DNA from: an uncultured Gammaproteobacteria bacterium
GTDB taxonomy: Bacteria > Pseudomonadota > Gammaproteobacteria > UBA9214
Direction: 5' to 3'
Assembly: GCA_963773065.1 (NCBI GenBank)
Contig: CAVYZN010000016.1
Location: 64,001 to 128,000 of the forward strand
DNA length: 64,000 nucleotides
In this document: in pieces, positions 1 through 64,000 of the stretch
Layout: each line of letters opens with the position of its first letter
Numbering within the stretch: the first letter of the stretch is position 1
The notes under the pieces: model-generated
What the model was told of the DNA's origin: nothing
Database searches by the model: none
The model's input: only the letters and a program-made list of their open reading frames with translations
Translations under genes and position numbers: made by a program

Positions 1-1
1 C

Positions 2-379
2 CTGGATGGCGAATCGCTCCTGGCGGCTTACTGGAAAAGCGTCGCCTGGCCGGGGCAGGGGGTTTTTATCGGCGAACCCCTGGCGGCTCCTTTCCGGGAT
101 GGCATCGCGGACAAACAGGACGGGAGCCGGCGTTGCCCGCCGCCGCGGGTCAGAACTGAGGCGATGCCCCACGGGAACCGGAGCGACGCGCTTGCAACGC
201 GGCTGTGCGCGGCCGGTCTCACGGACACGGAAGGGCCGGCGCGGCGACGGGACACAGGGCCGCGGCGGCCTTCGGTTCGGGTAACGTGCGAGCGGTTTTT
301 TGGGTTACCATCGCTCATCACTCGATGGAAATGGGACACAAGACGTGAAGCGATTCAAGAATATCCTGTTTGTTCATGA
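2..379 (+). CDS. C-terminal fragment of a TIGR03790-family protein (3' end uncertain)
   Basis: The frame from base 2 reads LDGESLLAAYWKSVAWPGQGVFIGEPLAAPF, the C-terminal motif I recall for this family; it runs off the window start. Confidence 0.55.
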   Translation: MDGESLLAAYWKSVAWPGQGVFIGEPLAAPFRDGIADKQDGSRRCPPPRVRTEAMPHGNRSDALATRLCAAGLTDTEGPARRRDTGPRRPSVRVTCERFFGLPSLITRWKWDTRREAIQEYPVCS

Positions 380-1339
380 GCTGGCGGTTGAGGACACGGC
401 GGCGTTTGAGCGGGCGGCGGTGCTGGCCGAGGAAAACACGGCGCGTCTCAGGGTCATCGAGGTGCTTGAGGAAGTCTCGCCCGATATCGGAGTGCCGGTT
501 CCGGTGCTGTTGACACAGGCCCTGCGCAATACCCTGATCGAGGAAAGCCGTGAGCAGATGGAGGAACTCGTCGCGCCGCTGCGGGAGAGAATCGATATCA
601 GCATCGAGGTGCTCACCGGAACGTCTTTCCTGGAAATCATCCGCGAGGTCCTGCGCAACCGCCATGACCTGGTCATCAAGGCGGCCGACAAGGGCGGCCT
701 GATTACCCGGATCTTCGGCAGTACCGACATGCACCTGCTGCGCAAATGTCCCTGCCCGGTGTGGCTGCACAAACACGGTCCGAACAAACCCTACCATCGC
801 ATACTGGCGGCCGTGGATTTCGATGAATTCAGCGGCACGGAACAGGGAAAGCACGATCAACCGGGATATCATGGATCTGGCCGCCTCGCTGGCGCAGCGT
901 GAACACAGCGAGTTGTATATCGGGCATGCCTGGTCTCCCAAGAGTGCGGAGCTGCTGCAAACCCGGCCAAGCGGACTGACGGAAGAGGAAATCAATGACT
1001 ACATCAACGAGACCCAGGCTTGCAACGAACGCCGGCTGAACGAGTTGATGGGCCGGGCGGAGGCCTGGGCGGGCGAAGATATCTGGCGCGAGGTCAAACC
1101 GCAAACCCGCCTGGTCAAGGGTCTGGCGCGCCGGGCGATTCCGGATCTGGCCGAGGAGCTGCAGGCGGAGCTTATCGTGATGGGAACGCTCGGGCAGTGC
1201 CGGCATCGCGGGTATTCTCATCGGCAACACGGCGGAAACCATACTCAACCGCATCGACTGTTCGGTGCTGGCAATCAAGCCGGAGGGATTTGTCACCCCG
1301 GTGACGCTACAGGAATCCGTAGCTTATGACAATGCGTGA
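345..1339 (+). CDS. Tandem-domain universal stress protein (UspE-like), 2 frameshifts
   Basis: MKRFKNIL, DLVIKAA..FGSTDMHLLRKCPCPVW, ILAAVD, LIVMGT..GNTAETILNRIDCSVLAIKPEGF spread over three frames. Confidence 0.85.
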
Positions 1340-1673
1340 CGATTCCTGCAATCCCTCACTATCATCCGGTTATGTGAAGGTCGCTCAGCGCGGCGATATT
1401 CCGCCCGGTAAGATGGCCTGCGTGCGCGTCAACGGCCGGCGCATCCTGCTCGCCAACGTGGAGGGCAGCATCTACGCCGCCGACGACACCTGCACCCACG
1501 AGGAGGCCTCGCTCTCGAAGGGCTTTCTCAAGGGCGAGTGGGTCAAATGCCCGCTCCACGGCAGCCGCTTCAATCTGCGCACCGGCGAGGTGGTGGACGA
1601 TCCAGCGGACGAGAACCTGCGCGTCTATCCCGTGCGCCTCGACGGCGACGATATTTTAATAGCCTTGAACTGA
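1326..1673 (+). CDS. Rieske [2Fe-2S] ferredoxin
   Basis: CTH..CPLHGSRF motif, 115 aa. Confidence 0.9.
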   Translation: MTMRDDSCNPSLSSGYVKVAQRGDIPPGKMACVRVNGRRILLANVEGSIYAADDTCTHEEASLSKGFLKGEWVKCPLHGSRFNLRTGEVVDDPADENLRVYPVRLDGDDILIALN

Positions 1674-1683
1674 TCCGCGTCCC

Positions 1684-2814
1684 ATGAGCACAGCCGCCCC
1701 CGTCATGCCATCCGATCCTGCGACCACGATGCGCTCGATCATCAAGCGCATCGCCACCGGCCCGGAGCTGAGCAAGGACATTTCCTTCGACGAGGCGCGC
1801 GAAGGCATGCGCATCGTGCTCGACGGCGCGGTGGACCCGGTGCAGGCGGCGCTGTTCCTGATCGCGTTGCGCATGAAGCGCGAAACCGACGACGAGAACC
1901 GCGGCGTGCTCGCCGCGATCCGCGACGCGACGCGCACCGTCACCGCCGAAGTGGACGACGTGCTCGATCTCGCCGACCCCTACGACGGCTTCAATCGCAC
2001 GCTGCCGCCCGCGCCGTTCCTGCCGGCCGTGCTCGCGGCCTGCGGCGTACCTTGTATCTCGCATGGCGTCGAGCGCATGGGACCGAAGTTCGGCGTCACG
2101 CATCGCCAGATCCTGCGCGCCGCCGGGATAGCCGTGGATCTCGCGGTCGAGGACGCCGCCGCGCGCCTAGCCGACCCGCGCATCGGCTGGGCCTACGTGG
2201 ACCAACGGCACTTCTGCCCCAAGCTGCACCAGCTCGCCGACTTCCGCACGCTGATCGTCAAGCGCCCGGCGATCACGACCGCCGAGGTGCTGGCGGGCCC
2301 GGTCCGCGGGCGGCGCCGCACTCACATCGTGACCGGCTTCGTACACAAGCCCTACCCGCGCATCTACGCGCTGCTCGCGCGCCACGCCGGTTTCGATTCG
2401 GCGCTCATCGTGCGCGGCGTCGAGGGCGGCGTGATCCCGTCGCTGCGCCAGAGCGGGAAGGCATTCTTCTATCACGACGGCGGCGAGGAACGCGCGCTCG
2501 ATTTCGCGCCGGCCGATTTCGGCATCGAACAGTCGCTGCGCGCGCCGCCCTTGCCGCCCGGGCTTTCCCCCGACGAGGACGAAGCAGTAGCCGCCGCGCT
2601 CGACACCGAGGCCATCGCGAAGGCGGCGGCCTCGGCGGGTCTTGAAGCGCTCGAAGGATCGCCGGGCGCGACGCGCGACTGCCTGGTGAGCGCCGCGGCG
2701 CTCTGTCTCTGGCACCTCAAACGATTCGAGTCGCTGCGCACCGCCGCCGATGCGGTGCGCGCCGTGCTCGACAGCGGCGCGGCGCTGGCGCGTTTCACCC
2801 GCGCCCAGGCATAA
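1684..2814 (+). CDS. Anthranilate phosphoribosyltransferase-like (glycosyltransferase family 3/YbiB-like) protein
   Basis: N-terminal helical domain (QAALFLIALRMKRET), SHG..GPKFGVT, GFVHKPY, VRGVEG; no GTGGD PRPP loop. Confidence 0.72.
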   Translation: MSTAAPVMPSDPATTMRSIIKRIATGPELSKDISFDEAREGMRIVLDGAVDPVQAALFLIALRMKRETDDENRGVLAAIRDATRTVTAEVDDVLDLADPYDGFNRTLPPAPFLPAVLAACGVPCISHGVERMGPKFGVTHRQILRAAGIAVDLAVEDAAARLADPRIGWAYVDQRHFCPKLHQLADFRTLIVKRPAITTAEVLAGPVRGRRRTHIVTGFVHKPYPRIYALLARHAGFDSALIVRGVEGGVIPSLRQSGKAFFYHDGGEERALDFAPADFGIEQSLRAPPLPPGLSPDEDEAVAAALDTEAIAKAAASAGLEALEGSPGATRDCLVSAAALCLWHLKRFESLRTAADAVRAVLDSGAALARFTRAQA

Positions 2815-2842
2815 CCCCGCCGGCCTGGCCCGCCAGCGCTAA

Positions 2843-3860
2843 TTACCCGGTCATCCGGTATTGCGCCGGTGATTTCCCGGTCCAGCGCTTGAAGGCGCGG
2901 GTGAAATTGCTGGGTTCCGAGAAACCCAGCAAATAGGTGATCTCGCCGATGCTGCGCCGGGTATCCCGCAGGTACTGCAGTGCGAGTTGCTGGCGGGTGT
3001 CCTCCAGCAGATCCTTGAAACTGGTGTCTTCATCTTTCAGCCGGCGCTGCAGGCTGCGCAGGCTGACGTGCAGCGTGTCGGCAATCGCCTCCTGCTTCGG
3101 GATGCCGTCCGGGAGCTGGTGGATGATCTTCGAGCGTACCTGCATGGCGATGCTGTCCCGGTCAAAGCGGGCCAGGTAATCCACGACGACCTGGTCGTTG
3201 ATCCGCGCGAGTTCCGGATTGGCCGATGCGAGATGACGGGTGAGCAGTTGCCGGTCGAAGCACAGCCGGTTGTCGGGCGCCCCATAGTCGATGGAGGCGC
3301 CGAACATCTCTTCAAACTGCGCGCGACAGGGCGGCAGCGGGTCGCTGCAATGTGACATGCCGGGGCAGGATGGGATGGCCTGCCGTGATCTGACACATGC
3401 GCAGAAAGGCCGCCATGCCCAGGTCTGCTGCCGCGTACTCGAAGTCAGGCGGGAGTATCTCCGGCAGCACGGTGACCAGGTCGATGGAATCCGGCTGTTC
3501 TTCCAGGCGGAAATGGAGGGCGCTGTTGATCAGGCGCGCATAGCGCACCAGACGGCCAAACGCATCCAGCAGGGTGTCACTGACCAGCCAGGCAAGACCC
3601 AGCCCGTGCAGCATGGCGGGCTGGAACTGGCGTGCGGCGACCAGTCCCAGGCAGGGGTCGCCGGTGGCCGCGACGGCGAGCTTCCACAGTTTCTGCATCC
3701 GCGGCATGGGAAAGCGCGCATTGGGGTCGGTGGCCCTGCCCAAATCGATGCCCGCCGCGACAAACAACGGCTCCGGATCACAGCCGCAGGCGCGCAGGGT
3801 CGTGGCGATGAGCCCCGCTACGCTGCCCAGCGTGGTGATTTCCGGTATCGAGTACGCCAT
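2843..3860 (-). CDS. AraC-family transcriptional regulator, frameshifted near 3330
   Basis: N-terminal ligand domain (DPNARFP..LW..GDPCLGL) plus C-terminal SLRSLQRRL..LLGFSEPSNFTRAFKRWTG. Confidence 0.88.
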
Positions 3861-3983
3861 GGCTTGCAGTTTGGTCCCGGCGGATAAGGCAATGGCACCC
3901 AGTGATTAACCAAGCCTAGCAGGATCCGGCTAAGGTGGTAGTCCTGAAGGGGGGTTGTTCCGCCTGTAAACCACCAACCGGGA

Positions 3984-4577
3984 GTGCTGTATGGGAATCA
4001 CGGTAAAGATCCAGATCTACATCTGGCGGCATTGCCGATCGAATACCTGGCCCGGCAGGATGGCCTGCTGGAGCGGATACGCGCCGATGAGCGTGCGTTC
4101 AACCCCTACCGGGAGGTCTTCATCACGGGTATGCGGGCCTACCAGCAGCATACCTATCTCGAACTGGTGCGGCGGACCTACGGCCGCGCCGTGGCGCACC
4201 AGGTCGAAGTACACCAGCGCCACATGCTGGATTTCATGACGGGCATGGGACGACGCATCGAGCAGGCTCTGGACCTGATCGAAGGGGCGCTCGACACCCG
4301 GGCAGTCAGCGCCGCCACGCGCCACGGCGAGATCGAGATACCGATTGAAATGAATGTGGCGCTGGCCCTGCTGCTGGGGCTGGAGGAATCACCGGATTAT
4401 GTCGCGACGGCGGCGCGGCGTGCCGAGCAGATCACCCGCATGCAACCGGAAATCGACTGGCGCCTGGCGCATGGCCTGGCGCGCGCCCGGGAGGAGATGG
4501 TGAAGACATTCTCGCCGGTGCTGGTCTGTCTTGACGGCGTCGCCGGGAAAAGAACCGGCATCAGCCTCTCCGGATGA
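3984..4577 (+). CDS. Hypothetical protein
   Basis: 197-aa ORF with coding-like composition, divergent from the AraC gene; start uncertain. Confidence 0.55.
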   Translation: MLYGNHGKDPDLHLAALPIEYLARQDGLLERIRADERAFNPYREVFITGMRAYQQHTYLELVRRTYGRAVAHQVEVHQRHMLDFMTGMGRRIEQALDLIEGALDTRAVSAATRHGEIEIPIEMNVALALLLGLEESPDYVATAARRAEQITRMQPEIDWRLAHGLARAREEMVKTFSPVLVCLDGVAGKRTGISLSG

Positions 4578-4637
4578 GTGGCGTATCTCAGTCACCGATG
4601 AGGGTTTGCGCAGGAAATTTTCTCGACCGGTTTCCCC

Positions 4638-4778
4638 ATGCTTAAATTGATCGGTAGTATTTTGCTTGTTTATTACCTCATCCTGGGGGTGGCTGCGCTC
4701 ATTTTCCTGGCATGGGGCTACATCGACGATCACAGGCAAGCGAAACGGCGCAAGCGCGAAACCCGGATCCGGAACTGA
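4638..4778 (+). CDS. Small single-pass membrane protein (46 aa)
   Basis: Own translation: [46 protein letters not shown], a hydrophobic helix with a basic tail. Confidence 0.45.
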
Positions 4779-4969
4779 TCACGCACGCGCGGCCCGCACC
4801 GGGGGCGAGAAGGCGATCTGAACCGCCGCAAGAAGCAAAACAGGCCGGTCGCCCGCCGGATAACGTCGTAGGTTCAAGCACGACAAATGATGCGCCCGGT
4901 CCGGCGCGCTGCCGCATGCCAAGGCCCGGTATTTTCGCTACACTAGGGCGCCTGAATCCGGATCCGTCC

Positions 4970-7225
4970 ATGCCAGCCGCCGCCATTCCCGCCGTCCGCA
5001 CCGCCCTGTTCGACTACCCGAAGTACTGGGCCGAGTGCTTTGGCAGCGCCCCGTTTCTGCCCATGAGCCGCGCGGAGATGGATGCCCTGGGCTGGGATTC
5101 CTGCGACATCATCCTCGTCACGGGCGATGCCTACGTCGATCACCCCTCCTTCGGCATGGCCATCATCGGGCGGCTGCTGGAGGCCCAGGGTTTCCGCGTC
5201 GGCATCATCGCCCAGCCGGACTGGCAGTCGAAAGCGGCGTTCGAGGCGCTCGGCCGGCCGAACCTCTTCTTCGGCGTCACCGCCGGCAACATGGATTCCA
5301 TGATCAACCGCTATACCGCGGACCGCAAACCCCGTTCCGACGACGCCTACACCCCCGGCGGGCGGGCGGGCAGTCGCCCGGACCGCTGCTCGCTGGTCGT
5401 ATGCGCAACGCTGCCGGGAGGCGTACCCGGACGTGCCGCTGGTGCTGGGCGGCATCGAGGCCTCGCTGCGGCGCATCGCCCATTACGATTACTGGCAGGA
5501 CAAGGTGCGCCGTTCGCTGCTGGTGGACGCCGGCGCCGACATCCTGCTCTACGGCAATGCCGAGCGGGCCGTGGTGGAACTGGCCCACCGCCTCGCCCGC
5601 GGCGAGGCCATCGCCGACATCACCGACGTGCGCGGCACCGCCTTCATCCGCCGCGACACCCCCGCGGACTGGTGGGAAGTCGATTCCACCCGCATCGACC
5701 GCCCGGGCAGGATCGACGGCGTCATCAACCCCTATATCAACACCCAGGCGATGGATGCCTGCGAACGGGAACGGCGCAACAGCGCCCGCTACGGCTTCGG
5801 CTTCGACGCAGCACGGCGCGCCGCTGATCCCGGCGCCCCAACCGCGACTGGATCGCGCGCGCACCGTGATTCGCCTGCCGTCATTCGAGAAGGTGCGCAA
5901 CGACGCCGTGCTCTACGCCCACGCCAGCCGGGTGCTGCACCTGGAAACCAATCCCGGCAATGCCCGGGCGCTGGTGCAGCAACACGGCGCGGTCGATGTC
6001 TGGCTGAACCCGCCGCCGATTCCGCTCACGACCGAAGAAATGGACTACGTGTTCGGCATGCCGTTCGCGCGCGTGCCCCACCCCCGCTACCGGGGCGAGA
6101 ACATCCCGGCCTGGGAGATGATCCGCTTCTCGGTCAATATCATGCGCGGCTGCTTCGGCGGCTGCACCTTCTGCTCCATCACCGAGCACGAGGGCCGCAT
6201 CATCCAGAACCGTTCGCAGGAGTCGATCCTGCGGGAAATCGAGGACATCCGCGACAAGGTGCCGGGCTTCACCGGCGTCATCTCGGACCTCGGCGGTCCC
6301 ACCGCCAACATGTACCGCATCGCCTGCAAAAGCCGCGACATCGAGGCCGCCTGCCGCAAGCCGAGCTGCGTCTATCCGGGCATCTGCCCGAACCTCGACA
6401 CCGATCATTCCGCGCTCACGCGGCTCTACCGGGAGGCCCGCACGTCTGCCGGGCATTAAAAAGGTCCTGATCGCCTCCGGGCTGCGCTACGACCTGGCGG
6501 TGCGCGACCCGGAGTACGTGAAGGAGCTGGTCACCCACCACGTCGGCGGTTACCTGAAAATCGCGCCGGAACATACCGAGGAAGGTCCGCTGTCGATGAT
6601 GATGAAGCCGGGGGTCGGCGCCTACGATGCCTTCAAGCGGCTGTTCGAGAAATTTTCCGCGGAAGCCGGCAAGGAGCAGTACCTGATCCCGTATTTCATC
6701 GCCGCCCATCCGGGCACCAGCGATGAGGACATGGTGAACCTGGCGCTCTGGCTGAAGCGCAACGGCTTCCGGGCCGACCAGGTGCAGGCGTTCTACCCCT
6801 CGCCGATGGCCACCGCCACGGCCATGTATCACTCGGGCAAGAATCCCCTGCGCCGGGTGCGCTACAAGAGCGAGGGGGTGGATGTCGTCAAGGATGCCGG
6901 GCGGCGCCGGCTGCACAAGGCGTTCCTGCGCTACCACGATCCGCGGCACTGGCCGCTGCTGCGCGAGGCGCTCCTGGCGATGGGACGGGCGGACCTGATC
7001 GGCGGCGGCCCCCACCAGCTCATCCCGCACGAACAGCCGGACGAAGGCAAGGACTACCGGGCGCCGCGCCGCAAGAACTCCGCGCAGGCGCATCAACGGC
7101 GCCTCGAGGGAACGCTGCTGACCCGGCATACCGGTCTGCCGCCCTGGCAGGAGGGCAGCCGTAAAGCCGGTCAAGAGGGGACGGGGAAACGCAGGCGCAA
7201 GCCGTCGGTCGAACGACCGCGCTGA
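4970..7225 (+). CDS. ygiQ: YgiQ/UPF0313 radical SAM protein, several frameshifts
   Basis: [44 protein letters not shown] (CxxxCxxC), [18 protein letters not shown]. Confidence 0.9.
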
Positions 7226-7333
7226 TGTTCAATGGGGTCACCCCATTGATCTCGGACGTCTGATATGACTTCCACTGTCAAGCAAAGCCGCTGAAGTTAA
7301 TGAATCGATGGGTGAGCGGTTCACGGTGGGTGA

Positions 7334-7521
7334 CCGAGCCATTGGAAGAGACGCAGCCAGTAATAGCGACGGTTGATCATGCTGATATCCGTGGGTTGGT
7401 TACCACCTTACTTGTGTCCGTCGGGTACCTGCCTCGATCTAGGGACGAGCATTTATTTCAGGCTCCTAACGTCTTCGAGGGTTGTACCAACACCGGGGCT
7501 GCGTCTCTTCCAATAGCTCGG
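7334..7521 (-). ncRNA. Candidate bridge/seek RNA of the IS110 element
   Basis: 25-bp stem 7334-7358 / 7497-7521; its single mismatch is a U-G wobble on the transposase strand; encloses about 138 nt. Confidence 0.6.
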
Positions 7522-8669
7522 GCTTTGTGTCGGGTCTGTATGGTTCGGCGATACCGGGTTACACGGCTGAGTGGTGTTTGTTTGGCGATGGCCCAGATAA
7601 AGGCGGCCATTTCGCGGGCGATGGCGACGGTGACCTGGTTCTGATGTTTGCCCTTGTTCACCAGGGTGCGATAGCGTTTACAGAGTCTGATCTGCGCCTT
7701 CCAGCTGATATCCTGAATCGGCTGGCTGAGCTTTTCGAGTCGCAGCTGCAGGTGTCGGCTGACCTTGGCCGGGTAGCGGTAGGCCCAGGCGCCCTCGACG
7801 AGCGCCTTGCGGGCGTGGGTGTTACCGGTCTTGGTGATGCCGCCCTGACGGCGCTGCCCGCCGCTGGAGTACTCGGAGGGGGTGAGGCCGAGATAGCTCA
7901 TGAGCTGGCGGGGATTATCGAAACGGGTGAGATCGCCGAGTTCGGCGATGAGGGAGACGGCGGTGATGAACTGCACGCCTCTGAGGGCCTGGATGGCCTC
8001 GACCACGGGGAACAGGCGCCAGTTGCGGGTGTGGTCCTGAAGTTCGGCCTCCAGGCGTTGCATCCGTTGATGCGTCGGTAACGCAACGAGGTACTCCTGG
8101 AAGACAATCTGTTGCGCGGGGGTGTCGCAGACGACCTCAGCCAGCCAGCCAGATGGCGGCTCCCCAGTTGGCCTTGCCCTGGTAGCGATATCGTGGCGCA
8201 GCAGAAAGGCCTTCAGGCGGAACTTGGCGGGCTTGAGGTCCGTGAGGGCGTCTTCGCGGGCGCGGGTAAGATCGCGGATGGCCTCGTCGGCGACGTCCGG
8301 GACATAGACGGGGGTGAGGTCGCCGCTGCGCATCAGGCGGGCGAGTTCGATGGCATCGCGGCGGTCGGTCTTGACGCGGTCGCCGGCTTTTTTGGGGATG
8401 AGCGAGGGGGCGATAACCCAGCAGGTAAGTTTTTTCCTGGTCAGGTAGCGATACAGCCAGTAACCACAGGGGCCGGCCTCATAAACGAAGACCAGTCGGG
8501 CGGATTTGGATTTCAGTGTGCGGATCAGTTTATCGATGTCGCACTGGCGGGTACCGATGGTCCCGAGGGCGACAACGGCGGAGTCCCGGTCGTCCGGTGC
8601 ATAGGCGACCGCGATGGATTCCTTGTGGACGTCAAGACCGACGTAGAGTGTGGTGCTAGACTGTTTCAT
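7458..8669 (-). CDS. IS110-family DEDD transposase (true stop probably near 7558)
   Basis: VGLDVHK, YEAGP, KTDRRDA (DEDD), [11 protein letters not shown] (catalytic Ser), [13 protein letters not shown]. Confidence 0.93.
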
Positions 8670-8793
8670 GGCTGACCTCCGAGCTCGTTAACCGATTGTG
8701 CCGAGAGCACGCTGCGGCTCTGGCCTTCATAGGCTAACCCGCGATTGAGACGGAGGTCAGCCTCCAACTGTGGAAGTCATAATGTCTAATCAA

Positions 8794-9832
8794 ATGAACA
8801 AGAATCGGCTTCTATTGATGCCGGTTGTTGTTAAAATAGTTGATGCCCTCGGTCGGGGAGAATTGCAGGAATATTCCATGGTGGGTGATAAAGAAAGAAC
8901 ATTAAGTGATATCGAATGGTTACTAGGTAATGCAAAGGTAGCCGCAAAGGTAGCCGCAGTTCTCCAGAAAGCGCTTCAGAGTTACAAACAAGGCGACCTG
9001 GCAATGGCTCTTGAATTCAGCGAGGAGGCGATTCTTCTTAATGCCCTGTACGCTAACGCGTATATCATGCACGCAATGATCTTGATGCAAATGAAACGCT
9101 TCGATGAGGCGCGTAGCGCCTTACTGAAGGCAATTCAGCTACAACCTGATATAAAGAATGCAAAATATTATCTGGCTGCGCTGGGCCATGCAGATATGCC
9201 AGATAAGTCCCCGGAAACATATGTTAGCGAGTTGTTTGATGATTACGCTGACCGTTTCGATGAAGATCTAGTTGTTAAGTTGGGTTACCAGGTGCCCCAG
9301 CATCTTTACAATATTACATGCAGGCATCTTGGTGGTATGAAAAGAAAGCTCGATATATTGGATCTTGGCTGTGGTACTGGTTTGTGCGGTATCGCGTTTG
9401 CAGGTCTTTCAAGAAATCTTGTAGGCATAGATCTTTCTAGAAAAATGATTAATAAGGCGGGGGGAGCGCGGGATCTATTCTCAACTCATCCAAGGTGACA
9501 TTTCTACTATCTTGGGAAAGTACCGGAAGCAATTCGATCTTGTATTGTCAGGTGACGTATTTATTTACCTTGGTGATCTTAGTGAGGTATTCAGATTAAC
9601 CAAAGAGCAGCTGAAATTTGGTGGACTTTTTGCGTTCTCGATTGAGGTCAACAAATCAGAAGAGGACTATAAGATACAAACATCATGTCGCTATAAGCAT
9701 TCCCCGGAGTATATAAAACGACTTGGTAAGGAATATGGACTGGATGTGATTGAAAATAAAACAATCACTCTTCGTTACGATCGAAAGACACCGGTTGCTG
9801 GGAATGTCATTGTTTTGAGATCTGTATTGTAG
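8794..9832 (+). CDS. TPR-containing class I SAM methyltransferase, frameshift in a G-run near 9460; low GC
   Basis: TPR helices, YVSELFDDYADRFDEDLV..LGY, ILDLGCGTGLCG, FDLVLSGDVFIYLGDL. Confidence 0.82.
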
Positions 9833-9944
9833 ATAGCGCCTGAAACAGGCTCATCTAGGAAGATCTCATCATGCTACAGCTAGGGGCAATGTGAGGTGCG
9901 GTCCAAATCCTACTTGGTCTTGGACTGTATGTCTGCTTCTGGCA

Positions 9945-10162
9945 GATAGTATTGAAAAACTTGAAAATTTGATGAGACCAATTTTTAGCCAAATCTCACT
10001 CCTTTCTAAAGTGTGATTCAATTCTTGTGTTTGAGGCAATGCGAGGGTAACTGGCGAGAGCTTGGATATTTCTGATACCCCTCATATCTGCAGAATCAAA
10101 ACTCGTCATAGAGGCTAAGAAATATTCATTATCACCAGAAACAGAGTTTTTCAACACTTTCG
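9945..10162. mobile_element. Degenerate MITE, about 215 bp
   Basis: Imperfect terminal IR GATAGTATTGAAAAACTT / GAGTTTTTCAACACTTTC, no ORF. Confidence 0.5.
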
Positions 10163-10588
10163 GCCCGTTAGCGAAGTACGATGGCAGGATGGGAACGGCA
10201 AGTTATGCTGCAACCCGGTCATAACCGCTCCCGGTAGATATGTCTTCTTTCGTGCGCATTCAAGACATAAAACGGCGGCCTTCGGGTCGTCGGTTTATTT
10301 CAGCAGTAACTTGGCAATGGCCTGAAACCTTGCTATCCGTCTTCGTGTGTACGTTTATCCTTTACTTCCTGATTAGAGAAAGGGCCTACGCAGTTGACCC
10401 GATCGCTGCCATTGCACCGGCTCACACGCCTCCGCGAACTTAGACGGGCAAGCGAGTCATCTCCGCGCCGGATCGCCGCCCCTGCGCCACGACATGCGGC
10501 CAGGTAATCCCGGCGCGGCCGGCCAGGGTGTAGAATTTCTCATTACCTGTTCTAGAACGAGTAACTCAGATCGTGATCGGGGTGCGTA

Positions 10589-10839
10589 TATGGCAAGGCT
10601 AGTAATAGTGCTGGCGCTGATCGGGATTGCTTACTGGTATTGGTCAGGGCCTTATCAGAATTCTGCGAACACGCCTCCTGTAGACGATACGAAGCAAAAC
10701 GCCGAGATCATGGCGCGCTGTCTCGCGGACGAGAACTTCGCGGAATCAGACGATGTCAGGGCCCGGAGAAGACGCCGAAGAAGTGTGCGCGGATGAGAAC
10801 AGCCTCATTAAGATGGATGGGAAGTGGTATCACAGATGA
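10589..10839 (+). CDS. Small exported hypothetical protein, frameshifted
   Basis: MARLVIVLALIGIAYWYWSGPYQ..C..; a shifted frame gives DAEEVCADENSLIKMDGKWYHR*. Confidence 0.55.
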
Positions 10840-10840
10840 C

Positions 10841-10868
10841 GCGGCGGCCCTCGGGTCGCCGTTTTTTC
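10841..10868 (+). terminator. Rho-independent terminator
   Basis: CGGCGGCCC-TC-GGGTCGCCG hairpin followed by a T-run right after the stop; a similar hairpin lies at 10273-10300. Confidence 0.6.
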
Positions 10869-11167
10869 GCCCTATGTCTGGTTATGCGGCACAGTTGCCC
10901 TTCGCTGGTCATCCGTGTAGGTCAGAAGATGGCCGATCTACGACCTTCCTCCTCGCTCCGAGCACTTCGCCCGACGCCCGCAGTCACTCCCCGTAGAGTT
11001 CCCAGCAACCGTTCCCAAGGACGCAGTACCAGGTAACGGCAGGCGGGGGCTCAGAACTCAGAGCTCAGTGCGAAGGGCTAGGGGGAGGGTGTACGTCATA
11101 GGCAGAATGTCTGGAAGGTTACTGATGCCGGACATTCTGGTTCAGGGGGCTATCGTCAGCCATCGAC

Positions 11168-11309
11168 CCAGGCTGTGTAAAAACTCATTTTTTTGAAAGG
11201 CGCTCAGAGAGGCGACCTTACCAGACGCACCACGATCAACGATCTCATGTGAGGTAATGGTTTTGGGAACCCTGTTTTCGAGATCATTCGGAGTTTTTAC
11301 ACAGCCTGG
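11168..11309. mobile_element. MITE, 142 bp, with IS1182-like ends
   Basis: Perfect 19-bp IR CCAGGCTGTGTAAAAACTC / GAGTTTTTACACAGCCTGG; GACCCA on both sides. Confidence 0.75.
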
Positions 11310-11588
11310 ACCCAACCCGGACGTCCAGCATTTCGGGCTTCATGACGTGTTTGTACTGTAGTCGGACCTTTAGTATCAGGAGCACAGGGGTTATTGACTC
11401 TTCCTCGCCACTTATCCGCTACTATCATAAAAATAATTTAGCTTGAACAACTCATTCTCGGACAACTAGATTAATCACATGAAACCGGGCGTTTATCCGT
11501 CATAATAAACTTGAAAAAAAGGGGTATCGCTTATCCTATAGTTAGACTTAAGCAAATCATTTAATTCCGGTAACTGACGGAGGAAGTC

Positions 11589-11984
11589 ATGTACGCGATG
11601 AAACGCACTCTGACCTGTTTCCATTCGGCCCTGCTTAATTTAGCTTGTGCCTCATCAGTGCTCGCCGCAGAACAGGTACCAACCCAACCATATCCATGGC
11701 CGGGGTGGCACGCAATGCCTTGGCCAGCTTTCTGGTGGATATTTCCGCTCATGTTTTTCGTGATGATGATTGTGATGATCATTTTCATGATGAGAAGGGG
11801 GTGCATGGGCTGCATGTGGCGTGATCGTATGATGGATAGACCCGAATTTCGCGATGCCATGAAACGATCTTTGGGCGAACATTCAGAGTCCGCTCTGGAA
11901 ATACTGAATAAACGCTATGCAAAGGGTGAAATCGACACGAAAGAGTACGAAGAGAAAAAAGCTGCAATTACTCGCTCAGGGTAA
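11589..11984 (+). CDS. SHOCT-domain membrane protein
   Basis: Signal-like N-terminus, TM helix, SALEILNKRYAKGEIDTKEYEEKK; RBS GGAGG. Confidence 0.82.
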   Translation: MYAMKRTLTCFHSALLNLACASSVLAAEQVPTQPYPWPGWHAMPWPAFWWIFPLMFFVMMIVMIIFMMRRGCMGCMWRDRMMDRPEFRDAMKRSLGEHSESALEILNKRYAKGEIDTKEYEEKKAAITRSG

Positions 11985-12002
11985 CCTTTTTGTGGATATG
12001 TT

Positions 12003-12078
12003 GCCTAACCCCTCGCTTCGAGTATGACCTCGTAAAACGTTCCACGCGTTTCTCGGCGCCTCAAGCAGAAAGTCGGTG
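12003..12078 (+). other. Degenerate attC-like integron site
   Basis: GCCTAAC (R''), CTTCGAG/CTCAAG (L''/L' with one extra base), decayed R' GTCGGTG; 18 bp after the SHOCT stop. Confidence 0.4.
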
Positions 12079-12559
12079 TAGTTTAGTGGAGTGCAGATCA
12101 CAATCTGTATTTGAATGCCTGCCTTACAGCATTAATCAGGCTTACAATGAAATTTGGCATATGATCTGTATTGGCCGATAACCAAAGTACGATTGCCGGA
12201 TATGAACGGCAAGTTATGCTGCGTTCCTGACCTACACAAGGAGTTGGGGAACGGCAAGTCCTGGCCGATAGTTGCCAACCAGGGACCACGCATAAGCGGG
12301 GTTCTGTGCTTCTGGGAGTGGCATGTTCTGGCGCGTGTCCGGAAATTTAATCAGCTCTTCTATTAGGGTCAGCTAATTGGCGGGAGACGACCCAAATGAA
12401 CCCTTTATCGCCTCTGGCTATTGTTAGTGCATCTTGCCTTTAACTTATGTTTACACTCAAAGGCACCATTAGCCATGTATCCGCAGTCTTCACGCCGAAT
12501 CGCACTTAGTTAAACCCTGACTCGGGTAAATAGCCACGGAACCCCACGGAAGACCCGGC

Positions 12560-12626
12560 TGTAGGTGCGAATTTATTCGCATATACTGACCCATGAGTTA
12601 ACCGTGCGAATAAATTCGCACCTACA
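12560..12626. repeat. GTAG-class REP doublet (REPIN)
   Basis: Perfect 22-bp inverted pair TGTAGGTGCGAATTTATTCGCA / TGCGAATAAATTCGCACCTACA. Confidence 0.85.
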
Positions 12627-12733
12627 GGGGAGGACGCAGGGCAGAAAAGGGGTCGAAGCTCTATTATTGCCATTTCTGTATTCCGACTCCAAGAAAAGGG
12701 CATTTACCCCTTTTTCCGATAGAATCCGGAGCC

Positions 12734-15700
12734 ATGCTGCACATCTGCCGTTCCAATCGCGTCGAGTCACTGCTAGAGCGCCTGGCGGACCGGCTCGGCG
12801 AGGAGCCGCTTTCCTCGCCTTTCCTGCCCGAGGTGGTGGTGACGCCGAGCCCCGCTATGGCGCGCTGGGTCAATCTGCAACTCGCCGGCCGGCACGGGGT
12901 GGCGGCCAATTACCGCTATCCGCTGCCGGCCGCGTTCATCTGGCAGCTCGCGCGCGATCTGCTCGGCGATCTGCCCGATACCGACCCGCTCGCGAGCGAT
13001 GTCATGACCTGGAAGGTCTACGCGCTGCTGCCTGAACTGATTGAGGAGCCGGCCTTTGAATCCATCGCTCACTACCTGCAGCAGGATGCCGGTGGCCTGA
13101 AGCGTTTCCAGCTCGCCGGCCGGATCGCGGACGTCTTCGACCGTTACCAGTTCTACCGGCCGCAGCTGTTGCGTGACTGGGGTGCCGGCAAGGACGGACA
13201 GTGGCAGGCGGTGTTGTGGCGCCGGTTGACCCGCGGGATCACCCAGCACCGCCTCGCCGTCATCGCGCGCCTGCTGTCGCGCCTCCAGAAAAGAAGGGAA
13301 AAGGGGTCAGAGCCCTTTTCTGAACAGAGTGGCCTGACTGGTAATTTTATTTCGCCTGAAGAAAAGGGGTCTGACCCCTTTTTGCCGGAGCGCGTCAGCC
13401 TGTTCGCCATCTCCAGTCTGCCGCCGCTGTTCGTCGAGGTGCTGCACGCGCTCGCCGCGCATACCCGCATCGACCTCTACCTGCACAGTCCGACCGACCA
13501 GTTCTGGGCGGACCTGGTATCCCAGAAGACGCTGGCGCGCAAGCGTCTGGCTGAGCCCGAGGCCGCCGAGCTGTGGGAAACGGGTAACAGCCTGCTGGCC
13601 TCCTGGGGCCGCCAGGGGCAGGCCCTGCAGGATCTGTTGCTGATGCAGGAAACCCCGGCCACCGAGGAGGATGCCTTCAGCGCGCCCGAGACGGAGTCGC
13701 TGCTTGCGCATCTGCAGCGGGACATCTACACCCTGCGGCCCATGGCGGCCCCCGGCGAGCGGATGGCCGTCGAACCCGACGCTTCGCTGCAGGTGCATGT
13801 GTGTCACAGTCCGCAGCGGGAATGCCAGGTGCTGCACGATGGCCTGCTGGCGATGCTGGACGGCGACCCGGCACTGCGTCCCGAGGACATGCTGGTCATG
13901 GTGCCGGAGATCAGCCTCTATGCCCCCTACATCGAGGCCGTGTTCGAACAGGATGCGGAATCCGACCGGCCGTTCATTCCCTGGAACCTGTCGGATATCT
14001 CGCTGCGCGACGAGCATCCGCTGGTGCGGGTGTTCCTGCAGTTGCTGGACCTGCCGCACAGCCGTTTCAGCCACACGGAAATCCTGTCCTGCCTCGACGT
14101 GCCGGAGCTGGCCGGACGGTTCGGGCTGGACGGCGAGGCGCTGGCGCAGATCCGGGAATGGCTGGCAGAGGCCAGGCTGCGCTGGGGATTGAGCGGTGCG
14201 CACAAGCGGCAGTTCGGCCTGCCCGGCACGGAGGAGAACACCTGGGCGCAGGTCGAACGACGCCTGTTCGGCGGCTACGCCCTGGGCGAGGGCGAGCTGT
14301 TCGAAGACATCGCCCCGATTGCCGGCGTGGATGGCGCCCGGGGCGAAATCCTCGGCCGGTTCTGGCGGCTGCTGTCCTGTCTCATCGAGTATGCCGAGCG
14401 GCTGCGCCGCCCGCGCCGCGCCGGCGAGTGGCAGGAATGTCTGGGCCGCCTGCTCGATGATTTCTTCGGTGAACAGGAGGACGAGGAGGGCAGGATCCAG
14501 AAAATCCGCGATGCCCTGGCGGATCTGGCCGGACAGGCCGGCGGCCTGGACGAGACCCTGCCCGTTGCCCTGGTGCGTCACTGGCTGGAGCGGCAACTGG
14601 GCACGCAGACCCGTCACGGACGCTATTTCAGCGGCGGCGTGACCTTCTGCGGCATGCGCCCCATGCGCAGCCTGCCCTTCAAGGTGATCTGTGTGCTGGG
14701 ACTGCATGACCAGGCATTTCCGCGCCGCGAGCAGCCGGCCGAGTTCGACCTGATGCGCGAGCACTGGCGTCCCGGCGACCCGCGCAAGGGGGCCGAAGAC
14801 CGCTACCTGTTCCTGGAAACGCTGCTGTGCGCGCGGCAGGTCCTCTACCTCAGCTACGTCGGGCGCGACATCCGCAACAACAGCGAGCGCCAGCCCTCGG
14901 TGCTGCTGCGGGAACTGCTGGATTATATCGACCAGCAGTACGTGGATGCCGGTGGCGATGCCGGGGACCAGGCTCAGTGCGCGGCTGACGCGCGTGCATC
15001 CGCTGCAGCCCTTCAGTCGCGCGCAATTACCGCGGCGAGCCGCGCAGCTACGACGGCGACTGGTGTGCGGTGGCGCAGGCGATGCGGCAGCCGCTGCGGC
15101 CCGAACCGGCGGGCGCGGACTGGAACCGCACCCGGTTGCCCGCCGCCCCGGACACCCTGCGCACCGTCAGCCTCACGCAATTGCTGCGCTTCGTGCGCCA
15201 TCCGGTCAGGTACTTCGTGAATACGCGCCTGCAGGTCTACCTGCGGGAGGAGGCGCCGGGTGAAGATGACGAGGTGTTCAGCGCTGGATGCGCTGCAGAG
15301 CTTCAGCCTGAAACAGCGCCTGGTGGATGATTACCTCAAGGGACGGCCGACTCCCGCGCGGCAACTCAGTGCCGAGGGCATCCTGCCGCACGGGGCCTTC
15401 GCCGGTCTCGCCTGGCAGCAGGAGTCACTGAAAGTGCAGCCACTGACGCAGCGGCTCGCGGCCTACCGGGCGCACCCGCCGGAGCAACGGCTGGTCGACC
15501 TGCCATTCGAGAACGAGGCCGCGGGATCGCTCCGACTCGCGGGGCAGATCAAGGGCATTTACCCGGGGCCCGGTCTGCTGCGCTACCGGCCGGGTGCCCT
15601 CAAGGGGCCGGACATCCTGGCGCTGTGGCTGGAACACCTGGCCTGGTGCGCCGGTGATGGCGGCCGGCGACAAATGCAGCACCCTGCACGGGACGACCGG

Positions 15701-16044
15701 GCAGTTCACCCTCACGCAGAGCCTTGACCCGGCCGAGGCGCGGGCGCACCTCGCCCGCTACCTGCAGTGGTACCGGGAGGGGCTGCACCGGCCGCTGCCG
15801 TTGCTGCCCGGCGCGAGCCATGCGTGGATGCGCGCGAGTCAGGGCGGCCGGGCCGACCCGCTCAACGCCGCGCTCGCCGCCTGGAACGGCAACGAATTCA
15901 CCGGTATCCCCGGCGACAAGGACGATGCCTATATCGAACTGGTGATGCGCGGCGTCGCGGGGAACCCGATCGACCAGCCGGAGTTCGCGGAACTGGCGGC
16001 AGGCGTTCTACGCCGACGCGCTGGCCGCAGGAGAGCTGTCATGA
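12734..16044 (+). CDS. recC: Exodeoxyribonuclease V gamma subunit, frameshifted in the 3' third
   Basis: SNRVESL..PEVVVTPSPAMARW, LLASWGRQG, CHSPQRECQVLHD, PMRSLPFKVICVLGL, HPLQPFS; ATGA overlap with recB. Confidence 0.93.
13298..13383. repeat. Palindromic REP-like doublet inserted in frame in recC
   Basis: GAAAAGGGGTCAGAGCCCTTTTC and AAAAGGGGTCTGACCCCTTTT around an AT-rich spacer; decayed copies upstream at 12644-12717. Confidence 0.8.
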
Positions 16045-19000
16045 GTTTCCAGATGCTCGATCCGCCGGCGGTACTCGCATTCCCCCTGACCGGCATGCGG
16101 CTGATCGAGGCGAGCGCCGGGACCGGCAAGACCTACACCATCGCCAATCTCTACCTGCGCCATATCGTGGAAGGGCGCGATGTCGCCGAGGTGCTGGTGG
16201 TGACTTTCACGGTGGCCGCCACCGATGAGCTGCGCGGGCGCATCCGCGCGCGCCTGTTCGAGACCCTGGCACTGCTGGAACACGAGGCGGACACGGACGA
16301 CAGTTTCCTGGCCGGACTGGCCGTCCGGCTCAAGGAACAGGGCCTCGCGGAACAAACCGTCAAGCGCCTGCGGCTCGCGGTGCGCGCCATGGACGAGGCC
16401 GCTATCTACACCATCCACGGCTTCTGCCAGCGCACCCTGAGCGAATTCGCCTTCAACAGCGGCCAGCAGTTTCAGCTTGAGGTGCTGGCCGACGACGGCG
16501 ATTTGTGGCGCCGGGCCATTCAGGACTGGTGGCGCAAGACCGGTTATCCTCTTGATGCGGTGCAGGCCCGCCTGTTCCGCGACAGCCTGGGAGACCTCGA
16601 CGCGTTCGAGGCGCTGGTCAAGCCGCTGCTCGGTGTGCAGCACAAGCGGTTGCTGCCCGAGGTGGAAAACTGGGATCAGTTGCTCACCCGCTGGGATGCG
16701 CTCGCCGTCGAGCTGGATGCACTGGCCGACCACTGGCGAGGGGATGGCGCCTCGCTGCAGCAGATATTGCGCGAATCGAAGGGGCTCAGCCGTGCCCAGT
16801 CAAGTCCCTATCAGTCGGACCGGATCGATCAGGCGCTTGCCCTCCTCGACGACTACTTCGCCGAGGCGGAACGCATGCCGCCGCCGGATGCCTTCGAAGT
16901 GCTGACGCCGCAGTGCCTGCGGCGGTTTGCGTTGAAGAAGGCCGATCCGGCGCTCGAGCGAGGGTTTTTCCTGCGCTGCGGTGAGGTATGGGGAAGGTCT
17001 GCGCGCGCTGAAACGCGACCTGCGCGCCGCCGCCCTGACAGAAGCCGCGGCCTTCGCGCGCGAGCAGGTCAGGCAGGCCAAATTCACGGCCCAGGTGCTC
17101 TCCTACGACGATTTGCTCGCCGAGATGTACCGGGCGCTGCAGAGCGGCAACGGCGCGGCTCTGGCGGAGTCGGTGTGCACGCGTTTTCCGGTGGCGATGA
17201 TCGACGAGTTTCAGGATACCGACCCGGTGCAGTACGGCATCTTCCGCGAACTCTACCGCGGCCGGCTGGACTGCGGCCTGATCCTGATCGGCGACCCCAA
17301 GCAGGCCATCTACAGTTTCCGCGGCGGCGATATCTTCACCTACATGCAGGCCAAGCAGGACGTGGGCGCGGACAGCGTCTACACCCTGAACATCAACTGG
17401 CGCTCGACGCCGGAGGTGCTGAACGCAGTTAACGCCTTCTTCAGGCAGCGTGAGAGGGATGCCTTCGTTTATGGAGAAACCATTCCGTTTATCGGCACCC
17501 ACGCGGCGGACAAGTCGCATCGCTATCTGCAAAGGGACGGTGAGCGGCAAGCCGCGCTGCAACTCTGGTTGCTGCCCGAGGGCCGCAACGCGAAAGGCGA
17601 GGCGAAACCGCTCTCGAAAGAGGAGGCGAGCGGGCTGAGCCATGACGCCGTGGCGCAGGAGATCACGCGGCTCATCGCCGAGGGCAGAGCCGGGACGGCG
17701 CGGCTCGGCGACCGGGCGCTCTGTCCCCGCGATATCGCGGTGCTGGTGCGTACCTCCTTACGAGGCCTCGGGTCTGCGCCGGGTGCTCTCGGAACATGGC
17801 GTCAATGCCGTCTCCGTCGGGCGCGAGGGCGTGTTCAATACCCCGGAGGCGGCGGCTCTGGAGGTGCTGCTCCAGGCCGTGCTCGCCCCGCGCGAGCGGG
17901 AACTCGCGCGCCTGGCGCTGACCTCCGCGCTGCTCGCCCTGGACTACGCGCAGATCGAGCGCATCCTCCAGAGCGAAGCGCAGTGGGTGGACTGGGTGGA
18001 TCAATTGCGGCTGTTGCACCAGGTCTGGCAGCGCAAGGGATTCATGTCGATGTTCCAGCAGATGCTGCGTCGCCTGGGTATCGCCGAGGCGCTCGGCCGG
18101 GGCGAACAGGCCGAGCGCCGCCTGACCAATCTGCTGCATCTGGGCGAGTTGCTGCAGCAGGCTTCCAAGGCTCACCCGGGCATGGACGCGTTGCTGGGAT
18201 GGTATCGGGAGCAGCGCGACCGCGGCGCGGCGGAAGAATCCGAACTGCGTCTGGAAAGCGATGAGGAGCTGGTGCAGATCGTCACCATCCATGCCAGCAA
18301 GGGGCTGGAGTATCCGGTGGTCTTCGTACCCTACCTGTGGGGCTGCAAACCGCGCGCACTGAACGGCTTGCTGGGGTTTCACCGCGGCAACGAGGCGTGT
18401 CTGGATGCCGGGTCCGACGCCATCGAGGAGCATCTCCTCCTCGCCGAGCAGGAACGCCTGGCCGAGGACGTGCGCCTGGCCTATGTGGCGCTGACCCGCG
18501 CGGAGGCCGCCCTCTATCTGGTGTGGGGGCGGGCCGGATCCAGAGACGGTTCCGCCGGCCAGACCGCGCTGGCCTGGCTGCTGCACCCGCACCAGGCGCG
18601 GGAACGGCTGGCCGCGGAGCGCCCGGACGCGTTTGCCGGCCTGGCGGACCTGGAGCCGGACCTGCACCGGCTGGCGGAGCGGGCGCGGGGCGACATCGTC
18701 GTTACCCCGCTGCCGCAGTCCGTGGCGGAGACCGTGGCGCCGCCGGCCGGAGAAGCCGGAAGCGCTGGCGCCCCGGCGCTTCACCGGTCACATCGCCACC
18801 GACTGGCGGATCAACAGCTTTTCCGCCCTGACACGGGATGTCCATTCCGGTCCGGCGATTCCGCGTGCCGGCGCGGCGGATGACCCGGCGCTGCAATTTC
18901 CGGCGGGCAGCCATGTCGGCTCCTATCTCCACTTGCTGCTCGAATGCCTGGATTTCCGGGGCGATGTCGAACGGCAGGTGCTGCAGCACAGCGCGCAGGT

Positions 19001-19616
19001 GGCCGCGCGCTTCAACCTGGATCACGAACGCTGGGGCGCGAGCGCGGCCGAGTGGCTGGCGCGGGTGATCGCCACGCCGCTCGATGCGCAGGGGTTGCGG
19101 CTGGCGCAACTGCCGCCGCAGGCGCGGCTCAACGAACTGGAGTTCGATTTCTCCACGCAGCGGGTCGACATCCCTTCCCTGAATGCCTTACTGGAACAGG
19201 CGGCCGGTCGGCCTCTGCCGCCGCTCGAGGTCGCGACCTTCCGGGGCATGGTCACCGGCATCATCGACCTGGTGTTCGAGTACGAGGGCCGGTTCTACAT
19301 CGCCGACTACAAGAGCAACTTCCTCGGCGGGCAGTTCGGCGACTACGAACGGCCCGGGCTCGAGCGGGCCGTGTACGAACGCCGCTATGACCTGCAGTAC
19401 CTGCTCTACACCCTGGCGCTGCACCGCTACCTGCGCCAGCGCGTCGACGGCTACGACTATGCGCGCCATTTCGGCGGGATCCACTACCTGTTCCTGCGCG
19501 GCATGCGGCCGGAAAGCGGGGCGGCGTGCGGGGTGTACTTCGTCCGGCCCGACCCGGCGCTGGTGGAGGCGCTGGACCGGCAAATATTCCACCCTGATGA
19601 GGCGGTAGCGACATGA
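16041..19616 (+). CDS. recB: Exodeoxyribonuclease V beta subunit, frameshifted
   Basis: LIEASAGTGKT, MIDEFQDTD, GDPKQAIYSFRGGD, TIHASKGLEY, YVALTRA, nuclease GIIDL..ADYKSN. Confidence 0.95.
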
Positions 19617-21474
19617 GCGACGTGTTGCGGCGCCTGATGGACACCGGCGGTCTCCCGCCGCTGGCGTATTACTTCGCCCGCTTCGTGGCGCGCGGCTGCG
19701 GGGTGGATGAGGACGGTCTGCTGGCCCGGAGCGCCGCCCTGGTCAGCCTGCGCAACCTGCAGGGCGACGTCTGCGTGGACCTCGCGCAGTATGCGGGCCG
19801 ACCCCTGTTCGGGGATGACGACGAGGCATCGCGCGAGCTTCCCCGTGCACCGGCGCTCGGCGAGTGGCTGGAGGCGCTGGCCGCTGCGACCTGGGTGGGT
19901 CGGCCCGGCATCAGCGCGCCGCTCATCCTGGATAACCACCGCCTCTACCTCGGCAAGTACTGGCAGTACGAACAGACAGTGGCCGAGGCCCTGCGGGAGC
20001 GTCTGGAATCCGTGGCGGCGCTGGACGCGGCGCGGCTGGCCGATGGCCTGCGGCGGCTGTTCAGGGATGCGCAGGATGGCGCGACAGATTGGCAGAAGGT
20101 CGCGGCGGCGATCGCGGTCAGCCGCCGTTTTGCCGTGATTTCGGGCGGACCGGGTACCGGCAAGACCACCACCGTGGTGAAGGTGCTGGCGCTGCTGTTG
20201 GAGCAGGACCCGAGACTGCACATCGCCCTGGCGGCGCCCACCGGCAAGGCGGCGGCGCGTCTCACGGAAGCCATCCGCGGCGGCAAGGGCTGCGTCGACG
20301 CCGCGGCTGGAGTGCTGGCCGGCATACCGGAGGAGGCGAGCACGCTGCACCGGTTGCTCGGCGCCGGGTTCGGCAGCGGCTTCCGCCACAACCGGGACAA
20401 CCCGCTGGTGCTCGACTGCCTGGTGGTGGACGAGGCCTCGATGATCGACCTGCCGCTAATGGCCCGTCTGCTCGAGGCCCTGCCGGCGCAGACCCGCCTC
20501 ATCCTGCTCGGCGACCGCGACCAACTGGCCTCGGTCGAGGCGGGCAACGTGCTCGGTGATATCACCGGTCATGGCCAGGAGATCCGTTACAGCCGGCCGC
20601 AAATCGATTTCCTGGAAGCTCTCGGCGTGGCGCCCGGCGGGGTGCTGCCGAGAGCGTCGCAGTCGCCGCGCGTCGCCGATGCGGTGGGACTGCTGCGGGT
20701 CAGCTACCGTTTTGCCGCGGACAGCGGCATCAGCGAGTTGGCGCGCCGGGTCAATGCCGGGGAGGGGGAGGCAGCGCTGCGGCTGTTCGGGGATGATCGC
20801 TACCGCGATATCGCCTGGCTCGACGCGCGGGAGGGTGGCCTCAATCCCGCCTGCATGGACTGGGCGGTGGATCGCTATGCCCGTTATCTGCAGGAGGACG
20901 ATGTGGCCGCCGCGCTTCGGTCCTTCGAGCAGACGCGGGTGCTGGCCGCGCTGCAGGGCGGAGCCTTCGGCGTCGAGGAAATCAACCGGCGCATCGCCGA
21001 GCGGCTGCAGGCGCGTGGGCTGATCCAAGGCGGCGAGGAATACCACGGCAAACCCGTCATGGTGACGACCAACGACTACGAAGTGGGCCTGTTCAACGGC
21101 GACATCGGCCTGTTATGGCGCGCCGCGGACGATACCCTGCGCGCCTGGTTTGCCTTCACGGCAAACGAGCCGCGCAGTGTTTCCATCCGCCAGTTGCCCG
21201 AACACGTCTGTGCCTACGCCCTGACGGTGCACAAGAGCCAGGGTTCCGAGTTCGACGAGGTGCTGCTGGTGTTACCCGCAACGGAAAGCCGGGTGCTGAC
21301 CCGTGAGCTGGTTTACACCGGTGTTACCCGGGCGAGACGCCGGGTAACCATCCAGGGCGAGCGGCAGACCTTCCTGCAAGGCTGCCAGCATCGCGTGCTG
21401 CGGGCCTCCGCCCTGTCGGAGAAGCTCGGCTGGGGCAGGGAGCAGAGGAAACATCATCAGGCCACCCTCAATAA
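19613..21474 (+). CDS. recD: Exodeoxyribonuclease V alpha subunit (3' end approximate; the stop is lost in this sequence)
   Basis: ISGGPGTGKTT, APTGKAAARL, VDEASM, TVHKSQGSEF, ELVYTGVTRAR; similarity ends near 21435. Confidence 0.93.
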
Positions 21475-21541
21475 TCCTGAACAAATCCCGATTTTTCGAG
21501 GTTCCCATGCGTTGGGAGGCATGGACGCGTGTCGGGTGCGG

Positions 21542-22405
21542 CTACCCCCGCTGCTTGAAAATCCAGACTTCATTCAGGCGGAGTGTTTCCTTGACCTCTT
21601 CGGCATGGGTTTGCGCTTCTTTTGCCGTCGCAAAGCCGGTGAGCTGTACGCGCCAGAACATCCGGCCTTTCACCTCGGCTTGGTTCTGCTCCACGGGGAC
21701 GCCGCGGTCGCGTGCGCTGGCCGCGAACCGTCCCGCCACCGCCTTGTTCGGGTCGGACAGCAAATTGATCACCCAAGGGCCCTTCTTGCCGCTCCCCTGC
21801 GCAAGAACCGCGTCGGTTGCGAGGGCGGTGGTAATCGGGATTGCTGGTTCTCCTTTGCGTGCCTCGACCGGTGTCTCCTTCACGGAATCCTGCGCCGCCG
21901 CGGTGTCACCCGCTGCCCCGCTGACCATGGTCACAGGTTGCGACTCGACGGGTGTGGACGCCGCCGCGGGTGTTTCCGCAAGCGCTCTCCTCACTCTGCC
22001 GGTGGCTTCCGTAGATTCGGGCGCGACATCGGCAGGCGACCGCGCAATGCCTGCCGCGGGCGCCTCGGAAGGGATGTCCACTTCCGTGATTGCCGTCGTC
22101 CCTTCCTCTGCTGCCCAGGCCGCGACGGTAGCCTGCCGCTGCTGCGAGGTGACCGAGGCGAGTTTGGCGTCGAGACCGGAAAATGCCTCGGTCAGCGCCC
22201 GTACGCGCGCATTCAGTGAGGTATATTTTCCCTCGAGCAGGCTGGCGGGAAAGGCCCAGGTCTTTACCTCGACCAACTCGCTTTCCAGTGCACTCAGCCG
22301 CTTGTTGATGTCGAAAATATAGAGATTGACGCCAACGGTAAGACAGATAACGACGATCAGGGAAAACAGCTCCAGATATTTCAATATGCGATTATTAATG
22401 GCCAA
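21542..22405 (-). CDS. SPOR-domain membrane-anchored protein
   Basis: N-terminal TM, coiled coil, A/T/P-rich linker, GPWVINLLS..WRVQLTGFATAKEA..VWI. Confidence 0.8.
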   Translation of the reverse strand: MAINNRILKYLELFSLIVVICLTVGVNLYIFDINKRLSALESELVEVKTWAFPASLLEGKYTSLNARVRALTEAFSGLDAKLASVTSQQRQATVAAWAAEEGTTAITEVDIPSEAPAAGIARSPADVAPESTEATGRVRRALAETPAAASTPVESQPVTMVSGAAGDTAAAQDSVKETPVEARKGEPAIPITTALATDAVLAQGSGKKGPWVINLLSDPNKAVAGRFAASARDRGVPVEQNQAEVKGRMFWRVQLTGFATAKEAQTHAEEVKETLRLNEVWIFKQRG

Positions 22406-22690
22406 CGGTATTTGCCCTTGAGTTGTGAGTCGATTGACGTCGGGTTCTTTCCGGATAGGTCAAGGCGCCCGGGGTGGCTGGAGTTCTGCAGGGCCGGTCT
22501 CTGTAGAGGAAGAGTCCTGCGTTTTCCGCTACCTCTATTACACAGGCAAGCATCATTCAAACAGGTACTGAAAACCCGGCCTTTGTGGATGCTCATTTTT
22601 CTGATTGGTACAGCAAAACAAGAACGACGGCCCGGCGGGCGGCGCTACGTTTAGGGATCGACATGGTGATGGCAATTGACAGTGCTGGCA

Positions 22691-22894
22691 TCACCATCTT
22701 TTCACTATCCGACAAAGTAATCTTGTGAACAGGGTTTCAGTCGCCGGGTGATTATAAACATGCTCCAGAGGTACCCATTCTGCCGAGATACTATTCAATC
22801 GCCGGTCTGGGAATCTTCGCCGATTGTGGGGATAGGCCTGCTCCTCCTTGGTGTCGAAGCTGCGCCTGTCTGTCAACTTCCTCCGGTCTCGCAT
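22691..22894 (-). CDS. Small hypothetical protein with DRR repeats
   Basis: MRDRRKLTDRR..NRRRFPDRRLN; GAGGG RBS. Confidence 0.5.
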   Translation of the reverse strand: MRDRRKLTDRRSFDTKEEQAYPHNRRRFPDRRLNSISAEWVPLEHVYNHPATETLFTRLLCRIVKRW

Positions 22895-23080
22895 CCCTCA
22901 TCCTGCATTCATGAGTTTTCAAGCGGAGGGATTCTATCAAATCACTGTCCTAGTGACTAACGCTTCTGATCTTCGAGGAGAACGTCGCATTGGGGTCACC
23001 AAATTTTCACCTCCAGCCCCCGCATTCGCGGGGTATTGGCTAGAATGACGGGTTTGGTCAGGGTATCACCTGACCCCGTG

Positions 23081-23398
23081 TCAGCCGCCTCTGTCGACCT
23101 CTTCCGATGGATTGTCCGGCAAGCGGGCATAGGGGTGGTCAATGGGCGTTTCCACATAGGCCTGGCGTGTCTTTTCGGATTCGAAATAAATGGTCAGATT
23201 CCCATCGACGATATAGGGGTGGCCTGATACGTTCTCGATATCCCGGTTGGTAATCGGATCAATGGTATTGATGAGATGGTCCGGCTCATGCAGCCGATGG
23301 CTTTGCTCCCGATCGCGAGGCAATGGATCCGAAGCGACCCAGTTGAGGTTTTCAATACCCTGAACCGGGGTACGTTGAGTAGGTGTCGAGATGGTCAT
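23081..23398 (-). CDS. YHS-like domain protein
   Basis: DPITNRDI..IYFESEKTRQAY; AAGGAG RBS. Confidence 0.65.
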   Translation of the reverse strand: MTISTPTQRTPVQGIENLNWVASDPLPRDREQSHRLHEPDHLINTIDPITNRDIENVSGHPYIVDGNLTIYFESEKTRQAYVETPIDHPYARLPDNPSEEVDRGG

Positions 23399-23517
23399 TG
23401 TAGTCTCCTTAACCTTATCGGTTGATCGAGTCGCCGAACGCGCCTGCTGCGCCTAGCGAACCTCGTTGTGTGTGTCAGGATGAGTGGCTGGCGGCTAGCC
23501 TGTTCAGGCGCCGACGA

Positions 23518-24030
23518 TCAGACGTGCAAGGCATCGACGCTCCAGCCTACCCCACCTGCCATGGCTTCAGGATGGTTCCGATGGACCATTGCCTCCACTT
23601 TGGCTACCTGCCAGACGGGCACATCGATCATCAGCAGTATCTCCCGGTGTTTCATCGCACTCTGGAATTCGGCCAGATGGACGTTGGGGACGCGCATGAC
23701 AAATTCCAGCCCCAACAGAAAAGATGCCAGCATCACTCCCGCCGGTATCGCTAGCCAAAACCAGGGTGCCTGCAGCAGCGCAAGCACCACCAGCGCACTT
23801 AATGCCATGAAAAACAGGGTCAGATTGCCGCCCCACAGATAATTCTCGATGCGTGCCCCAAGATCATCACGCTGCGTCGGCGAAGCGACGGGTAATCCAC
23901 CCACTTCACCACCGCGTCCCGCGATGGCATGCATAGAATTACGCTCGAATCCCCGCAATTCCAAGTCACTTACCAACGCTCGGGCATGTTCGCTATCGGG
24001 CGACAGAAAATAGAGACGTCGCTTAATCAT
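23518..24030 (-). CDS. Conserved membrane protein (DUF1269-like)
   Basis: MIKRRLYFLSPD, two TM helices, ILLMIDVP..HPEA..GG. Confidence 0.7.
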   Translation of the reverse strand: MIKRRLYFLSPDSEHARALVSDLELRGFERNSMHAIAGRGGEVGGLPVASPTQRDDLGARIENYLWGGNLTLFFMALSALVVLALLQAPWFWLAIPAGVMLASFLLGLEFVMRVPNVHLAEFQSAMKHREILLMIDVPVWQVAKVEAMVHRNHPEAMAGGVGWSVDALHV

Positions 24031-24299
24031 AGGCTCCTCGCTAGAACGGTCTGATGCTGGATCCCTCCAGCTCGCCGGCCGTGGGATGTTTACCCAACAT
24101 GTTCATCACGCCACGGATCTAATTCTTGGTACTTAATAAACATAGTAAACCTGAGTGTTTTAGTCAAGTATTATGCGCCGCTGACCGATTGCGTATTTTT
24201 CTACCAATTCGCGCCATGGCTCTTACTCTGAAGCTGAGAGTGCGTCAGCAGCCGACGGCCATCTCTTTGACGGGACAATCGGCGGACGTCCTGTAATCG

Positions 24300-24761
24300 C
24301 TACGCGTCCACATTGATGGGCAGGGCGGTGGTGTACTTCATCTGTTCCATGGCGAAACTCGAGGTGACATTGGATAGTTCGATGCGGTCGATCAGCTTCT
24401 TGTAAAACCGGTCGTAGGCCTCGATGCTGTCGACCGCGACACGCAGCAGGTAATCAATTTCACCGCTCATGCGATAAACCTCCATAACCTCCGGCAGGTT
24501 ACTGACCGCCTTGTCGAAGCGCGCTATCCATTCCCTGGTGTGCTGGTCGGTCTTGATCGCCACGAAGACCGTGACATCGGCGTTGACTTTTTTGGGGTCC
24601 AACAGCGCGACCCTGGCTCGAATGTAGCCCTCCGTTTCCAGTTTTTGAATCCGCTTCCAGCATGGCGTAACCGACAGGGGGATTTGCCCGGCAATTTGTT
24701 TAACTGTCAGGCTGGCATCTGTTTGGAGGAGATTCAGTATTTTCCTGTCAGTCGCATCCAT
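24300..24761 (-). CDS. Lrp/AsnC-family regulator (DecR/YbaO-like)
   Basis: DRKILNLLQ..LSVTPCWKRIQKLE, YRMSGEIDYLL, SSFAMEQMKYTTALP; AT-rich divergent promoter at 24762-24925. Confidence 0.9.
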   Translation of the reverse strand: MDATDRKILNLLQTDASLTVKQIAGQIPLSVTPCWKRIQKLETEGYIRARVALLDPKKVNADVTVFVAIKTDQHTREWIARFDKAVSNLPEVMEVYRMSGEIDYLLRVAVDSIEAYDRFYKKLIDRIELSNVTSSFAMEQMKYTTALPINVDA

Positions 24762-24925
24762 AGATAAATATCCTATTTATACGGATTATACAAATAATAT
24801 ATTTTCACAATAGCAGATACCCTGCGTATTATAATAATTATTTTCTACAGATAATAGAATATGGATAAAAACAATATAGACTGATATCTACCGTCGGCAG
24901 TTGACATTACGCTAGGAGAGGAACG

Positions 24926-25345
24926 ATGGAATCCGTCATGAATCCGCTGGAAATCACAGGATTACCGTCCAATGTCGGCAGTTGGAGCGCGGTCAGCATC
25001 CCCGGGTTTCTCATCGCGGTTCTCAACCGCTGGCAGAGACACTTGGGGAGACTGCCGGCGCGATTTGTGTTGGTCGCCTGCCCACAGGTGGAAGTCAATG
25101 CCGTGGGGGGTCTTCCGTCCCGGGTCAGGGAACTGACGAATCCGCGTCAGCGGTTGCAGCATTTTACCGGTTGTCACAAGCCCTATCTGGTCATATTCCT
25201 GGTGGGCGAGGATACTGAAGCCCGCCGTGAAGAAATCCAGAAATGGCTCTCGTGGTCTGAAGGCTATCAGGTGGAATTCACGGACGGGACTCTACGACTG
25301 CGTTTCATCGAAGCAATCGAGGAGCGTGACGACGTCGCCGCATAA
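24926..25345 (+). CDS. Hypothetical protein divergent from the Lrp regulator
   Basis: 139-aa ORF with a GGAGAGG RBS. Confidence 0.55.
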   Translation: MESVMNPLEITGLPSNVGSWSAVSIPGFLIAVLNRWQRHLGRLPARFVLVACPQVEVNAVGGLPSRVRELTNPRQRLQHFTGCHKPYLVIFLVGEDTEARREEIQKWLSWSEGYQVEFTDGTLRLRFIEAIEERDDVAA

Positions 25346-25741
25346 GGGCATGAGGGAAATGCGCGGGGCCGGTGACCGCCACGCGGGTTCGAACGGGAAC
25401 GCGATACCACCTCATGGCATCGAAGGAAAGCCGGCTTCATTCGGCCCATGCCATACCCGCGCAAGCGGGACAACCCCTCAGTAGCTTTGAGCAGCCGCAG
25501 ATAGGCTCGCACCGCGAATACTCAGAGTAGTTCGCGCACATCCCGCGCAAGATCAGTATTGTTTCGTCGCACCGGCGGGTCATAGCTGGAAATTCCACGC
25601 CAATGGGCTAATCTGACAGTTGTCTCTCGTGCGGTGACCACGGCCATACCCATGGTGCGAACGGCAACCGTGAACAGGCTCGATTGGCGGGAGACAGTCC
25701 GGGAATTACCTGCTACTGACTAACGTTCATGGAGAAGACTT

Positions 25742-26011
25742 ATGATGATGACACGCAAGAAAATGACGGGCCTGCTGCTGGCTACAACCGCCGCCGCGCT
25801 GTTTAGCACCGCGAACATCACGGCAGCCGCAGAGGAAACCGCGAAAAGCGCGGAGGTGAAGTGCATGGGCATCAATTCCTGCAAGGGTACTTCCGAGTGC
25901 GCGAGCGCAACCAATTCCTGCAAGGGACATAATAGCTGCAAGGGCCAGGGTTGGGTGCACGCGAGCAAGGAGGACTGCACCGCCAAGGGCGGCAGCGTAA
26001 TCGAAAAGTAA
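25742..26011 (+). CDS. Bufferin-type (BufA2-like) RiPP precursor / metallophore
   Basis: Signal peptide plus a 6-Cys core [25 protein letters not shown]. Confidence 0.85.
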
Positions 26012-26020
26012 TACCGCTAC

Positions 26021-26055
26021 AAATGCCAGGGCGCCGTCCGGCTCCCTGGCGTTTT
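26021..26055 (+). terminator. Hairpin/terminator between precursor and maturase
   Basis: GCCAGGG..CCCTGGC followed by GTTTT. Confidence 0.55.
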
Positions 26056-26199
26056 CAACCAACGGTGTACCAACGACATAATCGGGCCGGTCGCACCGGA
26101 GCGCAGGCGCGGCGGAGCGGATCAGCGTTGCCGCTGCCTGCCGGCCGGCGCTACCATGTCCATCAGTACCCCGCACCCGCGCGGCGTACCATCAGGAAC

Positions 26200-27075
26200 A
26201 TGATGGCGAAGTCAGAGCAAGGCCAAACCCGATTCCCGGATCTCGGCTTCGGGCTGGGTTTGCGCACGCAGCACTATCAGGAAATCCTGGACAGCGCTCC
26301 GCCCGTGGACTGGTTCGAGGCGCTGACGGAGAACTATCTCGTCCCCGGCGGCAAACCGCTCCATTATCTGGAGCAGGTCCGCGCCCGTTATCCGCTCGTT
26401 CTGCACGGGGTATCCCTGTCCATCGGCAGTTCCGATCCCCTCAATTGGGACTATCTGCGGCAGCTCAAGGCGCTGGCGGCCCGCATCGAGCCGATCTGGA
26501 TCTCCGATCATTTGTGTTGGACGGGGCTTAACGGGCGCAACCTGCATGATCTCCTGCCCTTGCCCTACACGGAGGAGGCCGTGCTCCACGTGAGCGATCG
26601 CATCCGGGCGGTGCAGGATTTCCTCGGCCGCCGCCTGCTGATCGAGAACGTATCGAGTTACCTCACCTATACCGATTCCTGCATGAGCGAGTGGGAGTTC
26701 CTGAGCGCGGTCGCCGGGCGCGCCGACTGCCTGATACTGCTCGACATCAACAACATCTACGTCAGCAGTTTCAACCATGAATTCGATCCGCTGGAGTACC
26801 TGCGGGGAGTACCCGTGGAGCGGGTACAGCAGTTCCACATCGCCGGGCATCGCAATCACGGCGACTATATCGTCGATACGCACGACGAACCGGTGATCGA
26901 TCCGGTGTGGCGACTGTACGCCGACGCCTGCCGGCGCTTCGGACCGGTGTCCACCATGATCGAACGGGATGACAACATCCCCCCGCTCGCGCAATTGCTG
27001 GAGGAGCTCGATCGGGCGCGCCGCATCGCGGCCGGCATGGCCGTGCAGGCTCCGGAACGGGCAGGCGCCACATGA
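26200..27075 (+). CDS. DUF692 multinuclear non-heme iron oxidase (MNIO, BufB-like)
   Basis: [53 protein letters not shown]. Confidence 0.93.
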
Positions 27076-27860
27076 GCAGCGGCAGTCTGCGCGAGCTGCA
27101 GGAACAGTTCCAGTCCCATCTGCTGCATGGCGATCCCCGCGTGCAGGATCGCATCATCGGCACACCCCGGGTGGACGCGCACACGCGGCTCGCGATCTAT
27201 GGCGATGCCTATCGCCTGCGATTGCTGGAGGCATTGAGGACTGACTTTCCCGCGCTGCATACGCTCGCGGGTGACGCGGAATTCGAACGCATCGGGCGCG
27301 CGTACATCGACGCCCATCCCTCCGGGCACTTCTCGATCCGTTATTTCGGCCGCCGGCTCGGCGAGTTCTTGCGGCGGGACGAGCGCTGCCGGCGGATCCC
27401 GGTGTTTGCGGAGATGGCCGATTTCGAGTGGGCCTTGGGTTTGTCCTTCGATGCCCCCGACAGCGGGGTGATCGGCGTGGAGGACGTCGCCGCGATTCCA
27501 GCCGCGGCGTGGGCCGGGATGCGCATCGGCCTGCATCCCTCGCTGCAGCGGCTGGATCTGATCTGGAACGTGCCCGGACTCTGGAATGCGATTGATGAGG
27601 AGCAGCCGCCACAGGCGCCGGTCGCCGCCGACTGCCCGCTTGCCTGGATCATCTGGCGCCGGGAATTGCGCACGCTTTTCCGTTCCCTGCCGGTGGATGA
27701 AGCCTGGGCGATCGATTTCCTGGGGCAAGGACACGGCTTCGCGGAGATGTGCGAAGGGTTGTGCGAGTGGGTCGACGCGGCAGTGGCGGGAGCGCAGGCG
27801 GCGCTGTTCATGCGCCGCTGGGTGCAGGACGGACTCATCGCCCGCATCGATCTGGATTAA
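27072..27860 (+). CDS. DUF2063 MNIO partner (BufC-like)
   Basis: [38 protein letters not shown]; ATGA overlap. Confidence 0.88.
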
Positions 27861-27908
27861 CCCGGATTATTAACCGCCAAGCCAGGATAACAGGGTACCG
27901 CTGTTGCC

Positions 27909-28526
27909 ATGTGGACGTGGTCGCTCAACTGGGGAGAAGTCTCGCCGCACATCGTGGTGGGAACCTGTCCGATGGCGCCGGAGGATGTCGGGCGCATCCA
28001 GGCGGGGGCGGGGGTATCCGCCGTCCTGTCCCTGCAGCATGACGACTGTCTGGCGTACTGGGGCATCGACTATGACGCCATGCACAACCAGGGATCGCGG
28101 CTCGGTCTCACCATGAGACGGTGCCCGCTCCGTGATTTCGACATCCCGAACCAGCGTGAGCGGCTGCCGCATGCCGTTGCGGCGCTGACCCGCCTGCGCT
28201 CGGAGGGACACCGCATCTACGTGCATTGCACCGCGGGTTTGGGTCGGGCGCCACTGACGGTATTGGCTTACCTCACCTGGGTGGAGGGTCAGCCGCCCGA
28301 GTGCGCGATACGCACGATTCATAACGCGCGGCCAGGCGCGGTGCCCGCCTGGGAGGCTTATCATGGGTGCCGCGCAGACCTCGTCGCGAGATACCGTTCG
28401 ATGATCGAGCGGCGGGCCTATGAACTGCATGAAAAAGGCGGCCCAAGAACCGCGCTCGATAACTGGGTCGATGCCGAAACCGGGGTCATCCGATCCGCGC
28501 TCATGGAATTATCCCTGCTCGGATAA
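27909..28526 (+). CDS. Dual-specificity phosphatase, LSF2/SEX4 glucan-phosphatase-like, with a DUF2934-like tail
   Basis: VHCTAGLGRAP (CX5R), YWGID, RDFD, LPHAV; C-terminal IERRAYEL..DNWVDAE. Confidence 0.85.
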   Translation: MWTWSLNWGEVSPHIVVGTCPMAPEDVGRIQAGAGVSAVLSLQHDDCLAYWGIDYDAMHNQGSRLGLTMRRCPLRDFDIPNQRERLPHAVAALTRLRSEGHRIYVHCTAGLGRAPLTVLAYLTWVEGQPPECAIRTIHNARPGAVPAWEAYHGCRADLVARYRSMIERRAYELHEKGGPRTALDNWVDAETGVIRSALMELSLLG

Positions 28527-28537
28527 CAGGCTAAAGC

Positions 28538-30142
28538 TCATTGAAACAGGGATTTCAATTTGTCCAGGGTCCGCTTTGAGACATCTGAAACTGCGTTGGT
28601 GCTCTCGAGTTCCAACAGGCGTTTGTTGTCCGGATCAACCGCCAGTCCCCGATCTCGATAGACTTGCGCCTTGCCGTAATGGAACTGGTCGAGCTCCCGT
28701 TGCGCCAGGTCGGCGTAGCGATCGGCGATCTGCGCCACGCCCGTTAACGCCTCCTCGTTATCGGGATCCTCTGCCAGGATCCTCTGGTAATAGTAATACG
28801 CGTTGTTCATTTCCGGTGTGGTGAGACGGTAGTCATCCAGCGCCTGCCTGGCCAGCAACAAGTCATTCTCACGTTGCAGTGTCAGGTCATCGCTCAGGCG
28901 CAGCACAACCTTTTGTGTTGTTGCCTTACCAGCCGGCAAACTCACGGTTTGCTCTTCCTCCGTCATCATCAACGGTTCTGAGATGAACAATTTTAAGGTG
29001 ACAGTCAACAATAGCAACATCACCGCGCCGGTTAGCGCCCAGCGGATGCGGACGTGGTCAGCAAGGATTTCCTGCAACTTCCGGAATGCGACTCGCGACC
29101 GGTGACCGAGCTGGTAAACAGTATCCGCACCGGCTCTGTCGTGATCTATCGGCAATCGTTCCCTGCGTTGTCCTACTTCCACGGTAACTGCTCCCTGCGT
29201 TACCCTACCTCCTACATCCCTGTAGTCGTGCATTTTTGCAGTCATACGAGCGGCGATCCTGGCGGCGATGACTTTTATCCGCGCCCATGGCCTGGAATTG
29301 CGCAGGTCCCGGACAGCACCGGCTACTGCCGCTGCAGCGACGCCCCGCGGCCGGTGCTGCCGAAGCTCCCGGATGATCCCGACCATTTCCCCGGCGGTGG
29401 CGTAGCGGTCGTCAGGCGCTTTCGCGACCATCCGTTCGATCAACTCCTGATAACGGCTCAGCTCCGCCGGCAAAGCGGGACAAGGCCTGGTCAGGTGGGC
29501 CATGATGGTTTCGATCGGAGAGTCGCCCTGAAATGGCTTAACGCCCGTCAGCATCTCATAGAGAATGATGCCGAGCCCGTAGATGTCGGCGCGCCCGTCC
29601 AATGGTTTGCATTCGGCCTGTTCCGGGCTGAGGTAATACGGGCTGCCCAGCGCGGTGCTGTCCAGCGTCAGCCGGATGTCATTCTCCAGGTGCTTGGCGA
29701 TCCCGAAATCGGTGAGTACCGGGGTCCCGTCCTTGCGAAACAGGATGTTCGCCGGCTTGATGTCGCGGTGAATGATGTCTCTGCGGTGCAGGAAATCCAG
29801 GCAGCCGCCGATGATCTCCGCCAGCTCGAGCGCCGCCTCGATGTTCATGCCCTTGCTGATCCGCTTCTCCAGGTCGCCATCCTCGAGGTATTCCATGGAT
29901 ATGTAGTGCCGCTCGCCGACGACGCCGATATCGTGGATGGTGATGATGTTGCGGTGATTGAGCGAGGCGATGATCCGGCCCTCGTTGCGGAACCGGGTGG
30001 ACTGCAGGGGGTTATCGATATTCTTCAGCAGTTTGAGGGCGACCTGCCGCTCCAGGGATTCCTGTATGGCCAGGTGCACGGATGCCATGCCGCCATCGGC
30101 GATGGGTCGTATGATTTTGTAGCCGGGTATCTGCAGATCCAT
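28538..30142 (-). CDS. Hanks-type Ser/Thr protein kinase, membrane-anchored
   Basis: VALKLL, HRDIKPANIL, DFGIAK, SPEQ; TM helix and TPR-like periplasmic tail. Confidence 0.92.
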   Translation of the reverse strand: MDLQIPGYKIIRPIADGGMASVHLAIQESLERQVALKLLKNIDNPLQSTRFRNEGRIIASLNHRNIITIHDIGVVGERHYISMEYLEDGDLEKRISKGMNIEAALELAEIIGGCLDFLHRRDIIHRDIKPANILFRKDGTPVLTDFGIAKHLENDIRLTLDSTALGSPYYLSPEQAECKPLDGRADIYGLGIILYEMLTGVKPFQGDSPIETIMAHLTRPCPALPAELSRYQELIERMVAKAPDDRYATAGEMVGIIRELRQHRPRGVAAAAVAGAVRDLRNSRPWARIKVIAARIAARMTAKMHDYRDVGGRVTQGAVTVEVGQRRERLPIDHDRAGADTVYQLGHRSRVAFRKLQEILADHVRIRWALTGAVMLLLLTVTLKLFISEPLMMTEEEQTVSLPAGKATTQKVVLRLSDDLTLQRENDLLLARQALDDYRLTTPEMNNAYYYYQRILAEDPDNEEALTGVAQIADRYADLAQRELDQFHYGKAQVYRDRGLAVDPDNKRLLELESTNAVSDVSKRTLDKLKSLFQ

Positions 30143-30349
30143 GGTCTAGCGTTTAGTGAAGGCCGGTTAGAGAGCGGGCACTGCCCCGGGTATCACGTCC
30201 AAGGAGATTGGTCTACCACGGCGATGTTCATTGAACCCAGCCTGGAACAAGGCGTTAGTCACCGCTATCGACCGTACTATCGAATTCCTGAACGATCATG
30301 CCGTGGCCATGCTAAGGCCGTCGTTAGTGGATCCACTTTGCGAAGGTAC

Positions 30350-30450
30350 GGTCGGGGATGGGCTTGCCGGGACCGTGTGCCGCCAGGACGGCGGCACCCG
30401 AGCCTACAGGGACGTATTCACGGCGTGTCCCGGCAAGTCCATCCCGGACC
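30350..30450 (+). repeat. 101-bp hairpin repeat with GGA loops (copy 1)
   Basis: About 21-bp terminal IR arms; 94/101 identical to the reverse complement of 35031-35131. Confidence 0.85.
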
Positions 30451-30534
30451 AGGTGGCACTTCGTGGTCTTGAGCGTTGGCAGGCAGACTCAACCCTCAGC
30501 GACAGGGATCAAAGGGCATCACCATCGGGACAGT

Positions 30535-33500
30535 TTACCGCTCGTCACGTTCGGACCGGGTAGCGGAGGCGGATTCGGTACCGTCGGTCTTGTCGCCGAG
30601 CAGCCGGCGCATCACGACATAGAACACCGGCACGAACAGCACGCCGAGCAGCGTCGCGCCGACCATGCCGCCCATCACATCCGTGCCGATCGCATGCCGG
30701 CTGTTGGCGCCGGCGCCGGTGGAGATGGCCAGCGGCAGCACGCCGAGGATGAAGGCGATGGAGGTCATCAGGATCGGCCGGAAGCGCAGCCGGCAGGCCT
30801 CCAGCGTGGCCTCCAGCAGGCCGCGGCCCTGCGCTCGCATGGTGTTGGCGAACTCGATGATCAGAATCGCGTTCTTGGCGGACAGGCCGATCACCGCGAT
30901 CAGGCCGACCTTGAAATACACGTCGTCCTCGAGGCCCCGCAGCCAGGTGAAGGTGAGCGCGCCCAGCACGCCGAGCGGCACCACCAGCATCACCGCCACC
31001 GGGATGGACCAGCTCTCGTAGAGCGCGGCCAGCGCGAGGAACACCACCAGCAGCGACAGGGCGAAGAGGATGGGCGCCTGCTGGCCGGAGATGATCTCCT
31101 GCAGCGACTGGCCGGACCATTCATAGCCGATGCCCTGGGGCAGATACTTCTTTACGATCTCCTGCATGGTGTCCATGGCCTGTCCGGAGCTGTAGCCCGG
31201 GGAGGGGGAACCGTTGATCTGGATCGCGGGGTGGCCGTTGTAGTGATCGATTGCCGGTGGTCCGAGCGTCCAGCTCGATGAGACGACGCTGGTGAGCGGT
31301 ACCATGTTATCGATGCCGCCCCGGCTGGCGGGAATGTAGTAATGGCTCAGGTCCTCGATACGGCTGCGGTAGTCGGCATCCGCCTGCAACAGCACCTTGA
31401 GTACGCGGCCCTGGTAGTTGAAATCATTGGCGTAGACCGGCGCCATCATCAGGCGGATGGCGTCGTAGATATCCGTCAGTGACAGTCCCATGGACTGCGC
31501 CTGCACGCGGTCCACCTCGAGGTGCAGTTCGGGCGCGTCCTCCAACTGGTTGGGCCGCACCCCGGACAGCACCGGATTGCCCGTGGCCTTGCCGAGCAGG
31601 GTATTGCGGGCCTGCATCAGCGGGTCGTGTCCCAGTCCGGCCCGGTCCTCGAGGCGGAAGTCGAAGCCGCCGAAGCGGCCCAGGCCGCGAATGGTGGGCA
31701 GGTTGATGACGAACAGGCGCGCGCCCTTGATGGCCTGCAGCGCGCCGTTCGTCCACTGGATGAAGGCATTGATCTGTTCGTCCGCCTTGCGGCGATCGTC
31801 CCAGTGCTTGAGGCGGATGAAGCCGAGGCCGACGTTCTCGCCCTGGCCGATGAAGCTGAAGCCCGCCACGTCGAGCACCTGTTCCACCGCCGGGCTCCGC
31901 TGAATGATGGTCTCCATCTGTCGCAGGATATCACCGGTGCGTTCCATGCTGGCGCCGGGCGGCAGTTGCACGATCACCAGCGCGTAGCCCTGGTCCTCCT
32001 CGGGCAGGAAGCTGGTCGGCAGCCGGGCGAACAGCAGGATCGCCACGCCCACGAGCACGGCGAAGGCCGCCATCCAGCGCGGCGTGTGGCGGATCGACTT
32101 CCGTACCCGCGCCAGATAGCCGCGGGTCAGTCCGCCATAGAGGGTGTTGAACCCGCGCAGGAAGCGGTTCGGTTCCCCGTGCACCGGTTTGAGCAGGGTC
32201 GCGCACAGCGCCGGTGTGAAGCTGAGCGCCATCAGCGCCGAGATGGCCATGGAGATCGCGATGGTCAGGGAGAACTGGCGGTAGATCACGCCCACGCTGC
32301 CCCCGACCAGCGCCATCGGAATGAACACCGCCGCCAGCACCGTGGTCATGGCGATCACCGCGCCGGTGATCTGGTCCATGGCCTTGCGCGTCGCCTCCTT
32401 TGGCGGCAGGCCTTCCTCGGTCATGATGCGCTCCACGTTTTCCACCACGACGATGGCGTCGTCTACGACCAGGCCGATCGCCAGCACCAAGCCGAAGAGG
32501 GTGAGCACGTTGATGGAGAAGCCGGCGAGGTACATGCCGGCGAAGGCGCTGGTCAGCGCCACCGGGACCACGAGGGTGGGGATCAGCGTCGCGCGCAGGT
32601 TCTGCAGGAACAGCAGGATCACCAGGAATACCAGCACCACGGCCTCGACTAGGGTGAATAGCACCTCGTGGATGGAGATGCGGATGAACTGCGTGGTGTC
32701 ATAGGGCACCAGCCAGCTCACGCCGTGCGGAAAGTAGGCGTCCAGTTCGTCCATCTTGTCGCGCACCGCGGCGGCCACCTCCAGGGCATTGGCGTCCGGG
32801 GCGAGCAGGATGGCGAAGCCGGCGATGGGATCGCCGTCGAGGTGCACGTCATGGCCGTAGGACTCGGCCCCGAGATCGATGCGCGCGACATCCTTCAGGC
32901 GCACGCTGCTGCCGTCCGGGTTGGTGCGCAGGATGATGTCGCCGAACTGTTCCGTGGAGGTGAAGCGGCTCGCGGCGCTGACCGAGGCGCTGAAGCCCTG
33001 CCCCGGCGGGGCCGGCTCCGAACCGATATAGCCGGCGGCGATCTGCACGTTCTGGTTGCGCACCGCATCGAGCATTTGCGAGGCGCTCAGGCCGTAGCCG
33101 CGCAGCTTGTCCGGGTTGAGCCAGATGCGCATCGCATAGGCGGCGCCGAAGAGGTTCGCATCCCCTACACCGGGCAACCGCCGGATCGGATCGAGCACCT
33201 GGGAGGCGATCAGGTTATTGAGGGCGTAGGTATCGAGGCTGCGGTCTTCCGAATGCAGCGCCACCACCATGAGGAAATCGTTGTTGGCCTTGGAGACGGT
33301 GATGCCGTTCTGCACGACCTCCTGGGGCAGACGCGGCTGCGCGACGCTGAGCCGGTTCTGCACTTGCACCTGGGCGATATCGGGATCGGTGCCGCTGATG
33401 AACGTCAGCGTGATCTGCACCGTGCCGTTGGAGCGCGAGGTCGAATCGAAATAGAGGAGATTGTCGACACCGGTGAGCTGCTGCTCGATCACCGAGGTCA

Positions 33501-33681
33501 CGGTCTTCTCGATCACCTCCGCGCTCGCGCCGGGATAGACGGCGTTGATGCTGATCTGGGGCGGTGCGATCGGCGGATACGCCGACACCGGCAGCTTGAA
33601 GATGGCGGCGGCGCCGGCCAGGGTGATGAGAATGGCAATCACCCAGGCGAAGATCGGCCGGTCGATGAAAAAGCGTGGCAT
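30535..33681 (-). CDS. HAE1 RND efflux permease (AcrB/MexB-like)
   Basis: MPRFFIDRPIFAWV, GLVVDDAIVVVENVER, KNAILIIEFA, RFRPILMTS; 1048 aa. Confidence 0.96.
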   Translation of the reverse strand: MPRFFIDRPIFAWVIAILITLAGAAAIFKLPVSAYPPIAPPQISINAVYPGASAEVIEKTVTSVIEQQLTGVDNLLYFDSTSRSNGTVQITLTFISGTDPDIAQVQVQNRLSVAQPRLPQEVVQNGITVSKANNDFLMVVALHSEDRSLDTYALNNLIASQVLDPIRRLPGVGDANLFGAAYAMRIWLNPDKLRGYGLSASQMLDAVRNQNVQIAAGYIGSEPAPPGQGFSASVSAASRFTSTEQFGDIILRTNPDGSSVRLKDVARIDLGAESYGHDVHLDGDPIAGFAILLAPDANALEVAAAVRDKMDELDAYFPHGVSWLVPYDTTQFIRISIHEVLFTLVEAVVLVFLVILLFLQNLRATLIPTLVVPVALTSAFAGMYLAGFSINVLTLFGLVLAIGLVVDDAIVVVENVERIMTEEGLPPKEATRKAMDQITGAVIAMTTVLAAVFIPMALVGGSVGVIYRQFSLTIAISMAISALMALSFTPALCATLLKPVHGEPNRFLRGFNTLYGGLTRGYLARVRKSIRHTPRWMAAFAVLVGVAILLFARLPTSFLPEEDQGYALVIVQLPPGASMERTGDILRQMETIIQRSPAVEQVLDVAGFSFIGQGENVGLGFIRLKHWDDRRKADEQINAFIQWTNGALQAIKGARLFVINLPTIRGLGRFGGFDFRLEDRAGLGHDPLMQARNTLLGKATGNPVLSGVRPNQLEDAPELHLEVDRVQAQSMGLSLTDIYDAIRLMMAPVYANDFNYQGRVLKVLLQADADYRSRIEDLSHYYIPASRGGIDNMVPLTSVVSSSWTLGPPAIDHYNGHPAIQINGSPSPGYSSGQAMDTMQEIVKKYLPQGIGYEWSGQSLQEIISGQQAPILFALSLLVVFLALAALYESWSIPVAVMLVVPLGVLGALTFTWLRGLEDDVYFKVGLIAVIGLSAKNAILIIEFANTMRAQGRGLLEATLEACRLRFRPILMTSIAFILGVLPLAISTGAGANSRHAIGTDVMGGMVGATLLGVLFVPVFYVVMRRLLGDKTDGTESASATRSERDER

Positions 33682-33693
33682 CGGAGCTGCGCC

Positions 33694-34827
33694 TCAGGGT
33701 TTGGCCGCGGCCGCCGGCGCGGACGCGGGCACCGCCTTGGCGCTGGCGCCCGGTTGGACCTTCTGCAGCCCATCGACGATCACCCGGTCGCCGCCGCCGA
33801 GATCGCCCGTGACGATCCATTCGGTACGAGTCATGCCGCGGGTCTGGAGCCGGCGCTGGGCTACCTTGCCGTCGGCGTCGACGACCAGGGCGTAGGCGCC
33901 CTGGTCGTCGCGCGCCACCGCGGCCTGGGGCAGCAGGTAGGCATTGTCGATCGCGCCGCTCGTGAGTCGCAGGTTGACGAACATGCCCGGCAGCAGCGAG
34001 TGGTCCGGATTGGGCAGGATGGCGCGCAGCGACACGGCGCCCGTGCCGGGGTCGACGGCCAGGTCGGAGAAATCGAGCGTGCCGGCGTGCGGGTAGGGCG
34101 TGCCGTCCGGCAGCAGCACTTCCACCCGCGCCGGGTGTTCCGCGGTCGAGCTGCCCCGCAGTTCCCGCAATTCGGCCACCGACTGGCTGAAGTTCACATA
34201 GACGGGATCGATCTGCTCGATGGTGGTCAGTTGCGTCGCCTCGCCCTGACCCACCAGCGCGCCCTCGGTCACGAGCGCACGGCCGGCGCGCCCGGCGATG
34301 GGCGCGGTGACGGTGGCATAGCCCAGATCCAGGCGCGCGCTTTCCACGTCGGCCTGCGCCTGCTTGACCGCCGCCGCCGTGCTGCGCTCGGCGGCAAGCG
34401 CGTTATCCCGGTCCTGGGTCGAGATCAATTGCTTCTGCGCGAGCTCGCGATAGCGTTTGGCGGTCTGCGCGGCATTGGTGGCATCGGCCTGCGCCTTGGC
34501 GAGGGCGGCATCCCTGGCGTGCAGCGCCGCCTCCAGCGGCGCGGGATCGATCTGGTAGAGGACCTCGTCCTGCCGCACGTCGGTGCCTTCGGTATAGACG
34601 CGTTTGAGGATGATGCCGGCCACCCGCGCGCGCACCTGCGCGACCCGGGTCGGCGCCAGGCGGCCGACGAGTTCACGGGTCAGCGGCACGGTCTGGGGAT
34701 GGACCTCGATGACCGCGACTTCCGGCGGTGGCGGCGTCTGAGGATTCTGGGACGTTGCCTGGTCGCAGGCGGCAAGCAGCAGCAGGCCCGCGACTAACAG
34801 TGCCCTGCGCAGGAATTGTCGTTTCAT
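33694..34827 (-). CDS. RND periplasmic adaptor lipoprotein (AcrA/MexA-like)
   Basis: Lipobox LAAC, VRARVAGII, VTAPIAGR, LLPGMFV. Confidence 0.94.
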   Translation of the reverse strand: MKRQFLRRALLVAGLLLLAACDQATSQNPQTPPPPEVAVIEVHPQTVPLTRELVGRLAPTRVAQVRARVAGIILKRVYTEGTDVRQDEVLYQIDPAPLEAALHARDAALAKAQADATNAAQTAKRYRELAQKQLISTQDRDNALAAERSTAAAVKQAQADVESARLDLGYATVTAPIAGRAGRALVTEGALVGQGEATQLTTIEQIDPVYVNFSQSVAELRELRGSSTAEHPARVEVLLPDGTPYPHAGTLDFSDLAVDPGTGAVSLRAILPNPDHSLLPGMFVNLRLTSGAIDNAYLLPQAAVARDDQGAYALVVDADGKVAQRRLQTRGMTRTEWIVTGDLGGGDRVIVDGLQKVQPGASAKAVPASAPAAAAKP

Positions 34828-35030
34828 ATTGTATCCTTGCAAGGCGCGAACGGGATCGGTGCAACGGCGCCCGTTATTTTAGTCCGCCGCCGGTTTCGAT
34901 AGGTTCCGTGCCTGATGGGTGGTGGCAGTCGCGGGTCAGGGCGTCATTCTAGCATTCGCCTTCGCGGCCCGTCAGTGGATCGGACGATGTTACGAAGGCC
35001 TTCATTAGCAGCGCCACTTTGTCGGGGCGC

Positions 35031-35131
35031 GGTCCGGGATGGGCATGCCGGAACACGCCGTGTATACATCCCTGTAGGCTCGGGTGCCGCCGTCCTGGCG
35101 GCACACGGTTCCGGCAAGCCCATCCCGGACC
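35031..35131 (-). repeat. 101-bp hairpin repeat with GGA loops (copy 2)
   Basis: Core is the reverse complement of 30350-30450. Confidence 0.85.
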
Positions 35132-35416
35132 GCGTGGCGATTCGCTAGGATGATTGATCGATCCCCAGATCCGTTGTGCGAAATCGGGAACTCGGGAATC
35201 AGCTTGAATTCGGCTTTGATGGAACGGTCATTGCAGGGTTTTCATCAATCGAGTCCAGTCCGCCGCCGTTCCTCCAACTCGCCCGTCACGACTGTTGGTG
35301 GCGCCGCAACATCCTGCGGTTGCCGCCGCCAGCCGTCACCTGGTCGAGCGCCGGGTTAGAAAATCCTATCCCGTTATTTCAGGCAGTTACGTCGCCGTCA
35401 TCGGTTGCGCCTGGCT

Positions 35417-35432
35417 TGGCACGGATGCTGCA
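35417..35432 (+). promoter_or_regulatory. Putative sigma-54 promoter
   Basis: TGGCACGGATGCTGCA (GG-N10-GC), IHF-like TTTCAGGCAGTTA just upstream, GGAGG RBS downstream. Confidence 0.55.
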
Positions 35433-35474
35433 CCGTCAGGGGTGAGAGCAGCACTGAAGCGGAGGGCACACACC

Positions 35475-35692
35475 ATGATCACCTTGACGCCTTACCTGGC
35501 AAAAGCCATCGAAATTGCCGCGGCCTGCGTCGAGCGGGAGTTCCGGGTGCGCCGCCGCCTCGATCCCCAGATCACTGCCGAGGAGGTCTGGGCGGGCGTC
35601 GGTCTCGACGGCCGCATCGTGATCGGCCATCCCTGCTCCCGAGCGGGCAGGGCTTTTACGTCAACTACCAGGGTGAGTGGCAGGAGGTATGA
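35475..35692 (+). CDS. Small hypothetical protein (probable frameshift)
   Basis: MITLTPYL..GRIVIGHP, continuing LLPSGQGFYVNYQGEWQEV* in a shifted frame, with ATGA coupling to the next ORF. Confidence 0.45.
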
Positions 35693-35862
35693 ACATGTAC
35701 ACACGTTATGAACACAGCGGCGCCCGTGCGCCGGAGCGCTACGACTTCACGCAGAGCGGTTGGTCCGAGTTTGCCGAGGCCGCCGATGTGCCCGAGGCGC
35801 CCAGCGCCTGGACGCTGGAGGATTTCGCGGACATCCTGCCGGCCGCCGGAGGGTGGCAATGA
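35689..35862 (+). CDS. Small acidic hypothetical protein
   Basis: GGAGG RBS; ATGA overlaps at both ends. Confidence 0.45.
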   Translation: MNMYTRYEHSGARAPERYDFTQSGWSEFAEAADVPEAPSAWTLEDFADILPAAGGWQ

Positions 35863-36513
35863 GACCCCGCCGGTTGCGGCTGCCGGCGCTCGCCGGCATG
35901 CTGCTCGCGGCAACTCTTGCCAGCGCCTCCGGCCAAGCGCCGCTCGATCTGATCCACGCCGCCGTCGACCAGATCGCGGGCGGAACTTAAAGCCCGGCCG
36001 GAACTGCGCGGCGACCGCGCCGGGCTGCGCCGCCTGGTCGAGGAGCGCGTCGCCCCGCATTTCGACTTCGCGGCGCTTTCGCGCCTGGCGCTGGGCAAGC
36101 ACTGGCGCGCGGCGAGCCCCGCACAGCAGGCGCGCTTCACCGACGAGTTCCACCGCCTGCTGGTGCGCACCTATTCGGCTTACCTCGGTGACTACGACGG
36201 CGAGACGATCGAATATCAGGCGCAACCGGTTTCGGACGCGGGGCGCCGCGCCGGAGTCCTCACGCGCATCATCGCCCCGGGCCGTCCGCCGGTCACGGTG
36301 GAATACAGCCTGTACGCCGGGGCGGACGGCTGGAAGATCTACAACGTCAGCGTCGAGGGCATCAGCCTGGTCACGACCTACCGCAGCAGCTTCGACGAGG
36401 AGATCCGGCGCGAGAGTCTCGATGGTCTGATCGACACCCTCGCCGCGCGCAACGCCGGGGAGTGCATGGCCGGACAGTCCGCGCCGGGGCAGGCGGCGAG
36501 CGCCGCGTGCTGA
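35859..36513 (+). CDS. MlaC/Ttg2D-family periplasmic lipid-binding protein, disrupted near 35990
   Basis: Signal peptide, PHFDFAALSRLALGKHWR, LLVRTYS, WKIYNVSVEGISLVTTYRSSF. Confidence 0.8.
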
Positions 36514-36676
36514 GGCGGGACTGAACACGCGGCTGGTGGAACAACGGGATTTCTGTGGGATGATTTTTCAGTCCATCAAGCATACCTTTGGTCCGCAAAC
36601 GGTGCATCACTGCACCGCTACTCCCGCTTTCGTGGGGGATGACTTGTTCAGATTCACCATGTTCGACAGACTTTCA

Positions 36677-36805
36677 GAAGCTCTGATTAAGTCCGTTCGT
36701 GGTGAGCCTGTCGAACCATGAACGGACGAATCGCCTGACATTTATGGCATTTCCCGTTCACCCTTCGACAAGCTCACGGCGAACGGGAGACTTGATCAGA
36801 GCTTC
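36677..36805. repeat. MITE-like element carrying a REP doublet
   Basis: 16/17-bp IR GAAGCTCTGATTAAGTC / GACTTGATCAGAGCTTC; internal GTGAGCCTGTCGAA / TTCGACAAGCTCAC hairpins. Confidence 0.7.
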
Positions 36806-36908
36806 CTTTCAGGGAAATAGGCTTTATTCTTTCGCTACTCGAGGGCATGATCATCACGTATGAGTCCGGGCGCTGGAACAAGGTGATTCAAACAACGAGG
36901 TTGCATGC

Positions 36909-37139
36909 ATGGAACAGATTGTCAATTTACATATCGAGAAATTGCCCGAGGGGATGTATCTGGCGACATCGGATGAGATCCCCGGCCTGGTGGCCCAGGG
37001 TCGCACGGTGACCGAGACCCTGGAGATTGCCCGCGATGTGGCGAAGAAGCTGCTGGAAGCCCAGGCCGAACGCCAGGGGCAACCGGTACTGAAAGAGGCC
37101 GGGGATCTTTTCGACTACCCGCTGGTTGTCAGCGGCTAA
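36909..37139 (+). CDS. HicB-like antitoxin
   Basis: YLATSDEIPGLVAQGRTVTETLEIARD. Confidence 0.82.
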   Translation: MEQIVNLHIEKLPEGMYLATSDEIPGLVAQGRTVTETLEIARDVAKKLLEAQAERQGQPVLKEAGDLFDYPLVVSG

Positions 37140-37246
37140 ATGGGACGCCTGGCCGGCTTTCGTTACCAGCAGATTGTCAAACGCCTGAAGGTACTCTGCG
37201 GGCTATCCTGAAACAGGCGGGTATTTCAACGGAGGATTTTTTTTAA
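37140..37246 (+). pseudogene. HicA toxin with an internal deletion
   Basis: MGRLAGFRYQQIVKRLK joined out of frame to PEGTLRAILKQAGISTEDF; the central His-containing region is missing. Confidence 0.7.
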
Positions 37247-37349
37247 AGGTGAAATAAAGCCCGGCTGAACGATCCTGCCACACGGCGAGGCCGCCGTGAC
37301 TTTCGATCAGTTGGCACGCCCCGCGGTTCTTCGCGACGATCCGCCAACG

Positions 37350-37976
37350 CTAACGCATCACGCCAAGAGTCAACCGCATGATAAGCATGGACTGGGATTT
37401 CACGCCACACTTGTCATAAATCCGCTTCAAGTGCGATTTGACCGTATTCCGGCTAATTCCCAGTTCTTTAACCACGTTGTCTATGCTGCCGGTGATGAAC
37501 AACTGCCGGCAGACAGCCATCTCGGCATCGGTCATATGAAAGTAATCGCGCAATATGGCGGAGGGTAGTTCCGCTTTTTGATCCGGATCGTGGATGGATA
37601 CTATCCATACGCCATGATGCCGGGGTGGATCGTCATCCGATTGATTGCATAACGGACGCGCAATCACCTGGTAGGCCATCTTGCCCGACGGTCGTTCCAC
37701 TCGCAGGACAACGGTGCAAGGTAAATCTTCCTTACCTGCCCGATTCAAAGACTCGTTGATTCGGTTCTTGAGATCATCCGCACCCCACTGATTCAACGCG
37801 AGGAAACCATGCGTGAGCCCGATTCCGTCCGATGTGGAAAATAGCCTGGCTGCCGTCTCATTATGGAGTATGACCTTCATCGACTCTGACACGATCACAA
37901 CCCCGTACGGGATATGATCCAGGGTCTGCGTGGCAAGGTACTCTACAGGTTCGCATTTCAGACTATACGTATTCAT
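37350..37976 (-). CDS. PAS/LuxR-type HTH regulator
   Basis: LDHIPYGVVIV..N, MTDAEMAV..LGISRNTVKSHLKRIYDK. Confidence 0.85.
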   Translation of the reverse strand: MNTYSLKCEPVEYLATQTLDHIPYGVVIVSESMKVILHNETAARLFSTSDGIGLTHGFLALNQWGADDLKNRINESLNRAGKEDLPCTVVLRVERPSGKMAYQVIARPLCNQSDDDPPRHHGVWIVSIHDPDQKAELPSAILRDYFHMTDAEMAVCRQLFITGSIDNVVKELGISRNTVKSHLKRIYDKCGVKSQSMLIMRLTLGVMR

Positions 37977-38079
37977 ACGTATTCGTTGGTCCCATATCGC
38001 TTCTTTTTCACCATGCTTTGTGAGTTAAGCCTGCAATGACGTTTTCACTATCAATGCTAAGAACAGAAGAATTTCAAAA

Positions 38080-38099
38080 CATCACCCAAATGGGTGATG
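38080..38099. promoter_or_regulatory. Palindromic operator candidate
   Basis: CATCACCCA-AA-TGGGTGATG between the divergent regulator and the protease. Confidence 0.5.
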
Positions 38100-38269
38100 C
38101 GTCATCGGCGGGAGTCTGACTAGATTATCAGCGTGGAAATAGTGCATTCACATTTACGCGACAGAACGGCTGTTGCCGCCTTAGTAGCCCCCTCCGTAAG
38201 AATAGTTGTCACTGTTGTCTATAACGCCAAGAGTAAGTGGGAGGCGGAAGGTGACGAAAGTTGTCGAGG

Positions 38270-38660
38270 TATTCGCAGGATGCCTGCACCGGGTGTGCTG
38301 CACCACTCCGACCGGGGAAGCCAGTACGCCAGCGGAGCGTTCCAGGACAAGCTCGCGGACTACGGCATGACGTGCTCGATTAGCCGCAGGGGGAACTGCT
38401 GGGATAACACGCCGACGGAAAGCTGGTTCAACAGTTTCAAGAATGAGCGGACGCATGGCACGTATTACGCCACGCGTGCCGAAGCAACGGCCGATGCCTT
38501 CGATTACATCGAGGTGTTCTACAACCGCAAACACCGTCATTCGACCCGCGGTTACAAGGTACCTATCCAGTAGCTTGACGACTGGATCAGTGTTCAACAC
38601 AGGAATGAGCTGGTTGCATGAAGCAACCCGGTTGGAAGACGAAAAACCGGAGGAACCTCA
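38270..38660 (+). mobile_element. IS3-family remnant (OrfB 3' part and right end)
   Basis: HHSDRGSQYAS, SRRGNCWDN..ESWFNSFKNE, YIEVFYNR..HS; ends ..GAACCTCA. Confidence 0.85.
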
Positions 38661-38686
38661 CTACAACGAAAAACAGGAGAACATGT

Positions 38687-41290
38687 ATGAACCGTATCTT
38701 CTTCAGTCTGGCTCGTAACACCCTGCTCGGTGCAGCGCTGACGACACTTTGCGCCTGTGGAGGCGGTGGCGGTGGTGGCAGCGGTGACACGGGGGGCGTG
38801 AATCCCCCGCCCTCCACGGGCATCACCCTGAGCGGCACGATTGGTGTGCCCGCCGGTATCTCGGTCGACAACGATGTCAACGATCCACACGCGCTCTATG
38901 CCGAGAATGACAGCCCCGCCTCGGCGCAGTCCATCGCCAATCCGACGATGGTCGGCGGTTATGCGAACAGCCCGGGGGCCGGAAATTCAGGTCGCTCGCA
39001 GGTCGCGGGGGATGTGAGTGACTTCTATCAGGTCACCCTGAGCGCCAACCAGACGCTGCTGCTGTCGTTGGCCGACCCCGATGCCGGCGATTTGGATCTC
39101 TACCTCTGGGACAGCAACGGCACCACCATCCTCGATGCCTCGCTCAACACCGGACCGTTGGAGTCGCTCACCGTCGCCGCGGCCGGCACCTATTTCGTGG
39201 AGGTGCAGGCCAAGCGTGGCGCGACCAACTACACCCTGGGCGTCGGTCAGAACGTACCGGCGGCCATCGGCGATCTGGTGTTCGGTGCCGAGTTTGTGCC
39301 GGGCGAGGTGGTCGCGCGCTTCCGGGATGACCGCGCCTCCTTCAGCACGGCCTCGAGCGGATTGGCCCGCGTTCAAGCCCTGGGCCTGCAGCTCGAGGCC
39401 GGTGAGCCCGAGCGCGAAATGTTGCTCCAGGTGGGTGAGGAAGCGGACTTGCGCCGCGCCGCCTCGGTAACCGCTGATGCAGCCGATGCCGATACGGCGC
39501 GTCGGGCGGCCATCGCCGATTCTGAGCTGCAGCGCAAGTGGGACACGTTGCAGGCGATCAAGGCCTTGCGTCTGCGTCCCGATGTGGCCCTTGCCGAGCC
39601 GAACTTCATCCGTAGGGCCGATGCCACTCCCAACGATGAGTTCTATCGGTATCAATGGCACTATCCGATGATCAACGTCTCCGGCGCCTGGGATCTGGTT
39701 GCTGGCCGTGGCGATGTCGTCGTGGCGGTGATCGACACCGGCGTGCTGCTGGGTCATCCGGATCTGCAGGGCCAATTGCTGCCGGGCTTTGACTTTATCC
39801 GCGATCCGAACAACGCCCAGGATGGCGATGGCATCGATAGCAATCCCGATGATCCGGGAGATGATCGCTACAATGGCAACAGCTCCTTTCACGGTACCCA
39901 TGTCTCCGGCACGATTGCCGCGGCCACCAACAACAACGTGGGTGTGGCCGGCATCGCTCCCATGGCCAATATCATGCCACTGCGCGTGCTCGGCGCCAAA
40001 GGCGTCGGCTACTCCTATGACATCCTCCAGGCGGTGCGCTATGCGGCCGGTCTCAGCAATGATTCCGGCACCCTGCCGGCGCGCCGCGCCGACATCATCA
40101 ATCTGAGTCTGAGCGGCGCCAGCGCCTCCCAGGCCGAGCAGGATGTGTACACGCAGGCGCGCGCCCGGGGTGTGATCATCGCGGCTGCCGCCGGCAACAG
40201 CTCTAGCTCGGTCCCACAATACCCTGCCTCCTATGCCGGCGTCGTCGCGGTCAGCGCTGTCAATATCGGTCGCACCCTGGCCCACTACTCCAATTTCGGC
40301 GCCAGCGTCGATGTGGCCGCTCCTGGGGGTGATTCCGGTGACTAAAATGGCGACGGTGCGCAGGATATGGTCATGAGCACCGGTGGCAGCGATGCGTACG
40401 GAACCATCGCCTATACGTATCGACCCATGGCCGGCACGTCCATGGCCATGCCGCACGTCGTCGGCGTGGCCGCCCTCATGAAGGCCGTCAACCCGGCACT
40501 GACGCCGGATCAGTTCGATGCCCTGCTCGCACGCGGTGATCTGACCATCGATCTTGGCACCCCCGGCCGTGACGATTACTACGGCTACGGGCTGATCGAT
40601 GCCCGCAAGGCGGTGCAAGCCGCCATGACCGGTACCCAGCCGCCGGTCAGCCCGCACCTGGTGGTTGCACCCGCCTCGCTCAACTTCGGCGACGACACGA
40701 CCGTCGCCACCGTGGCACTGAGCAACGACGGGGGTGGCTCCCTGTCCGTGAATCCTCCGACCGACGACGCGACCTGGCTCAGCGTAAGCCCCGCGCAGGC
40801 CGGCAACCCGATGGGCGCCTATGTGGTAACTGTGAACCGCAGCGGCCTGGGCGCTGGCACGTACTCGGCCACGATCACCTTCAGTTCTTCGGCCAATACG
40901 GTGAGTGTGCCCGTGATCATGCAGGTCACGAATCATCCGCTGTTCGGTGACGCCGGCTACCACTACGTGCTGCTCATCGACTCGGCGAGCGGGGAAACGG
41001 TCGATCAGTTCGAGGCCCAGGCCAGCAATGGCGTCTACGCCTACCGCTTCGTCGATGTCGCACCGGGACGCTATGAGATCTTCGCCGGCACCGACGCCAA
41101 CAACGACACCTACATCTGTGATCCGGGCGAGGCATGCGGTGGCTATACCACCCTCGACCAGCCCAAGGACCTGGATGTCAGTGACTCACTCAGTGGACTG
41201 GACTTCAGCACCGGCTTCGAGCTGAGCGTTCCGGCGGCGGCTGACACCGGGGCGCCGCAGCAGTCCCACGCGCTGCGGCGCCATCACTAA
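38687..41290 (+). CDS. S8 subtilisin-family lipoprotein protease, with an in-frame TAA at 40343-40345
   Basis: Lipobox LCAC-GGG, PPC-like domain, VAVIDTG, HGTHVSGT, AAGN, AGTSMAMPHV in the same frame after the stop; BACON-like tail. Confidence 0.9.
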
Positions 41291-41315
41291 GACCAGTGCC
41301 ATGGGAGACGACCTT

Positions 41316-41837
41316 ATGAACACACTGGCCATACTCTCCCTCACGGCCGTGGCGGTCCTCGCCACGGCCTGTGGGCAAACCACGGAGCCCGGCGCCGGAA
41401 CCGAAGTCGTGACTGCCGAGGTAATCTACCGCACCGCACAATGCAGCGGCGGCATACGGGAACCGGCCATGACCTGGATCGAGGATGCCACGGCCCTCAC
41501 CCAACTGCTTGCGCGCCTCGACCCGCCGTTCCCGGGTAGCAGCGCCCCTTCGATACCGGTGGTCGACTTCGCTCACGAGCGCGTACTGCTCATCGACATG
41601 GGTGAGCACCCCACCGCCGGTTATGGCCTCGCGCTCGGCGCACCCGCGCCCACGCGCGAGGACGGTCGCCTCACTATCACCGTGCAGTGGACCGAACCGC
41701 CACCCGGGGCCATCACCGCGCAGGTGCTCACCCACCCCTGCCTGCTGCTCAAGTTCCCGCGCCTGAACACAACCACCGTGCGGGTCGTGGACCAGCACGG
41801 ACAAACCCGTATCCAAACCCATACCAGCGGAGAATGA
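41316..41837 (+). CDS. PrcB C-terminal-domain lipoprotein (protease complex subunit)
   Basis: Lipobox ATAC, DMGEHPTAGYGL, PPPGAITAQVLTHPCLLL. Confidence 0.8.
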   Translation: MNTLAILSLTAVAVLATACGQTTEPGAGTEVVTAEVIYRTAQCSGGIREPAMTWIEDATALTQLLARLDPPFPGSSAPSIPVVDFAHERVLLIDMGEHPTAGYGLALGAPAPTREDGRLTITVQWTEPPPGAITAQVLTHPCLLLKFPRLNTTTVRVVDQHGQTRIQTHTSGE

Positions 41838-41974
41838 ACTTGACTTCGTAATGCTGTCTTTGCTTCTTTATACCTGCATCTCCTTCTCAATAAATATCAT
41901 AGGGAAAAACCGGTTCGGGCTCTAGGCGATAAGCCCAAGGTCTCCAGTCAACCGCCCGCAGTCCAGACGGCGCC

Positions 41975-42255
41975 TTGACCGTTATGTAGAGGAACAGAGT
42001 TTGAACCAGAGGTAAGACACGCCACGATTGCGAAGGCGAAGACAACACGATGCCCAACAGGTAAGACCGACGTCAGGAAACTCCGTTATATGTAGTGGCC
42101 AATAAGGCCGACACCCTATGAGAAACCCGGCGTGCGCATTGCATTATGGCTCGAGCCAAAGCATGGCTCACTCAGAGGCCGAATAGATACACGCAATCCT
42201 TACCCCTAATGGCAAAGTCAGATTTTCCCCTTGCAAAACGGGTGGAGTCCATAGA
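41975..42255 (+). mobile_element. Orphan right end and non-coding region of an IS1111-type element
   Basis: ACAGGTAAGACCG..GAGGCCGAATAGATA..GCAATC..CTTGCAAAACGGGTGGAGTCCAT-AGA resembles IS1111 right ends as I recall them; no transposase. Confidence 0.55.
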
Positions 42256-42368
42256 TACCCAAACGGGTAGGGCGCTTCAGTCAGCGGGGCGCAATATGGT
42301 CTTCGATGATTGATAGAGAGGATAAATACATTGGTTGAGTGGCCAGAAGTAAAAATAGCGGGTGAATT

Positions 42369-42566
42369 GTGAGCCTGATCATAAGACAGACGGGCAGTCG
42401 TCGTTTCGATTTACCTGCCGAATTTCCGTTAGCGGATAGTCAGGGAGTTTTTGTGATTCAAGATCGAAGACGATTGCCTGACCGACGAACGGCAATGCAT
42501 GACCTTAACGATCTAAAGGACATACTCTCGAAATTAGTTGGAAACATAGAGAACTCTTGGGGATAG
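42369..42566 (+). CDS. Small hypothetical protein with a DRR motif
   Basis: FPLADSQGVFVIQDRRRLPDRR. Confidence 0.5.
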   Translation: MSLIIRQTGSRRFDLPAEFPLADSQGVFVIQDRRRLPDRRTAMHDLNDLKDILSKLVGNIENSWG

Positions 42567-42872
42567 CCCACGTTTTGGTGTACTCGGATGGCCGTTGCGA
42601 GTATTGAATTGACAGGAATCAAGCTCTTTAATACGTATTTCTACGTATACATAACCACGTAATTACCAGCACCTACTCTGAAATTCTCATTGTGTATTAT
42701 TTCGCACGGGGATAATAATTCCCTTGCCTGACTTTAGGTAATTACCTGAAACAAGAAGTCCGAACCGGCAGGTAGGGTAAAGAACCCAGTCGTTAAGGAA
42801 TACCCCCGCCACGATAGAGGGCGAGTCTTTAACCGGCGGAAATAACAACACGAGAATCTAAGGAGTTCCCCC

Positions 42873-43037
42873 ATGCGTATGTCACGTCTGTATGGCGATT
42901 CGCTGGACGCGGCAGATGAAGCGCTCGGCGTTTCGCGGGAGACTGCCAAGACACACTTGACCCACGTGTTCCAGAAGACGGGTACGCACCGTTAGACTGA
43001 GATCGCCGCGCTCCTGTTGCGCTTGCCCGGAGCCTGA
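42873..43037 (+). pseudogene. LuxR-type HTH remnant
   Basis: GDSLDAADEALGVSRETAKTHLTHVFQKTGTHR*TEIAALLLRLP. Confidence 0.65.
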
Positions 43038-43068
43038 GTCTCGACGTCATACCTTCCCAAGGAGAGTC

Positions 43069-44240
43069 ATGCCCAAGATGCTGCACAGCGACGACCTCTC
43101 GGCCCTGAACGGCACGATCTATGACGCCGGCGCCGACCCTCGGCGATGGCCCGAGTGTCTGAGAGCACTGGCGCAAGCGGTTGGGTCGGAGCAGGCGCTC
43201 ATGCTTCACTCGGAGAAGGATTCAACACCCGGTCAGGAACTCTTCACGACGGGCCTCGACCTCGACGTGATCGCGCGTTGGAATGGTTGCAAGGATCACG
43301 TCGACGTATGGCTGCAGCACGTTTTCGAGGTTCCCGCCAACGCCGCCTATTTCTCCACCGATATCGTCAACTCCGATGTCTTGCACGGATCCGGGTTCCA
43401 CGCCGATATCTTGCGCCCGCTCGGCATCGAATACAGCCTGGGTGGCGTTACGGAGAACGGCTCGCTCCGTACGGGCTTTTTCGCCGTATACCGGAGCGCA
43501 CGCGCGGGCCCGTACACGGAGCGGGACAAGAACCTCTACCGCCTGCTGGTTCCCCACGTACGCCGCGCGCTGACATTAGGACGACAACTTGCACTCGTCC
43601 ACGACCGGGAGATGACCTTTCGCCAGGCCCTGGATTGCGCGCCCTTTGGCGTCATCGGCGTAGGCGCGAACGGCCGCGCACTCGTGGTCAATGCGGAGGC
43701 TAACCGGATTCTGTCCGAAGGGGACGGCATCACGCTGCGCTCCGATCGGATCAGGTTGTCGATCCACGAACAACAACTCGCGTTGGAGCGAATGGTCGCC
43801 GCGGCGATCCGGACCGCCGGCGGACGGTGGGTTCCGCAGGTGGATCATTGAGCGTTCCACGGCCGTCAGGCAAGCGCTCCTACCAGATCCTTATTTGCCC
43901 GCTTCGAGCAGAATCCGACGGACCTTGGCTGGATGTCGGCGGTGTCTGTCTCGTGCTGATGCACGATCCGGAACAGCACGCGAAACCCTCAGCCGTCTTG
44001 CTGCGTCGATGGTACGGCTTGACGGCGGCCGAAGCCCGCCTTTGCGCCGCACTGATGGAGTGCGGATCGATCGATGAAGTCGTCGAGCGGTTGGGGATCA
44101 GCCGCAACACCGCAAAGACTCATCTGGCACACGTGTTTGCCAAGGTGGGGGTCCGGTCGCAGACCGAGCTGCTGCGTGATCTGGCGCTGGGGCTGGCGCA
44201 TTCGGGATTCCTTTCTCGACAACACGCTGGCAGTCCATAG
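43069..44240 (+). CDS. PAS/LuxR-type HTH regulator, frameshift near 43830
   Basis: IYDAGADPRRW, LVPHVRRAL, YGLTAAEARL..LGISRNTAKTHLAHVFAKVG. Confidence 0.85.
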
Positions 44241-44370
44241 CATTTGGGATTGAGGAGACAGCGTTCCTCCCTGACCAGCCTGTGAAGAATCGATGACTGA
44301 CATCCTATCCCATTAACGTCGTTGGGGAATAGGTATACTGTCCCCTGAAAAGTAAAGCTGAAGATCCCCG

Positions 44371-44655
44371 ATGAAGATGAACCGCTACCACAATGTGTTC
44401 GATGCGCTGGAAGACGATCCGGCGATTGCCGAGAACCTGAAAATCCGTGCGCAATTGATGAATGCGCTGACCCGGTATATCGAGAAGCGGGGACTCACCC
44501 AGGCGAAAGCCGCCGAACTGTTCGAGGTCAACCAGCCTCGAATCAGTGATCTCGTACGGGGCAAGATCGAGCGCTTCATCATCGATATGCTGGTCAACAT
44601 GCTGGCCCGTGCCGGGAAGCGCCTCAACGTGAGGGTATCCAACCAGGCCGCCTGA
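44371..44655 (+). CDS. HigA-like XRE HTH antitoxin (orphan)
   Basis: NVFDAL..NLKIRAQLM..LTQAKAA..QPRISDLVRGKI. Confidence 0.85.
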   Translation: MKMNRYHNVFDALEDDPAIAENLKIRAQLMNALTRYIEKRGLTQAKAAELFEVNQPRISDLVRGKIERFIIDMLVNMLARAGKRLNVRVSNQAA

Positions 44656-44851
44656 AAAACGTCAGGGATAGACCACCTTTTCCGGCTTCGGGAACTGGCG
44701 AAAAATAAATCTGGCCCTGGAGGGTGGCGGGTTCCAAAACTGTTGATGTGTAAGCATGTTAGAAAACCGCAGGGAAGCCCCGGCGTCTGACCCAGGTTTC
44801 CCATGACATCAAGTACTGTATGGGCAGCGATGTGGAGAGCAGGGAGAAGCG

Positions 44852-45160
44852 ATGATTCTGGAAGACGGTTTCGGAAACAAGGTGCGGCTTACAGACGAAC
44901 GGCTTGCCCACATTCTGGATCATCCCGAAATGCGGGGAATGGAGAAGGAAATCGAGCGGGTACTGCGCGAGCCGCAGCGCGTTCGGCGGTCGCGCACGGA
45001 CGAAGCTGTGCGGCTGTTTTATGGGTTCTACGCCCAGACATTGGTGGGTGGCAAATGGTTGTGCGTTGTGGTTAAGTACCTCACGAACGATACTTTTGTG
45101 ATCACCGCTTACCTGACCGACAAACCGAAAGCCGGAGAAGACCTATGGCCGAAAAAGTGA
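44852..45160 (+). CDS. Putative RelE/BrnT-fold toxin (DUF4258-like)
   Basis: VRLTDERLAHILDHPEM..VVVK..FVITAYLT; overlaps the DUF2283 gene. Confidence 0.7.
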   Translation: MILEDGFGNKVRLTDERLAHILDHPEMRGMEKEIERVLREPQRVRRSRTDEAVRLFYGFYAQTLVGGKWLCVVVKYLTNDTFVITAYLTDKPKAGEDLWPKK

Positions 45161-45354
45161 AAGTGTGGTTCGATGTGGAGGCGGATTACCTCGAAGTTCA
45201 GTTTCGAGAAGGCGTGGGCTATATGAAGGAAACCGCCCACGATGCCGTGATGGAACGGGTGGATATGCAAGGTAATGTGCTCGGGTTCAGCATCCTCGGC
45301 GTGAGCCGGTTCCGGAAGGATAAGCCACTGGAGGCGGAACTGACTGCGACGTGA
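45145..45354 (+). CDS. DUF2283 putative antitoxin
   Basis: KVWFDVEADYLEVQF..D.QGNVLGFSIL. Confidence 0.8.
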   Translation: MAEKVKVWFDVEADYLEVQFREGVGYMKETAHDAVMERVDMQGNVLGFSILGVSRFRKDKPLEAELTAT

Positions 45355-45453
45355 ACCGTCACGTCTCCCCCTTGAAGGTTTGACCGGGAGCAATGACATA
45401 AAAACGTGAGATTTAGTTTCTGGGGATAGTTACGGAAAATGAATCTATCACGT

Positions 45454-45639
45454 TCAATCACCACGGCCCAACAACTCGGCCTTGACCTGTTCATGCGGGA
45501 TGGTGCGGCCCGCCTCGATATCGGCCAGCCCTTCCTCGATCTTCTGCTTCACATACAGTTCGTACATGATGTCGTCCCAGGTCGCCTGATCGGGCAGGCG
45601 GTCAATGATCTGCCGGGCGGCGTCTTTGGCGCTTTGCAT
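45454..45639 (-). CDS. Small antitoxin-like protein (ParE-partner type); no toxin gene follows
   Basis: IDRLPDQATWDDIMYELYVKQKIEEGLADIEAGRTIPHEQVK. Confidence 0.75.
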   Translation of the reverse strand: MQSAKDAARQIIDRLPDQATWDDIMYELYVKQKIEEGLADIEAGRTIPHEQVKAELLGRGD

Positions 45640-45709
45640 GGTCTGGGTTCTCCATCGTTCTCTCGTTTAGCCGCTGGTCATTTAGCGGGGAATTGCGGGA
45701 ACAGTATAC

Positions 45710-45952
45710 CTAAGACGCCTTCTTAAATCGCTCCAGGCCATCGAGGATGAAGACTCGGATCAAAACTTGGTACGGAATCCCATGCTTCTCCGCGACAGCC
45801 TTGAGTTCCTGAATCGTCGTCTCATCGAGAGCAACGCTGGTTGGCCTTTTGGGTGAATGCTTAAAGCGCTTCATTGCGGCCAGAATCTTGTTGGAATCCA
45901 GCTCGACAGGAGCCTCATAGGTTTTCAGCGATTTTACGTAGGATTTCTTCAT
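45710..45952 (-). CDS. CopG/BrnA-type antitoxin
   Basis: TSVALD..LKAVAEKHGIPYQVLIR. Confidence 0.8.
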   Translation of the reverse strand: MKKSYVKSLKTYEAPVELDSNKILAAMKRFKHSPKRPTSVALDETTIQELKAVAEKHGIPYQVLIRVFILDGLERFKKAS

Positions 45953-46253
45953 ATTGCTTTTTCTCCTTACTATGTGCGGGTCTCGCGCTAATGACGCGGA
46001 CTCGTCCTTCTCTTAATACAAAAGCCACTTGTAGGAATTTGCCATTGATCGTTGGCCCGACAAGACCAAGGCGCTGTTCGTTCGCCGGCGGACTGACTTG
46101 AATTCCAAGCGGCAAAGCGAGACCGGAACGAAACACGGCCTCAACCTCTTCAATGGAAGTCTTGTGCTTGGTGGCGTTCTTGGTCTGGTTTCCTTTATCC
46201 CATTCGAATTCAAAGTGAGAGGTTTCAAGAATCCAAAAGAGCAGCCATTCCAC
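45915..46253 (-). CDS. BrnT-family toxin
   Basis: FEWDKGNQTKNATKH..E..F, RVISARPA..EKKQY. Confidence 0.88.
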   Translation of the reverse strand: MEWLLFWILETSHFEFEWDKGNQTKNATKHKTSIEEVEAVFRSGLALPLGIQVSPPANEQRLGLVGPTINGKFLQVAFVLREGRVRVISARPAHSKEKKQYEEILRKIAENL

Positions 46254-46450
46254 AAATTCCCACTAAGCCATGGTGCACTATACCGCCACTATATCAATAG
46301 TGTCGAGTGGTCTTTCTCCCGAAGGATCATGGGCTAGCCGCTGATGCGGCTATCGAGAGCGCTCGCCCCAATGGGCAACGGCGCTTGCGCGATATCATCC
46401 TTCTGAAAAGGGAATGTAAAGACAGGGTGACAACACGAGAAATGCCACTT

Positions 46451-46601
46451 GGGGCAGGAGGAACCAGGTGGGATCGTCGGCCGCAGGGACGATGCACAGG
46501 GATGTGCAAGTGTTGCGTGAGGGCAGGATGCCCGTAGCGACTGCGGCCGGCGAGCCTCCAAGGATGGATTTACAGTGAGTCACGCCTGGCCCCTTCCTGC
46601 C
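46451..46601 (+). repeat. Expanded member of the GGA-loop hairpin repeat family
   Basis: Outer arms GGGCAGGAGG..CCAGG / CCTGG..CTTCCTGCCC; shares GAGCCT.CA.GGA.G.ATT.AC.G.G.GTC with copy 1. Confidence 0.65.
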
Positions 46602-46715
46602 CTTGGCCCATGAGTTATCCGGCATTGCCACTGACGGCCTTGGTGAGTGCCATTCGAGTCTGATGTTTCGATTCTCCGGGGTCACAGATTGTTCTTTCTT
46701 TACCGGGTCCGCGTG

Positions 46716-47270
46716 CTAAAGCCTCGACACGAACGGACTGCCCTTGACGTAGAAGCGCAGCAGCCGTTTCGCCCAGTGTCCCGCGTAGTCCACGCCGATG
46801 CGCGGCCGCCTGACGATCGTCACCGGCGCCTCGCCGGTGGGTGCGGCGATGTAGAGGTCGTCGCTCAGGAGGTCGTGCGCGTTCAGGCGCCGGTCGATGC
46901 CCATCGCCTTGCACAGCAGGCCCGGTCCCGAGGTGCGCCCCTCGATTTTCTGCACCGGTTCCACGGCGCGCAGCAGCACGGCCGAGGCGTGTCCTTCCTC
47001 CATGGTCACGACGTTCATGCAGCAGTGCATGCCGTAGATCAGGTAAACGTAGGCATGACCGGGCGGGCCGAACATGACCTCGGTCCGCGCGGTGCGGCCC
47101 CGCGCGGAGTGCGCGGCGAGATCATGCGGCCCGAGGTAGGCCTCGACCTCGACGATGCGGCCGATGCGCTCGACGCCCTGCGACACGTGGACCAGGTACT
47201 TGCCGAGCAGTTCGCGCGCGACGACGATCGTGTCGCGATCGTAGAACCTGCGGGGGAGCCTGCGAATGGC
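46716..47270 (-). CDS. DNA-3-methyladenine glycosylase (MPG/AAG family); start approximate
   Basis: RRFYDRDTIVVARELLGK, GRIVEVEAY, MFGPPGHAYVYLIYGMH, GPGLLC, RIGV. Confidence 0.9.
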   Translation of the reverse strand, partial: AIRRLPRRFYDRDTIVVARELLGKYLVHVSQGVERIGRIVEVEAYLGPHDLAAHSARGRTARTEVMFGPPGHAYVYLIYGMHCCMNVVTMEEGHASAVLLRAVEPVQKIEGRTSGPGLLCKAMGIDRRLNAHDLLSDDLYIAAPTGEAPVTIVRRPRIGVDYAGHWAKRLLRFYVKGSPFVSRL

Positions 47271-47366
47271 TATTGCGCGGCCACTCGTCGCACCGGCACG
47301 CCCAACGGCAGGACCCGCGGGGGTACACCGTCGAGTCGTGATGATGCATGCGCCAATGGGAACGCG

Positions 47367-47693
47367 TTACCTAAGCAGGCGTCGTTCGAGTAACGACGGC
47401 ATGTCCCTGCGCCCATCGAGGACGCAATGAATGTATACGTCCAGCCCGATTACCTCGTAGACGACACGATACGGCTTGAAGTGAACCTCACGGTATGCCG
47501 TCACACCGATGCGAGCCAGCTCGGGTGGGATATGGCCTCGTTCGGGTAACTCGGTAAGGCGCGAACAGCACGATTCCAGTTGGTCCAGCACGTACGCTGC
47601 CTTTTCGACCGAGTCATGGGATTCAATGTAACGGTAGATGTCGATCAGGTCCTGCTCCGCATCCTCGGCAAGTCGGATGCGATAGCGCTTCAC
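47367..47693 (-). CDS. RelE/ParE-family toxin
   Basis: AEQDLIDIYRYI..LPERG..YRVVYEV..VLDGRRD. Confidence 0.9.
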   Translation of the reverse strand: MKRYRIRLAEDAEQDLIDIYRYIESHDSVEKAAYVLDQLESCCSRLTELPERGHIPPELARIGVTAYREVHFKPYRVVYEVIGLDVYIHCVLDGRRDMPSLLERRLLR

Positions 47694-47971
47694 TCGGGTC
47701 GTTCCTTGAGGCGCTTGCGGATATCCGCGAAGGCCCTCTTGACGGGCTTGCTGCGACCTTCTTGCAAGCTCCTGGAACTCTGGGCTAGCATCTTGAGCAG
47801 CGCCAGGGACTCCTGGGTCTGCTCGTAACTGGCAATATCCTGTAGTACCGCCTTGGCCTCACCGTGTTGTGTGATCACCATGGCCCGCTGGCCCTCGCTG
47901 ACGTCCCGCAGTGCCTCGGCGGTGTGGTTCTTGAGGTAGCTGATGGGTTTGACCGATTCACTTAGTTTCAT
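47690..47971 (-). CDS. Phd/YefM-family antitoxin
   Basis: VKPISYLK..VITQHGEAKAVLQD; overlaps the toxin start. Confidence 0.9.
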   Translation of the reverse strand: MKLSESVKPISYLKNHTAEALRDVSEGQRAMVITQHGEAKAVLQDIASYEQTQESLALLKMLAQSSRSLQEGRSKPVKRAFADIRKRLKERPE

Positions 47972-48239
47972 GACGCTCTCCGCCTCTGGGCTCTGTTGCG
48001 TGCCAAATATAAAGCATAGGCCAACTATAGGCCATAGTTGGTACCACCATAATGATCCCCCCGAATGGTGAAGGTTCATCTGGGCAAACAATGTTTCCCT
48101 GTATGATCAGAAGTGTCCGCTGCCGTGTTCACAGCCCGGCGCCGCCCGCTTGCCGTGGTGCGGCAACAACCGATGCTTGACGGGTATTTTCCAGCGGGTA
48201 TATCGTTGCCACGCCATCACAAACATAAGGAGGGGGAAC

Positions 48240-49386
48240 ATGGCTGGTGATCAGGGGTTTGTGCAAAAGCTGCCGAAGGCCCTGCCGGGCCTGGCGCTGA
48301 TAGTCATCACCATGGTGGTGATCCGCTTGTGGATCGAGCCGTGGATGAGCGAAGCGGTGGTGCTCGGCCAGAAGGGCTGGCTGGTCAAAGTCACGCACCT
48401 GAACTACATCCTGCTCGGCATCATCATGGGCGCGCTCTACCGCAACGTCATTTTCGGAGGCAGGCTGCCGGGGGTGCTCGTGGACGGTTTCCGCTTGTCG
48501 CGCCTGATGATCAAGACCGGGATCATCCTGCTGGGGTCGCTGTACACCGTGCAGGCGATCGTCAAGCTCGGCGCGATGGCGATCTTTCTCATCGGCGGCT
48601 TCGTCGCGCTCTCGATCGTCATGGTGCTGTGGCTCGGACGAGCTGTTCTCCATGGACCGCTCCATGACCGGTGTGCTGGCCAACGCCTGCGGCATCTGCG
48701 GCGTGAGCGCGGCGGTGGCGACGGCGCCGGCGGTGGAAGCGAAAGCGGCGCAGGTCGCCTATGCCATCGCCACGATACTCGGCTTCGGCATCCTGACCAT
48801 GTTCATCAGCCCGTTCATCGGCCACGCGCTGCAGATGACCGATCTGCAATACGGCGCCTGGATCGGCACCGGCATACTCAATTCCGGCCAGGTGCTCGCC
48901 GCGGCGCTCGCTTTCAATCCCAATGTGGCCCCCGGGTCGGCGGTGTCGGTGGCGGAGATCTGGAACATCATGCGCGTGATCTCGATTCCGTTCGCCGTGT
49001 TCGGCGTCACCGTGTGGTACTGGGCGGGCCAGGCGGCGCATCTGCGGGGCGCGCAGCAGAAGACCCTGGGCACGCTGCTGGTGGAGAAGTTTCCCGTGTT
49101 CGTCATCGGATTCATGGTCATGGTCCTGCTGACCAGCGTGGGGGCTTTCGGGGACGTGGGAATCAAGGACGGACCGCCCGCCTCGGAGACGATCAAGATG
49201 CTGCGGGTGTGGATGACCTGGATCTTCGGTTTCGGTCTGGTCGGCCTCGGCGGCTACATCGACGTCAGGGAACTCTCCCAGGCAGGGGGATCGCCGCTGA
49301 AAGTCGGGCTCATCGTCGGTGTGACCAAGTACGTGCTGGCGCTCATCGTGGTGCTGCTGCTGCGCAATTACCTGGTTGAAATCTGA
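48240..49386 (+). CDS. YeiH-family putative sulfate/sulfite exporter, frameshift near 48645
   Basis: Many TM helices, GIILLG, ACGICGVSAAVA, GAWIGTGI. Confidence 0.85.
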
Positions 49387-49397
49387 AGGAGACGGAC

Positions 49398-49547
49398 ATG
49401 GCAGAAGAATCGAAAATTGGCAGCGAGACCGTCGGCAGCGCCGAAAAGGGAAAAATGACGCTGTTCCGCGACGACCGCCAGGAAGATTGGGTCGCCATCG
49501 TGGTTGCCATCATCGTGGTCGCCATCGTCGTCCTGCTTAGCCGGTGA
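49398..49547 (+). CDS. Small membrane protein (49 aa)
   Basis: AAGGAG RBS; MAEESK..QEDWVAIVVAIIVVAIVVLLSR*. Confidence 0.6.
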   Translation: MAEESKIGSETVGSAEKGKMTLFRDDRQEDWVAIVVAIIVVAIVVLLSR

Positions 49548-49551
49548 GCGC

Positions 49552-50001
49552 GTGAGCCGCGGCATCGCCGTCGCGGTGGATGGTACGGAGGCGAGCCGCG
49601 CCGCCCTCGCGTATGCCATCGGCATGGCCCGGGGGCGGGCGGTTGCGCTGACCGGCGTTTTCGTCATCGACAACGGCTGGGCCGATTTCATCGGCAACGA
49701 CTGGCAATCCTCGCGCAACGCCCGGCAGGGGTTTCTCGACTACGTGCTGGCCGATCAGCGGCACCACGCGCAGATGGCCCGGGAGCAGTTTGCGCGGGCC
49801 GCCGGCGGACTGCCCCGCGCCGATTTCACCGTGCTGGTGGGCACGCCGGCCGAAGCCCTGCGGGAACTCATGAAGCGCGAGGACCTGGAGGCATTGGTTG
49901 CGGGGCGACGCGTTTATCAGGCCTGCGGCCGGCCCAGCGTGTCGCGCCTTGGCCGCATACTTGCGCGCAAACTGTCGAAGCCGCTGTATCTGGTCGACTA
50001 G
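49552..50001 (+). CDS. Universal stress protein
   Basis: IAVAVDGTEASRAALAYA, VGTPAEAL. Confidence 0.78.
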   Translation: MSRGIAVAVDGTEASRAALAYAIGMARGRAVALTGVFVIDNGWADFIGNDWQSSRNARQGFLDYVLADQRHHAQMAREQFARAAGGLPRADFTVLVGTPAEALRELMKREDLEALVAGRRVYQACGRPSVSRLGRILARKLSKPLYLVD

Positions 50002-50137
50002 TCGAAGTCGACGGGTAGCCACGATGCGTTGACGTTCTCGCTTCGTGCGGAAAGGGGATTTAGCTGTAGTCATCCGCATCCGATTTGACAGACAGTGTCA
50101 GATCTGGGGTGAGTGGGTTTCAGAAAAGGCGGTAAAG

Positions 50138-50395
50138 ATGAAAAAGCATCATCAAGTTGAAAACGTTCGTGTAGAGAAAGGTATTCTTAGTCTCATTGTT
50201 GATGGCAAGAGCATTCAACGTGAACTGAAGGAGATATCCCCACTACTGGCAGCCGCAACAGAAGAAGAACAAAAAGAATTTGAGGTTTCGCCATCGGGAT
50301 ATGGTATTCACTGGCCGTTGATTGATGAAGACATCTCAATAGATGGTTTACTTGGTATTGTGCACAAGCCAGGCACGAGCAGAAAGAGCGCATAG
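50138..50395 (+). CDS. DUF2442 protein (antitoxin-like, orphan); low GC
   Basis: LAAATEEEQKEFEVSPSGYGIHWPLIDEDISIDGLL. Confidence 0.85.
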   Translation: MKKHHQVENVRVEKGILSLIVDGKSIQRELKEISPLLAAATEEEQKEFEVSPSGYGIHWPLIDEDISIDGLLGIVHKPGTSRKSA

Positions 50396-50440
50396 CCAGT
50401 TAGTATCGTGGTTAAGTACGTCACGAAAGAAAAAGTAGAA

Positions 50441-50515
50441 AACGGGGACATTCTGGATAAGTGATTTCACTCCACTCTCGTGGCACCTCCCGTGATAATC
50501 CAGAATGTCCCCGTT
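50441..50515. repeat. About 80-bp inverted-repeat element (copy A)
   Basis: 18-bp IR AACGGGGACATTCTGGAT; homologous to 55004-55084 in the opposite orientation. Confidence 0.85.
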
Positions 50516-50867
50516 AATCCTAATGGTTGGTCGTCGCCTGTGAACTGCACGTAGACTTAGGGGAAAAGGGCGTCTATTCTTTTTTATACGCCGCATGAAT
50601 ATTTGCGGGTCCCAGGCGTTTTTACCGCTGGAAGTCGCATTGCCTGGGGCTCGTCCAGCTTCCGGGGGCAGCGTGTGAGAATTCGAGACCCACACCTGAA
50701 CGCCGACTTTACAGCGTGAATAGGGTAGCGGGGATACACTGAATGATGCATGTCCGTTGATTGATTTGTCTCATTCGGACGTCTGGGTCAGTGGCTGGCA
50801 CGTGAGGCGGCAATACCGTCGTTAGCTTGGTTCATATAAGAACTGGCTAACATGGAGGGTAATCCAA

Positions 50868-51626
50868 ATGTTCACCAGCAATCCGTTCGCCGACCTGACG
50901 GTTTTTCTGTCCCCTCTTGCCATGCAGGTCTACATCGTTCTGATGATCTTGGCGGTTGCCATTGGAACGCTATTCGACATGCTTCACAAAAGCAGCGCCA
51001 AATTTTTCGTGCGGCAGTGGAAGAAATCAAAGGCTGCCGCAACGAGGAGGCTTAGCGGCGCAGATACCGCCTCCCTGGCGGCCAGGACCATTCTGAAAGA
51101 GGTTGCAACCTCCGGCGAATTCTGCAATCCGAAGAGAAGAATTTCCCATCTCCTGATGTTCTACGGCTTCCTGACGTATCTCATCACGACCATCGTGATG
51201 GTTTTCGGCTATCCGACAGAAGCCACGCCTACGCCGGCGCTCCTGCCGATCCTGTGGAACATCGGCGCGCTGATGGTTCTCATCGGTGGTTACTGGTTTT
51301 TCTTCTTCCTCAGGGTAAACGTAGCCCATGAGGGTCATTCGCCTTTCCGTCTGATGCGCGCGGATCTGTTCATCGTCAGCCTGCTGGCGAGCGTAACCTT
51401 CGCCCTCATATGGGAGCTTGTGCAGACGGCGGATAACCTTGCGGCGACCAAGATAGCCTTCGGCCTCTACATCTTCTTCACGACGCTGCTCTTTGTTTCC
51501 GTTCCCTGGTCCAAGTTCGCCCATATGTTCTACAAACCCGCAGCGGCCTTCCAGAAAAGGGTGGAGGAGGCAAACGGTTCATCCAACCTGCCGCGACCCG
51601 CTGACGTTAACAACATAGTGAGGTAA
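50868..51626 (+). CDS. aprM: APS reductase membrane anchor
   Basis: MFTSNPFADL..FDMLHKSSAKFF, SGEFCN..RR..HLL, WSKFAHMFYKPAAAFQKR. Confidence 0.92.
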   Translation: MFTSNPFADLTVFLSPLAMQVYIVLMILAVAIGTLFDMLHKSSAKFFVRQWKKSKAAATRRLSGADTASLAARTILKEVATSGEFCNPKRRISHLLMFYGFLTYLITTIVMVFGYPTEATPTPALLPILWNIGALMVLIGGYWFFFFLRVNVAHEGHSPFRLMRADLFIVSLLASVTFALIWELVQTADNLAATKIAFGLYIFFTTLLFVSVPWSKFAHMFYKPAAAFQKRVEEANGSSNLPRPADVNNIVR

Positions 51627-51630
51627 TCGG

Positions 51631-52087
51631 ATGCCCACCTTCGTTTACATGACGCGATGTGACGGCTGCGGACAGTGCGTGGATATCTGTCCTTCCGACA
51701 TCATGCACATAGACCGGACCTACCGGCGGGCTTACAACATCGAGCCCAATTTCTGTTGGGAGTGCTACTCGTGCGTGAAGGCATGTCCGCAGCACGCGAT
51801 AGACGTCCGAGGCTATGCGGACTTCGCTCCGCTGGGCCACAGCGTCAGGGTGCTCAGGGAAGAGGAAAAGGGAATCCATCTCCTGGAAGATAAAGTACCG
51901 GGACGGGCGGGTGAAGGAGTTTACCTTCCCGATAAGGACCACCCCCTGGGGTTCCATAAAGTCGCCATCCGATTATGAGGCACCCGACACAAACGCTCTG
52001 AGCTCTCCGATGCTCGCGCACGAGCCCAAGGCACTCAAGGTGGCGGCGCTCCCCACGCTGCCTCCTTTCAAGAACAAACAGGTGTGA
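51631..52087 (+). CDS. aprB: APS reductase beta subunit, frameshift near 51875
   Basis: MPTFVYMTRCDGCGQCVDICPSD, CWECYSCVKACP, FPIRTTPWGS. Confidence 0.95.
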
Positions 52088-52091
52088 TGCC

Positions 52092-53935
52092 ATGAGTCTA
52101 CTATCATCCAGAAAAACCAGGTTCGTGGATTCAGACATCCTCGTTATAGGCGGTGGTTTTGGCGGTTGCGGGGCCACTTACGAATCCAGATACTGGGCGC
52201 GGAAGCGAAGATCGTCCTCGTCGAAAAGGCGAACATCGAGCGCAGCGGTGCCGTCGCGCACGGTCTGTCGGCGATCAATTGCTATATGGGCATGCAGTGG
52301 GACGAAAACCGGCCGGAGGACCATGTGCGCTACGCACGAAATGACCTGATGGGTCTCGTGCGCGAGGACCTGGGCTTCGACATCGCCCGGCACGTCGATG
52401 CGACTGTGCACATGTTCGAGGAATGGGGTCTGCCGATCATGAAGGACCCGAAGACCGGCAGGTACCTGAGAGAAGGGCGCTGGCAGATCATGATTCACGG
52501 CGAGAGTTACAAGCCGATCATCGCCGAGGCCGCCAGGAAGGCTGCCACTGAAGTGTACAACCGGATCATGGTGACGCATCTGCTGATGGACAAAACGCAT
52601 CCCAACCGGGTCGCCGGTGCGGTCGGCTTCAGCGTCCGGAGTGGGGATTTTTACGTCTTCCGGGCGAAAGCGGTCATCGTGGCCGCCGGCGGCGCTTCCC
52701 ACATCTTCAGGCCCAGGTCGGTCGGCGAAGGTATGGGAAGAACCTGGTACGCGCCATGGAGCAGCGCTTCGGCCTACGGGTTGCTGATACCGCTAGGCGT
52801 CAAAATGACGCAGATGGAGAACAGGATCGTGCTCGCCCGCTTCAAGGATGGCTACGGTCCGGTCGGTGCCTGGTTCCTGCTTCTCAAGGCCTATGCCACC
52901 AACGCCTACGGGGAGAAGTATGAGGCGGCCTGGTTCGACGAGATCAAGGCTCTCGTCGGGGAGTATGCGGAGAAACAGCCGATGCCGACCTGCCTGCGAA
53001 ATCACGCGATGCTGGAGGAGATCAAGGCGGGCAAGGGACCCATCTACATGCATACCCAGGAGGTGCTCGATACCCGGGAGAAGGAGGAGATCGGCTGGGA
53101 GGATTTCCTCGACATGACGATCGGCCAGGCGGTTGTTTGGGCATCGCAGAACATCGATCCCAAGGAAAAACCGTCCGAGTTGATTACCTCCGAGCCCTAC
53201 GTCATGGGTTCTCACGCCACCTGTTCTGGTGCCTGGGCAAGCGGACCGGAGGACTGCGCACCGGCGGACTACCAGTGGGGATACAACAGGATGATGAGCG
53301 TTGATGGGCTCTTCGGGGCCGGGGACACGATCGGCGGTTCCGCGCACAAGTTCTCATCCGGCTCCTTTGCAGAAGGAAGGATAGCCGGAAAGTCGGCCGT
53401 CAAGTATGTCATGGATCTGACCGGGGATCCGCCGCAGGTGGACGAAACGGAGATCAAGAGGCTCGAGGAGACAATATTCAAGCCGCTGGAAAACTATGAA
53501 GTGGGTAGGAACGAGATCGTCGCCGGGACCGTGTCGCCAAGTTACCTATCTCCTCTTCAGGGCCTGCAGAGGCTGGAGAAGATCATGGATGAGTACGTTG
53601 GCGGCATCAGTACCTTTTATGTGACCAACGAACCGATGCTCAACCGGGGCCTGGAGCTTCTAACCATGCTGAAGGAGGACCTCGACCATATCGGTGCCGA
53701 GGACCTCCACCAACTCCAGAGAGCATGGGAACTCAACCACAGGGTCTGGACTTCGGAGTCCGTGACCCGCCACACGCTCTTCAGGCAGGAAACCCGATGG
53801 CCGGGTTACTACTATCGTGGCGATTATCCGAAGCTGGATGACACCGAGTGGCATGTTTTCACCGCATCTCAGTACGACCCGAAGACGGGTGAATGGCACA
53901 TGAGCAAGCTGCCCGTACACCACATCATAGACTGA
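52092..53935 (+). CDS. aprA: APS reductase alpha subunit, frameshift near 52200
   Basis: RSGAV..GLSAIN, WQIMIHGESYK, RFKDGYGPVGA, PTCLRNH, HKFSSGS, ETRWPGYYYR. Confidence 0.95.
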
Positions 53936-54136
53936 TCGGGGTGATTCAATGATACCCGAGCCCTACGGTGGAAAGCGAGTAAAACAGGCTTGGTGTGCGC
54001 AGCACAGATTGATCTGAAATGACCCCGTTTATCTTTCCAAGGTCCACGCACTGCTACCGGTCACCGTTGTGACGTCGAATGCAGCGCGCCCGGTAGGCGC
54101 GCCGCGATCGATGACTGGATTTATCGCCCGTTCACT

Positions 54137-54601
54137 TCACAGCAGGCTGCGCAGCATCCAGGCGTTTTTCTCGTGCACCTGCATGCGCTGCGTCAGCAGG
54201 TCCGCGCTCGGTTGATCGCTCGCACGGTCCACGTCCGCAAAGACGGCGCGGGCGGTGCGCACGACCGCCTCCTGCCCCGCGACCAGTTCGCGGATCATGT
54301 CCTCGGCTTTGGGTACGCCCTGCGCCTCCTTGATCGAGCCCAGGCGTGCGAACTCCGCATAACTGCCCGGCGCCGGGAAATCCAGGGCGCGGATGCGCTC
54401 GGCGATCTCATCCACCGCCAATGCCAGCTCCGTGTACTGCGTCTCGAACATGAGGTGCAGCGTATTGAACATCGGGCCGGTGACGTTCCAGTGAAAATTG
54501 TGGGTCTTGAGATAGAGCGTGTAGCTGTCGGCGAGCAGCCGTGACAGACCCTCGGCGATGGCCGCGCGATCCTTCTCGTTGATTCCGATATTGATGTCCA
54601 T
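54137..54601 (-). CDS. dps: Dps ferritin-like protein
   Basis: [36 protein letters not shown]. Confidence 0.95.
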
Positions 54602-54658
54602 GTTGATCTCCTCTGTGGTCAGGTTAAACAAGTCTCTCGATGCCCGCGCCTCCAGCCT

Positions 54659-54901
54659 TCATGCCGCCTTGATTTCCTTGACATCAAGGCCCAGCCCCTG
54701 CGCAACTCCTTCCCCGTACGCCGCATCCGCCCTGTAGAAGTGGCGCACCTGGCGCACCTGGATTTCGCGCGGCACACCCTGCATGGCGCCGACGAGGTTG
54801 CCGATCAGGCGCTGCTTCTCCCCGGCGTTCATGAGCCGGTACAGGTTGCCGGGCTGAACCTAGTCGTTTTTGTTGCCGGCCCACGGGTCGTAGCGACCGT
54901 C
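54659..54901 (-). pseudogene. C-terminal relic of a monofunctional catalase
   Basis: RYD..ND*VQPGNLYRLMNAGEKQRLIGNLVGAMQGVPREIQVRQVRHFYRADAAYGEGVAQGLGL. Confidence 0.8.
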
Positions 54902-54970
54902 GGGTTACTTCTGTGATAAAGCTTAGACGTGTGCGGCGGATGCGGCTAGTTGATTGTCGGCATGGGGGCG

Positions 54971-54985
54971 ATAGCCGCTGGCTAT
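54971..54985. promoter_or_regulatory. OxyR-type half site
   Basis: ATAG-N7-CTAT upstream of the catalase relic and dps. Confidence 0.55.
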
Positions 54986-55003
54986 CGGCGCCGATGGGGA
55001 AGG

Positions 55004-55084
55004 AAAAACGGGGACATTCTGGATTATTACTGGATGAGCCACGAGCGTGGCATGAAATCATTAATCCAGAATGTCCCCGTTTTT
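55004..55084. repeat. About 80-bp inverted-repeat element (copy B), overlapping the oxyR stop
   Basis: Perfect 23-bp IR AAAAACGGGGACATTCTGGATTA. Confidence 0.85.
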
Positions 55085-56008
55085 TCCGAGGTAGGTGACA
55101 CAGTCGAGCGCGCAGGCGCGGATCGCCTGGCGCAGCGCCTCGATCGCCTTCGGGCGCGGGAAGCTCACGCGCCAGGCGAGCGCCACGCGCCGCCGCGGCG
55201 GGTCGGCGAACGGCCGCACCAGCGTCAATTCCGACCGGTAGTGGCCCGGCCCCTCGGCCGCCGTGCACGGCAGCACGGTGATGCCCATGCCGGAGGCCAC
55301 CATGTGGCGGATGGTTTCGAGCGAACTGCCTTCGAAAGTCTTTTGCAGCCCACCCTCGACGGAGGGCGGACTGACGCAACTGGGGCAGGCCGCGACGACC
55401 TGATCGCGGAAGCAGTGCCCGGCGCCCAGCAACAGGACGGTCTCGGAACCGAGATCGTCGGTGGTGATCGCTGCGCGCCTGCGCCAGGGATGCGCCGCCG
55501 GCGCCATGGCGACAAACGGCTCGTCGTACAACGGCAAGGTGACGACGCCCGGTTCCTCGAACGGCAGACAGGCGAGGACCACATCCAGCTCGCCTTGCAG
55601 GAGACGCTCGCCCAGCCGCGCCGTGTAGTTCTCTTCGATGACCAGCGGCATGAGCGGCGCCGAGGCGTGCAGGACCGGCACCAGGCGCGGAAAGAGGTAA
55701 GGGCCGACGGTGTAGATCGCGCCGATGCGCAGCGGTCCGGCGAGCGGATCATGTGCCTGCCGGGCGATGCGCCTGACACCTTCCATCTCCTCGAGCACGC
55801 GGCGCGCCTGCTCGACGATGCGCTCGCCGACCGGCGTGACCGCGACCTCGGTCTTGCCGCGCTCGAACAGGGCGACGCCGAGTTCTTCTTCCAGCTTCTT
55901 CACCGCCACGCTCAGCGTCGGCTGGCTGACGGGGCAGACCTCGGCCGCGCGTCCGAAATGACGCTCGCGCGCGAGCGCCACGATGTAGCGAAGTTCGGTA
56001 AGGGTCAT
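55061..56008 (-). CDS. oxyR: Hydrogen peroxide-sensing LysR regulator
   Basis: MTLTELRYIVALARERHFGRAAE, GHCFRDQVVAAC, GSSLETIRHMVASG; next to the catalase relic and dps. Confidence 0.9.
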   Translation of the reverse strand: MTLTELRYIVALARERHFGRAAEVCPVSQPTLSVAVKKLEEELGVALFERGKTEVAVTPVGERIVEQARRVLEEMEGVRRIARQAHDPLAGPLRIGAIYTVGPYLFPRLVPVLHASAPLMPLVIEENYTARLGERLLQGELDVVLACLPFEEPGVVTLPLYDEPFVAMAPAAHPWRRRAAITTDDLGSETVLLLGAGHCFRDQVVAACPSCVSPPSVEGGLQKTFEGSSLETIRHMVASGMGITVLPCTAAEGPGHYRSELTLVRPFADPPRRRVALAWRVSFPRPKAIEALRQAIRACALDCVTYLGKNGDILD

Positions 56009-56290
56009 GGTGCGGTGATTCTACCGTTTATTTCCGCGAGCACACATTCACTGACGAAGCGGGTGAATTTTCTATCCGTACCGTAAATCCATGACGTTCC
56101 GTACGCCAGCGTCTGTAAAAGGTGATCGACTTCGTGTAGCCTTCTTTGCGAAGCCGGACAGTCCCGCTTTGCTTCGGCCTGGCGCGGTAACAAGGTCGGT
56201 CATTGGGTTGGTATTCCCCGTTGGCTCCACCTTGAAGTGCCGGCTTGAAATCTATCGAATTACCCTTTTCCCTAAAGAAGGAGTGTCCCC

Positions 56291-56464
56291 ATGAATATCA
56301 ACCTGAGCCTTACCCCGCTGGTGTCGCTGGTTGCCGGCATTCTCATTCTGGTCGTGCCGCGCTTATTGAACTACATCGTCGCCATTTATTTAATCGTCAT
56401 CGGCCTGATTGGGCTGTTTGGCCACGGCAGGTTAGCGATGGCGCCTGCTCGCACGTCCGACTGA
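56291..56464 (+). CDS. DUF3096 small membrane protein, copy 1 (extended C-terminus)
   Basis: PLVSLVAGILILVVPRLLNYIVAIYLIVIGLIGL. Confidence 0.8.
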   Translation: MNINLSLTPLVSLVAGILILVVPRLLNYIVAIYLIVIGLIGLFGHGRLAMAPARTSD

Positions 56465-56794
56465 CGTTTGCGCGCCAGCGCCACGATGTAGCGAAGTTCG
56501 GTGAGGGTCATGGTGCGGTGATTCTACCGTATATTTCCGCGAGCACACATGCACTGACGAAGCGGGTGAATTTTCTATCCGTACCGTAAATCCATGACGT
56601 TCGGTACGCCAGCGTCTGTAAAAGGTGATCGACTTCGTGTAGCCTTCTTTACGAAGTTGGACAGTCCCGCTTTGCTTCGGCTTGGCGCGCTAATAAGGCG
56701 GTGATTGGGTTGGAATTACCCGATGGGCTCCACAGTGAAGCGCCGGTTTGAAATCTATCGATTTACCCTCTTCACCTAAAGAAGGAGCGTTCCC

Positions 56795-56941
56795 ATGAAT
56801 ATCAACCTGAGCCTTACCCCGCTGGTGTCGCTGGTTGCCGGCATACTCATTCTGGTCGTGCCGCGCTTATTGAACTACATCGTCGCCATTTATTTAATCG
56901 TCATCGGCCTGATTGGGCTGTTTGGCCACGGCAAGTTATAA
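56795..56941 (+). CDS. DUF3096 small membrane protein, copy 2
   Basis: Same first 46 aa, ends GKL*. Confidence 0.82.
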   Translation: MNINLSLTPLVSLVAGILILVVPRLLNYIVAIYLIVIGLIGLFGHGKL

Positions 56942-56989
56942 CGATGAGCGCCCGGTCACTAGCCGTTACGCATTCAGGGGGGAAATACT

Positions 56990-57286
56990 ATGGAAGATGA
57001 AATAAAGCAAAACCTGCGCAATCGCAAGACATGGCTGCGCGCGCTCTATATGTTGCTGTTTATGGTTATCTATGGTGTTGCCGAGTTTATCATCGCGGCC
57101 GTCGTGCTGTTCCAGTTATTCTCTGTACTGTTCACCGGCAGTACCAATGAGCGACTGTTGACGCTGGGGCAGAATCTCAGCACCTACGTTTATCAGATTG
57201 TTCTTTTTCTCACCTTTAACAGCGATGACCACCCCTATCCGCTGGGAGAATGGCCACAGGGGACGCCAACGGATACTGTCTATTGA
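56990..57286 (+). CDS. DUF4389 membrane protein
   Basis: WLRALYMLLF..Q..LFTG..NERL..G..LS.Y..FLTFNSDDHPYP. Confidence 0.85.
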   Translation: MEDEIKQNLRNRKTWLRALYMLLFMVIYGVAEFIIAAVVLFQLFSVLFTGSTNERLLTLGQNLSTYVYQIVLFLTFNSDDHPYPLGEWPQGTPTDTVY

Positions 57287-57481
57287 TGGCTGCAACCGAT
57301 AACGACGGTGAAACACCACAAGGCGCTCAACTATGGCGCGGTCTACAGCGCCACGCGCTGGTTTGACGTTACGTCCCGGAAACGAACCCTGCCGCGACAT
57401 TTATCCCGAGGAATCCCGGCATTTGTTTTGCGCTATGCGGATTTCAACCTTCAACCACCTGGTCTGGAAACAGCAGGCGTG

Positions 57482-59950
57482 TCACGTCGCTGTTCCGGGT
57501 GATCCGGCGTGCGGCTGATGCTTATCGCGACAGTCAGCCGTGCCCTTGGCGGATAACCCCTTATTTAATATCCATTGCAGGGGGACAACCGCGGCCCTCC
57601 CGGTCCAGTTCACCGCGGTGCTGAACAAGTCGCGCAGCCTGTTTCCGGAATCGTGATCATTCCCTTCCAATTCAAACACCACATCCGTTGCCGCACCCGA
57701 CGGGTCAAGATAGCCCTGAAAACCGGTGGCGCCGATACGGGCATGAAAGGGGGAACGCATCGTCTTTCCCCCGCGGATCTGACTGGAGAGAGAAACCTCC
57801 GTGATTTCCACCGGCTTGATGAGGAGATGTTCTATGGCCAGTTCGATGTCCGCATTCTTGATCTCGACACGCTTGGGGAGGATGGGCATGTCGATGGCAA
57901 TACCCTTTTTCGCAGCATCCCCATCGCCGGACTTGAGTACCGGTAATAGCCCGTCAAGATCGGCGGGGTCCAGCGCATCGACGTGCATGCTCGCATGGAG
58001 CAGGGGTATTTGCTCATCCACGGACCAATCCAGGTCACCGTTGAGTTGCGTCTTCCCGGTACTTGCCTGGAGAAACTGCAGGCGTCCGACATTTTCAGAA
58101 AGTATCAGTTGACCACGGGCGGTATAGGACGCCTCCGCGCAGGGCGAGACTCCGAACCAGTCGGCGAGATCGCCAATGCGTTTACCGGAGAGATGCAGAT
58201 TCAGCCGGGTTTGTGTATGATCCGCGCGCGCTTGCCAGCGAGCCGTTGATGCCAAACGCGGCGCCGCCCCCGGTGGCGGACAAGTCGACAGGCCAGCCTT
58301 CGCGCTTGAGGAGCGCTTCCAGGCCGCCCCCGGTGAATTCGATAGTTAAAGGGGTCGTTGAGCAAGGTTCCCTGCGCGCTCACCGACATTTCCTTACCCC
58401 CGGGAATCGTCAACGCCAGATCATCCAGCGTGAGATCGACAGGCTTTCCGCCGGCGACATTACCGTACGAGAGTTGCGCGCCGGTTAGGTTCAGTCCGAT
58501 GTCAAACCCGTTCAGGAAATCCACCGTGCGGGCATCGCTCGTGGCGGCATGGAACTCGATCTGATTGAATCTGCCCCGGATGCCTTCGATCCCCGTCAGA
58601 CTCTCGGCGAGCTTTGCTGCGTTGGCATCCGTGGCGGTGAGTCCCAATTTCAGCACGGGACCGTCACCCTGCCGGTTCACTGCCAGGTCACCGTGGAAAG
58701 GTACTTCGGCAATGGTTGCATCCAGCGGCGCGCTCAGCCGCCCGTCCCGCACGGACAGCCTCAGGCTGGCATTGCGGATAGCGACCGGGGTATGAATGAA
58801 CTCCTGAACGGTGATCGCGGCATTGATATCGACAGCCTCGAGCCACCCAGGGACATCCGCCGAACGCCCCGCCGGTGATCCAGCGGTCTGGTGACGGGGA
58901 GATGATCCATCCGCCGCATGCGATGACCCGGTAGCGGAGAGGAGCGCCGCATCGAGCGCCGATACCCGCAGGTCACCGGTGATGCGTGGCCGCGGTGCAT
59001 CGAAGCGCGCGGATAACTGCCCCCGCAGCGCGGATTGCCCGAACCTGGCCACGATGTCCATGAGATCCAAACCGGAATCCGAAGCCGCCAGCCGGCCACG
59101 CATCATGGCTTCTCCGATGGCAGGCAGACGCTCGCCATGCAGCTCAAATTCCATTGCAGGCCCGTGTTCTGGATGCGACGCGTCCACTGTGCCGTTCAGC
59201 GCCAGGCTTGCGCCCGCGATGGTCGCCGTGATTTGCAGCGGCCAGTTTTCGGAGGAATGCCAGCAGTTCCGAGAGAGTTCCGCCTGTCAGGTTTGCAACA
59301 TAGGGTTCCTGTCCAATGCCGCCACGGATCAGCAGGTCAAGGGGCTGGTCGAGCAGGGAGCTGCCGCTGATCTCATCGAGTTTGATCCGATAATGTTGGC
59401 CCGTTCTGTCATCCCGGTAGGACAAGACGATATTGAGCAGGGACAGATCCCGCAGTTCCTGCTGCCGGATCACCGGCGCTTCGCTTCTCGGTGTCATAGG
59501 TGATGGCGCGTGATCGGTCGATGCCCGGGCATCGGCATGGCGCCAGTTACGTGAACCATCCCCGCGGGTTTCCAGCGTGATGCTGACGTCCTGAATCAGG
59601 AGTCGTGCGATGTAGGGCCTGCCCCTCAGCAAGGCTATGAGTCCGAGCCTCGCCTCCACCCGATCGGCCTGCAGAAGGTCCGTGCCATCCTGTCCACCGG
59701 AACCGGCGATACCCAAGCCGTGCACCACGACGGTTGGACCGAGTGTGGGTCTTAATTCAATCGGTCCGCCGATGCGGACTTCCCGGCCGAGCGCGCGGGA
59801 TGCCGCAGTCTCTATGGGATCCCGGAGGACATCGAGACGGACGGTAACACCCAGGGCCAGCACCATCAGCCAGACGATAATCAATCCCGCCAGCAGGGCA
59901 GCGAAGGATGTGGCAATCCGGCGGATCGCACGCTTAAGGCCCTTATTCAT
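57482..59950 (-). CDS. AsmA-family protein, in three frames
   Basis: N-terminal TM, ASRALGREVRIGG, G.RNW, G.S.LRG.L..RPRITGDL..LD. Confidence 0.75.
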
Positions 59951-60199
59951 CGAGCAGGTATTCTGCGCCTCATGGGGTGTTTCAAGCCAGGAGAACCGAC
60001 CGAAATCCGCGCCGACTGAGCATGCAAGATCGGAGAATGATTGATTGCAAGCCATGACCCCGATGCGTCTACAGCGCCTTATATTTCATCGCCGGCTATT
60101 TGAACCGGGATGCCGCCGAAGCTTAGGGTTGGAAATTGCGCGTGGGGACAGTGGCCGGGTGGCGCTCGGGTGAGGGCGCCGCTCCATCACGCGAGCCGG

Positions 60200-61468
60200 T
60201 TATTGCAGGGAGGTGATATGGCTGTGGTTGCCCGCAGCCGGTGTGCCCTGGTCTGCGTACTTGCGTCTTAACAGGCGAGTCAGGAACGCCATGAAAGTGC
60301 GTGGCTTGAATCTGAAAGGATCGAATTTACTTTCCCGCGAAAACCCCTGTGGCAACGCACGGCCAGGCGCTGCGTCGAGTTCCTCGATGACCGTACCGAG
60401 ATAGACAGCCGCGGCCGGAACGGGGGCAATCCCGCCCATGCGGGGTTTCAGGTACCCGATGTTTTCCACGCGTTTCGCCAGTGACGGCATGGGATCATCC
60501 CAGCGCGGTTCTCTGTCCATGGCCTTCTTCAGCCACTCCAAACCCCGGTCGCCCTGCAGCCCGGCGCGTAACACCGAAGCCATCCCCGCATGCGGTTTCA
60601 GCATGGCCTCCCGCACACGCGCCGAAAGTTTCCTGTACACCGGCCAGAATTTCTCCTCGAGGTACAGGCGGCATACCGTCTCGACCGTGATCGTGTCAAG
60701 CACCTCCTCGTCGCTGCACACTTCCATCGCATAGCTGTCTGCCGCCAGTTCGTCGAGGCGGGCGGCGGGCAGGCTGATCGATTCGTAGAGTGGTGCAAAG
60801 ACCGAGAAGAACCAGCGCACCGGCTGGAAGCCGGGGTCTGCAGCTTTGGTTGCGATACCATACAGTGGCCAGATCCGGCGCAGTTGATAGAGCCAGTTCC
60901 CCAGCGGGTTGTGGCGTTTCGAGAATTGGCCCAGTCGGCGTGCCAGCGCGCAGCGAAACTGGGCAGCGGAAAGACTCTGCATCAGCGGCAGGCCGATGAC
61001 CAGCGTGTTCATCGACCACACGGGCAGGGCCCAGCACGGGGTCTTCACGACCTCGAGTGCAAACGCGCCGGTTATCACCATGCGGTCGATCCGGGGATGA
61101 CGGTAATGCCTGTGCAGTTCTTCCACCAGTTCGAAGAGTGCGGGCGCCTTTTTCCGATCGAGTACGATGCCTGCGGGTAATGCCGGCCTGAACTGTGCCA
61201 CGCGGTAGGTAACCAGCGCGGAGAATACCGTTACGGCTGACCAGACGATCAAATGGGTCCAGGCGACAGCCGGCTGGCCGATCAGGGCATCATAGCTGCC
61301 CGAGACGCCCGCCAGTACCAGCCATGGAAACAACAGCAGCCAGCCATAGCCGGCGACCGCGAAGCCGGTTACCACCAGCAGATAGCCGCGAGGGTATGTC
61401 TCCGCAAGGGATTCGATTCCGGTACCGATATGCTGCAGGAGTGACTGTCTCCATCCCGTCTCTGACAT
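60200..61468 (-). CDS. M48 peptidase-like membrane protein lacking HEXXH
   Basis: Two TM helices, APALFELV, LVIGLPLMQSLS..FRC.LARRLGQF, ELAAD, P.LAKRV. Confidence 0.72.
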   Translation of the reverse strand: MSETGWRQSLLQHIGTGIESLAETYPRGYLLVVTGFAVAGYGWLLLFPWLVLAGVSGSYDALIGQPAVAWTHLIVWSAVTVFSALVTYRVAQFRPALPAGIVLDRKKAPALFELVEELHRHYRHPRIDRMVITGAFALEVVKTPCWALPVWSMNTLVIGLPLMQSLSAAQFRCALARRLGQFSKRHNPLGNWLYQLRRIWPLYGIATKAADPGFQPVRWFFSVFAPLYESISLPAARLDELAADSYAMEVCSDEEVLDTITVETVCRLYLEEKFWPVYRKLSARVREAMLKPHAGMASVLRAGLQGDRGLEWLKKAMDREPRWDDPMPSLAKRVENIGYLKPRMGGIAPVPAAAVYLGTVIEELDAAPGRALPQGFSRESKFDPFRFKPRTFMAFLTRLLRRKYADQGTPAAGNHSHITSLQ

Positions 61469-61619
61469 GGCATTGCCTCGACCGACCGTGTGTACGGTGA
61501 CTGTGTATTACCTAGGGAACCAGAGTAACGCTCCGCCGGATTCATGCCGAGACGGTAGTCACGCTTCGTGCATGCGGTCTTGCCATGGTAGGCGATTCCG
61601 CCTGTTAAATCAGTTTCGC

Positions 61620-63891
61620 TCAATAAGTGACCGCATGCATGGCTTTGCGTGTAATCAATAATAGGTCGGCGATAGTAAATACATCAGCAGGCGAAGTGGC
61701 TGGCGCACCATTGACCAGGGGCGCTACGTTACCGCGCGCCAATTGGTCGGATGTCAGCGTTACCAGCCCTAACACGGCACGGTTTGCGATAAGCACATCA
61801 GCCGCATTTACCACCCTGTCGTTGTTGATGTCGCCCCATACCGGAAAATTGGTTTGGGATAAGGGGTCGTAATTGGCCGCCACTTCCGTTCCATCCTTGA
61901 AACCGTCGCCATCCGTGTCTTTATTCAAGGGATTGGTACCGGTACTTCTAACTTCATTGAAGTCGGTCAGCCAGTCGCCGTCGGTGTCGCTTGAGAGCGG
62001 GTTAAGGTCCTGGGCGGGATCATAGGACAAGGCATCACCGTCCCAGGCAACTTCCTCGTAGTCGGAGAGGCCGTCGCCATCGGTGTCGATATTGGTTGGA
62101 CTGGTGCCGATGCTCGCTTCAAGGGTGTCGGACAATCCGTCATTGTCACGGTCCGTTTCACAGAGCCCCACGATGCCGTCACCGTCATCATCCTCATCCA
62201 GCTCTCCCTTGTCGATAGCGAGCAGGTAACTCTCCGGAATATGCCCCGGCGCGTAATCGCGGTAGCGGTGATAACGCGCCAGATCCGGATTCGCGTCCAG
62301 CAATTCCGCCAGCGGCAGCAAGGCGGCCTTGAGATCCGCCTCGGTCTTTGCGTTGCTGACTGAGCAGACCAGCGTTGTGTACTGGGTAATGATGGCCTCG
62401 TTGAGCGGAGTGATGAGTGAGGTGTATTCACCGTAGGTCAGGCCACCCAGCTCTATGTTGACCTTGCCCGCGTAGTTGGGATCGCCGTAACACGGGATGC
62501 TGGCGGGGTCCGCATGGCGAAATTCATCCGCCAGTTCGCTGTAGTGCCAGTACATGGAGACCTCGTAGAGCAGGCCGCTCTCATTCGGACCCTTGGTGGT
62601 GTCGTCGGCCGTGACGACGCCGACGCCGCCGATCTTCGCGACGGTAAACGCCTTGGCAAAGGTGCCGCCGATGCGTTGACCGTTTCTTGCTCAACGGGCA
62701 GGTAATCGATCTTGTTGCCGCCCGACAGGCCATTGCTGGCGGGCTGCAGCGTATAGGCGGCGTTGCCGCTGCCGTTGTCGACCTTCAGCAACTGCACGGT
62801 CAAGCGCGCCGTTGCGCCAGCGGTAGCCGGACTGCCTTCAGTGCTATACAGCGCGGTGATATGCAGGTTCTTCGCCGGATCGCGCAGATAGTCCAGCGGT
62901 GGCGGCGATTGCGGATCCGCGCCATTGCAAGTGGAATAGGTGTGCGGCGTCAGCGTACCCGCCTGGTAGGTGGCCACGGCCGCTTCCGCCCGCGTCAGGG
63001 TTGCCCGGTCCGTGTAGCAGAGCTTCTCCCGGTAGTCATGCAATCCCAGCACACACGCCGAGCGCGTGGCGTGGATGCCCGCATAGAGTATCGCTCGCCG
63101 CTCAAAGCCGACACGCAGCGTCGGTATCCGAACTGAGTCCGTGCTGGACCGCATACGCCCCGGTGGGGCAGGTGGCCGGGTCGCTACCGTAGATGCCCGC
63201 CAGGGTGAAGACGAGACCGCCGCCATTGACGGTATCCACCAGCGCCGAGGGCGCTGTCCCGCTCTCGAGCTGGCTGGTGATCATGTCCTGGTAGGCAACG
63301 ACCGGCCAGGTGCGGCAGCCGATCTGCAGGATGCCGCCGTTGGAGCGGTCCGCATTGGCCAGCACCACGATGAACTTCTGGTTCGAATCGAACGGCGTGG
63401 AGCCACCCAGGGCATAGACCTTCGAGGCCATGCCGGCTTCCGGGTTGCCATTGGCGTCGGTCTGCAGGGTGTCATAGGCGCGGTTCAGCTCGCCTTCAAC
63501 CGCAGCGAGGCATTTACCGTCAACCTCTACCCCGACTTCATTGGGACACATTGCCACAGGGAGAAACGCCCTTATATTCAGGCGCCAGACTGGCGAGTCC
63601 CCGTCGGGGCTCGAGCCGGAAGAGATCCACGTAAGTGACTCCGTTGACGGTGTCGTAGTCGTGAAAGTGACCATCGACCCCGCGCCCCAGTCCGTCACCT
63701 AGTGTGACGTTATAGCCCTGGCTTTGCTTGACTGTGGAATTTGTTGCCGTCGTGCCATTATGGGGACTGTCGGTGTGCACCTCGATATGGCCGTTTAAAA
63801 ACGACATGGGGGCCACGACGTCGGTGGCATAGGCGGGATAGACGATTGACAGAAGAAGTAATGCAGCAAGATGGGTGGCTATTTTGTTCAT
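61620..63891 (-). CDS. Large secreted protein with TSP3-like Ca-binding repeats and a C-terminal dockerin-like module; several frameshifts
   Basis: Signal peptide [26 protein letters not shown] repeats, [21 protein letters not shown]. Confidence 0.72.
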
Positions 63892-64000
63892 TGTTTTCAC
63901 TTTGTCTGCAGATAACGGAATGAGCATGACGCATCTGCTGATTTATAAGGTATTTTCAATACAGAGAAGTACCACAGAAGACAAAGTGTTTCCAGTTTAT

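Follow-up and report, generated by a model that had tools for sequence, protein, structure and literature searches.

A bacterial SEX4/LSF-type phosphatase with largely aromatic residues at the LSF2 channel positions: candidate for a role in glycogen dephosphorylation

Reversible phosphorylation of storage glucans controls the breakdown of plant starch, and its failure leads to Lafora disease in humans. The gene described here raises the question of whether some bacteria, too, carry a phosphatase that acts on such glucans. It lies in a window of 64,000 nucleotides, the whole stretch of DNA that was analysed, from an uncultured member of the Gammaproteobacteria. An earlier note, made from the sequence alone, had read it as a bacterial homolog of the plant starch phosphatases LSF2 and SEX4 with a DUF2934-like tail. 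The open reading frame exists and encodes 205 aa, and all stretches quoted in that note are present in its translation (P0001, Table 1). PMC2714694 describes glucan phosphatases as known only from eukaryotes, in agreement with the note; that view was based on a search for proteins that combine a DSP with a carbohydrate-binding module (CBM), at a time when LSF2, which has no CBM, was not yet understood.

Catalytic residues and closest solved relatives

P0001 matches Pfam DSPc (PF00782; 39.8 bits against a cut-off of 33.5), and two bacterial DSP-PTPase families of Pfam match it as well; no NCBIfam model covers its family (27 bits, cut-off 505). The ESM Atlas returns generic DSP clusters, mostly bacterial, together with 'phosphoglucan phosphatase chloroplastic-like' at 0.87, and the relatives of P0001 are named 'protein-tyrosine phosphatase' or 'dual specificity protein phosphatase family protein' in the databases. 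A loop Cys and Arg with an upstream Asp provide the standard two-step PTP chemistry. Asp76 of P0001 stands 31 residues before Cys107 and is invariant in 129/129 aligned rows, across which the C, G and R of the PTP loop are also invariant or nearly so; the general-acid Asp motif of DSPs is described in PMC5779698. We read P0001 as a cytoplasmic, Cys-dependent phosphatase of the dual-specificity fold, with predicted activity.

Table 1. Positions of the phosphatase gene and its main features within the window
Feature	Position	Strand	Assignment	Basis
Whole gene, P0001	27909..28526	+	205 codons and stop; SEX4/LSF-type stand-alone dual-specificity-fold phosphatase	ORF list and translation
N-terminal Trp-rich segment, W2-T-W4-S-L-N-W8	27912..27932	+		Residue table; VIA alignment, beginning at model residue 1 and LSF2 residue 81
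Y50-W51	28056..28061	+	LSF2 Tyr135-Trp136 (aromatic channel)	phmmer alignment; channel residues as in PMC5779698
D76-F77	28134..28139	+	LSF2 Asp161-Phe162; D-loop general-acid Asp and Phe	Alignment
PTP loop, H106-C107-T-A-G-L-G-R113	28224..28247	+	HCX5R; Cys107 nucleophile, Arg113	Translation; aligned to LSF2 Cys193..Arg199
A144-V145-P146	28338..28346	+	LSF2 Gly230 position (SEX4 Phe235 region)	Alignments
C-terminal tail, residues 159-205, helices 163-175 and 182-204	28383..28523	+	Divergent DUF2934, in the predicted model at the structural place of the LSF2/SEX4 C-terminal motif	

In a phmmer search against all PDB chains, the best match was LSF2 (LIKE SEX FOUR 2, the Arabidopsis chloroplast phosphoglucan phosphatase; PDB 4KYQ/4KYR), with an E-value of 1e-26 for 4kyq over query residues 6-158, followed by SEX4 (STARCH EXCESS 4, PDB 3NME/4PYH; 1.1e-22) and LSF1 (1.6e-17). 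Beyond this group, the best generic phosphatase was an ancestral-type PTP at 3.7e-10, and laforin (EPM2A, the animal and protist glycogen phosphatase; PDB 4RKK/4R30) gave 1e-8. The parallel to LSF2 that the earlier note had drawn is thus real. An AlphaFold2 model (pLDDT 97.3, pTM 0.93) ranked the same enzymes first: the eight top Foldseek rows were all LSF2, SEX4 or laforin chains (laforin 2.3e-10), and the first fold class behind them was PTPMT1 (8e-9). Structural alignment with VIA-align gave Z-scores of 25.3 for LSF2 (rmsd 2.0 over 181 residues), 24.3/23.8 for SEX4 and 22.1/19.5 for laforin, compared with 19.2 or less for all remaining, non-glucan phosphatases; Z was at least 5 for 641 of the 994 aligned chains, those listed being PTP/DSP-fold phosphatases. 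P0001 is therefore nearer to SEX4, LSF2 and LSF1 than to any other solved phosphatase by both sequence and structure, and its homology to these plant enzymes, as one deep family, is solid. The note's suggestion that the plant enzymes have a bacterial relative here was upheld by sequence, fold and active-site residues.

Orthology with LSF2 is a different matter. In unrooted trees, which left out generic DSP and laforin sequences, a 100/98 branch separates the P0001 family from the plant LSF1+SEX4+LSF2 group (100/98), within which the LSF2 rows form a group of their own (100/99), and an AU test rejects a joint clade of the query family and LSF2 (p 1.9e-6). Since P0001 lies on the other side of the 100/98 branch and its grouping with LSF2 is rejected, it is not supported as an LSF2 orthologue, and the term 'homolog of LSF2' fails if taken in that sense. 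On the P0001 side of the split are other bacterial proteins and a green-algal clade of uncharacterised proteins (44 rows from Pedinophyceae, Spirogloea and others, P0155 and P0187 among them), the nearest eukaryotic relatives. They match P0001 at E-values of 1e-37 and below with 36-44% identity, from query residue 2 to about 196 and thus including the tail, whereas algal P0155 matches LSF2 at only 1e-15; they differ from P0001 in their long N- and C-terminal extensions, in having A-L for Y-W, and in a CTAGINR loop in place of CTAGLGR. In the unrooted tree, the plant SEX4/LSF2/LSF1 group and the algal sister clade each have bacterial sequences on their flanks, so the plant starch-phosphatase family may be of bacterial origin.

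Aromatic channel, glucan-binding positions and C-terminal tail

The aromatic channel of LSF2 is formed by Y83, Y85, Y135, W136 and F162, according to PMC5779698. Four of these five positions are aromatic in P0001 (W2, Y50, W51 and F77), as judged by alignment. Across a query subfamily of 20 rows, W2, W51 and F77, as well as W4 and W8, are each found in 20/20, and Y50 in 17/20 (W in the other 3). The Y50-W51 pair and the D76-F77-D78 stretch align with LSF2 Y135-W136 and D161-F162, as the earlier note had proposed. Its further equation of an N-terminal WTW with the YEY of LSF2 stood only in part: MAFFT pairs W2 with Tyr85 across a 2-residue gap and W8 with a conserved LSF2 Tyr, but Tyr83 has no counterpart because P0001 begins at that point, and the phmmer alignment begins only at residue 6. 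The position of LSF2 Gly230 is taken by Val145 according to MAFFT (Val in 20/20 of the subfamily) or by A144 according to phmmer. As G230 and W136 make up the C3-specificity pair of LSF2 (PMC12892837), this pair is only half kept in P0001, with W51 for W136 but Val at Gly230.

The wider glucan platform is missing. Positions of the LSF2 sites SBS2 and SBS3 are not kept (R153 to T68, M155 to R70, R157 to C72, K245 to A160, L256 to R169 and F261 to H174), and Pfam finds no CBM in P0001. Among longer relatives the search for a CBM yielded only P0122, a DUF2063-phosphatase fused call, and is weak as a negative. A seeming bacterial CBM fusion, a 631-aa frame in genome G202 (locus L004), proved to be a high-GC read-through of a stand-alone gene, and a weak CBM48 match in one member of alignment A1 (E 8.3e-5) was not recovered in a follow-up scan at a stricter threshold. 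Lack of the platform weakens the glucan claim without excluding it, since the Ostreococcus tauri LSF2 orthologue OsttaDSP, as described in PMC5779698, acts on amylopectin though only the channel, and not SBS2/SBS3, is conserved. OsttaDSP is CBM-less like P0001 and provides a precedent for activity with no conserved glucan site but the channel; unlike P0001, it is eukaryotic, plastid-targeted and a member of the LSF2 group.

Of the characterised enzymes, LSF2 has the most in common with P0001: a DSP domain followed by C-terminal helices with no CBM, an HC(T/S)AGLGR loop, D-F in the D-loop and the Y-W pair, although P0001 has no transit peptide. SEX4-type rows carry the same CTAGLGR loop as P0001, but have Phe at the position of W51, and in SEX4 the DSP domain is separated from the C-terminal motif by a CBM48, which P0001 does not have. 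Laforin comes third in the fold ranking, and its substrate is glycogen, which is also the storage polymer of bacteria; its sequence similarity to P0001 is weak, and it is a dimer with an N-terminal CBM20 (PMC9254107), a module that P0001 lacks.

Taken alone, the P0001 tail scores below threshold against DUF2934 (PF11154; E 0.008, 16.2 bits, gathering cut-off 22 bits). However, 18/105 family members match PF11154 at E <=0.001 (best 4.1e-8), and the relative P0123 reaches 25.7 bits, for which reasons we read the P0001 tail as a divergent DUF2934 member; the 'DUF2934-like tail' of the earlier note is therefore real in the family and sub-threshold in P0001 itself. The LSF2-type rows that were scanned gave no PF11154 match at E <=1e-4. 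Both tail helices are predicted with a pLDDT of 91-99, and VIA-align superposes model residues 1..204 on LSF2 81..282 and 1..205 on SEX4 89..378. LSF2 and SEX4 alone can be followed through the tail as far as their own C-termini, whereas the alignments of the listed generic DSPs mostly end near residue 160. In the predicted model, the helical tail thus packs on the catalytic domain as the LSF2/SEX4 C-terminal motif does (CT motif, so named in the S1 Fig legend of PMC5779698). DUF2934 would thereby gain its first structural role.

Candidate substrates, neighbourhood and co-occurrence

We suggest, tentatively and at somewhat less than even confidence, that P0001 is a glucan phosphatase, which is our best guess from its sequence and predicted structure. 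Like the CBM-less LSF2, it would hold an alpha-glucan chain (glycogen or a malto-oligosaccharide) across a shallow active site lined by the invariant aromatics W2, Y50, W51 and F77, perhaps with W4 and W8, and would hydrolyse phosphate monoesters on the glucose units. Stray or regulatory phosphate could in this way be cleared from glycogen, allowing phosphorylases and debranching enzymes to proceed.

In the host genome there is a GT5 glycogen synthase, along with two alpha-glucan phosphorylase-like genes; the earlier note had listed glg genes among the things to look for. The glucan-water-dikinase-like gene that it had also named did not turn up: a PF01326 search of this 91% complete genome revealed no GWD/PWD-like gene, and its five matches fall in two PPDK_N genes which we read as ordinary PpsA (817 aa) and PPDK (934 aa). 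Animal glycogen is phosphorylated without GWD, by an agent not yet known (PMC13011383). GT5 glycogen synthase is present in 25/26 carrier genomes compared with 163/300 background genomes of the class sample (one-sided Fisher test, 25/26 vs 159/296, p 5e-6), and the control gene PhaC_N is not enriched (6/26 vs 66/300); these counts come from related genomes, with a single control gene and a one-class background, though about 10 carriers are Desulfobacterales-type MAGs.

The gene next door invites another reading. A Ser/Thr kinase of 534 aa converges on P0001 and lies 11 nt beyond its stop, so that P0001 might dephosphorylate proteins (at pTyr and/or pSer/pThr), as most DSPs do, possibly opposing this adjacent Hanks-type kinase. 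The Pfam assignments and database names given above favour this reading, as does the lack of glucan-related neighbours: the 20 related loci contribute 106 neighbour ORFs, and not one of them is a glycogen gene. Yet none of these 106 is a protein kinase either, and tblastn of the kinase against loci L002-L030 recovered only a remnant (residues 30-60 and 495-534) in the closest syntenic relative, L007 (75% identity), about 5 kb away from an intact phosphatase gene. The kinase is therefore not a conserved partner, and a kinase-phosphatase pair was rejected as a general explanation. Protein DSPs and PTPs also stand far below LSF2, at 3.7e-10 or worse and Z of no more than 19.2, and the four invariant Trp at the active-site entrance would suit sugar stacking better than peptide binding. 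We consider a protein substrate rather unlikely.

Other neighbours were no more informative. When the ORFs lying within 6-8 kb were compared all against all by BLAST, no neighbour family recurred outside the synteny with L007, and Pfam themes were absent among the neighbours of the related loci, so an operon or functional linkage was rejected. A link to the upstream bufferin-type cluster was likewise set aside: the cluster accompanies the gene in the window, in L007 and, by implication, at P0122 only, and its absence from the other 19 loci reads as lineage-specific adjacency. We conclude that the P0001 gene is solitary. Reversible phosphorylation of glycogen in a bacterium, one of the readings put forward in the earlier note, would fit the glycogen genes and their co-occurrence with the family, but neither a dikinase partner nor genomic linkage was found to back it. 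One distant homologue of the same class adjoins glycerol kinase-type, glycerophosphodiesterase and FAD oxidoreductase genes.

A further reading, to which we give slightly less credence than to a protein substrate, is that P0001 acts on some other non-protein phosphate ester, be it a phospholipid head group as in PTPMT1, the 5' phosphate of a nucleic acid or another phosphorylated sugar or polysaccharide, and resembles LSF2 through shared ancestry only. A bacterial PTPMT1-like PGP phosphatase has been reported (PMC3576122). PTPMT1 is the fold class that follows the glucan phosphatases in Foldseek, P0001 belongs to a separate clade whose algal members carry the CTAGINR loop, and both the neighbours of the distant homologue and the missing phosphoglucan-making dikinase would fit such a substrate. 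Nevertheless, phosphoinositide and PGP phosphatases have Lys/Arg within the loop, and the CTAGLGR loop of P0001 holds no basic residue there. By Z-score, PTPMT1 (17.8) and the baculovirus RNA phosphatase (17.5) are within the generic crowd; the LSF2 aromatic channel is largely kept, and the family co-occurs with glycogen synthase.

The family counts 600 relatives at E <=0.001 among proteins of similar length, of which the 120 listed are 57-94% identical, and its distribution is patchy, with 6/301 genomes of the class sample being carriers. Copies from Gammaproteobacteria and Desulfobacterales MAGs share 54-67% identity over the best segment, a high value that suggests lateral spread. Such patchiness and spread would also be seen with a recently transferred or decaying gene without a current role, or with a eukaryotic contaminant, which we regard as very improbable given the intact frame, the invariant catalytic residues, the many relatives, the typical bacterial neighbours (BufB, AcrB) and matching local GC on a 145-kb contig, and the synteny common to the window and L007.

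Implications for bacterial glycogen

We found no example of a bacterial glucan phosphatase in print. That the P0001 family is the first such glucan (glycogen) phosphatase, CBM-less and LSF2-style, with its DUF2934 tail serving as C-terminal motif, is a bolder proposal than the activity alone and one that we hold to be doubtful. If it is true, some sulfur-cycling Gammaproteobacteria and Desulfobacterales hold covalently phosphorylated glycogen, made without a GWD-type dikinase. Whether bacterial glycogen is phosphorylated at all is still to be settled (PMC13011383), and a conserved family of this kind, bacterial but LSF2-like in its active site and C-terminal motif, opens the question to direct testing, all the more so as the protein is small and soluble-looking and a cultivated carrier, Thioalkalivibrio denitrificans ALJD (locus L028), is at hand. 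The family could also help to find the agent that phosphorylates glycogen, and it bears on the origin of the plant starch phosphatases.

Similarity to the plant phosphoglucan phosphatases

All the stretches quoted in the earlier note are present in the translation of P0001, the SEX4/LSF-type phosphatase, whose catalytic domain is that of a dual-specificity phosphatase (DSP) according to Pfam (PF00782, 39.8 bits vs a cut-off of 33.5), with two bacterial DSP-PTPase families matching more weakly. Comparison of the P0001 sequence with all PDB chains by phmmer gave E 1e-26 for LSF2 (4kyq, query residues 6-158), 1.1e-22 for SEX4 and 1.6e-17 for LSF1, then 3.7e-10 for an ancestral-type PTP and 1e-8 for laforin, with archaeal and human PTPs and DSPs ranking after. 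Given this gap of seven orders of magnitude below LSF1, the likeness to LSF2 proposed in the earlier note is real and well above chance.

The AlphaFold2 model of P0001, built from an alignment (A1) of the protein and 104 relatives of 180-262 aa (alternate entries of the 120 close matches inside this length window, plus short representatives), reached a pLDDT of 97.3 and a pTM of 0.93, with no low-confidence segments. The top eight Foldseek rows against the PDB were exclusively LSF2, SEX4 and laforin chains; PTPMT1, archaeal PTPs and DUSPs ranked next after these glucan phosphatases. VIA-align, run on the top 994 Foldseek chains, returned Z 25.3 for LSF2 (rmsd 2.0 over 181 residues, model 1..204 on 81..282), 24.3 and 23.8 for SEX4 (model 1..205 on 89..378), and 22.1 and 19.5 for laforin, the remaining chains having Z <=19.2 and mostly stopping near model residue 160. 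LSF2 and SEX4 align to the end of the tail (residues 159-205), and most others only to ~160; in the predicted structure the tail thus occupies the place of the C-terminal motif, located behind the DSP domain in LSF2 and behind CBM48 in SEX4.

The description of this tail as DUF2934-like is fair. The P0001 tail alone falls under the Pfam cut-off of 22 (16.2 bits, E 0.008); across the family, PF11154 is found at E <= 0.001 in 18 of 105 members (best 4.1e-8), and the relative P0123 reaches 25.7 bits. The P0001 tail is thus a divergent DUF2934, a domain on whose function a full-text literature search found nothing.

According to PMC5779698, the aromatic channel of LSF2 consists of Tyr83, Tyr85, Tyr135, Trp136 and Phe162, the surface glucan site SBS2 of Arg153, Met155, Arg157, Trp180, Arg280, Gly281 and Thr262, and SBS3 of Lys245, Leu256, Phe261 and Glu268; OsttaDSP, with the channel alone conserved, still dephosphorylates amylopectin. 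Arabidopsis numbering was transferred to P0261, the land-plant LSF2 orthologue (1.9e-116 to 4kyq), by the offset from its 4kyq alignment, and Y83, Y85, Y135, W136, D161, F162, C193, R199, G230 and F261 were found where expected. In the 20-row query subfamily, the YW pair and the Phe of DFD proposed earlier as LSF2-like are borne out at the level of the alignment: Y50 (17 Y, 3 W) and W51 (20/20) correspond to Y135 and W136, and F77 (20/20) to F162. The proposed N-terminal exchange of WTW for the YEY of LSF2 is borne out only in part: W2 lies at Y85 (W in 20/20), and Y83 has no counterpart in the alignment; W4 and W8 are likewise present in 20/20. SBS2 and SBS3 are not retained except for E268 (E190; 12 E, 7 Q). 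The loop CTAGLGR of SEX4- and LSF2-type rows is identical in P0001, and would fit a glucan-phosphatase signature reportedly published as C-zeta-AG-psi-GR. In the algal sister clade the loop reads CTAGINR, and A-L stands where P0001 has Y-W. Gly230, which together with Trp136 determines C3 specificity in LSF2 according to PMC12892837, is replaced by Val in 20/20 rows.

Family distribution and phylogeny

A word-indexed search among proteins of 112-359 aa found 600 relatives of P0001 at E <= 0.001, the best 120 of which are 181-244 aa long with 57-94% identity and, where named, are called "hypothetical", "atypical dual specificity phosphatase" or "dual specificity protein phosphatase family protein". 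Among 1.84 billion representatives searched exhaustively, 1854 proteins passed E <= 0.001, of which 490 also passed 1e-10 and 69 passed 1e-30; no model for the family was found in NCBIfam. Twenty-four loci were confirmed in GTDB species genomes by pattern scan, their hosts being Gammaproteobacteria MAGs, Candidatus Thiodiazotropha, Chromatiales, Methylococcaceae, Thioalkalivibrio denitrificans ALJD, Desulfobacterales and Desulfobacteraceae MAGs and an Olavius symbiont. When genomes were sampled evenly from the class of the window genome, whose closest named relatives are Gammaproteobacteria, 6/301 matched at E <= 1e-20. Seventy-one of the best 150 representatives are at least 250 aa long, with CBM48 (AMPK1_CBM) in six and a CP12 motif in one by Pfam, and cluster look-ups assign the long forms to green-lineage eukaryotes (Scenedesmus, Pedinophyceae, Spirogloea, Flechtneria). 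P0125 (Scenedesmus, 648 aa) has a DSP-CBM48-DSP arrangement, with one glycogen-binding module between two near-identical SEX4-type phosphatase domains.

For phylogeny, sequences were trimmed to the domain with an A1-derived profile, and rows covering profile positions <=20 through >=150 were kept. The first tree (quick IQ-TREE) held 129 rows: the query, 20 close matches (each sixth of the 120) and 107 of the 150 representatives, which contributed 108 rows; 43 partial representatives were omitted. It was split in two (support 98), with grouped LSF1-, SEX4- and LSF2-type rows (95) and short ~160-aa sequences on one side, and the query's ~200-aa family, more short sequences and a 44-row algal long-form group on the other. 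Most of the unlabelled short rows are metagenomic, without names and presumably bacterial; named members among them include an Acidiferrobacterales MAG (plant side) and an Armatimonadota MAG (query side). A careful tree of 56 rows, picked as group representatives once the first tree was known, recovered the split (100/98), the LSF1+SEX4+LSF2 group (100/98), the algal group (100/98) and the query subfamily (99/100); both trees are unrooted and give no direction of descent. P0001 is not an LSF2 orthologue: it lies across the 100/98 split, and grouping the query subfamily with LSF2, a constraint chosen after the tree was known, lowers the log-likelihood by 98 units (AU p 1.9e-6).

Among eukaryotes, the closest relatives of the bacterial family form a large, well-supported clade of uncharacterised green-algal and streptophyte-algal DSPs (P0155, P0187 and 42 more rows), one cluster of which (Spirogloea) terminates in a CP12 motif. 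P0155 matches the query at 1e-37 and LSF2 at just 1e-15. A second, uncharacterised O. tauri DSP, for which PMC5779698 gives a comparable score against LSF2 (2e-14), may belong to this group.

Gene neighbourhood and glycogen genes

The phosphatase gene is directly preceded by a bufferin-type RiPP cluster (window 25742-27860, +), and a simple consensus scan of the gap between the DUF2063 gene and the phosphatase found no promoter-like or terminator-like site. The Ser/Thr kinase gene is convergent with the phosphatase (gap 11 nt), and beyond it, downstream of the phosphatase, lie acrB and then acrA on the opposite strand.

Features around the phosphatase gene (window coordinates)
Feature	Position	Strand	Remarks
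Cys-rich 89-aa peptide	25742-26011	+	by-eye reading; signal-peptide-like start
BufB MNIO maturase	26236-27075	+	NF050167, 388 bits vs cut-off 310
DUF2063/HvfC-like gene	27072-27860	+	ends 49 nt ahead of phosphatase
P0001 ORF	27909..28526	+	205 codons, from ORF list
Hanks-type Ser/Thr kinase	28538-30142	-	534 aa; kinase domain 8-248, long C-terminal region

Among 21 loci compared, this synteny is common to L007 only (75% identity), and no further neighbour family is common to the loci. In L007 the kinase is reduced to a remnant past acrAB (13376-13564), with residues 30-60 and 495-534 joined. Neither glycogen genes nor protein kinases were found by Pfam in 106 neighbour ORFs within 3.2 kb at 20 loci, or in 32 ORFs around four same-class homologues. 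A search for longer relatives found no fusion of a CBM to the phosphatase, and made one fused call, DUF2063 plus phosphatase: in P0122 (464 aa, metagenome) a DUF2063 domain runs into the C-terminal 150 residues of a phosphatase with 85-86% identity. This suggests that a third close relative also has the BufC-phosphatase adjacency, and that its frame is faulty or the gene miscalled.

Two distant same-class homologues without the tail (L040 in G153 and L041 in G191, 32-38% identity) both lie near hemE (URO-D); after the former come genes for an FGGY kinase, a glycerophosphodiesterase and an FAD oxidoreductase. Window segments 8001-12000, 22001-26000, 42001-46000, 50001-52000 and 56001-58000 have a GC of 0.50-0.56, vs ~0.60-0.69 elsewhere, and could represent islands or genes of a different composition.

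The window's own genome (G000, 3.84 Mb, 91% complete) encodes one GT5 glycogen synthase, two alpha-glucan phosphorylase-like genes (about 850-880 aa) and two PPDK_N genes, which look like a standard PEP synthase and a standard pyruvate-phosphate dikinase; a search for GWD-like genes in this 91% complete assembly found none. Outside the window, at G000:C6:188902-194042, a PEP synthase gene (817-aa frame) has an alpha-glucan phosphorylase-like gene of 884 aa 39 nt behind it in the same orientation, an unusual pairing of dikinase and glucan phosphorylase.

Phosphatase carriers were counted as 26 genomes, those of L007-L028 plus G000, G077, G172 and G202, omitting L029 (in the genome of L019), L030 (matched over 48 residues) and two distant homologues, G153 and G191. 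GT5 synthase occurs in 25/26 carriers vs 163/300 class-sample genomes (G248 left unscored), and the single control gene, PhaC_N, in 6/26 vs 66/300, both backgrounds resting in small part on unpublished genomes (G296, G141, G039). The GT5 enrichment (one-sided Fisher p 5e-6 for 25/26 vs 159/296) is computed over related genomes that are not independent, and ~10 of the 26 carriers belong outside the class supplying the background.

Placement and proposed substrate

The eukaryote-only view of glucan phosphatases is based, in PMC2714694, on there being no prokaryotic protein that unites a phosphatase domain and a CBM. PMC13011383 describes bacteria as without laforin, raises the question whether bacterial glycogen is phosphorylated, and calls the agent that phosphorylates glycogen unidentified. 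No report of a bacterial SEX4/LSF-type or glucan phosphatase was found in the literature searched, subscription papers lying mostly beyond its coverage. Within the DSP fold, P0001 is securely placed by homology as a bacterial member of the SEX4/LSF-type branch, and its plan is LSF2-like and CBM-less, with the DUF2934 tail serving as C-terminal motif. That P0001 is a protein phosphatase seems rather unlikely, and action on some other non-protein substrate slightly more so. The best-supported reading, which we hold tentatively, is that this bacterial enzyme may act on phosphate esters on alpha-glucans.
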